Positions 1 through 35,985 of a stretch of DNA of 35,985 bases are shown here, piece after piece. Made by a program: the position numbers and the translations under genes. How positions within the stretch are numbered: position 1 is the stretch's first letter; the number at the start of each line of letters is the position of its first letter. The notes beneath the pieces were generated by a model, which worked only from the letters and a program-made list of their open reading frames with translations, made no database searches and was not told where the DNA came from. Source of the stretch: Archangiaceae bacterium (GTDB lineage: Bacteria > Myxococcota > Myxococcia > Myxococcales > Myxococcaceae); contig JAYVCD010000382.1 in assembly GCA_043750125.1 (NCBI GenBank), forward strand, positions 1 through 35,985. Reading direction: 5' to 3'.

Positions 1-265
1 AGAGCGGCGAAGCGGCAGCCCGCGTGGCCGCCGCTCCGCCACCCTTCCTCCTCAAACCGTCCGCGCGTCCCCCCGGTCACGCGTTGCGTGAGTCCCGACC
101 CCTCGCGCCCTCCCCCGCGCCCTCCCCCTTCCAACGGTGCGCTCACGCCCGCACTTCAAGCTCATGTCCGTCGCCTTCACGCGGTCCGAAAAGACGTCTG
201 CCCCACTGGACCCCGCCCCCTTTGCTTGCCCGCATTCCCAGGCAGCCACTTCGGCGCGGCCCCCC

Positions 266-318
266 CCCAAGCACCTGGTGCTCCCAGCACGGCGTGCTTC
301 AGGCACCGGGTGCTTGGG
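266..318. repeat. Three tandem palindromes (A/G)GCAC-N3-GTGCT with 16-bp period, inside a 10-bp inverted repeat
   Basis: AGCACCTGGTGCT at 270-282, AGCACGGCGTGCT at 286-298 and GGCACCGGGTGCT at 302-314. Outer arms are CCCAAGCACC (266-275) and GGTGCTTGGG (309-318). Confidence 0.8.
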
Positions 319-371
319 CCGTTGCGAACGAGCGGCCCGTCGACCCAAGGCCGGCCGTGACCTGCGCCCGC

Positions 372-1136
372 TTACGGAACAGCAGGAGTGGCTCCGGTCG
401 GAGTTTCCGTCCAACCCAACTTCTTCAATTCCTCGAGGCAGTGCTCTTCGAGTCGCCACCACGCGGCGTCGACAATCTCACTGGCGAGAGCCGAGTCTTG
501 ATTCGTTACCGCTTCCAACAGGGCCCAGTATTCGTCGACCCCCATCAACGGGTCGCAACCCGCAAACAACAGCTCAGAAACAAACAGTGAGCTCATCGAG
601 TTGATGATTGCAGTGTGAGTGATGCAGCCTGAGGCCGCGGCCAGGATCCGAGTCACCTGCAGCTCGCATTCACCCACCTCCTTCCTAGACGTCTTCATCA
701 CCACCCGGTCGGCCAACAACCGCACCAGGTGGCGCAGCCACTCGAGCTGCGTCTCGTCCCGGTGGCGCGCGGCGCGATCCACCGTTTCCTTCAGCATGAA
801 CCTGAGGAAACCGCAGACCTGGGCCACGAGGTTCCATTTGCGCATCGGTTCGTCGCACGCCTCGTCGATCACATTCAGAAGCACCTTCAAATCCATCGAC
901 GACTGCAGCTCGACGAACCGCTTGCCTTCACCGGCGACCACCGCCAGCAGTCCGCGCACAACCAACCGCCCCACCGCGCTGCGCACCGTTTGATACGCGA
1001 CGCCAAAGCTCGCGCAGAGCCTGTCGACCGACGGCAGCTGCTCATTGGCCCGATAGCGTCCGCTGAGAATCCCGTGGAGCAACTCGCGTTCGACCTTGTC
1101 CACGGCGAAATCTGACTTCAGTTCCTTTCGGTTCAT
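372..1136 (-). CDS. GntR/FadR-family transcriptional regulator
   Basis: N-terminal winged HTH (ILSGRY..NEQLPSVDRLCASFGVAYQTVRSAVGRLVVRGLL) and a helical FCD-like C-terminus. Start overlaps the comM stop (ATGA). Confidence 0.85.
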   Translation of the reverse strand: MNRKELKSDFAVDKVERELLHGILSGRYRANEQLPSVDRLCASFGVAYQTVRSAVGRLVVRGLLAVVAGEGKRFVELQSSMDLKVLLNVIDEACDEPMRKWNLVAQVCGFLRFMLKETVDRAARHRDETQLEWLRHLVRLLADRVVMKTSRKEVGECELQVTRILAAASGCITHTAIINSMSSLFVSELLFAGCDPLMGVDEYWALLEAVTNQDSALASEIVDAAWWRLEEHCLEELKKLGWTETPTGATPAVP

Positions 1137-2752
1137 TTGCCACCCCCTGGCATTGCCTGCGGAAGAATGAGTTTGTTCAATTTTTGATCAGTGACTGTCT
1201 TCGAAACCTTGCCGGTCGCGACCCACGCCCGCCGGTCGACGACCCGGCAGTTGATTGCGAACTGCATGTCCTCGTCGGTGATCCGCTCGTGCTCCTGAAG
1301 GTCGGCGCGGGTGCGCGCCAGCTTCCGGATCTTGTCGTGGGCCCGCGCCGACAGCCCGAACAGGGTGACCGCCCGCTCGAGCTGCGCCTGCGCACCCGCG
1401 CTCATTCCGCAATGCAGGATCAGGTGGGCATGGGTCATCTGCGCGTTGCACCGCACCGTGGGGTGAGCGCGAAACCGCTGGCGCTGTCGTTCGCGCGCAG
1501 CCTCGACCCGGTCGCGGAACCAGGACGAGGGCCGTTCCAGACCGTCGGCGGCAGAGAGCGCCTTCACTTCGACCGGCCGCGTCTCGAGCGTGATGTCGAT
1601 GCGGTCCAGCAGCGGCCCGCTGATCCGCGCGTGGTACTCGGCGACCCGTTGAGGAAGGCACACGCAAACCCGATCCGGCACGTTGTGGTATCCGCACGGA
1701 CACGGGTTCATCGCCGCCACCATCATCAACTGGCAGGGGTATTCGACGTTCAGGTTCGCCCGCGCCAGACGGACCACCCCTTCTTCCAGCGGCTGTCGCA
1801 GCACCTCGAGCACGTTCTTGCGAAACTCGGGCAGCTCGTCGAGAAAGAGCACCCCATGGTGCGCCATCGACAGCTCGCCCGGCCTCGACAGCGGTCCTCC
1901 TCCGACCAGCCCAGCGTCTGAAATCGTATGATGCGGCGAACGAAAAGGCCGGTCACTGACCAGCTGCCCTTCTTTCAGCAGCCCCAGCACCGAGTAGATC
2001 TTCGTCACCTCGAGCGCTTCCTGAAATTCCAGCCGAGGAAGAATGGTCGGCAGCCTGCGGGCGAGCATCGTCTTGCCCGAGCCTGGAGGACCACACAGCA
2101 GGATGTTGTGGCCCCCCGCCGCGGCGAGCTCGACGGCGTCCTTCACCTCTGCCTGCCCCCGCACTTCCTTCATGTCGATGCTCTGACCTTCCGGAATGAA
2201 GCTCTGGGTCTGGGAAATCGCCGAATAGGGAGCGATCAGCTTTTCCCCCGTCAAATGCATCACCGCTTCCCGAATGTCCCTCACCGCGATGACCTCGACC
2301 CGGTCGACCAGCGCGGCCTCGGCGGCGTTCGCCAGCGGAACCATCACCCCCCGAAAGCCCTTGTCTCGGGCCGCCAGGGCCAACGGAAGCACTCCGCGAA
2401 TCGGGCGGACACTGCCGTCCAGCGACAGCTCTCCGCCGAACAGGTAGTGCTCGAGAGGCTCGGACGGAATCAGCTGCGCCGCTGCCAGAATTCCCAGGGC
2501 CAGGGGCAGCTCGAAGACCGCCCCGTCTTTTCTGATGTCCGCGGGGGCCAGGTTCACCGTCACCCGCTTCTGCGGCAGAGTGAAGCCACAGTTGCGCAGC
2601 GCGCTCGCCACCCTCACTTTGCTCTCGCTGGCGGCTCCTTCGGCCAGGCCCACCACGTTGGTGAAGGGCATTCCCAAAGACATGTCGACTTCGACCTCGA
2701 CCACCACCGCCTGCACGCCGATCAGCGCCCCCGACCTCACCCTCGCCAACAT
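1133..2752 (-). CDS. comM: YifB/ComM-family Mg-chelatase-like AAA+ ATPase
   Basis: N-terminal VNLAPADIRKDG, Walker A GPPGSGKT, FRSPHHTIS, Walker B VLFLDE, AAMNPCPCG, SGPLLDRID. RBS GGGGGAG upstream. Confidence 0.95.
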   Translation of the reverse strand: MLARVRSGALIGVQAVVVEVEVDMSLGMPFTNVVGLAEGAASESKVRVASALRNCGFTLPQKRVTVNLAPADIRKDGAVFELPLALGILAAAQLIPSEPLEHYLFGGELSLDGSVRPIRGVLPLALAARDKGFRGVMVPLANAAEAALVDRVEVIAVRDIREAVMHLTGEKLIAPYSAISQTQSFIPEGQSIDMKEVRGQAEVKDAVELAAAGGHNILLCGPPGSGKTMLARRLPTILPRLEFQEALEVTKIYSVLGLLKEGQLVSDRPFRSPHHTISDAGLVGGGPLSRPGELSMAHHGVLFLDELPEFRKNVLEVLRQPLEEGVVRLARANLNVEYPCQLMMVAAMNPCPCGYHNVPDRVCVCLPQRVAEYHARISGPLLDRIDITLETRPVEVKALSAADGLERPSSWFRDRVEAARERQRQRFRAHPTVRCNAQMTHAHLILHCGMSAGAQAQLERAVTLFGLSARAHDKIRKLARTRADLQEHERITDEDMQFAINCRVVDRRAWVATGKVSKTVTDQKLNKLILPQAMPGGGK

Positions 2753-2790
2753 CTGTCTGCTCCCCCGTGTTGTTCGACGCGAAGCTCTTG

Positions 2791-2806
2791 AGCAACCCCC
2801 GTGCCC
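2791..2806 (-). promoter_or_regulatory. Putative sigma54 (-24/-12) promoter of comM-gntR
   Basis: Minus strand reads gGGCACGggggTTGCT against consensus TGGCACG-N4-TTGC(A/T). The GG-N10-GC spacing is exact and the site lies ~40 bp upstream of the comM ATG. Confidence 0.7.
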
Positions 2807-2905
2807 CGCCGCCCAAAGCGCGTGCTCTCAGAGGAGAACCTCAACCCTCGAGGCCGCTGCTGCACCCGGCGAGACGCAGACTGGAGTCCACGTGCTCCAC
2901 CTTTT

Positions 2906-3586
2906 TTGGACTCCGCCCCCTCGCCGCCTACCCTCGCTCGCCCGCTGCCCAGCCCAAAACCGCGAAAGCCGATCACCGTCCGTCACGCCGACCACAAACG
3001 CGATTTCAAACGCCGGTTCCTGTTCGGGCTCTTTCGCTTTTTCCTCTACGCGGGGTTGGGATTCGCCGCCGAGGTCGGCTTCTACAACCTGGTCAAGCTC
3101 GGCCGCAGAATCCCCGGAGTGGGCACGCTCTTCTTGTTCAGCTGGAAGGTCGACCCCCACCTTCACCTCGACGCGGTCTGGGATGTTCCTTTGAGAACTC
3201 TCTTCGGGCAGCGCAGCTTGTGGATGGCGCTGGTCTACGCGGGGGCTTCGATGTTCTTCATCGAGCCCATCTACCGCAACACCCCGCGCCTGAACGTCGC
3301 GGTGCGTGCGCTCTTCTACGGAGCAGCAATTCTATTCTGGGAGGCCGTCACCGGCTGGCTGCTGTTCTGGACCACCGGCTACAAAATCTGGTTCTACGAC
3401 GATGCCTGGAACATCGTCGGAATGACCTCGCTGTTGATTGCTCCCCTCTGGTGCGCGACCGGACTTCTGGTCGAGCGCGTCTACCGAGAGCTGATGGATC
3501 CTGATCTCGTTGCCGCGCTCGAGTCCCCCCTGCCCCAGAACGCCGAAAATCCCCTCGAGCGAAGCGGACTTCCTGATTCGGATTAA
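2906..3586 (+). CDS. Integral membrane protein, TMEM229/CmpB-like (putative ABC-type IV permease family); start uncertain
   Basis: Several hydrophobic segments with the pattern RFFLYAGLGFAAEV..GQRSLWMALVY..RALFY..WEAVTGWLL..WFY..WNIVG..APLW. The ORF is open from 2801. In-frame TTG 2906 was chosen because no clear ATG or RBS is visible. Confidence 0.65.
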   Translation: MDSAPSPPTLARPLPSPKPRKPITVRHADHKRDFKRRFLFGLFRFFLYAGLGFAAEVGFYNLVKLGRRIPGVGTLFLFSWKVDPHLHLDAVWDVPLRTLFGQRSLWMALVYAGASMFFIEPIYRNTPRLNVAVRALFYGAAILFWEAVTGWLLFWTTGYKIWFYDDAWNIVGMTSLLIAPLWCATGLLVERVYRELMDPDLVAALESPLPQNAENPLERSGLPDSD

Positions 3587-4135
3587 ACCGGCTGCGGGGT
3601 GGGACCCCAGACGACGCGGTAGGTGCACTCGTGCCCGTCGTAATCGACCACGTCGACCTTCACATTCGGTGCGCCCGCCGCGCGAATCGCCGCGAAGACG
3701 ATGCCCGCGGTGAAGTCCGGAAAGGCGCCCACCTCGTTCATCCACAGCTCGATGTGGGTCGGCGACTTTTCGACGATTCGCGACTCGGTGTAGTTGTTTC
3801 CGGATCTGAAGTTCTGCGTCGAGCGCAGCAGTGTGCGCCGCGGGCCGAGCACCCGCACCATTCCGAGCACGGCCCGCCCGAGGAACGTTTCCTTGTAGAC
3901 GTCGATCATCAGCTCGCCGAGCCGGAACTGGCCTTCGTTCGGAGGGGAAGCCGAGAACACTTCCTCGCCCGCGATTTTTCAGGCAGCTCATCCACGTCGC
4001 AAACGGGTACGCCGGCAGCAGCTTGCGATCGAGATCCAGCCCCGCCTCTCTCAACCGCATCCTGCCGTGGGGGGAGACCTTGTTGTGGAGCCCACGCAGG
4101 AACAACCCTTCGATCGTCTGCTCGAAGAGTGGCCG
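3583..4135 (-). pseudogene. DUF2378 (Myxococcales-restricted) gene, frameshifted and lacking an obvious start codon
   Basis: One frame reads RPLFEQTIEGLFLRGL..LREAGLDLDRKLLPAYPFATWMSCLK. Removing one base from the T5 run at 3975-3979 continues IAGEEVFSASPP..LGRAVLGMVRVLGPRRTL..NFRSGNNY..LWMNEVG..CTYRVVW. The restored product is ~183 codons. Confidence 0.8.
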
Positions 4136-4861
4136 CTACTCGGACGGAAGGGCAAACGGAATCTTGAAAATATATTCGACTTCGATCGGCTTCCCGTCGA
4201 GCAGCGCGGGGGTGTAGCGCCTTCGAACCAGCGCCTCGAGCACGGTGCGTTCGAGAAAGGGCAACGTCTTGAGGACCCGGCATTCCTTCACCTGCCCTTC
4301 GACCGTTACCACGCACTTCACCAGCATCGTCCCTTGAATTTCGCGGTCGATCGCCTGCTGCGAGTACTCGGGGTCAGGGCCCGAGAGTTTACGGGGGGGC
4401 GTCATCTTGTCGTTGAAGGCCACTCGGGGCTGCACCTGCCCACCCAACACGGTGCCCGTCCCACCGACCACCCCGCCGACCTGCCCACCGACGACTCCCC
4501 CCACCACGCCGCCTTCCACTCCACCTTCGACTCCGTTGTCTTCGGGTTCGTCGGCAGCGGGCTCTTCTTTGGGCGTCTCTTTGGGAATCTCTTTCGGCGG
4601 GATGATGACGTTCTTCTGCGTCTCGCGCTTGACCGTGTGGGTCTCGGTCTTGTGCGAAGCCGGAGGAGGAGGCGGTGGCGGAGGGGGCGGAGGCGGCGCC
4701 TTCACGAACACCACCGCCACCTGGTCTTTCTCGACCGTCTTCTTCAGCTCGGTCAGCCGCCAGACCACCAGCAACACCGCCGCATGAACCAACACAGACA
4801 GCGCGACACCTGCGCGCCAGCGCGTCGGGACCTGTTCGCGATGGAGAACCGCATTAAACAT
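4136..4861 (-). CDS. tonB: Energy transducer TonB
   Basis: TM helix with SVLVH (SxxxH), poly-Pro linker, GVEGGVEGGVVGG repeat, and TonB_C domain (PEYSQQAIDREIQG..YTPALLDGKPI). Confidence 0.92.
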   Translation of the reverse strand: MFNAVLHREQVPTRWRAGVALSVLVHAAVLLVVWRLTELKKTVEKDQVAVVFVKAPPPPPPPPPPPPASHKTETHTVKRETQKNVIIPPKEIPKETPKEEPAADEPEDNGVEGGVEGGVVGGVVGGQVGGVVGGTGTVLGGQVQPRVAFNDKMTPPRKLSGPDPEYSQQAIDREIQGTMLVKCVVTVEGQVKECRVLKTLPFLERTVLEALVRRRYTPALLDGKPIEVEYIFKIPFALPSE

Positions 4862-4897
4862 CCACGACCCTCGAGCTGCGCAAAGAGACTGTCTTGG

Positions 4898-6502
4898 CTA
4901 GCGGTGCACGCCAATCAAGACAACTGCGTACACGGCATTCTTCCCGAAAGCGGGATGCACACCCTGGGCGACACCCACCCCGACCCGCTGACCCTTCCCC
5001 GTCACTGCAGATTCGTCGGCAATGGTCAGTGGATCCAACCTGACTCCGGACAGAACGTTGACCGACAGAAACGTCTTGTAGAGCGGGGTGAGGAACGCAT
5101 TGCTTTTCTCATTGCTCAAAGTGCCGCCCGACGCGGCCAGCGCAGCGGCATATTGGGTGGCAGCGGCCTCGAGCGAAGGGTCCTTCGCAAACGCCGGCAG
5201 GTGAGCGGCCAGACGCTTGTCCACAATGCGTTGGCTCAGGTCGCGCTGAACGGCGACGGGGTCCAGAGCGGTCAGCTGTCGGATGAAGAGCTCAACCACA
5301 AACACGCTCGAACGTTCGCCGGGGTCCTTCCCTTGAACCACCCCGATGCCGACATGGGTGACTTCAGGATTCATGAAGTTCGCCCTCAAAGGAGGACTCA
5401 TCGAAAATTCTCGCTGAGCGTCCTCGGTGGTCAGCGCCTGTCCCGGGTTCACCAGAACCAGCGGAGACATCAGCTCGGCTTTCTGCAGCAGCGGCAGCGG
5501 GTCCAGAGGGGTGGTGACGCCGCCCTTGAGCGAATCGTCGCGCAGACCTTCGGCAACGGTCCGAGCCACTGCTGCCAGCGCCTCTTCCCACTGAAGCGGG
5601 GCCAGACCCACCGCGACGCGTTCTGCGTTGATTTGCTCGAGCACTTTCTTTCCGTGCTCAGCAAGCTGGGCCGGCCACTGACCTGCCACCGGCAAAGCCA
5701 GCGCGAGCGGGACGGGCGCACCGCACTGCACCGGGAAACCCAGCACGGTGCGGTTTTGACCGTCCTGGTCGCTTCGAACCTCGACCTGAATTCGCCCCGG
5801 CTTGTCGCCGCAGTGCAGGTCGGCGTGAAATTCCCCACCGGGCGCGATCGGCGATTGCTCGAGGCGACCTTGAGCATCTGAAACCAGAACCTGGCCTGTC
5901 CCCTTCGACAGCACGCGACCCTTCAGCGGCGCTACCGCGGCCAGTGCCAGATGTTGGGGAACGGGGGCAAACTCGGTCAGCACTTCCTGCATGAACAGCA
6001 CGACCTTCGTCGACTTCTTGCCCAGCCGAAGGGTGGCCACTCCAAAACGGGGCTGAGTCGCCTTCTTCGCGAAGGCTCCCAAAACCTCGTTCAACAACGG
6101 AGCCATCTCGGCGAGCTCTTCGGTCGGCAAGTTCAGGATGACCGCCCGCGGCTTTGGAGGCGAGGGCAACCCGAAATGCCAGGCGACAAAGTCGACGACG
6201 TTCGCAGACAAGGTCTCAGGCTTTTCCCAACCGAGCAGCGATTCCGCTGCCGCACAAAGCTGACCGTCTGCAACCACCGGCAGCGCCCCAGCGGGACGCT
6301 GCTCGGCGAGATCATTGAGGAGCAGGCGAATCAGCCCCGGAGAGCGACATTCAAACACCGGGTTGGGCCCAAACATCTCTGAGGGGGCCCGTTCCGGGGT
6401 GAATGAATCAGAGCTGATTTTCCCAGGCGAACCCTGGCTCGCTTTGAGCTGTGCACAGCCTGCAACCAGCAGCAAAGTCAGACCCAACCCCAGCGTCTTC
6501 AT
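4898..6502 (-). CDS. Lipoprotein with multiple degenerate CAP (SCP-like) domains
   Basis: Start ATG 6502 (MKTLGLGLTLLLVAG-C lipobox, AGGA RBS). CAP motifs INAERVAVGLAPLQWEEALAAVAR and SPPLRANFMNPEVTHVGIGVV. A further CAP-like unit sits at the C-terminus. Confidence 0.75.
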   Translation of the reverse strand: MKTLGLGLTLLLVAGCAQLKASQGSPGKISSDSFTPERAPSEMFGPNPVFECRSPGLIRLLLNDLAEQRPAGALPVVADGQLCAAAESLLGWEKPETLSANVVDFVAWHFGLPSPPKPRAVILNLPTEELAEMAPLLNEVLGAFAKKATQPRFGVATLRLGKKSTKVVLFMQEVLTEFAPVPQHLALAAVAPLKGRVLSKGTGQVLVSDAQGRLEQSPIAPGGEFHADLHCGDKPGRIQVEVRSDQDGQNRTVLGFPVQCGAPVPLALALPVAGQWPAQLAEHGKKVLEQINAERVAVGLAPLQWEEALAAVARTVAEGLRDDSLKGGVTTPLDPLPLLQKAELMSPLVLVNPGQALTTEDAQREFSMSPPLRANFMNPEVTHVGIGVVQGKDPGERSSVFVVELFIRQLTALDPVAVQRDLSQRIVDKRLAAHLPAFAKDPSLEAAATQYAAALAASGGTLSNEKSNAFLTPLYKTFLSVNVLSGVRLDPLTIADESAVTGKGQRVGVGVAQGVHPAFGKNAVYAVVLIGVHR

Positions 6503-6515
6503 TGCCTTGTCCTGC

Positions 6516-7580
6516 CTAGCGGGACGAACGCCGCCGCAGCCAGAGGGCCAGACCGCTGAGCAGCAGGGGCAATGCCGCGAGCCCCTCGCCACCGACGGCC
6601 GAACACGAGCTGGCATTGGCAGGACCCTTCACGAGGCTGGTGGTTGCGGGTGAAAGGTTGTCGCCGGCACGGATGCCCGGGTTCCCGCCGTACTCAATGT
6701 TGTAATTGAAGACCACCGCCGACTGGATGATGGATTCCTTGCCGGTTTTCGCAGTGCCACCGTCCGGAATGACAGCCCCGCCCGTCAGCTCGAGGACTTT
6801 CTCCGACGCTGTGAAGGTGATCGTCTTGCCGACGGGCAACACCGTCGACAGCACGCACGCTCCGTCCATCCACGGAGTGCAGTCGCCCGCGCCACTGACG
6901 AACTCCAGACCCGCGCCCGGGCTGGTATCGAGGTTCAGACTGTCGGCCGGTACGGCACAGGGACCATTGTTGGTCACGGTGCCCTGGTAGGTGGCGGTGG
7001 CTCCGGGAAGGAGCAGGTCCGTCGGCTGACCGCCATCGCTCAGTGGCGTGGCCGGCCCGGAAGCCGTGCCCGTGACGTCGGCGAGGGGAACCGTCACGTC
7101 GGCCAGCGTCGACGTGTTGTTGGCCGGGTTGGGATCCGTCTCGGTCGCGGAAACAGTGGCCGCCAGAGAAAGGTTGGTGGGGCAAACCGCCGGCAGAACG
7201 TCCGGGGCCGGCCAGCTCAGCTTGAAGGTGAACTTGGCATTGGCACCACTGGCGAGGCCGTCGCGAATGGTGCAGGGAAGGCCGCCACCGTCGGGGTTGT
7301 CACAGCGCGGACGGCCTCCGTCGGGCGCATCGGGGTCACGAACGAACTTGGTCCCGGTCGGGAGCACCGCGTTCACCTGCACGTTGCTGGCAGTGCCGGG
7401 GCCCGTGTTGGTCACCGTCACTCCGAACAGACCGGAGCCTCCGATGGACAACTGAGGACTGGCGCCGCCATCGAATGCACCCACCCTCACCGACAGATCA
7501 GCCACCTGAGCGGTGACAGGCATTGCGTAGAACACGCACAGTGATGCCAGAATTGTCGCTGCCCGCTGTACTGGAAACAT
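6516..7580 (-). CDS. Surface protein with DUF11-like Ig domains and a MYXO-CTERM-type sorting signal
   Basis: ATG 7580 with GAGGAG RBS and a signal peptide. ADLSV..VTVTNTGPGTASNVQV..ETDPNPANNTS, with a second unit VTNNGP. The tail SSCSAVGGEGLAALPLLLSGLALWLRRRSSR has Cys, TM helix and basic end. Confidence 0.8.
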   Translation of the reverse strand: MFPVQRAATILASLCVFYAMPVTAQVADLSVRVGAFDGGASPQLSIGGSGLFGVTVTNTGPGTASNVQVNAVLPTGTKFVRDPDAPDGGRPRCDNPDGGGLPCTIRDGLASGANAKFTFKLSWPAPDVLPAVCPTNLSLAATVSATETDPNPANNTSTLADVTVPLADVTGTASGPATPLSDGGQPTDLLLPGATATYQGTVTNNGPCAVPADSLNLDTSPGAGLEFVSGAGDCTPWMDGACVLSTVLPVGKTITFTASEKVLELTGGAVIPDGGTAKTGKESIIQSAVVFNYNIEYGGNPGIRAGDNLSPATTSLVKGPANASSCSAVGGEGLAALPLLLSGLALWLRRRSSR

Positions 7581-7620
7581 GTGTGGTGCTCCTCTCAAGA
7601 ATTTCCGCAACGAAGTGGGC

Positions 7621-10600
7621 TTAGAAAGCATGTGACATCCGGACGTACAGGAAGCGACCACTGATGTCGTAACCACCGGCCGGGTCGGTGTTCGCCTGGA
7701 AGGCGTTGCCGATGAACGGAGGGGTCTGGTCGAAGATGTTGTTCATTCCGACCATCAGAACCGTCTTGCCGATGCCCGTCTCGAGCCGGTAGCTGACGAA
7801 AACGTCCGACGCGAAGTAGGGGGCAACCTGACGCTGGTAGGTGCTGTCCTGGTAGCAAAGACCGCCACCCGAGAACGAGCCGCCACCGCCTGGATCGCCG
7901 CATTCCTTGAACGCGCCGATGTAGTGGCCAGAGACGCCAATGCCCAACCCGCCCAGGTTCCAGTTCACCGCGCCCAGCCACTTCACGTGGGGGTAGGTCC
8001 CGCCGACGCCAGCGCCGTTGAGGTCCCAGTTGCCTGCGCCGCGAATCAGCTGCGCGTTGTCGCCGGTGCCGAGAATCACGTTGTTCTCTTTGAGCCAGGT
8101 GACCGTCGCTGCGAGGTTGAATTCGCCTGCGGGGGTGGTGACCCCGTAACGGGCGGCGAAGTCGATGCCGTTGGTGAACTGGGAGCCCGCGTTGAGGTTG
8201 AAGTCGTCGATGCGGGTGATGATTTGCGTCCCCGGATCGCGGGTGATCTGCCCGCAGTAGTCCTTGTTCGGCTCCCCGGCGGTCGGGTAGCAGCCGGCAA
8301 GAATCGTGTTCCCGCCCAGGGCCTGAATCGCGTTCGAAATCGAGATTTGGTAGTAGTCGACCGTCAGCGACAGGCGCTTGAGCGCGCTGACCCCGAACAG
8401 AACGCCCGGCTCGAGGACCACGCCACCGGTGATGGTGACGGCGGTCTCAGGGGTGAGCGTGGGGTTGCCACCGACCTTCGCCTTGAGCTGGGTCGACACG
8501 TCGCCGTTGTCCTTCGCAGCGCCACAGTTGGCAGGAGACGGACCATTCACGCCCGAGCACGGGTCGGCAATGTTCTCAAAGCTGTCCACCTGGCCGGTAA
8601 AGAGGTCAGAGATGGACGGAGCGCGGAAGGCGGTCGAATACGTGCCACGAACGCTGAGACCTTGAATCGGGCGGTAGATCCCGCCGATCTTCCCGGTCAC
8701 GCCGCTGCCGAACGTATTGTAGTTGAAGTACCGCAGTGCGCCGGTGACCTCAAGCAGGTCGAAGGCTTTGACATCGCTCACGATCGGAATGCTGATTTCC
8801 GCGTACGCCTCGTTCGAATAGAAGTGACCGGCGGTCGGGTTCTGGTTGTTGCCCGAGCTCTCGCCTGACGCCTGAATCGGGTCGGGAGTCGATTGACCGG
8901 CCTGGAACCGGTACTCGTAACCGAGGGCCAGACCGACCGGGCGAGCCGCAAACAACTTGAACAATTCGCCGCTGGTGTTGGCCTGAACCGAGGTCAACGC
9001 GTTCATCACCTTCTGAATCCCGGTGAAGGTCAGGCCGCCGACCTGATCCGACGCAATCGACCCGGCTCCATGGAAGAGGTCCAGGGGCACGCAGCCCTCA
9101 ATCTCGGCACCGGGAGCCCCACAGTGAGCGACGCCGGCCGCATCTCGGAAGCTCGGCCCGACCGCGTTGGCGATCTTCGTCTTGCGAAGCGAACCCGCGC
9201 TCTCGTTGGTGCCCTGGAAGCGTGCGTAGTTCAACGACAGATCCCAGAACCAGCCCTTCAGCGGGCCAGCGCCTTCGGGAAGCGAACCGTCGAGGCCCGC
9301 AACCAGGCGGTAGTTGTTGAGGTCCTGCTTGAAGCTACGAGGCCCGAACTCGAGCAGACGACGGCGCACGTAGACGTCTTTGCCGAACGGATTGTAGATG
9401 TTGTCTTTGGAGGTGAGGATGTCTGAACCACCCGGGTCGAGAACCAGGGGTTCAGGGGCCAACTGCTGGTCAGAATTTCGCTGAACGAATGCAGCCTCGA
9501 AGTAGGCACGAGCGCTGTTTCCGAGCTTCACGTCGCCGGTCGCGAAGAGCGAGAAGCGCTTCTGCGGCGTCGTGAGGTAGTTCACGTCCTGGTAGTTGTA
9601 CCCGTCGCCTATTGGCGCAAGAGCGGAGCCCTTGAACGGTCGCCAGCCCAACGGAGCGTCGGGGTCGCGAATGAAAGAGCCGGCCGTTTTGTTGTTGGTG
9701 ACCAGGTCGTTGTAGAGCGAGGTGGCCGCGGGATCGCGCACGCCTCTCTTCAGGCCGAGAATTCGACCGGCTGGAATCGTGCTGCTGCCGGAAGGCTTGA
9801 ATCCGACGCCGCCCGGGGACGCGTCGTAGAACACCTGCGGGGAGGCGTACCTTCGGTTGCCGGCCAGAATCGGATAGGCCTGAAAATAACCGGTCGAGAA
9901 GAGGATGCTGCCGCGGTCACCGGACGTGCCGGCCGTGCCGTCGACGCTGTACTGGGTGCCGTCGCCGTGGGTGGTCGAGCCTGCAAAGACGTTCAGCTCG
10001 CCGCCTTCAAAGCGCTTCTTGGTGATGATGTTGATCACGCCTGCGATGGCGTCTGAGCCGTAGACCGCTGAAGCTCCGTCTTTCAAAACTTCAATTCGCT
10101 CGATCGCGCTGGCAGGAATCGAGTTCACGTCGACCGAGTCGTCAGCGCCCAGACCTCCGGGCACCCAGCGTCGGCCGTTGACCAGCACCAGGGTGCGGCT
10201 TGCCCCCAGGCCACGGAGGTCAACACGCGTCGAACCATCGCCGCCGTTGTTGACCGAGGTGTTGGTCGCGTTGCCCTGCTCAGGCAACGTCTGGAGGAAG
10301 TCGCCCACCGAGACGCGACCGCTCTGGCGCATCTGCTCGCGGCCGATCAGGGTGATCGGCGCCGAGGAGGTGAGGTCCTTTCGACGAATTCGTGATCCGG
10401 TGACGGTAATCGTTTCTTCCGCGCTTCGTTTCTTCTTGGTGACGTTTTCCTGCTCATCCGGAAGGGGCGCTGTATCTGCGCTGGGCGGAGTCAGAACCGG
10501 CTCTGCGGCCTGGCTCGGTGCGATCGGAGCGTCGGCTGGAGGCGCTGGATCAGTCGCCGCGGGTTCCTGAGCCAGACCCGTTCCTGCGAAGAGAAGTTGT

Positions 10601-10686
10601 CCAATCAACAGTGCGGAGGACCACGCAGCGCGCTTGTTTGTCATGAATTTCCAGTTGCCCTGTGTTGTTTCGTTTTCGGACGTCAC
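7621..10686 (-). CDS. TonB-dependent outer-membrane receptor
   Basis: TonB box ETITVTGSRI, plug (VDLRGLGASRTLVLVNGRR, IERIEVLKDGASAVYGSDAIAGVINIIT), amphipathic barrel and C-terminal Phe. Alternative start is ATG 10644. Confidence 0.95.
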   Translation of the reverse strand: MTSENETTQGNWKFMTNKRAAWSSALLIGQLLFAGTGLAQEPAATDPAPPADAPIAPSQAAEPVLTPPSADTAPLPDEQENVTKKKRSAEETITVTGSRIRRKDLTSSAPITLIGREQMRQSGRVSVGDFLQTLPEQGNATNTSVNNGGDGSTRVDLRGLGASRTLVLVNGRRWVPGGLGADDSVDVNSIPASAIERIEVLKDGASAVYGSDAIAGVINIITKKRFEGGELNVFAGSTTHGDGTQYSVDGTAGTSGDRGSILFSTGYFQAYPILAGNRRYASPQVFYDASPGGVGFKPSGSSTIPAGRILGLKRGVRDPAATSLYNDLVTNNKTAGSFIRDPDAPLGWRPFKGSALAPIGDGYNYQDVNYLTTPQKRFSLFATGDVKLGNSARAYFEAAFVQRNSDQQLAPEPLVLDPGGSDILTSKDNIYNPFGKDVYVRRRLLEFGPRSFKQDLNNYRLVAGLDGSLPEGAGPLKGWFWDLSLNYARFQGTNESAGSLRKTKIANAVGPSFRDAAGVAHCGAPGAEIEGCVPLDLFHGAGSIASDQVGGLTFTGIQKVMNALTSVQANTSGELFKLFAARPVGLALGYEYRFQAGQSTPDPIQASGESSGNNQNPTAGHFYSNEAYAEISIPIVSDVKAFDLLEVTGALRYFNYNTFGSGVTGKIGGIYRPIQGLSVRGTYSTAFRAPSISDLFTGQVDSFENIADPCSGVNGPSPANCGAAKDNGDVSTQLKAKVGGNPTLTPETAVTITGGVVLEPGVLFGVSALKRLSLTVDYYQISISNAIQALGGNTILAGCYPTAGEPNKDYCGQITRDPGTQIITRIDDFNLNAGSQFTNGIDFAARYGVTTPAGEFNLAATVTWLKENNVILGTGDNAQLIRGAGNWDLNGAGVGGTYPHVKWLGAVNWNLGGLGIGVSGHYIGAFKECGDPGGGGSFSGGGLCYQDSTYQRQVAPYFASDVFVSYRLETGIGKTVLMVGMNNIFDQTPPFIGNAFQANTDPAGGYDISGRFLYVRMSHAF

Positions 10687-10727
10687 AGCCCCTCACCCAA
10701 CTGACACTTCGTACTTTAGCCGCGCAC

Positions 10728-10756
10728 CGTGTATTGCCACCGATCACAGGTGTCAA
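10728..10756 (-). promoter_or_regulatory. Putative sigma70-type promoter for the receptor operon
   Basis: Minus strand TTGACA (10756-10751), 17-nt spacer, TACACG (10733-10728). The -35 is perfect and the -10 is weak. Confidence 0.45.
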
Positions 10757-10829
10757 GCCTTCCGGATCACCTGCGGGCGCATCGGAATTTTGAGGGAGCA
10801 GCCCGTGGGCAGGGCCCCTCACCGAGGGA

Positions 10830-12116
10830 CTAGCCGAGAAAAGTAGGCTTTCCGGTCCAGCTGCGCACCAACGCGCGGGCCTCAAGAATGTTGTCCTCGA
10901 TGCTGCAATAGGTCCAACCGCCGTAGCGCCCGACGCTGAAAATCCCCGCCTCGCGCAGCTGTGCAGACAGCTTGCCGTGGGCCGCCAGCGAGCCCCGGGT
11001 GATGTGCACGTACGCCGGGTTCATCAAGACCGAGTGTTCGGCGATCAACTTCTGAGTCGTCAGCACTCCTTCCGCACGCAAACCCGCCAGCACCTTTTCC
11101 CGAGCCGCCCCGACATCAGGCGCCGCGTCTCTGGAAAAGCCGAGCTCGACATACAGGCTCATTCGCGGGCCTTCGAAGATGTTGTCGTAGAAACCGACCC
11201 GGTAAAACGCCACGTCCCGCGACGGGTAATAGACCCAGTGGACGTCTCGGGGCCCCTTCGAATCGAACCCGAGGTTGAAGACCAGCACCTGGTTCCAGGT
11301 GAACACCGCCGGGTCGTGGGGCACCGACGCCAATTGCAGCAGGCGTGGAAACGGGGCGGACGAAACGAGCCGTTGATAGCGGTACTGGCCTTGAGGGGTG
11401 GTGGCCACCTTCCGCTGGACATCGAGGTTCAGCAGCGGCTCGGAAAGATGAACCGCTTCGGGCCGCACCGCCGACAACAGCGCGTGCACGTATTCGATCG
11501 CACCCCCTTCGGGGTAGGTGAACTTCGCGTTGTAGGTCGCGTTGTCGGCCTGCTTCATGTTGCGGATGATCTCGGTCAGATCCGCGTGGGGGAAGAACCG
11601 CCCCATCGCGTCCTTGTCCAGCGTGGCCAGGTCGGTCGCGTACAACTTCTCGTTGTAGGGAATGAGAAACTTTTCGGCGATGGACCGGCCGAAGCGCGCG
11701 TACAGCATCTGCTTGAAGTTCTCTTCCGGCGGGGGCGTGGACGCGCCCGGGGTGAGTGCCAGGTAGAGGTCGTAGAGGCAGTCGATGAACTCTCCCTGGG
11801 GAAGCTGGTGGATGTTCTTCTGAAACGGAAAGTCGATCTGTTGGCCCCCATAAGAGACGAACGATCGCTTGTTCACCGTGCGGACGTCCTGACCGGGCAT
11901 TCGCGCGCGCAGCCAGGCTTCGACGTCGGGGTGCTTGAAGTGGAAGAAGTGGCCCGAGTAGTCCCAGGTGAAGCCTTCCTTCTTCACCGTCTTGCAATAG
12001 CCCCCGACCTGGCCGTCGGCTTCGAGGACGATTACGTCTGCGTCCGGGCCGAGGGCGGCAGCCGTCGCGAGGCCGGAAATCCCCGCTCCCACCACCAACG
12101 TTTCGACCTGGGTCAT
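10830..12116 (-). CDS. FAD-dependent oxidoreductase (UDP-galactopyranose mutase / protoporphyrinogen oxidase-like)
   Basis: ATG 12116 overlaps the upstream stop (ATGA). Motifs [10 protein letters not shown] motif, [30 protein letters not shown]. Confidence 0.8.
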
Positions 12117-13645
12117 CCTGCAGCTCCGACCGTCGGCCATTCGGTGGCCTTGCGTCGACCGTCGACGGTGCGGCGGGCGACGAACGGAACACACCCGCGG
12201 TCGGCGAAGGCCCGCTTCCACGCCGCGAACGCCCCACCCGCCCGGTGCGCGTCGTAGGCGGCGAGCCCACCTTCGGGGCCGCACTGCGCGAGCATGTATT
12301 CGACCCACGCCCAGCGCGCGCTGGTCGGACGCACCACGACCTTGCCCCGCAGCCCTTTGCGCAGCCGCTCGAGCTTGTCTTCGATTTCCGAGATTCCCGC
12401 GAACGGCGAGCCGTCGAGGGGAGTGTTTCGCTTGGCCGCAAAAGGAGCAACCCCCAGCACCACCTTGAGAATCTTCGAAAGCTCGGTGGTGAAGCGCACC
12501 AGCTCATCGATGTCCGCGTCGGTCTCGAGTGGAAGCCCGACCAGGTTGTAGACCTTCAGCCGCTCGAACTCATGTTCGCGCGCCAGCCGGGCCGCGTTGA
12601 GCAGCTGTTCTTCCGAATGCTTCCGATCGACCAGCTCGCGCATGCGCTGCGAGGCGCCATCGGACGCGACGGTGAGCACCTTGGCCCCTCCGGCGCGCAG
12701 GGCGGCGACCAGTCGAGGCGTCAACCGGTCTGCGCGCAGCGACGAGATGCCGACCTCTCGGCCCGAGCTCGCCAGCGTCTCGATCAGCTCGGCGATACGG
12801 GGGTGATCGGTGACCGCTGCGCCCACCAGCCCGACCCGGCGCGCGTGGTCCGGAATCAGCTCGAGCACCCGTTCAGGGCTGACGGTGCGCATTCCGCCGT
12901 TGGTGGTGCGCCGCATCACGCAGTAGTGACAGCCCCGGCTGCAGCCCCGCTCGGGTTCGATCAAAAACATCGATCGCAACTCGGTGTGCGCCGTCAGCAC
13001 CTGGCTGCGCGCCGGCAGCAGCGCGTCGGTCGCCTTCGACACCAGAAAGCGGGTGCCTTCCCCCGACAGCCCGGGGCAGCGAAAGCCGGGAACGTCTTTG
13101 AGCCGGTGGCGAATGGCCTCGCGTCCTCCGCCTTCGAGCGTCGCGGCCAGCAAAACGGGAATCAGCTCTTCGGCTTCCCCCTGAACCAACACGTCGACGA
13201 ACGGCTCGAGCGGCTCGGGGTTCGAGAAGGTGATCGGACCTCCGGCGACAATCAGCGGAGCATCGGGCCCGCGCTCTTCGCGCAGCACGGGAAAACCGGC
13301 CAGCTCGAGCATCGTGAACAGCCCGGTGATTTCGAGCTCGTAGGCCACCGAGAACGCCAGCACGTCGAAGGCCGAAATCGGCGACTGGGTCTCGATCGTC
13401 AACGGCGGCAGCCGAGCTTTTTTCCAGGCATCGACATCATCGGGAAGAAACGACCGTTCGGCAGACGCGCCGGTGTGCTCGTGAATCAACCGATAGATGG
13501 TCTGGAACCCGAGCGAGCTCATTCCGACGTGGTACGGGCTGGGGTAGCAGAGCGCGACTTTCAGCGGGGCCTGCTTGAACAAGGTGCCCTGTTCATCGGC
13601 CAGCAACCGCTTCAGTGCGTCGATCTGTGTGTAGCGGGCGTCCAT
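12113..13645 (-). CDS. Radical SAM protein (TIGR03960-like, N-terminal B12-binding-like domain)
   Basis: CxxxCxxC in [11 protein letters not shown]-terminal [24 protein letters not shown] and AGGP; later SSLRAD and GLPLET. Confidence 0.88.
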
Positions 13646-13707
13646 GCGGGTGGTGGCTGAAGCCCTTAACAGAGCTCCCCTTCGGTTGCTGACGCCAGCG
13701 CCTGAAG

Positions 13708-14172
13708 TTACGGCGTGGGCGGGGTTTCAGGCGGAGTGACCGCTTCGGTCATCATCCCCAGCGTTTCGGCGCCCGCGACGCGGGCTCCGTCGAGCGCAGT
13801 CACCAGCTTCCCGTAGTTGGCGCGATCGTCGGCCATGAAGAACACCAGGCGATCGCCTTTCTTCTTTGCGGCCACCATTCGGCCGAGCTTGGCGACGTAC
13901 TCGACCGCCGTGGTGGGGTCGGAGTTGATCTTCAACGACCCGTCCGCGTCGATTGATACGACCAATTGATCCGGCGGAACTTCGACGTTTTCCTGAATCT
14001 CGTCGGAATCGGGGACCCGCACTTCGATGTCTTTTTCCAACAGCGGCGTGACGACCATGAAGATGATCAACAGCACCAGGACTACGTCGACCAACGGGGT
14101 GACGTTGATCTCCGAGTTCATCGGAGCGCCGACCTTCACCGCGAACTTCCGAAATTTCTTTTTTCCGGACAT
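13708..14172 (-). CDS. exbD: ExbD/TolR family protein
   Basis: EINVTPLVDVVLVLLIIFMV with the conserved TM Asp. Confidence 0.92.
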   Translation of the reverse strand: MSGKKKFRKFAVKVGAPMNSEINVTPLVDVVLVLLIIFMVVTPLLEKDIEVRVPDSDEIQENVEVPPDQLVVSIDADGSLKINSDPTTAVEYVAKLGRMVAAKKKGDRLVFFMADDRANYGKLVTALDGARVAGAETLGMMTEAVTPPETPPTP

Positions 14173-14588
14173 CAGGGTTTGGTCTCTTCGACGCCGAGTG
14201 AGATCCCCTTGGCTCCGGCAGCACGCGCCAGGTGCATCACCTTGCGGACGTCTTCGAACGAGAGCGAGTTGTCGCCCTTGAGCAGGATCTTCTTTCCGGG
14301 AGTCGCGACCAGCTTCGCTTTCAGCTGGTCTTCGAAGTCGCCTTCGCTGACGGCATCGGTCTCGATGTAGATCTTCTTGTCGGTGGTGATCGAAAGGATG
14401 ATCGGGTCAGCGTCCTTCTTTTCTTTTTCGATCTTCGTCGCTTTGGGCAGCTGAACGTCTTTGCCCCGCTGCAGCATCGGGGTGATCACCATGAAGATGA
14501 TCAACAGCACGAGGCACACGTCGACCAGGGGGGTGACGTTGATATCAGCCTTGATGCTGCCGCGCCCACCACCGCCACCCATCGCCAT
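14172..14588 (-). CDS. exbD: ExbD/TolR family protein
   Basis: DINVTPLVDVCLVLLIIFMV. One-base stop/start overlap with the downstream paralogue. Confidence 0.92.
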   Translation of the reverse strand: MAMGGGGGRGSIKADINVTPLVDVCLVLLIIFMVITPMLQRGKDVQLPKATKIEKEKKDADPIILSITTDKKIYIETDAVSEGDFEDQLKAKLVATPGKKILLKGDNSLSFEDVRKVMHLARAAGAKGISLGVEETKP

Positions 14589-14594
14589 GTCGCT

Positions 14595-15263
14595 TTAGCC
14601 CTGTGCCGAGTAGTGCTTGGCGACGACGTCGAGAAACTCGTTCGCCGATTCCGAAATGTCGACGGTGCGATCGTCTACCCAGCCTTGAAGAAAGTTGTAC
14701 GCCATCACCGCAGGGATCGCGACCAACAGACCGAAGGCGGTGGTGATCAGCGCCTCGGAAATACCGGCAGACACGGTGCCGAGGCCGCCTGAGCCCGTGG
14801 CGGCCATCGATTGAAACGAGTTGACGATGCCCATCACGGTGCCGAGCAGACCGACGAACGGAGCGGTCGAGCCGACAGTGGCCAGCAGGCCCAGCCCGCG
14901 CTTGAAGGTCTGCACTTCCCGCTGGCCCTGACGTTCGAGCGCTCGGGCCACCGATTCCACCGCGGCATCGTGATTTTTCGGAGCGATTCGGAACGCGGTC
15001 AAACCGGCGTCGATCACCCGCCCCAGATGGCCGCCATTCGTCTTGCCGAGGTTGGACGACGCGGCTCCTGCCAGGTCGCCGTTCGAGAGCAGCTTGCTCA
15101 TTTTTTCGGCGAAGGATCGCGACTGGCTGCTGCTGCGGTTGAACACCACCAGCCGCTCGAACATGACCAACAAGGAAGCAAGCGACATGATCGCCATGAC
15201 GAAGACAATCGTCTTGGCAAAGAGCCCCATGCTCGACCACAGGTGGGAAAAGGAGAAATCCAT
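14595..15263 (-). CDS. exbB: ExbB/TolQ/MotA proton-channel protein
   Basis: LATVGSTAPFVGLLGTVMGI and GISEALITTAFGLLVAIPA. ATG 15263 (MDFSFSHLW) with GGGAG upstream. Confidence 0.92.
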   Translation of the reverse strand: MDFSFSHLWSSMGLFAKTIVFVMAIMSLASLLVMFERLVVFNRSSSQSRSFAEKMSKLLSNGDLAGAASSNLGKTNGGHLGRVIDAGLTAFRIAPKNHDAAVESVARALERQGQREVQTFKRGLGLLATVGSTAPFVGLLGTVMGIVNSFQSMAATGSGGLGTVSAGISEALITTAFGLLVAIPAVMAYNFLQGWVDDRTVDISESANEFLDVVAKHYSAQG

Positions 15264-15356
15264 GAGCGGCTTGCTAGCTCTCCCGCCAAAAGAATTCCAC
15301 TTCGTTTCTTGGCCGGCCTTCCCGAGTATCGCGCCGGGGTTCAAAGTTGAAGGGGT

Positions 15357-16112
15357 CTACCCCAGCAGCCCAGAGAGGATTCCCACCAGTGCGCGGGCGC
15401 CCAGGACGAGCAAATCTCCACTGATGGTGCTCGCACCGGCGGACGACCAGCGGTAGGTCGGTCGGGGGGCCACCGCGTCGTAATCCCGGGACGCCTGCAG
15501 CTTATCCATCACCAACCGGGCGGCCAGATTGGGATCAACGGTGGTCCGTTTTGCTTCTTGGCGCTGCAGCTGCTCGAGGGTCTGGTTGATCGAGTCTTCG
15601 CTCAAGATGCTGACCGGCGCAGCGCAATAGCCACAGGTGACGCTCTGGGCGAGGACGATCGGCGCTCCGCAATTTGAACAGTCGACCTGCTTCACGTTCG
15701 CCTTCAGCTCGGCCAGCTGCTTCGGAGTCGGCGCGCGCACCAGGTTCTTCTCGCGCAGGAAATGAAAGAAGGTGGTGTAGCGGCCGTGGTCCTCGCAGCG
15801 AAAGTAGCTAAACCTTGTGGCGCGCTGCATGTCGAAGGTCTCGATCAGAACCTGGCTGCAGCATGGGCAGCTCTTCACCGGAACCAGCGGCTGCAGCGCG
15901 CTGGCCTTGCGCTCGTACATCGAAGCGAAGAGCTTCAGCGTCGCGCCAGGAGACAGCTGCAGGCTCTCGCGCCCGTCGAACCACAGGCCGTTGCAGTGGT
16001 GACAGGCGTCGATCTCGACTTCCCCGCCGTACAGCGCGCTGAACAGCTCGGCCTGCATCGGGTGGGTACAGCCGGGGCAATCGATGGACGGCAGGGTCAT
16101 GACGACAGTCAC
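15357..16112 (-). CDS. Multi zinc-ribbon protein (zf-TFIIB-like)
   Basis: Knuckle pairs CPGC/CHHC (..GLWFDGRE), CPCC/CEDH and CSNC/CGYC. GTGA overlap with the upstream gene; alternative ATG at 16100. Confidence 0.75.
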   Translation of the reverse strand: MTVVMTLPSIDCPGCTHPMQAELFSALYGGEVEIDACHHCNGLWFDGRESLQLSPGATLKLFASMYERKASALQPLVPVKSCPCCSQVLIETFDMQRATRFSYFRCEDHGRYTTFFHFLREKNLVRAPTPKQLAELKANVKQVDCSNCGAPIVLAQSVTCGYCAAPVSILSEDSINQTLEQLQRQEAKRTTVDPNLAARLVMDKLQASRDYDAVAPRPTYRWSSAGASTISGDLLVLGARALVGILSGLLG

Positions 16113-17182
16113 GCGCCCCGGAGGTCAGCCAGGCGGCCCTTGGTCCCCGGCAGGCTTCCCGGGGCAGACTTCGACAGGGTGTACTGCACCGTGTCGTTGA
16201 GGGTCTGAAACAGATCGCGCGGCTGATAGCCCAGCTCGCGCTCGGCCTTCGAGCTGTCGAGCCAGAAATAATGCTCGCCGATTTCGACCTCGTGGGGGTC
16301 GAGCTTGGCGGTGGTGCCTCGCCATTTCGCGAAGGCCTCGAGCGCGTAGGCCCCGAGCACGTTGGCCGCTTTAGGCAGCCGCAGCTTCGGAGCGGGAACT
16401 CCGGTCAGCCGCTCGAGCCGCCCGAAAAAATCGTCCATCGTCAGGTTCACGCCGATCAGGTGGCGACCGTAAAGCTCTCCCCGGGTGAGCGCTGCGAGCG
16501 TCGCGTCGGCGACATCGCGGGCGTCGGCGATGCTGATGCCTCCGTTGGGCATCGCGGGAATGTCGCGCTGCAGGAACTTCACCACCATCCACGTCGAGCT
16601 CAGCCTATCGTCCCCGGGCCCCATCAACAGCGAAGGGTTGAGCACGACTGCAGGGATCTGGTGCTTGCGGCAGTACTCGAGCGTCAGCTTCTCTTCGAAG
16701 ATTTTCGACAGGTAGTACGGCCAGCGCCCAACGACCTCAATCGGGTAGTCGTCGTCCTCGGTGCCGATGCGCTCGGTCTTCGAGACGGCGATGGCTCCCG
16801 AGGTGGACATCAAAATGATCCGCGGTCGGGTCCCCAGCGCTTGAACGTCTCTGAGCAACGCGCGGGTGCAGTCGACGTGCAGCTCGTACATCTTGCGGCC
16901 GTCTTCGGGGCGAAAGCTGACCCGCCCGGCGAGGTGGATGATCGCCTCGACCCCGTCGATTGCCTTGCGCACGGCCTCGCGGTCTTTGAGGTCGCCTTGA
17001 ATGAATTCGGCGATCGGCGCCCCTTCGGCTTTTCCGAAGCCCGCTTTGGGAGCGAGCGGAGTCCACACCGAAGCGGCGGGGCGGTTGCGGCCCAGGACGC
17101 GGACCTGGTGACCTTGCGCGAGCAGCCGGGGAACCAGGTGACTGCCGAGAAAACCGGTGCCGCCGGTGACGAGGATCTTCAT
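16109..17182 (-). CDS. elbE: NAD-dependent epimerase/dehydratase (extended SDR), ElbE-like by position
   Basis: TGGTGFLG, HLAG and YYLSK (YxxxK). ATGA overlap with elbD. The symbol rests on recalled synteny with the M. xanthus elb cluster. Confidence 0.7.
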   Translation of the reverse strand: MKILVTGGTGFLGSHLVPRLLAQGHQVRVLGRNRPAASVWTPLAPKAGFGKAEGAPIAEFIQGDLKDREAVRKAIDGVEAIIHLAGRVSFRPEDGRKMYELHVDCTRALLRDVQALGTRPRIILMSTSGAIAVSKTERIGTEDDDYPIEVVGRWPYYLSKIFEEKLTLEYCRKHQIPAVVLNPSLLMGPGDDRLSSTWMVVKFLQRDIPAMPNGGISIADARDVADATLAALTRGELYGRHLIGVNLTMDDFFGRLERLTGVPAPKLRLPKAANVLGAYALEAFAKWRGTTAKLDPHEVEIGEHYFWLDSSKAERELGYQPRDLFQTLNDTVQYTLSKSAPGSLPGTKGRLADLRGA

Positions 17183-20100
17183 GACGACTTCCTCGTCGGG
17201 TCATTGGAGGTGCGCGCCACGGCTTCGGCGACGAGCTTGCCGGGCGAATAGACCTTCCCGGCGGCCAGGGCCCGAATCGACTCTTCGGCCAGCTTGGTGA
17301 CGCTGCGATAGCTCTCGCTGCGCGCCATGCCCTTCGTTCTGCGCCGCATCTCGGACAACAACAGCGGAGGCCCGATGCGAACTTTCAAGTCGGTCTGCTT
17401 GGGGAACAGCCCGCCCTTGGGCAGGGCTTCGAACGTGCCCCCCAGGTACATCGGCAGAATGTCGACCTCGTAGCTGAGCGCGAGGTAGCCCAAGGTGGGG
17501 AAGAATTCCTGAATCTCACCGGTCGGCGAGCGGGTCCCTTCAGGAAAGATGAGCAGGTTGAAGCCCTGGTTGAGCGCTTCGCCCGCCATGCGCAGCGATT
17601 CGCGCAGCGAGCCCTGGCGTTCCATCGGAATGAGGTTGGTGAAGTTCTCGAAGTAGGCGCGCTTGAGCGGGGTGTTGAAGAAGTAGTCGCGGGCCGCGAG
17701 CGCGGTCAGCCGTTCGCCTTGCGAGCCGAGCACCACCTTGACCAGGCCCATGTCGAGATGACTCGAGTGGTTGGCGATGACGAGGAAGTTCCGGTTCTGG
17801 GGAATGAACGATTTGCCGGTGGTCTGAACGTCGAAGATGCCGCCGTAGAGCGCGCGCTGCCCGGCGGACAACAACGCCTTGCCCAGGCGCGCGATCGGCT
17901 CGGGCATCGAGATCTCGAGATCGGTCGACTTCTGGGTGAGCTCGCGGGTGACGTCTTTGGCGCGGGTCTCAGTTGCGGGCAGTTTGCCGGACGCCATGAT
18001 CACCCGGCGCAGGTCTTCGACGGTGTTGATCTTGGTCAGATCTCCGACCGCGCTGGTCGCCACTCCGGCCTGCTCGAGGGCGACCGACAGCTCGGTGAGC
18101 ATCAGCGAGTCGAAGCCCAGGTCGGCGGTCAGGCGCGAGTCCGACCGGATGTCGGTCGCGGGCCGCTGCAGCACTTCGGCGAGAATCGGAATCAGCCAGT
18201 CGGTGTTGACGGCGGAATCCTTGGCGGCCGAGCGGGCTTTTTCCCCACTGTGGGCTGCGCGTTCGAGGCGCTTCAGCTCTTCGACCACCTGCTTGCGCTT
18301 GACCTTGCGGGTCGAGGTGCGCGGCAGCTCGGCGTCCCACAGCCGCAGCAGCTTCACCCGGCGGTAGAACGGCATCTCGGCGGACACCAGCCGGAAGTGC
18401 TCTTCGAGCTCTCTGCGCACTTCTTCCCGCGGCCGCTCGAAGTAGTCGGGCACGCAGAGGCAGGCGACTTTTTCCGCGCCCGCTTCATCGGCGAACCCGA
18501 CGATCGACAGCTCTTTGACGTGCTTGTGCTTCCCGTAGAGCTCCTCGAGCTCGTCGGGGTAAACGTTCTTCCCGTTGGCGTCGATGATGACGTCCTTCTG
18601 CCGACCCGCGAGGTAGAGGCGGCCTTCGTCGTCGATGCGTCCGAGGTCTCCGGTGTGCAGCCAGCCGTCTTTCAAGACGACGTCGGTGCTCTCGCGATCC
18701 TCGAAGTAGCCGGCCATCACGTTGGGGCCGCGGGCGATCACCTCGCCGATTCCTTCTCCGTCGGGGCTGGAGATCTTCAGCTCGATTCCCGGCAGCGCGC
18801 GCCCGACGGTTCCGGGCAACCGCTTGTTGCTGTTCTCGGTCACGGTGAGCACCGGAGCCGATTCGGTCAGCCCGTACCCTTCGGTGAGGCTGAAGCCGAG
18901 CGCGTGAAACGCTTTGTGGACGTCATCGGGAAGCGCCGAGCCGCCCGAGACGAGGTACTTGATGTTCCCCCCGAACTTCCGGTGCACCGGCCAGAACAGC
19001 AGCTTGCCGAGGTTCAGGCTCGAGCGATTGCGCAGCTCGCCGTTGATCGCCATCAGCCCCTTCATCGCTTCTTCGATGAAGCGAGGCTTGCTGGCGAGCT
19101 CCTGGGTCATCTTCCGGTGGAACAGTTGCCACAGCGCGGGCACGCCGATCATCCCGGTGATCCGCCCGGTCTCGAGCACGTCGCCGATGCGGTCGGTCGT
19201 GAGCTCGTCGATGTAGGAAATTTCGGCGCCGCGAGAGAACGGAGTGAGGAAGCCGGCCGAGAACTCGAACGTGTGGTGAAGCGGAAGCACCGACAGCACC
19301 CCGTCGCCGACTCCCATTTCGAAGCTGCCAGCGAGCTTGGAAATCAGAGAGCTGAAGTTCCGGTGCGTCAGCATCACCCCCTTGGGATTCCCGGTGGTGC
19401 CGCTGGTGAAGATGAGGGAAGCGACATCGTCCGGGCCGGCGCTCTTCTTCACCGGGCCGATGCCGTCGGGCTGCGCGTCGTCCCCGGCCATCGCCTGGGC
19501 CAGGGAATGAACCTGAATCGAGAGGGTGGCCTCGGCCAGCTGCCGGTGCAGTGCGGGCAGCTCTTCGGCGGCCTTCTCGGACAGCAGGCAGACGGAAGCG
19601 CGGCAGCGGCGCGCGACGTTGACGACTTCGGCTTCCGACAGCTCGGGGTCGATCGGAACGACGGTGGCCCCGGCGCGCAGAATTCCGAAGAACGCGATGC
19701 CCCACTCGGGCCGGTTCTCAGAGACGAGCATCACCTTGTCGCCCGGCTTGACGCCCGAGCGAATGAGGAAGCTGCCGACGCGCGCGGCGTAGCGGTGAAC
19801 TTCGCCGTAGGTAAAGCGGGTCTGCTTGTCGCCTTCGAACATCCGGAACGCGACCCGCTGCCGCCAGGCGTGAACCGATGCTTCGAACATCTCGAGCAGG
19901 TCTCGGTGCGAGGCGATCACCCGGCGCTTTTCGGTCTCTTCCTCGAGGCCGGGGAAGACCCACTTCTCGAGTCCAGGCATGTGGACGTTGAGGAAGTAGT
20001 CGCGCCAGTCGATGTCTTCGGGGTTCCAGGGAATCTTCGCCCGGTCGTGCGCGGGCATGTCGGCGTACAGCGACCGGGTGTTGTCGCAGCGGAAGAGGAA

Positions 20101-21591
20101 CCGGTTTTCCCAGAGGAAGGGCAAGAACAGGTCGACGATCATCTTCACCCCGCCCGCCTGCTCGCCGACATCGTCGAGCTTCTGGCTGGCGTGGGTGAGC
20201 ATCGCGGTCAACTTCGGAGCGCCCCAGGTCGGCTTGAGCTCTTCAATCTTCGACTTCAGCCACTTGGTGCCTTCGGTGAACAGCGGCGCGCTGCGGGCGT
20301 TGAAAGCGCTCTTGCTGACCGCCTGGGGCTCGATTCGCGCCAGCAATTCGTTGAGGTAGCCGTTGCCGGTCTTCTTGGTGCGGTAATACTTGCGGCGGTA
20401 GAGGCCGACCAGCTCGACGCTGCGGGGGGCCATGAACGGGTTGGTGTCGCCCGAAGCCTGGGCATAGACGCGGCGCTCGGACGTTCGCAGCTGCTGGGCG
20501 GTGATCGCGATCAACGAGCCGGCGACCATGTCGACCGGGATCATGTCGAGCACCGCCTTGTCGCTGGCCGGCAGTGCGCGCTGACCTTTGAGGCAGGCAA
20601 AGCAGATGGGGGCCGACGTGGTGAAGCCCTCGTTCCACCCGGGGAACGGGTAGTGGAGCGCGCTCTCGACGATCGACGGTCGGACGATCGCGTAGCGCAG
20701 GCCCGGGGTCGAGGCGATGACCTGTTCGCCGAGCGCCTTGGTGTACGTGTACGTGTTGGGCCAGCCCCAGTGCTTGGCCCGTTCCATTCCGGCCTCGGTG
20801 AGCTTGAGCGTGGTCCACAGCTTGCGTTCGCGACCGACGGCCAGGCGCAGCGTCTTTTCGTCGTTGAAGTCGCGGCCTTCTTCTTTGAGCCGGGTGAGGG
20901 CCTTCTCGCGAAAGATCGAGCCCAGCGCCTTGTCGTCAGACTGCTCGCGCAGCCGGGCGACGATTTTTCCGCAGTCCTTGAGTTCTTGCTCGAGAGAAAA
21001 GTCGCGGCCCCCGAGCTCTTCTTTCCGGGGGAAGTAGCCGAGGACTTCTTCGTCTTCGAAGATCAGCCCCGAGCGATTGCCGGCCACGAACGAGGTCGAC
21101 ATGTGGACCAACGGCACGTCGTAGTGAAGGCAGGCGTCGACGAGGTGCTTGAGCCCGTGGGTGTTGACGTTGAGGCCGACCTCGAGCGAGGGGTTGAAGC
21201 TCACCAGTCCCGCGCAGTTGATGACTACGTCCAGCTCGCCTTTCAACGCTCGGGCGGGGACTTCTTCCATTCCCATCCACGGGTCGGTGATGTCGCCGTC
21301 GAGAATGGTGCACTTGTTCTTCAGCCAGGTGACCGCGCCTTCTTCCCCGTACTTCTCGCGAATGGGCAAGAAGGGCTCGCTGGGAACGACCTTGTCGTAG
21401 AAGCGGACTTCGGCGTTCTTGCTGCTGCCTTTGCGGACGAGGACGTAGACCTTCTTCAGCTGCTCGCCATAGCGGTGCAGCAGCATCGACAAAGACACCT
21501 TGCCGACGAAGCCCGTTGCGCCTGCGAAGAGCACGCGTTTGCCAGTGAGAATTGCGGTGACGTCGAGGGGGCCCAGCGAAGTTACAGCCAT
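17179..21591 (-). CDS. elbD: ElbD-type ether-lipid multienzyme: fatty acyl reductase + adenylation + ACP + acyltransferase
   Basis: Reductase (GATGFVGK, PNTYTYTK, RPSIV, DMIPVD), A domain (FTSGTTGNPKG, GYGLTE, TGDLG), carrier (LGFDSL) and PlsC (NHSSHLD, FPEGTRS). ATG at 21591. Confidence 0.88.
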   Translation of the reverse strand: MAVTSLGPLDVTAILTGKRVLFAGATGFVGKVSLSMLLHRYGEQLKKVYVLVRKGSSKNAEVRFYDKVVPSEPFLPIREKYGEEGAVTWLKNKCTILDGDITDPWMGMEEVPARALKGELDVVINCAGLVSFNPSLEVGLNVNTHGLKHLVDACLHYDVPLVHMSTSFVAGNRSGLIFEDEEVLGYFPRKEELGGRDFSLEQELKDCGKIVARLREQSDDKALGSIFREKALTRLKEEGRDFNDEKTLRLAVGRERKLWTTLKLTEAGMERAKHWGWPNTYTYTKALGEQVIASTPGLRYAIVRPSIVESALHYPFPGWNEGFTTSAPICFACLKGQRALPASDKAVLDMIPVDMVAGSLIAITAQQLRTSERRVYAQASGDTNPFMAPRSVELVGLYRRKYYRTKKTGNGYLNELLARIEPQAVSKSAFNARSAPLFTEGTKWLKSKIEELKPTWGAPKLTAMLTHASQKLDDVGEQAGGVKMIVDLFLPFLWENRFLFRCDNTRSLYADMPAHDRAKIPWNPEDIDWRDYFLNVHMPGLEKWVFPGLEEETEKRRVIASHRDLLEMFEASVHAWRQRVAFRMFEGDKQTRFTYGEVHRYAARVGSFLIRSGVKPGDKVMLVSENRPEWGIAFFGILRAGATVVPIDPELSEAEVVNVARRCRASVCLLSEKAAEELPALHRQLAEATLSIQVHSLAQAMAGDDAQPDGIGPVKKSAGPDDVASLIFTSGTTGNPKGVMLTHRNFSSLISKLAGSFEMGVGDGVLSVLPLHHTFEFSAGFLTPFSRGAEISYIDELTTDRIGDVLETGRITGMIGVPALWQLFHRKMTQELASKPRFIEEAMKGLMAINGELRNRSSLNLGKLLFWPVHRKFGGNIKYLVSGGSALPDDVHKAFHALGFSLTEGYGLTESAPVLTVTENSNKRLPGTVGRALPGIELKISSPDGEGIGEVIARGPNVMAGYFEDRESTDVVLKDGWLHTGDLGRIDDEGRLYLAGRQKDVIIDANGKNVYPDELEELYGKHKHVKELSIVGFADEAGAEKVACLCVPDYFERPREEVRRELEEHFRLVSAEMPFYRRVKLLRLWDAELPRTSTRKVKRKQVVEELKRLERAAHSGEKARSAAKDSAVNTDWLIPILAEVLQRPATDIRSDSRLTADLGFDSLMLTELSVALEQAGVATSAVGDLTKINTVEDLRRVIMASGKLPATETRAKDVTRELTQKSTDLEISMPEPIARLGKALLSAGQRALYGGIFDVQTTGKSFIPQNRNFLVIANHSSHLDMGLVKVVLGSQGERLTALAARDYFFNTPLKRAYFENFTNLIPMERQGSLRESLRMAGEALNQGFNLLIFPEGTRSPTGEIQEFFPTLGYLALSYEVDILPMYLGGTFEALPKGGLFPKQTDLKVRIGPPLLLSEMRRRTKGMARSESYRSVTKLAEESIRALAAGKVYSPGKLVAEAVARTSNDPTRKSS

Positions 21592-21721
21592 GGCCGATGC
21601 TCTAGCCGCCACAGCGCGGGAAATCCAGTTGGGGACAAGACAGCTTTGACCCCGCGGAATTTGACAGGGCGCGGCGGCGGTCGTTTTGTGGGGGCAATGA
21701 ATTCGAACCCTGCCCGGCGCG

Positions 21722-23272
21722 ATGGCCCCTAAAGACGAGCTGCAGGCGGGTCAGCTGGGCAAATACCGGATCCTCACCCGGCTGTCGGTGGGGGGAATGG
21801 CCGAGATCTTCCTCGCCTTCGGCCCGGGGCCCAGCGGAGAGCAGCGGCTGGTCACGGTGAAGCGGATCTTGCCCGAGCTGCGCGAGCGCGAAGAGTTCGT
21901 GCACATGTTCCTCGACGAAGCGCGAATCAGCGCGTCGCTGGCGCACCAGAACATCGCGCAGGTCTACGAGCTGGGGCACGAGCGCGACGAGCTGTTCATC
22001 GCGATGGAGTTCATCGCCGGCCAAAGCCTGGCGTCGATCTTGAGGCGGTGCAAACGACTGCGGCGGCCGATGCCGGTGGGCTTCACCGCGATGGTGGGGC
22101 GGGACCTGTGCCTGGCGCTCGACTGCGCGCACAACTTCGTTCAGCGCTCGGGGGAGGTGGCTCCGATCATTCACCGCGACGTTTCGCCCACCAACGTGAT
22201 GGTCACCTACGACGGGCAGGTGAAGGTGATCGACTTCGGGGTGGCGAAGGCGGCGGGCAGCCTGTCGCGCACCGCCTCGGGGAACATCAAGGGCAGCCGG
22301 GGCTACATGTCGCCCGAGCAGGCGCGGGGGGCTCCGCTGGATCCCCGGTCGGACATTTTCGCCGCGGGCATCGTGCTGCACGAGCTGCTCACCGGGCGCC
22401 CGCTGTTCCTGCGCGATTCTGAATTGCTGACCTTTCGCGGAGTGCTGCGCGATGACATTCCCACCGCGATTTCGATCAACCCCGGCGTGCCGCGCCCGCT
22501 GTCGGACGTGATTGCGATCGCGTTGAACCGCAGCGTGGGAACGCGGTTTCCGAACGCCCGGGAAATGTCGCGCGCGATTTCGGCCGCCATTCCCGCGCTG
22601 ATTTCGACTGCCGAAGACGCCGCGGCCTTCATGCGCGAGCTGTTCGCTGACGAGCTGCTGCAGACCGAAGCGCTGCTGTCGACCCAGCGGGGCAGCGTCG
22701 CGCTGCTCAAAGACTCGACCCGCGATCTCGGCGTTCCCCGCCATGGAGGGACGAACGTCTACGGGCCGCTGCCCACCGGGGTGATTCGACTCGAGGAAGA
22801 AGAGGAAAAGCGGGCCGTGCCCGAAGGGCCCGAGCGGGCGGTGGAAGGGGCGACCGTGCTGTCGGTCGACGACTCGGAGATCAGCCGGGACTTCATCGAG
22901 GCGCACCTCGAGAGCTCGGGGTTTCCGGTGCTGCACTGCGGCTCGGCGAAAGAAGCGCTGGTGCTGATTGAAGAGCGCCTGCCTGACTTGATTCTGCTCG
23001 ACGTGGTGATGCCGGGGATCAACGGCTTCGAGCTGTGCCGAATGTTGCGCGAGCGCTGCACCCAACGGCCTTTTCTTCCGATTCTGTTCCTCACTTCGGT
23101 CAGCTCGTTCGAGCAGCGGCTGGAAGGCCTGGCCGCGGGGGGCGACGACTTCATCGTCAAGCCGTATCACCCGCCCGAGCTGATCGGCCTGGTGCGGGCC
23201 CACCTGCGACGAGCGGCGTTTCTCGAAAAGCAGCGGTCACGCGCGGCGCAGGCGAAGTCGAAGCCGTCGTAA
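21722..23272 (+). CDS. Ser/Thr protein kinase fused to a C-terminal receiver domain
   Basis: Kinase motifs GGMAEIF, VTVKR, HRDVSPTN, DFG, YMSPE. Receiver motifs VDDS, LILLDVVMP, FLTS, FIVKP. No TM segment. Confidence 0.92.
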   Translation: MAPKDELQAGQLGKYRILTRLSVGGMAEIFLAFGPGPSGEQRLVTVKRILPELREREEFVHMFLDEARISASLAHQNIAQVYELGHERDELFIAMEFIAGQSLASILRRCKRLRRPMPVGFTAMVGRDLCLALDCAHNFVQRSGEVAPIIHRDVSPTNVMVTYDGQVKVIDFGVAKAAGSLSRTASGNIKGSRGYMSPEQARGAPLDPRSDIFAAGIVLHELLTGRPLFLRDSELLTFRGVLRDDIPTAISINPGVPRPLSDVIAIALNRSVGTRFPNAREMSRAISAAIPALISTAEDAAAFMRELFADELLQTEALLSTQRGSVALLKDSTRDLGVPRHGGTNVYGPLPTGVIRLEEEEEKRAVPEGPERAVEGATVLSVDDSEISRDFIEAHLESSGFPVLHCGSAKEALVLIEERLPDLILLDVVMPGINGFELCRMLRERCTQRPFLPILFLTSVSSFEQRLEGLAAGGDDFIVKPYHPPELIGLVRAHLRRAAFLEKQRSRAAQAKSKPS

Positions 23273-23275
23273 AGC

Positions 23276-23806
23276 TCAGGGATACGAGACGAACACGTCG
23301 ACGGTGAATGACTGACCGGGCGGAGCAATGTGCATCGTCGGCGGCGCGTGGGCGCGGATGCATTGCGCCACTTCGGCAGAGGCGTCGCGGGCTTCCTGCA
23401 CCCCGCGCCCGACTTCGTTTCCCTCTGCGTCGATCACGAATTGGTAGGTGAGGCTGACCGCGGCAGACCCGGAGGCCGGAAAGCACAACGCCACCCACTG
23501 GGGCCGCAGTCGTTCCAATTCCGCGCCGAGCGCCGCCTCGACTTTCGAGCGCGCGGCCCGAAGCCTGGGTTCATCTGACGCCGGCGCGGGAAGAGCTGCG
23601 GGTGCCGGAACCCGGGCGAGCGCGACGGGAGGAAGCACCCGCGGAGCAAAGCCCACCGGAATCGGGCGCGGCGCCGCAACGACCGGCTCGGAAGGAACGG
23701 ACGGGACAATGGGAATCTGTCCGAGCCGATGCACCCCCAGGCTCACCCCCACCCCGCCGGCGAAGGTCGCAACCCCCAGCCCAATCCACAGCGGGCGCAG
23801 GCTCAC
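23276..23806 (-). CDS. Membrane-anchored protein with Pro-rich linker and TonB-C/AgmX-PglI-like two-Cys domain (paralogue B)
   Basis: GTG 23806 overlaps the upstream stop (GTGA). TM segment LWIGLGVATFAGGVGVSLGV. C-domain VALC..IDAEGNEVGRG..VAQC..PP..I..PG..YP. Confidence 0.65.
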   Translation of the reverse strand: MSLRPLWIGLGVATFAGGVGVSLGVHRLGQIPIVPSVPSEPVVAAPRPIPVGFAPRVLPPVALARVPAPAALPAPASDEPRLRAARSKVEAALGAELERLRPQWVALCFPASGSAAVSLTYQFVIDAEGNEVGRGVQEARDASAEVAQCIRAHAPPTMHIAPPGQSFTVDVFVSYP

Positions 23807-24210
23807 GGAAGGACCAATTGGACCTGCAATGAAACCGGAGCTCCCGGTGCGGGAATTCGCAGCTCGGGAGGAAAGCGTCGGGTCAGGCAGGTGCCGACCT
23901 GGTTGAACGGCGCGCTGTGGTCTTCCGACAGCCCGCGGCCCACTTCGTGTCCCGTCGCATCGAACGCCATGGAAAAAATGAAGGCCAGAGGAGGAAGGCC
24001 CGCATCGAAGGACCAGCAGGCTGCGACCATGTCCGCGTGCCGGACCTGCAGCGCGGCGAGGGCGTTTGCTTCGGTCTGGCTCAGGGGCTGGGCCTGGATT
24101 TTCGCCGGCACAGGCTCGGCCCGGTGACCGCGCAGGCCAAAATAAAGGCCGAGCGAGATCATCGCGCAGCCGATCACAATCGAGAAGAACAACGCGGTGC
24201 TTTGTCTCAC
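23803..24210 (-). CDS. Membrane-anchored protein with TonB-C/AgmX-PglI-like two-Cys domain (paralogue A)
   Basis: TM segment ALFFSIVIGCAMISLGLYFGL. C-domain VAAC..FDATGHEVGRG..VGTC..PP..I..PG..LP, which aligns with the neighbouring gene. Confidence 0.7.
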   Translation of the reverse strand: MRQSTALFFSIVIGCAMISLGLYFGLRGHRAEPVPAKIQAQPLSQTEANALAALQVRHADMVAACWSFDAGLPPLAFIFSMAFDATGHEVGRGLSEDHSAPFNQVGTCLTRRFPPELRIPAPGAPVSLQVQLVLP

Positions 24211-24228
24211 AGCCGAAGACCGGGCTCC

Positions 24229-25719
24229 CTAGTTCATCAAGATCGCCGAGGTATACCCGAACTCGTTGTTGTCCCAGTTCGCGTTGGACACGGTCGCGCA
24301 CAGCCCGAACAGGTATGAGCCGGCGGCGAGGCCGGTGAACACCGCGTTCAACCCCATCGGGGTGCGGGTGTTCTGAAGGCAGGTCTGACCAAACGAACCC
24401 GCTCCCAGCGCGACCGGTGCGGCGACTCCCAATTGCCGGCAGACGTAGAGGTTGAGCGCACTGGCTCCTCCGGCGACGCTGCTGCCCATCGCGCGGCTGG
24501 CCGTGACGAAGACCGTCTGAGTGGTGCTGGTGACGCTCAGGGTCACCGTCGGGCCGATGAACGTGGGGCTCAGCGAAATCGGGAGGCTCGAGCTGGACCC
24601 GAGCCCCGAGGCAAAGACCGCGGCCACCACGCCCTGCGGCCCTTGCGCTCCGGTCGCCCCAGTGGCACCGGTCGCCCCAGTTGGGCCCATCGTTCCGGTG
24701 GGGCCCGCGACTCCAGTGGCGCCGATGGGCCCGGTGGCCCCCGTCGTCCCATTGGGTCCAATCGGCCCGATGGGGCCCGCGGCTCCGGTCGTGCCAGTGG
24801 CGCCGGTCGACCCATTGGGCCCATTCGGCCCGACGGGCCCAGCGGCTCCGGTCGCGCCTGTGTTTCCGGTGGTCCCTGCCGGGCCGGTCACACCCGCCGG
24901 GCCCACGGTTCCGGTTGGCCCTTGAGGACCTGTCGGGCCAGCGGCTCCGATCGCGCCATCAGGTCCTGCGGGTCCGGCGGCGCCCGTCGCTCCGATAGAT
25001 CCGGTCGGACCTTGAGGACCTGCTGACCCCGCGGGCCCCACTGCTCCATCGGCGCCCGCAGGTCCAGTCGCGCCCGCAGAGCCCGGAATTCCGGTTGGAC
25101 CCTGAGGACCCGCCGGTCCAGCCGGGCCGAGCGCTCCATTGGTCCCGGCAGGTCCAGTCGCACCGGCAGAACCGACGGCTCCGGTCGGACCTTGAGGACC
25201 CGACGGCCCGGCCGGCCCGGTTCCATCTGCTCCGGCAGGTCCCTGCGGTCCTGCGACCCCGGTAATGCCCGTCGGCCCACTGGCTCCCATCGCGCCCTGC
25301 GGTCCCGTGGCCCCGGGGGCGCCGGGATCTCCCGCGAGTCCCTGCGCGCCCGCGAGTCCTTGCGGCCCCAGGGCACCGTTGCAGGCGTAGGTGATGCCGC
25401 CGTCTACATCGAACTTCGTGCCCCCGCGGGCGCAATTCAAATCTCCCACCGGCAACGCCGTCGCGATCACCGGCCTTGGGGACCCCGCTGGGCCTGCAGG
25501 GCCCGTCGCACCGACGGGGCCCGCCATTCCGGGCGCTCCGGCCGTTCCGGCTGTTCCGACCATTCCGGGCATTCCCGCGGCGCCTTTCTCTCCCGCGGGA
25601 CCTTGCGGACCGAGCGCACCCACCGCCCCTTGTGGGCCTTCGGGACCTGCGGCGCCAGGCGAGGAACAACCCGTTACCAACACAACGGCCGCAGAAAACA
25701 GAGTTGCAGTCAGTCTCAA
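24229..25719 (-). CDS. Collagen-like (Gly-X-Y) lipoprotein with C-terminal globular domain
   Basis: TTG start and lipobox LVTG-C. About 20 triplets, then a two-Cys insert (NCARGG..TYACNG), ~83 further triplets and an ~130-aa beta-rich C-domain. Confidence 0.88.
24900..25225 (-). repeat. Degenerate 90-bp (30-aa) coding tandem repeat, ~4 units
   Basis: c(t/c)tgaggacc recurs at 24921, 25011, 25101 and 25191, giving GPQGPTG every 30 aa. An adjacent 63-bp duplication has ggctccggtc at 24781 and 24844. Boundaries are approximate. Confidence 0.85.
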
Positions 25720-26118
25720 GTTGCCCCCGTTCGACTCCGTTCAGGAATCGAGCACGCGATATGAAAATTCTACCCGCGCAGCATCTTTTCCCAGCGGCAA
25801 AGTTTGTCGAACTCTCGCGATTCTCTACCCACATCGACTCACTGGGTACGCTTCACCCCGGGGTCCAAACCGCCCGCATCTTCCATTTCCTCACCCCAGT
25901 GCGGCGGCTGAATTCATTGCGGCGCTGGCGACGTTGGCCTTCCAACCACATCAGGGTGTGGTCAAAGGGACAAGGTCACTCAAAAAGGAAGCCTCTACCC
26001 CTCGGGCCGTCTGGTTGTGTGGCGAGTTGATGAGAACAACCGCGGCGCCCACTTCAATCGCGCACTCGAACCGACTCATAAACAAGCATTGTCGAGTCGT
26101 TGATCATTGCCACAGACT

Positions 26119-26547
26119 TCACATGGATGAGCTGCCATTGCCTTCCCTTGTCAGGGTTTCAGTCACCCGCGCAACTTCTTCACGGCGCGTGAGGTCCGCC
26201 AGGCTGATGACCCCGACCAGATTCTGATCGCCGTCGATGCAGAGAATGCGCGCCTTCTGATGCTTTCCCATCAGCCGTTCGGCGGTGACGACGTCCTCGT
26301 CGGGTTTGCAAGACAGAAACCCGCGGGTCATCACGTCGGTCACGGGCGTGCTGGCCGGGCGGTCGTCCGCGACCAGGCGAATCGCGATGTCGCGATCGGT
26401 AATCACCCCAATCACACTCGAAGTGTCGAAGTCGCAGACGGCCAGGAACCCCACGTCGGCGTCCCGCATCACCCGGGCGGCGACACCTGCGGAATCGGTA
26501 GACGCGACCCAGATCACCTTCTTGGTCATCACTTCTCTGCACAGCAT
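26119..26547 (-). CDS. CBS-domain pair protein
   Basis: EVMT..GVITDRDIAIR..VTDVMT..LVGVISLADL. ATG 26547 with GGAGG RBS. Confidence 0.92.
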   Translation of the reverse strand: MLCREVMTKKVIWVASTDSAGVAARVMRDADVGFLAVCDFDTSSVIGVITDRDIAIRLVADDRPASTPVTDVMTRGFLSCKPDEDVVTAERLMGKHQKARILCIDGDQNLVGVISLADLTRREEVARVTETLTREGNGSSSM

Positions 26548-26629
26548 CGAGCCGCCTCCAGCGAATGAAGGACGCCAGACTATCGCCATCGGCGCTCGAG
26601 ACCCCGTTGTCGTTCGCCCATTTTCCAGC

Positions 26630-28135
26630 TCAGCCCAGGGCCGGGTCGGAAACTGCAAGTGCAAGCGCGTTGCTCAGCGGTACGCAGGTGTAGTTGGCGA
26701 AGTCGAAGCGCCGGGTCCTGAGCCGGAACTTGAACGTGAAGTCGGGCCAGAGGGTTCGGTTGCGGCCCGCCTGGTCGAGGTACCAGCTCATGCAACCGCT
26801 TTCCCAGACGGTGCGCCGCGACCGCTGATCGAGGTCTTCGATGAAGGCGCGCTGGACCTCGGGCTTGACTTCGACCGTTCGCAATCCGCGCTGCTCGACC
26901 CGCTGCAGGGCGTCGAGCACGTACGCCAGCTGCGATTCGATCATCACCAGCAGCGACGTGTGGCCGATGCCGGTGTTCGGCCCGGTGAGGAGGAAGAAGT
27001 TGGGAAAGCCTGCGACGGTGGTGCCCAGATAGGCTTCCATTCCATTCTTCCAGGCCTCGGCGAGGGACAAGCCGCCGCGGCCGCGGATCTGGACTTCGCC
27101 GAACGGATTTGTGGCCTGAAAGCCGGTGGCGAAGATGAGGCAGTCGACCGGGTGGTCGAAGCCGTCGGCAGTAACGATGCTGTGCGCCTTGATCCGGGCA
27201 ATTCCCGACGTGACCACCTCGACGTTCGAGCGGGTCAGCGCCGGGTAGTAGTCGTTGGAGAGCAACACCCGCTTGCAGCCCATGGTGTACGCGGGCGTGA
27301 GCGTCTGGCGCAGCGCGGGGTCGGGAACCTGAGCGGCCAGGTGATTGAGTGCCAGGCGCTGGGCGATTTTCAACAACCTTGGGTAGAAGCCAAAGGCGAC
27401 CACCCGGATTTCCATCCACCAGTAGAGGACGAGGCGGGCCACCCACTGCAGCACCGGCAAGGCGCGCATCAGCCGCTGCTCGGGCTGTCCAATCGGGCGG
27501 TCCGGCCGGGGCACGATCCACGGAGGCGTCCGCTGAAACAGCTTCAGGTGCGTGACCGTCGGGGCGATCTGCGGAACAAACTGAATCGCGCTCGCCCCGG
27601 TGCCGATCACGGCCACCCTCTTTCCCTCGAGCGGATAGTCGTGGGCCCACTGCTGGGAATGGAAGCTCTTGCCTTCGAAATTCTGAAGTCCCGGCAGCGC
27701 TGGCAGGGCGGGGCGCGAAAGGCCTCCGACCGCGGAAATGAGAAACCGCGCCTGCAGGCTGCGCCCTTCCCCCAGCTCGATGTTCCACCGCGCCTGTTCC
27801 TCATCCCAGCTCGCTGCGACGAGTTCGGTGTTCAGTTTGAGGAACGGTCGCAGCCCGTACCTGTCCGTCAGCGCGTTCAAGTAGGCGAAGATTTCGGGTT
27901 GCGGTGAGTAGGCCCGCGACCAGTTGGGGTTCTGCGCGAAAGAGAACGAGTACAGCCGGGAAGGCACGTCGCAGGCGCAGCCCGGGTAGGTGTTCTGATG
28001 CCAGGTGCCTCCGACCTCGGAAGCGCGATCGACCACGACAAAATCGGTGCGGCCGGCCTCTTTGAGACGAATCGCCATTCCCAGGCCCGAGAACCCTGCC
28101 CCGACAATTACCGTTTCGTACTGTTCAATTGTCAT
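26630..28135 (-). CDS. Flavin-containing (Baeyer-Villiger type) monooxygenase
   Basis: GAGFSG, GGTW..NTYPGCACD, fingerprint FEGKSFHSQQW (FxGxxxHxxxW), GTGASA, GCKR, FATGF. ATG at 28135. Confidence 0.93.
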   Translation of the reverse strand: MTIEQYETVIVGAGFSGLGMAIRLKEAGRTDFVVVDRASEVGGTWHQNTYPGCACDVPSRLYSFSFAQNPNWSRAYSPQPEIFAYLNALTDRYGLRPFLKLNTELVAASWDEEQARWNIELGEGRSLQARFLISAVGGLSRPALPALPGLQNFEGKSFHSQQWAHDYPLEGKRVAVIGTGASAIQFVPQIAPTVTHLKLFQRTPPWIVPRPDRPIGQPEQRLMRALPVLQWVARLVLYWWMEIRVVAFGFYPRLLKIAQRLALNHLAAQVPDPALRQTLTPAYTMGCKRVLLSNDYYPALTRSNVEVVTSGIARIKAHSIVTADGFDHPVDCLIFATGFQATNPFGEVQIRGRGGLSLAEAWKNGMEAYLGTTVAGFPNFFLLTGPNTGIGHTSLLVMIESQLAYVLDALQRVEQRGLRTVEVKPEVQRAFIEDLDQRSRRTVWESGCMSWYLDQAGRNRTLWPDFTFKFRLRTRRFDFANYTCVPLSNALALAVSDPALG

Positions 28136-28187
28136 CTGACACGCTCTGTTGTCCAACTGCGTAACTCTGACAACACATCGTGTCAGA
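28135..28187. promoter_or_regulatory. Twin inverted-repeat operator, likely for the TetR regulator
   Basis: TCTGACA-N8-TGTCAGA (28166-28187, perfect) and TCTGACA-N8-TGTCCAA (28135-28156), offset by 31 bp, between divergent genes. Confidence 0.75.
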
Positions 28188-28200
28188 AGGCAAACAGGCA

Positions 28201-28815
28201 ATGAAAAGCGCGCATTCGGCGGTGAAGAAAGATCGCAGCTATCGCGGCAGCCTCGGGGCCGAGCGCACCCGCCTGCGGCGAGCTCAGCTGATCGAGGCCG
28301 GCCAAATGCGCTTCGGAGCCGACGGCTACGCTGCGGTCAGTGTTCGGGGGGTGTGTGCCGAAGCGCGGCTCACCGAGCGTTACTTCTACGAGTCCTTCGC
28401 CAACCGGGAAGAGCTGCTGGCCGCGGTGTACCTCGACTCGGTGGGACAGCTGACCGCGGGAATTCAAGAGGCGATCGACGCTTCGGGAACGCTCACCGAA
28501 CAGATCCACGCGGGGCTGGGGGCGTACTTCGGGTTCATCAAGACCCACCGCCTGGCCGCCCGGGTGATTCTGCTCGAGGTGCTCGGGGTGAGCGCGGCGA
28601 TCGATGCGATCTACCGGGAAGTGATGTCCCAGTTCGCCCAGCTGCTGCAGACCAGGCTGCGGCTGCCTCACGCGACGCTGGTGGCCACCGGCCTGGTGGG
28701 CGCGGCGGTGAACATCGCGACCCAGTGGATGTTGGGAGGGTACCGTTCGCCCCAGCGGGCGGTGCTCGAGAGCTCGGCGCGAATTTTCTTAGCGGTCGCA
28801 CCGGAGTCCAAATGA
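28201..28815 (+). CDS. TetR/AcrR family transcriptional regulator
   Basis: HTH LIEAG..FGADGYAAVSVRGVCAEARLTERYFYESFANREELL. ATG at 28201; alternative GTG at 28180. Confidence 0.92.
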   Translation: MKSAHSAVKKDRSYRGSLGAERTRLRRAQLIEAGQMRFGADGYAAVSVRGVCAEARLTERYFYESFANREELLAAVYLDSVGQLTAGIQEAIDASGTLTEQIHAGLGAYFGFIKTHRLAARVILLEVLGVSAAIDAIYREVMSQFAQLLQTRLRLPHATLVATGLVGAAVNIATQWMLGGYRSPQRAVLESSARIFLAVAPESK

Positions 28816-29765
28816 AGCGCAGTCGATGGTGGATGGTGGCCGCGGTACCCTTCGTTCTCGTGGGGGGGCTGACGGCGGTGCAACGCCTCGACCCCAAAGG
28901 CTCGTCCGACCTGCTGCTGGGGCTCGAGCGCAGTCGGGCCGGGCTGAATCTCGAACGGGTCCAGGTCGACGGCTATGAGGTGGCGTACCTCGACAGCGGC
29001 CCGTGGGCGAATCGCGAGACGATCGTGATGTTGCACGGCATCGGCGCCGACAAGGACCACTTCACCCGGGTCTCAGCCCCGCTGACCGAGCGGTACCGGG
29101 TGATCAGCATCGACCTTCCGGGGTTCGGAGACAGCACGCGAACGAACTTGCCGTGGGACATTCCGGCGCAGACCGCGCGGCTCAATCGAATCGTCACCAC
29201 GCTCGGGCTGACCCGCTTTCATCTGGGCGGCAGCTCGATGGGTGGCTTCATCGCCCTGAGGTATGCCGAAGCCCACCCGCACGACGTGCTCAGCCTGTGG
29301 TTGCTCGACCCGGCGGGGGTGGACGGGGTGAAGGTGACGCCGGTGGTGGCAGACGCGGCGGTCACCGGGCGTTCGGCGTTGTTCGCGCGAAACCCCGAAG
29401 ACGTCGAGGCGATCTTCACGCTCGTCTTCTCGCACCCGCCATTTTTGCCGTGGTCGGTGAAGCAGACCCACACCGAGCAGATGGTGCGCGACGAGTCGCT
29501 CCATCAGCAGATCTACAAAGCGGTGCGCGCGTCCGAGCCGGTGAACGCGTCGGCCCCGAACATCGCGACGCCGACTCTGATTGTCTGGGGCGACGATGAC
29601 CGGGTGCTCGATGTGTCGGGAGGCCAGGTGCTGGTGAAGCTGTTGCCGCATGCCCGGCTGGAAGTGATGCCCGGGCTGGGACACCTGCCGATGCTCGAAG
29701 ATCCGAAGGGCTGCGCGGTGAGCTACCTCAAGTTTCTGAACGAGCTGCCGAAGTCGCAGCTTTAG
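28812..29765 (+). CDS. Alpha/beta hydrolase (lipase/esterase) with N-terminal signal or anchor
   Basis: MLHGIG, DLPGFG, nucleophile GSSMG, WGDDD and GHLP. ATGA overlap with tetR. Confidence 0.9.
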   Translation: MKRSRWWMVAAVPFVLVGGLTAVQRLDPKGSSDLLLGLERSRAGLNLERVQVDGYEVAYLDSGPWANRETIVMLHGIGADKDHFTRVSAPLTERYRVISIDLPGFGDSTRTNLPWDIPAQTARLNRIVTTLGLTRFHLGGSSMGGFIALRYAEAHPHDVLSLWLLDPAGVDGVKVTPVVADAAVTGRSALFARNPEDVEAIFTLVFSHPPFLPWSVKQTHTEQMVRDESLHQQIYKAVRASEPVNASAPNIATPTLIVWGDDDRVLDVSGGQVLVKLLPHARLEVMPGLGHLPMLEDPKGCAVSYLKFLNELPKSQL

Positions 29766-30775
29766 CTCGCCTTCTCGACCCTTCCGTCGGCGTGCCTCGC
29801 GTATCGGCCGGTCTCGCGCGAGTGGACCGGACCCTGACTGGGCCAGGGCCAGCCGCCGAAGCGGGTGCGCTCGTAATCGGCGAACGCCTGTTCCAGCTCT
29901 TCGCGGGTGTTCATCACGAACGGTCCGTAGTGGGCGACCTTCTCGCCAATCGGCCGACCCTGCAGCAAAAGCAGCTCGCTGTCGGTGGTGGCGACAAGCT
30001 CGAGCCCGGCATCGGATTGCACGGTGACCGAGCTGTTCGAGGCGATGGCCCGTTTGCCGAGGGTCAACCCCTGCCCGCGAAAGAAGTAGAGGGTGCGGTT
30101 CAACCCCGACAGCCCCGCGGGCAGCTGATAGCTCGAGCCGGCGCTCATCTTGATCGACCAGATGGCCACTTCAGAGGCGCCGCGCGCGGCCCACGAATGC
30201 GGCGGAGGCTTCGGCGCGACCGTCTGTCCGACCTGCCCGGCGATCACCGTCACCTCGACCTTCCCGCGGCTGCCGGTCGACACCACGGGAACATTCTCGT
30301 TCCAAAACATCGAGAAGTGGGGCTCGACGAGCTTGTCGGCGTGGGGAAGGTTGAGCCAGATCTGAAACAGCTCGACCGGGTTCCCCTGCTTGGGGTCGAG
30401 CAGCGGAAACATCTCGGAATGGACGATGCCCTTTCCCGCGGTCATCCACTGCACATCGCCGTGGCCGAAGCGCGCGGTCGCTCCGAGTGAATCGGAGTGG
30501 TCGATGAACCCCCGCCGCGCAATCGTCACCGTCTCGAACCCTCGGTGGGGGTGCTGGGGGAAACCGGGCACCACATCGCCGTGGTACATGCGCCAGCCGT
30601 CTTTGCCTTCGAAGTCGCTGCCGATTGCCCGACCCGCCAACGAAGTGGCCGGCCCCATTACTTCGTTGCCGGCGGGGTAGGCGTCGTCGTGGTGAACGCA
30701 AAAGAGGAAGGGGTCGAGCGTCTTCCAGGGAAAACCCAGAGGCGCCACTTCGAGAATCGGATCGCGGTTGGTCAT
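29762..30775 (-). CDS. Pirin family protein
   Basis: LDPFL, GFPQHPHRGFETVT, QWMTAGKGIVHSE, FQIWLNLP, YGPFVMN. ATG at 30775. Confidence 0.93.
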   Translation of the reverse strand: MTNRDPILEVAPLGFPWKTLDPFLFCVHHDDAYPAGNEVMGPATSLAGRAIGSDFEGKDGWRMYHGDVVPGFPQHPHRGFETVTIARRGFIDHSDSLGATARFGHGDVQWMTAGKGIVHSEMFPLLDPKQGNPVELFQIWLNLPHADKLVEPHFSMFWNENVPVVSTGSRGKVEVTVIAGQVGQTVAPKPPPHSWAARGASEVAIWSIKMSAGSSYQLPAGLSGLNRTLYFFRGQGLTLGKRAIASNSSVTVQSDAGLELVATTDSELLLLQGRPIGEKVAHYGPFVMNTREELEQAFADYERTRFGGWPWPSQGPVHSRETGRYARHADGRVEKAS

Positions 30776-30870
30776 TGCCCGGAGAACGTAACGCGGCGGG
30801 TACAGCAGGCACGTGGGACACCGCGAGACACACTGTCCCAGAACGGACGCGGCTAGACTTGGGGCCTCGC

Positions 30871-32595
30871 GTGCGAACTCTGATTCTGGTGCTGTTGGTG
30901 CTTGGAACAAGCTCCCGCGGTGAGCCTTCTGCAGAAGTCCAGTTGACGCTGCTGTCGCTTCGAAATGGCGAGCGGGCGCGGGTGGAAAAAGCGGTCGGCC
31001 CGGTCGACGAGATGCCGCTGTACCGCGCGCAGCTCGAGCTCAACCCGGCGAAGCGCGAGGTCACCGGAAAGGTGTTGTTCACCCCCTTCGCCCGGAAGGC
31101 GCCGCTGGAAGTGCTGTACCTGCGCATCAACGCCAACCAACAAGAGCGCCGGGTGAAGCTGTCGCACGCCACCCTCGATGGGAGGCCGGCGGTCCTCGAG
31201 CAGCCCGAGCCGACGCTGTACCGGGTTCGGCTCGATCCTCCGGTTCCACAGGGATCCTCGGCAGTGATTGAAGTGCGGCTGGTGGCGAACGTGCCCCCCG
31301 CGATGTCGAACAGCGATTCGCTGGCCGCCTCGGGCCTGGCCGACGACAAAGGGCACGACTACGGAGCGTTCTCGGTCGCGCCCGAAATCGTGAGCCTCGC
31401 CGGAATGCTGCCCGGAATCGCCGCGCTCAATTCCGACGCAGAGCCCTCGCCCGGCCCGACCGGAATCGGAGACCTGGGGGACTTCGAGCTGGGTCAGTGG
31501 CTGGTCAGCGTCAGCGTTCCCGACGCCTGGGTGGTGGTGGCCCCCGGACTGGGGCTGGGCGATGTCCCCGAGCCCGGAGGCAAGACCCGCTACACCTACG
31601 CGATCGCCGCGGCGCGCGACTTCGCGCTCTTCGCCACCCGCGGCTACGAGCTGACCTGCGGAAAGGTCGACGACATCACCGTCGAAAGCCGGTTCATGCT
31701 CGCCGACAAGGACGCGGGGAAACGCGTCTACAAATACGCCGTCGACGCCCTGGCCGAGTACCAAAAGCGGTTTGGCCCCTACCCGTACACCACCTTCCGG
31801 ATCCTCGAGGCGCGGCTGCACGGCGGCGCGGGAGGAATGGAATTCCCCGGCCTGGTCACCATCAGCACCGCGCTCTACCGGGGGGCCTCGGACCCGCTGG
31901 CCGCTTTGGGAATGCCCGGGGTCTCGACCATTCCCGAGCTGCGCGGACTGCTGGGAGCCTTGAAGCCGATGATCGAAGGGACCCTGGAATTCACGGTCGC
32001 TCATGAGGTGGCGCACCAGTGGTTTGCGATGATGGTCGGCAACGATGCGATCAACGAGCCGGTGGTCGATGAGCCGCTGGCCCAGCATTCGGGGCTGCTC
32101 TACCTCGAGGCCCGCCGGGGAAAGCCGGTCGCGGATGCGATGCGAAAAGCTCAGCTGACGGGCGCGTACCAGATGATGCGGGTGATGGGCGGCGAAGACG
32201 GCCCGGCGAATCGGCCGACCGGGGACTTCGAGGGCACCCATGTGTACGCGGCGTTGATCTACGGGAAGGCGCCGCAGTTTTACGATCACGCGCGCAAGCT
32301 CCTCGGCGACGAGAAGTATTTCAAGACCCTGCGCGCCTACGCCGACACCTACCGCTGGGGCCTGGCGCGCCCCGACAGCCTGACTGCGATGTTGAGCAAG
32401 GCGTCGGGCAGTCAGGCCCGCGCCCTGGAAAAGCTGCGCAAGCGCTGGTGGGACGAAGCGCACGGGGATGAGGATCTGGGCAATCCCGATTTGAGCGCGA
32501 TCTTCGCGGGCGCGCTTCCGGACGGCGCCCTCGATTCCAACACGCTCAAAGTGCTCGAAGAGGCGATGCGCGCGCTGGGGGGCAGCGACCCTTGA
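30871..32595 (+). CDS. Exported M1-family (gluzincin) aminopeptidase
   Basis: GGMEF, HEVAH-x18-E and IYGKA. The GTG 30871 start gives a signal-like RTLILVLLVLG. Confidence 0.88.
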   Translation: MRTLILVLLVLGTSSRGEPSAEVQLTLLSLRNGERARVEKAVGPVDEMPLYRAQLELNPAKREVTGKVLFTPFARKAPLEVLYLRINANQQERRVKLSHATLDGRPAVLEQPEPTLYRVRLDPPVPQGSSAVIEVRLVANVPPAMSNSDSLAASGLADDKGHDYGAFSVAPEIVSLAGMLPGIAALNSDAEPSPGPTGIGDLGDFELGQWLVSVSVPDAWVVVAPGLGLGDVPEPGGKTRYTYAIAAARDFALFATRGYELTCGKVDDITVESRFMLADKDAGKRVYKYAVDALAEYQKRFGPYPYTTFRILEARLHGGAGGMEFPGLVTISTALYRGASDPLAALGMPGVSTIPELRGLLGALKPMIEGTLEFTVAHEVAHQWFAMMVGNDAINEPVVDEPLAQHSGLLYLEARRGKPVADAMRKAQLTGAYQMMRVMGGEDGPANRPTGDFEGTHVYAALIYGKAPQFYDHARKLLGDEKYFKTLRAYADTYRWGLARPDSLTAMLSKASGSQARALEKLRKRWWDEAHGDEDLGNPDLSAIFAGALPDGALDSNTLKVLEEAMRALGGSDP

Positions 32596-32611
32596 GCCCC
32601 GAACCAGCCGG

Positions 32612-34117
32612 CTAATCGAACAGCGCCTGCACGAACTCTTTGGGCTCGAACGGGCGCAGGTCGGCGACCTTTTCTCCAACGCCCGCCCACGCGACCGGCA
32701 GCTTGAGCTCATCGCAGATGCCGATGATCACCCCTCCCTTCGCGGTGCCATCGAGCTTGGTCAGCGCGATCGCGGTAATCCCGACCGCGTCGTGGAACTG
32801 GCGGGCCTGCATGATCGCGTTCTGGCCATTGGTCGAATCGAGCACCAGCAGCACCTCGTGGGGCGCTCCGGGCAGGGCCTTGTCGATCACCCGCTTCACC
32901 TTCTTCAGCTCTTCCATCAGCGGGGTCTGGGTGTGAAGCCGGCCGGCGGTATCGGCGAGCACCAGGTCGGCGCCCGTTTCGCGCGCGAGCTTGATCGCCT
33001 CGAAGATCACCGCCCCCGGATCTGAGTCTTCCTTTCCCTTCACCAGCTTCGCATTGGCGCGAACGGCCCAGACATCGAGCTGCTCGGCGGCCGCGGCTCG
33101 GAACGTGTCTCCCGCGGCCAACACCACCTTCTTCCCTGCGGCGGTGGCCTTGGCGGCGAGCTTGCCGATGGTGGTCGTCTTTCCCGAGCCGTTGACGCCG
33201 ACCACCATGATCACGTGAGGAGGCCCGCCTCCGCCCAGGGTGTGCGAGGCGCGCAGGTCGACGATTCTCGAGACCTCGGTGCGGATCACGTCTTTGAGCT
33301 TGTCGGCGCTGGCCAGCTCATTCTTCCGCGCCTTGTCCCGCGCGATCGTCACCAGGCTCTGGGCCGTCTTCACCCCGATGTCGGCCGTGAAGAGCACCTC
33401 TTCGAGCTCGGCGAGCACGCTCTCGTCGATCGCTTTCGGGGCTCCGCCGAACAGCCGGTTGAGGCCCGACATGAAGCCTTCGTTCTTCGTCTTCTGCAGG
33501 CCGGCGAACAGGGTCTGCCCGGCCTGGGCGTCGATGCGCACCCGCTCTTCGGCGGTGGCGATCGCCTTCACGGCCTCTTCTTCCGCGCGCGCCTTCGCCA
33601 ACATCAAAGACGCGAGCCGTTTGCTCTCTTCGCGCTCGGCCTCGTGGCGCTTCTTCTCTTCGGCGTCGGCGCCCTTCTGCGCCTGGTAGGCCTGCTTCTT
33701 CGCCGTCTCTTCGAGCTCTTTGAGCGCCTTTTCCTGGGCGGTGAGCGCGCTCTTCGTCGCTTCGTCGGCGCCTTTGCCTTCCGCTGCCAGCGCGTCCCGC
33801 TTGCGCCGCGCGTCCTCGGCCTGCTTGCGGGCCGCTTCGACCTCGGCGAGCCGCGAGATCTCGGCCGGGCTGGCAGGAAGGACGACCTTCGCGATCTCGG
33901 TCAGCGGCGCGGTCGCGGTCTCACCGGCGAGGGCCTTCGGGGCCGGTAGCGCAGAAGACTTCGGCTTGAAGAACAGCTGCCGCGCGAGCAACACCAACAG
34001 CACGAGCAGAAAGACGGCAGCGACAATCGCGATCACCGTGGTGTCCAGCCCCCCAAGTCCGGTCTTCACCTCGTTCACAGGAGGGACGGTCAGTTGGGCC
34101 AGCAGGCTCAGTCGCAT
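32612..34117 (-). CDS. ftsY: SRP receptor FtsY with N-terminal TM helix and charged helical linker
   Basis: GVNGSGKTT, DTFRAAA, DTAGR, TKLDGTAKGG, GVGEKVADL. Confidence 0.97.
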   Translation of the reverse strand: MRLSLLAQLTVPPVNEVKTGLGGLDTTVIAIVAAVFLLVLLVLLARQLFFKPKSSALPAPKALAGETATAPLTEIAKVVLPASPAEISRLAEVEAARKQAEDARRKRDALAAEGKGADEATKSALTAQEKALKELEETAKKQAYQAQKGADAEEKKRHEAEREESKRLASLMLAKARAEEEAVKAIATAEERVRIDAQAGQTLFAGLQKTKNEGFMSGLNRLFGGAPKAIDESVLAELEEVLFTADIGVKTAQSLVTIARDKARKNELASADKLKDVIRTEVSRIVDLRASHTLGGGGPPHVIMVVGVNGSGKTTTIGKLAAKATAAGKKVVLAAGDTFRAAAAEQLDVWAVRANAKLVKGKEDSDPGAVIFEAIKLARETGADLVLADTAGRLHTQTPLMEELKKVKRVIDKALPGAPHEVLLVLDSTNGQNAIMQARQFHDAVGITAIALTKLDGTAKGGVIIGICDELKLPVAWAGVGEKVADLRPFEPKEFVQALFD

Positions 34118-34150
34118 TGGTCGAAGGCGCTTAGGCTATAAGCCGCCTCA

Positions 34151-34696
34151 ATGCGCCCCCTACTTCTTTCCTGCGTTCTGTGCTGCAGCGCCTGCATCGT
34201 GCCGGCCCCTTCGACCGAGTCGGCTCCCGAGCGACAAAAAACGGTGGTAGCGAACGCGCCTGCGCTGCAGTTGCCCAGCGGAGCGAACCTCGGGGACAAG
34301 ATCGAGATCACCTCGTTGACCATTCAGCCCGGCGTGGCGTCACCGGGTGAAGCGGTGAAGGTCAGCGCGTTCTACAAAGTCCTCGCGGACATGGACACCG
34401 ACTACCTGGTCTTCGTCCACGTCGAGGACGTCGACGGAAAAGTCGAGCGCCTCAATGCCGACCACCCCGCGGCAGGCGGAACCGTTCCCACCAGCAAGTG
34501 GAAGAAGGGCGAGACGATTCGAGACGATTTCCAGGTGTTCGTGCCGCCCACGATGAACGTGCGCGGGCTCAACCTGTTGATGGGCTTCTGGGATCCGAAG
34601 ACCGACGCGCGACTGCCGTTGAAGAACGTCGATGCGATTCGGCACGACGGGCAGAACCGGATTCTGATTGGACAGATTCCGGTTCAGGCCCAGTGA
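34151..34696 (+). CDS. Hypothetical lipoprotein with an Ig-like domain
   Basis: Lipobox-like CSA-C. The motif VFVHVED..DHP..GG..PTSKWKKGETIRD..GFWD..RLP resembles, from recall, domains appended to membrane glycosyltransferases. Confidence 0.7.
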   Translation: MRPLLLSCVLCCSACIVPAPSTESAPERQKTVVANAPALQLPSGANLGDKIEITSLTIQPGVASPGEAVKVSAFYKVLADMDTDYLVFVHVEDVDGKVERLNADHPAAGGTVPTSKWKKGETIRDDFQVFVPPTMNVRGLNLLMGFWDPKTDARLPLKNVDAIRHDGQNRILIGQIPVQAQ

Positions 34697-34702
34697 GCGC
34701 GG

Positions 34703-35985
34703 CTATTCCCAGTTGACCAGCAGCTCGTAGGCGCTCTTGTAGATGGACCACGGCGGGTAGAAGGTGCCGTAGGAGACCTTGACCAACCACTCGCCGGTGA
34801 CGTTGAGCGAGTCGGTGCGAAGGTCCTCGTGGTAGCTGTTGTCGAGGGAAGCGGAGTAGAGCGCCCCATCGGGTCGGAACACTTCGAGCTTCGTGTCGGT
34901 GTTGTAACCCGAGCTCATAGTGACGCGGGTCCGGACACGCAGGTGCCGTCCCAGCTCGGCGTCGGTCACGACCACCCGGAAGAAATCGACATCAGTTCCC
35001 GAAGTGAACGAGGCGACTTGCAGCGAGGGCAGCACCAGCACGGGCGCGGTCTCCTTGGTGTCGTTCGGCTCGACCTCGCTCAGGCGGCTGAGCGGCGCGA
35101 CGCTGAAGGTGTAGTTGAAGCCGCTGGTGCCGGTGGGATCGAAGGCGACGAAATAGAACGGGGTCCCCAGGGGAGTGAAGGTGTAGTTGTTGGTCAAAGC
35201 CACGGTGCCGACGAACTTCCCGGCGCCGGTCATGACCGCGAGCATCGGGTTGCCGACGGGAGCTCCGGCTCCGCTGGTGCTGGTGACCGACGCGAGGACT
35301 TCTCCGCTGGTGCCGCCGCTCTGGAACTTGAATTCGGTCGAGGAAAACGGCTGGGAGAACGTGCCGGTGACCGCGGTGCCTGCGTCCAGCGTCTGCTCGG
35401 CCAGGTCGGCGAAGTCGTAGAGCTGCGGGAAGACGAAGCTGCGCTCGCTGGGACGGCCGAATTGATTCACCACCCGCAGGTCGCGCATTCCCAGCGGCGA
35501 GTCGATGTCTCCGGTGACCAGCAGGTCGACCTGGCGGGGCTTCACGTCCTGCACCACCACCACCGAGCTGGGTGAAGAAGTCGCCCGGACGCCGAGGTAG
35601 GTCAGCCCGTTCCACGAGGTGTCGAAGCTGAAGTTCGGATCATTGGAAATGATTCGGACCAGGGCCACCGCTCCGCGACCGGGTTTGCCGAGCACTTCGG
35701 CGCGGTAGAGAGGAAGGATCTTGAACGCATTTTTCCAGCTGACCGTTTTTCCGTTTTGGGTGACGTTGATGTCCCGCGTGCCCGGCATTGCAGCCTTGTC
35801 GACGGTGAGGGTCGCGATCAGCGCCAACGGGCTGGGCGAGGTGATCTTGCTGACCGCGACGCCTTCGCCAAAGGTGATGATCGCGCCATTGGTCCACTCG
35901 GTGTTTGCGCCGGTGAACGCTACGTCCAGGCTCTGACCGACCACCACCGCCGACGGGGTGACGGCGGCAATCGCGGGAACCACTT
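34703..35985 (-). CDS. Secreted beta-sandwich protein (IPT/TIG-like plus PPC-like domains); 5' end lies outside the window
   Basis: Frame is open to the window edge. PAIAAVTPS..GQSLDV..G (IPT-like) and EVEPNDT..DVDFF..DTKLEVFRPDG (PPC-like). Confidence 0.7.
   Translation of the reverse strand, partial: VVPAIAAVTPSAVVVGQSLDVAFTGANTEWTNGAIITFGEGVAVSKITSPSPLALIATLTVDKAAMPGTRDINVTQNGKTVSWKNAFKILPLYRAEVLGKPGRGAVALVRIISNDPNFSFDTSWNGLTYLGVRATSSPSSVVVVQDVKPRQVDLLVTGDIDSPLGMRDLRVVNQFGRPSERSFVFPQLYDFADLAEQTLDAGTAVTGTFSQPFSSTEFKFQSGGTSGEVLASVTSTSGAGAPVGNPMLAVMTGAGKFVGTVALTNNYTFTPLGTPFYFVAFDPTGTSGFNYTFSVAPLSRLSEVEPNDTKETAPVLVLPSLQVASFTSGTDVDFFRVVVTDAELGRHLRVRTRVTMSSGYNTDTKLEVFRPDGALYSASLDNSYHEDLRTDSLNVTGEWLVKVSYGTFYPPWSIYKSAYELLVNWE

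What the first reader, a model, noticed from the sequence alone, without database searches (positions are those of the whole stretch)
23276..25719. Candidate undescribed envelope system: collagen-rod lipoprotein plus two paralogous TonB-C-like membrane proteins
Seen: a tight three-gene unit (18-bp gap, then a GTGA overlap). Gene 1 is a lipoprotein with ~100 Gly-X-Y triplets, a two-Cys hinge and a globular tip. Genes 2 and 3 are each TM helix + linker + a shared domain, VAxC..DAxGxEVGRG.xE..VxxC..PPxxxIxxPG..P at the C-terminus, with short versus long Pro-rich linkers. The second paralogue is hidden inside a mis-started 341-aa ORF. Established: ~0.29 nm rise per residue gives a rod of ~90 nm, longer than a periplasm, and gliding proteins GltG/GltJ carry TonB-C-like domains. 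Inference: a surface fibre or adhesin with dedicated heterodimeric inner-membrane partners for export, folding or energisation.
Basis: partly seen in the sequence, partly recalled or inferred. Interest (0 to 1): 0.7.

Follow-up and report, generated by a model that had tools for sequence, protein, structure and literature searches.

The report
Collagen-stalk lipoprotein with TonB-like docking partners
An uncultured myxobacterium encodes a lipid-anchored collagen rod with a TNF-like head, followed by two small membrane proteins whose TonB/TolA-like end domain is predicted to clasp that head; the gene pairing recurs in related bacteria and no searched paper describes it.

Summary
Three minus-strand genes sit 18 bp apart and then overlap by GTGA.

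- **G1 (24229-25719):** a lipoprotein with 103 Gly-X-Y triplets, a two-Cys hinge and a 130-aa head.
- **G2 (23803-24210) and G3 (23276-23806):** each has a TM helix, a linker and a shared ~95-aa two-Cys "EVGRG" domain.

The head models as a TNF/C1q-like jelly roll. The EVGRG domain models as a TolA/TonB C-terminal fold. By profile-profile comparison it is a divergent branch of the myxobacterial AgmX/PglI (GltG/GltJ-type) tail domain. Pfam and NCBIfam thresholds miss it, and the three named members of ten looked up are called "hypothetical protein".

The domain family has 521 representatives. In genomes of the same order, 14 of 18 further loci place it directly downstream of a collagen-like gene.

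A complex prediction puts the conserved EVGRG strand against the head trimer (ipSAE 0.87, best control 0.00).

My reading is an inner-membrane docking or assembly partner for a collagen-stalk lipoprotein. I class it as a new variant of TonB/TolA-type docking, of moderate to high interest.

The parts
24229..25719 (-). G1: collagen-stalk lipoprotein, 496 aa, TTG start with a GGGGG ribosome-binding site upstream
   Evidence: ORF list. Pfam Collagen E 4.2e-46. RBS context.
25666..25719 (-). G1 signal peptide with lipobox V-T-G-C (Cys18)
   Evidence: Read from the sequence. Most relatives' collagen genes also carry a lipobox. No signal-peptide predictor was run.
25477..25656 (-). Collagen run 1, residues 22-81, 20 triplets, about 17 nm
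   Evidence: Triplet count by script.
25378..25476 (-). Hinge, residues 82-114, with Cys96 and Cys113; non-collagen insert
   Evidence: Read from the sequence. No Pfam match even at E<=10.
24625..25377 (-). Collagen runs 2 and 3, residues 115-168 (18 triplets) and 171-365 (65 triplets), separated by a two-residue G-T break; about 71 nm
   Evidence: Triplet count by script.
24232..24621 (-). G1 head, residues 367-496: eight-stranded TNF/C1q-like jelly roll with two invariant Cys
   Evidence: AF2 model, pLDDT 89.4. Foldseek PDB: TNF-like lectin PLTL E 1.8e-5, plus BC2L-C N-terminal domain, Pgp3 C-terminal domain and C1q; 60 hits at E<=1e-3. Alignment A4.
23803..24210 (-). G2: short-linker partner, 135 aa. 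TM about residues 6-26 (GLYFGLR motif), 11-13 aa linker, EVGRG domain 40-135
   Evidence: The TM form is shared with homologues P0003, P0004 and P0012. The gene caller's 119-aa version (P0002) starts inside the TM helix.
23276..23806 (-). G3: long-linker partner, 176 aa. TM about residues 5-25, Pro/Ala-rich linker 26-78, EVGRG domain 79-176 (Cys108, Cys149)
   Evidence: AF2 model, pLDDT 83; the domain blocks of ten residues score 85-98.
23402..23416 (-). G3 EVGRG motif (residues 131-135) on strand beta-2; centre of the predicted interface with the G1 head
   Evidence: R134 and G135 are nearly invariant in 115 members. The interface covers residues 130-140.
23932..23946 (-). G2 EVGRG motif (residues 89-93)

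Best explanation
G1-G2-G3 is a local, duplicated version of a conserved two-gene envelope module of the order Myxococcales.

G1 is a lipoprotein. Its C-terminal TNF/C1q-like head is expected to trimerise and nucleate a collagen triple helix of about 88 nm. This is the same design as BclA or C1q.

G2 and G3 are bitopic inner-membrane proteins, probably N-in and C-out. Each carries one TM helix, a short (G2) or long Pro/Ala-rich (G3) spacer, and a disulfide-type two-Cys domain with the TolA/TonB C-terminal fold. That domain belongs to the AgmX/PglI branch.

I propose that this domain docks onto the head trimer in the periplasm. Its invariant EVGRG beta-strand would pair with the edge strands of the head at the seam between two protomers.

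The most likely role is to capture and clamp the heads at the inner membrane as they leave the Sec channel. This would help or hold trimer nucleation before the fibre is passed on to the outer membrane.

Shown: gene order, folds, distant homology and gene linkage. Predicted: the binding. Inferred: topology, trimer state, timing and the final location of the fibre.
For: 1. Linkage. Of 18 further loci with the domain, found in 363 genomes of the order (15 genomes, 8 genera), 13 have a collagen-like ORF ending directly upstream on the same strand. One more has the head fragment at a contig end. In the own genome the head and the domain occur only here, although 30 ORFs carry a run of at least 10 G-X-Y.
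2. Fold. The 13 best of 48,161 chains are TolA/TonB-type C-terminal domains; the best is 4g7x_B with Z 6.7, rmsd 3.4 A, 88 aligned. Foldseek's top rows are the same families, though all have E>=0.08. The Atlas structure search gives 'Energy transducer TonB' at TM 0.61.
3. Homology. hhalign against 13 AgmX/PglI tails of the same genome gives 94.6%, E 6.8e-8, over 86 columns with both Cys aligned. Controls against the head profile give 0.6% and 0.1%.
4. Head. The model has pLDDT 89.4, and trimeric TNF-like lectins are the best matches.
5. Binding. Three head copies plus the G3 domain give ipSAE 0.87 (runs 0.88, 0.84, 0.87), with 0.00 as the best of 3 controls. The runs share at least 85% of contacts and the partner's pLDDT is at least 82. 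That mark was reached by 116 of 157 solved complexes and 2 of 215 mismatched pairs. The interface holds residues 130-140, which include the nearly invariant R134, G135 and R140, and it touches two head copies.
6. Linker. G2's linker is only about 11 residues, so its domain sits at the inner-membrane surface. That fits capture at the site of export.
Against: - The binding is a model, not a measurement. The job used my own alignments and three copies of the head, which differs from the calibration.
- The pairing is not obligatory. Three of 18 domain loci have no collagen gene. Of 15 scorable head-bearing collagen loci, 6 have no partner within 1.5 kb downstream.
- Several partner-linked collagen genes have heads that the head profile does not recognise: L040, L041, L043-L045 and L047 (hhalign <1%). 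Head-specific docking would then need a shared fold, which I could not test.
- Topology is inferred. The charges flanking the TM helices of G2 and G3 are ambiguous; only the long-linker relatives have clearly positive N-termini.
- There is no expression, localisation or trimerisation data.
Confidence: 0.45

Rival explanations
1. Permanent trans-envelope tether. The lipid anchor holds the N-terminus of G1 in the outer membrane, while G2 and G3 hold its head from the inner membrane. The collagen rod plus the Pro/Ala spacer would then form a lasting inner-to-outer-membrane strut inside the periplasm.
For: It rests on the same binding prediction and on the lipobox with Ser at +2, which is not a typical retention residue (recalled rule). 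Many relatives have rods of 21-34 triplets, about 18-29 nm, close to the width of a periplasm. The partners have no cytoplasmic domain, as expected for a purely structural anchor.
Against: Rod length ranges from 21 to 103 triplets and shows no visible relation to linker length. The 88-nm rod here is about three times a periplasm. G2's 11-residue linker would need the head to lie flat on the inner membrane. TNF-like lectin heads usually face outward (inference).
Confidence: 0.22
2. Energised TonB/TolA-type transducer. G2 and G3 couple a proton-driven ExbBD/TolQR/AglRQS motor to the collagen lipoprotein and use that energy to export, expose or move it.
For: The fold and distant homology point to TonB/TolA and to the GltG/GltJ tails. 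GltG is modelled with the AglRQS motor, and its TonB-like domain binds GltD (PMC11761067, passages read).
Against: An SxxxH motif occurs in the first 45 residues of only 4 of 148 family members. The module's flanking genes are a kinase-receiver fusion and a CBS-domain protein. In the scanned ORFs of the window I found no ExbB or ExbD. Neither protein has a cytoplasmic domain. Neither TonB_C nor NF033768 reaches E<=0.001 on G2 or G3.
Confidence: 0.1
3. The genes are neighbours without direct contact. The small membrane proteins would have their own function and merely be co-inherited with collagen genes, and the complex prediction would be a false positive.
For: Three domain loci lack a collagen gene and 6 head loci lack a partner. 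In calibration, 2 of 215 mismatched pairs passed the complex mark, and this job was unlike the calibration.
Against: The same order and strand recur in 14 of 18 loci across 8 genera, while the surrounding genes differ. The most conserved motif of the family lies in the predicted interface.
Confidence: 0.15
4. The unit is a phage-derived tail fibre with its assembly chaperone, left behind in the chromosome.
For: Collagen repeats and TNF-like knobs occur in phage fibres, and phage tail-needle knobs and baseplate proteins are among the fold matches.
Against: G1 has a lipobox. Neither the head nor G2 or G3 matches any PHROG at E<=0.01. The neighbours are cellular genes. The partner is a membrane protein with a TonB-type fold. 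GC content is not unusual for the window.
Confidence: 0.03

Closest known systems
GltG / GltJ (AgmX) and other AgmX/PglI C-terminal-domain proteins of Myxococcus (NCBIfam NF033768)
   Same: Both are bitopic inner-membrane proteins with a long disordered periplasmic spacer and a two-Cys C-terminal domain of TonB type that docks on another envelope protein. For GltG and GltJ that protein is GltD (PMC11761067, passages). Profile-profile homology is 94.6%, E 6.8e-8.
   Different: G2 and G3 are far smaller and have no cytoplasmic FHA, zinc-ribbon or GYF domains. They are not recognised by NF033768 at E<=0.001. They are linked to a collagen lipoprotein rather than to a gliding machine.
TolA domain III and TonB C-terminal domain (Pfam PF03544 / PF13103)
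   Same: They share the helix, hairpin, helix, strand fold (Z 6.7-4.1), the TM-spacer-domain layout, and partner binding through an exposed beta-strand.
   Different: There is no sequence match (hhalign against TonB_C gives only 12.8%), no SHLS motif and no adjacent motor genes. The predicted client is a TNF-like head rather than a TonB box or the TolB N-terminus.
BclA of the Bacillus exosporium and C1q / collagen VIII-X type proteins
   Same: A collagen triple-helix stalk carries a C-terminal TNF/C1q-like jelly-roll head, which in those proteins trimerises and nucleates the helix (recalled). C1q domains and ExsF are among the fold matches.
   Different: G1 is anchored by an N-terminal lipid in a diderm envelope. 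It has no sequence match to those heads and comes with a dedicated membrane partner.
TNF-like bacterial lectins PLTL (Photorhabdus) and the BC2L-C N-terminal domain (Burkholderia)
   Same: These are the best structural matches of the head: E 1.8e-5 to 2e-4, TM about 0.64. They are trimeric sugar-binding jelly rolls.
   Different: Identity is only 13-18%. Sugar-binding residues were not examined, and those lectins have no collagen stalk.
Scl1/Scl2 (Streptococcus) and Lcl (Legionella) collagen-like adhesins
   Same: Both have Gly-X-Y repeats; the NCBIfam models hit through the repeats.
   Different: The scores (144, 125 and 110 bits) are far under the cut-offs (325, 500 and 400). G1 has no LPXTG anchor, and its head and anchor differ.

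Membership tests
Bacterial collagen-like proteins (Pfam PF01391) | Uninterrupted Gly-X-Y repeats that match the Collagen model above its cut-off | tested here: met
   155 bits against a cut-off of 27.2, E 4.2e-46. 103 triplets, with Pro at 41 X positions.
Bacterial lipoproteins | Signal peptide ending in a lipobox [LVI][ASTVI][GAS]C | tested here: met
   [18 protein letters not shown], read from the sequence. The lipobox rule is recalled and no predictor was run. Most relatives' collagen genes also carry a lipobox.
C1q/TNF-like headed collagens (BclA-like design) | C-terminal jelly-roll head of the TNF/C1q fold | tested here: met
   Model pLDDT 89.4. 60 PDB chains at E<=1e-3, led by TNF-like lectins and including C1q and TNF-family ligands.
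C1q/TNF-like headed collagens (BclA-like design) | The head forms a trimer that nucleates the triple helix | not testable with these tools
   Three copies were supplied to the complex job, so the trimer was assumed rather than tested.
Scl / Lcl adhesin equivalogs (NF038329, NF046116, NF038330) | Score over the curated cut-off | tested here: not met
   144.1 of 325, 125.2 of 500 and 110.1 of 400 bits.
TonB_C (Pfam PF03544) | Sequence match to the family model | tested here: not met
   No hit for G2 or G3 at E<=1. The model finds 12 other places in the same genome but not these. hhalign against 8 of those gives 12.8%.
TonB_C / TolA-III fold | Three-stranded sheet packed on two helices, at the C-terminus after a TM helix and spacer | tested here: met
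   Ranks 1-13 of 48,161 chains are TolA, TonB, FusB or HasB C-terminal domains, Z 6.7-4.1, 71-94 residues aligned. The Z values are moderate.
AgmX/PglI C-terminal domain (NCBIfam NF033768) | Score over the 40-bit cut-off | tested here: not met
   No hit for G2 or G3. Six of 115 family members match weakly, the best at E 1.2e-3.
AgmX/PglI C-terminal domain (NCBIfam NF033768) | Homology at superfamily level, with the two conserved Cys in register | tested here: met
   hhalign 94.6%, E 6.8e-8, 86 columns, both Cys aligned; negative controls 0.6% and 0.1%.
Functional TonB/TolA energy transducers | SHLS-type Ser/His motif in the TM helix and a cognate ExbBD/TolQR motor | tested here: not met
   SxxxH occurs in 4 of 148 members. 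There are no motor genes beside the module. The motif itself is recalled.

The most novel reading that the evidence does not exclude
A TonB/TolA-type domain has been recruited to grip the TNF-like head of a collagen lipoprotein. One version of this is a collagen-built link between inner and outer membrane. The other is a dedicated inner-membrane assembly clamp for a bacterial collagen fibre. Either way it would be a new client class for TonB-like domains and the first bacterial collagen with its own membrane-bound partner.
Probability: 0.4. Interest if true: 0.78.

Novelty: new variant of a known kind. Interest (0 to 1): 0.62.

Why it matters
Bacterial collagens are studied as adhesins and as biomaterials, yet how a diderm cell assembles and places a long triple helix is unknown.

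TonB/TolA-type domains are known to dock on TonB boxes, on TolB/Pal and on GltD. A TNF-like head would be a new kind of target.

The module is small, with two genes in most genomes. It gives a precise and cheap test: one domain, one head and one conserved strand.

Related copies occur in Anaeromyxobacteraceae, a family that I recall has cultured members. I did not check whether any genome searched here comes from a cultured strain. If one does, genetics and microscopy could settle whether the fibre lies in the periplasm or on the cell surface.

Tried and rejected
- **Word-index searches.** With G3, G2 and the G1 head these found only the query itself, or for the head one relative, P0151.
- **Pfam, NCBIfam, PHROGs.** There is no family for the G2 and G3 domains or for the head and hinge. 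The PetL hits (11 of 115) lie on the TM helix and are spurious.
- **PDB sequence profile.** Only a VirB10 spacer at E 0.18, which I take as low complexity.
- **The search for related loci.** With A2 it failed because no stretch was conserved enough. With the narrower A3 it returned 2 loci, both already covered by the genome search.
- **A third paralogue in the own genome.** The candidate at C289 (E 0.08) lies in a non-coding frame of another gene.
- **Promoter and terminator scan.** No sigma-70-like site was found. The 4 terminator-like sites compare with 2.5 +/- 1.4 expected, so the scan is uninformative.
- **RNA evidence.** No RNA holder was listed for the locus, and the 4 DNA holders all belong to one study. 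No reads were laid.
- **Careful tree.** It did not finish in 300 s and the script then failed on a grouping error. The quick tree was used instead, so its weak forks are not relied on.
- **Linker length against rod length.** No visible relation. Two TM calls (L015, L045) were clearly wrong because Ala-rich linker was picked as TM.
- **Earlier notes of this scan.** Nothing by place or by sequence.
- **Literature.** Four searches found no paper on this module: collagen-like + lipoprotein + Myxococcus; bacterial collagen-like + Anaeromyxobacter; bacterial collagen + TonB + lipoprotein + triple helix; collagen-like + myxobacteria (listings only).
Full report
**1. Observation**

Three ORFs follow each other on the minus strand.

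G1 (24229-25719, 496 aa):
- It starts at a TTG preceded by GGGGG.
- Its first 18 residues end in the lipobox V-T-G-C.
- Pfam Collagen matches at E 4.2e-46.
- A script counts 103 Gly-X-Y triplets in three runs: residues 22-81, 115-168 and 171-365. Pro fills 41 X positions. At 0.286 nm per residue this is about 17 + 15 + 56 nm.
- A 33-residue insert with Cys96 and Cys113 lies between runs 1 and 2. A two-residue G-T break lies between runs 2 and 3.
- The last 130 residues are not collagen.

G2 (23803-24210, 135 aa) starts at a GTG 18 bp after the G1 stop.

G3 (23276-23806, 176 aa) starts at the GTG of a GTGA overlap with the G2 stop. It is the last part of a 341-aa ORF that runs across G2 in another frame.

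Both small proteins have one hydrophobic helix, a linker and a shared C-terminal domain. The linker is about 11 residues in G2 and about 57 Pro/Ala-rich residues in G3. The domains are 30% identical (BLASTP E 1e-9; alignment A1).

GC content is unremarkable for the window.

**2. The small proteins belong to a real, unnamed family**

Word-index searches found only the proteins themselves. An exhaustive HMMER search with the two-sequence profile found 521 proteins at E<=1e-3 and 100 at E<=1e-10.

Nearly all of the 150 listed are 72-213 aa with the domain at the very C-terminus. Two long repeat proteins (P0006, P0022) were dropped as multi-stretch repeat matches.

An alignment of 115 members has invariant C108, G129 and C149. 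R134, G135, R140, P163, G164 and P176 are nearly invariant, in G3 numbering.

No Pfam family fits. Of ten members looked up, the three that carry a name are all 'hypothetical protein'.

Two TM types exist. One is a GLYFGLR-like helix with short linkers (44 of 148), as in G2. The other is an LAF..GRW-like helix after a positively charged N-terminus with long linkers, closer to G3.

On a quick tree, G2 groups with P0012, P0025 and P0066 (SH-aLRT 91). G3 groups with P0008, P0009, P0078 and P0117 (SH-aLRT 97). They are therefore not a recent tandem duplicate (weak forks are not used).

**3. Fold and kinship of the domain**

AlphaFold2 with the 115-row alignment gives pLDDT 83 overall and 85-98 per ten-residue block across the domain. 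The elements are helix 79-108, hairpin 117-125/130-138, helix 144-152 and strand 167-175.

- Foldseek against the PDB gives no hit at E<=1e-3. Its top rows are nonetheless TonB, TolA, HasB and FusB C-terminal domains, at E 0.08-0.6.
- The exhaustive VIA-align search of 48,161 chains puts only such domains at ranks 1-13. The best is 4g7x_B at Z 6.7, rmsd 3.4 A, 88 aligned; the thirteenth has Z 4.1. The Z values are moderate, but the list is uniform.
- The ESM Atlas structure search also returns 'Energy transducer TonB' clusters, with TM 0.61.

At the sequence level, TonB_C and the myxobacterial AgmX/PglI tail model (NF033768) do not reach G2 or G3. Those models find 12 and 18 other places in the same genome. 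Thirteen of 115 family members touch the GltJ model weakly and 6 touch NF033768.

A profile-profile comparison run in a script settles the kinship:

| Comparison | Probability | E-value |
|---|---|---|
| This family vs 13 AgmX/PglI tails of this genome (86 columns, both Cys aligned) | 94.6% | 6.8e-8 |
| AgmX/PglI tails vs TonB_C | 92.1% | 6.1e-7 |
| This family vs TonB_C | 12.8% | 0.0022 |
| This family vs the head profile (control) | 0.6% | 0.11 |
| Head profile vs AgmX/PglI tails (control) | 0.1% | 0.48 |

The domain is therefore a divergent branch of the AgmX/PglI tail, which is itself a TonB_C relative.

GltG and GltJ carry such TonB-like C-terminal domains, and models place them on GltD (PMC11761067, passages read).

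**4. The head of G1**

An eight-row alignment was built from the window, six relatives' loci and P0151. It gives a model with pLDDT 89.4 and eight strands.

Foldseek finds 60 PDB chains at E<=1e-3. They are led by these:
- the trimeric TNF-like lectin PLTL (E 1.8e-5, TM 0.64);
- the BC2L-C N-terminal lectin;
- the TNF-like C-terminal domain of Pgp3;
- phage tail-needle knobs;
- TNF-family ligands, C1q domains and ExsF.

G1 is thus built like BclA or C1q: a collagen stalk with a TNF/C1q-like head at the C-terminus. In those proteins the head makes the trimer and starts the helix (recalled knowledge).

**5. Gene linkage**

In 363 genomes of the same order, the domain profile matches 16 genomes including this one. 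By family the counts are f1 4/207, f7 10/92 and f2 1/1. The first, 41-genome search is a subset of this.

In a 401-genome sample of the phylum it was found only in families of this order; no other family searched had a match. Two of the loci carry record titles naming Anaeromyxobacteraceae.

I fetched all 18 loci outside the window and scanned them with a domain HMM, a head HMM and a triplet counter.

| Finding at the locus | Loci |
|---|---|
| Collagen-like ORF ending directly upstream on the same strand | 13 |
| Only the last 65 residues of a head before the contig end (head HMM E 5.2e-14) | 1 (G156:C8) |
| Partner gene cut by the contig end, with a collagen lipoprotein directly downstream | 1 (G154) |
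| No collagen gene | 3 (G011:C125, G117:C186, G266:C91) |

The surrounding genes differ from locus to locus. Most of the collagen genes have a lipobox. Every other locus has a single partner gene; only the window has two.

In the own genome, 30 of 54,339 ORFs carry a run of at least 10 G-X-Y, many of them merely Gly-rich. The head and the domain occur only here.

The reverse test gives a weaker link. The head profile finds 16 places in 13 genomes. Nine have the partner directly downstream. Six have none within 1.5 kb, with no domain hit even at E<=1. One lies at a contig edge.

The partner therefore nearly always comes with a collagen lipoprotein, but such lipoproteins also exist without it. 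It is an accessory, not a universal requirement.

Several partner-linked collagen genes carry heads that the head profile does not recognise (L040, L041, L043-L045, L047). L042 is a distant match at 83.5%.

**6. Predicted contact**

One complex job used three copies of the head and G3 residues 79-176.

- ipSAE was 0.88, 0.84 and 0.87, with a median of 0.87. The best of three controls was 0.00.
- The runs share at least 85% of their contacts, and the partner's pLDDT is at least 82.
- That mark was reached by 116 of 157 solved complexes and 2 of 215 mismatched pairs. These counts hold only roughly here, because my own alignments and three copies were used.
- The interface centres on G3 residues 130-140. 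This is the EVGRG strand with the nearly invariant R134, G135 and R140.
- That strand pairs with head residues 1-11 and 24-29 (G1 367-377 and 390-395). It also touches a second head copy at residues 31-36, 73-74 and 94-100.

I know of no solved complex between a TonB-type domain and a TNF-like domain, so memory is an unlikely source of the score. That point is recalled, not searched. The result supports binding but does not show it.

**7. Mechanism**

The best-supported chain of reasoning is as follows.
- G1 is exported by Sec and lipid-modified.
- Its head trimerises and zips up the collagen rod.
- G2 and G3 sit in the inner membrane with their domains in the periplasm.
- Each domain docks on the seam between two head protomers through the EVGRG strand.

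G2's domain is held within a few nanometres of the inner membrane, and the head is the last part of G1 to leave the Sec channel. I therefore favour capture and clamping of heads at the inner membrane, as an assembly or holding factor (confidence about 0.45 including the binding itself).

A permanent inner-to-outer-membrane collagen tether is the main rival (0.22). Rods of 18-29 nm in many relatives would fit it. The 88-nm rods here and in G150, and the lack of any relation between linker and rod length, speak against it.

An energised TonB-like role has no support. SxxxH occurs in only 4 of 148 members. No motor genes are adjacent: the flanks are a Ser/Thr kinase-receiver fusion and a CBS-domain protein.

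A phage origin is unlikely.

Topology, trimer state, location and co-transcription remain untested. No RNA run holds the locus.

**8. Novelty**

Four literature searches found nothing on such a module (listings only).

Earlier notes of this scan record other collagen-stalk lipoproteins in Myxococcota, with cytochrome or C-type-lectin heads. None mentions a TonB-like partner.

Both parts belong to known folds. What is new is the pairing, the unnamed subfamily of the AgmX/PglI tail, and the predicted TNF-head client. I class it as a new variant of a known kind, with interest 0.62.

Noticed in passing
window 4136-10686 (-): A conventional TonB cluster lies 13-19 kb from the finding. It holds a TonB_C protein (4136-4861, E 6.6e-15), a CAP-domain protein, a DUF11 protein and a TonB-dependent receptor (7621-10686). 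No ExbB or ExbD was seen in the scanned ORFs.
   Followed up: partly
window 17179-21612 (-): A 1477-aa fusion of fatty-acyl reductase (NAD_binding_4/Sterile), AMP-binding ligase, PP-binding and acyltransferase domains. The layout recalls the myxobacterial ether-lipid enzyme ElbD (recalled, not tested).
   Followed up: no
window 21722-23272 (+): A Ser/Thr protein kinase fused to a C-terminal response-regulator receiver domain. Its stop codon lies 3 bp from the convergent G3 stop, which leaves no room for terminators.
   Followed up: no
window 23803-24210 (-) / P0002: The database version of G2 (119 aa) starts at an internal ATG in the middle of the TM helix. Homologues support the GTG at 24210.
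   Followed up: yes
L041 4583-5877 (-): In G154 a collagen lipoprotein is followed by a different small TM protein (212-aa frame). Its C-terminal domain does not match the EVGRG profile. It may be a second type of partner.
   Followed up: no
L036, L042, L092, L087 collagen genes: The collagen rods are interrupted by an insert of about 45 aa with W..Y.P.D.V.F.G..W.A, which resembles small carbohydrate-binding inserts of fibre proteins (recalled). The window's G1 instead has a two-Cys hinge with no Pfam match.
   Followed up: no
L037 3866-5672 (+): In G104 the collagen part and the TNF-like head are in different, overlapping frames. This may be a frameshift or an assembly error.
   Followed up: no
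L047 2100-3425 (+): In G196 the partner-linked collagen lipoprotein has a Cys-rich head of another type (116 aa, possibly lectin-like) and a Cys-rich insert within the rod.
   Followed up: no
G000 genome-wide: The same genome has 18 matches to the AgmX/PglI tail domain, 13 of them over the cut-off. They sit on proteins with open frames of 147-724 aa, so this docking domain is used widely in this organism.
   Followed up: partly
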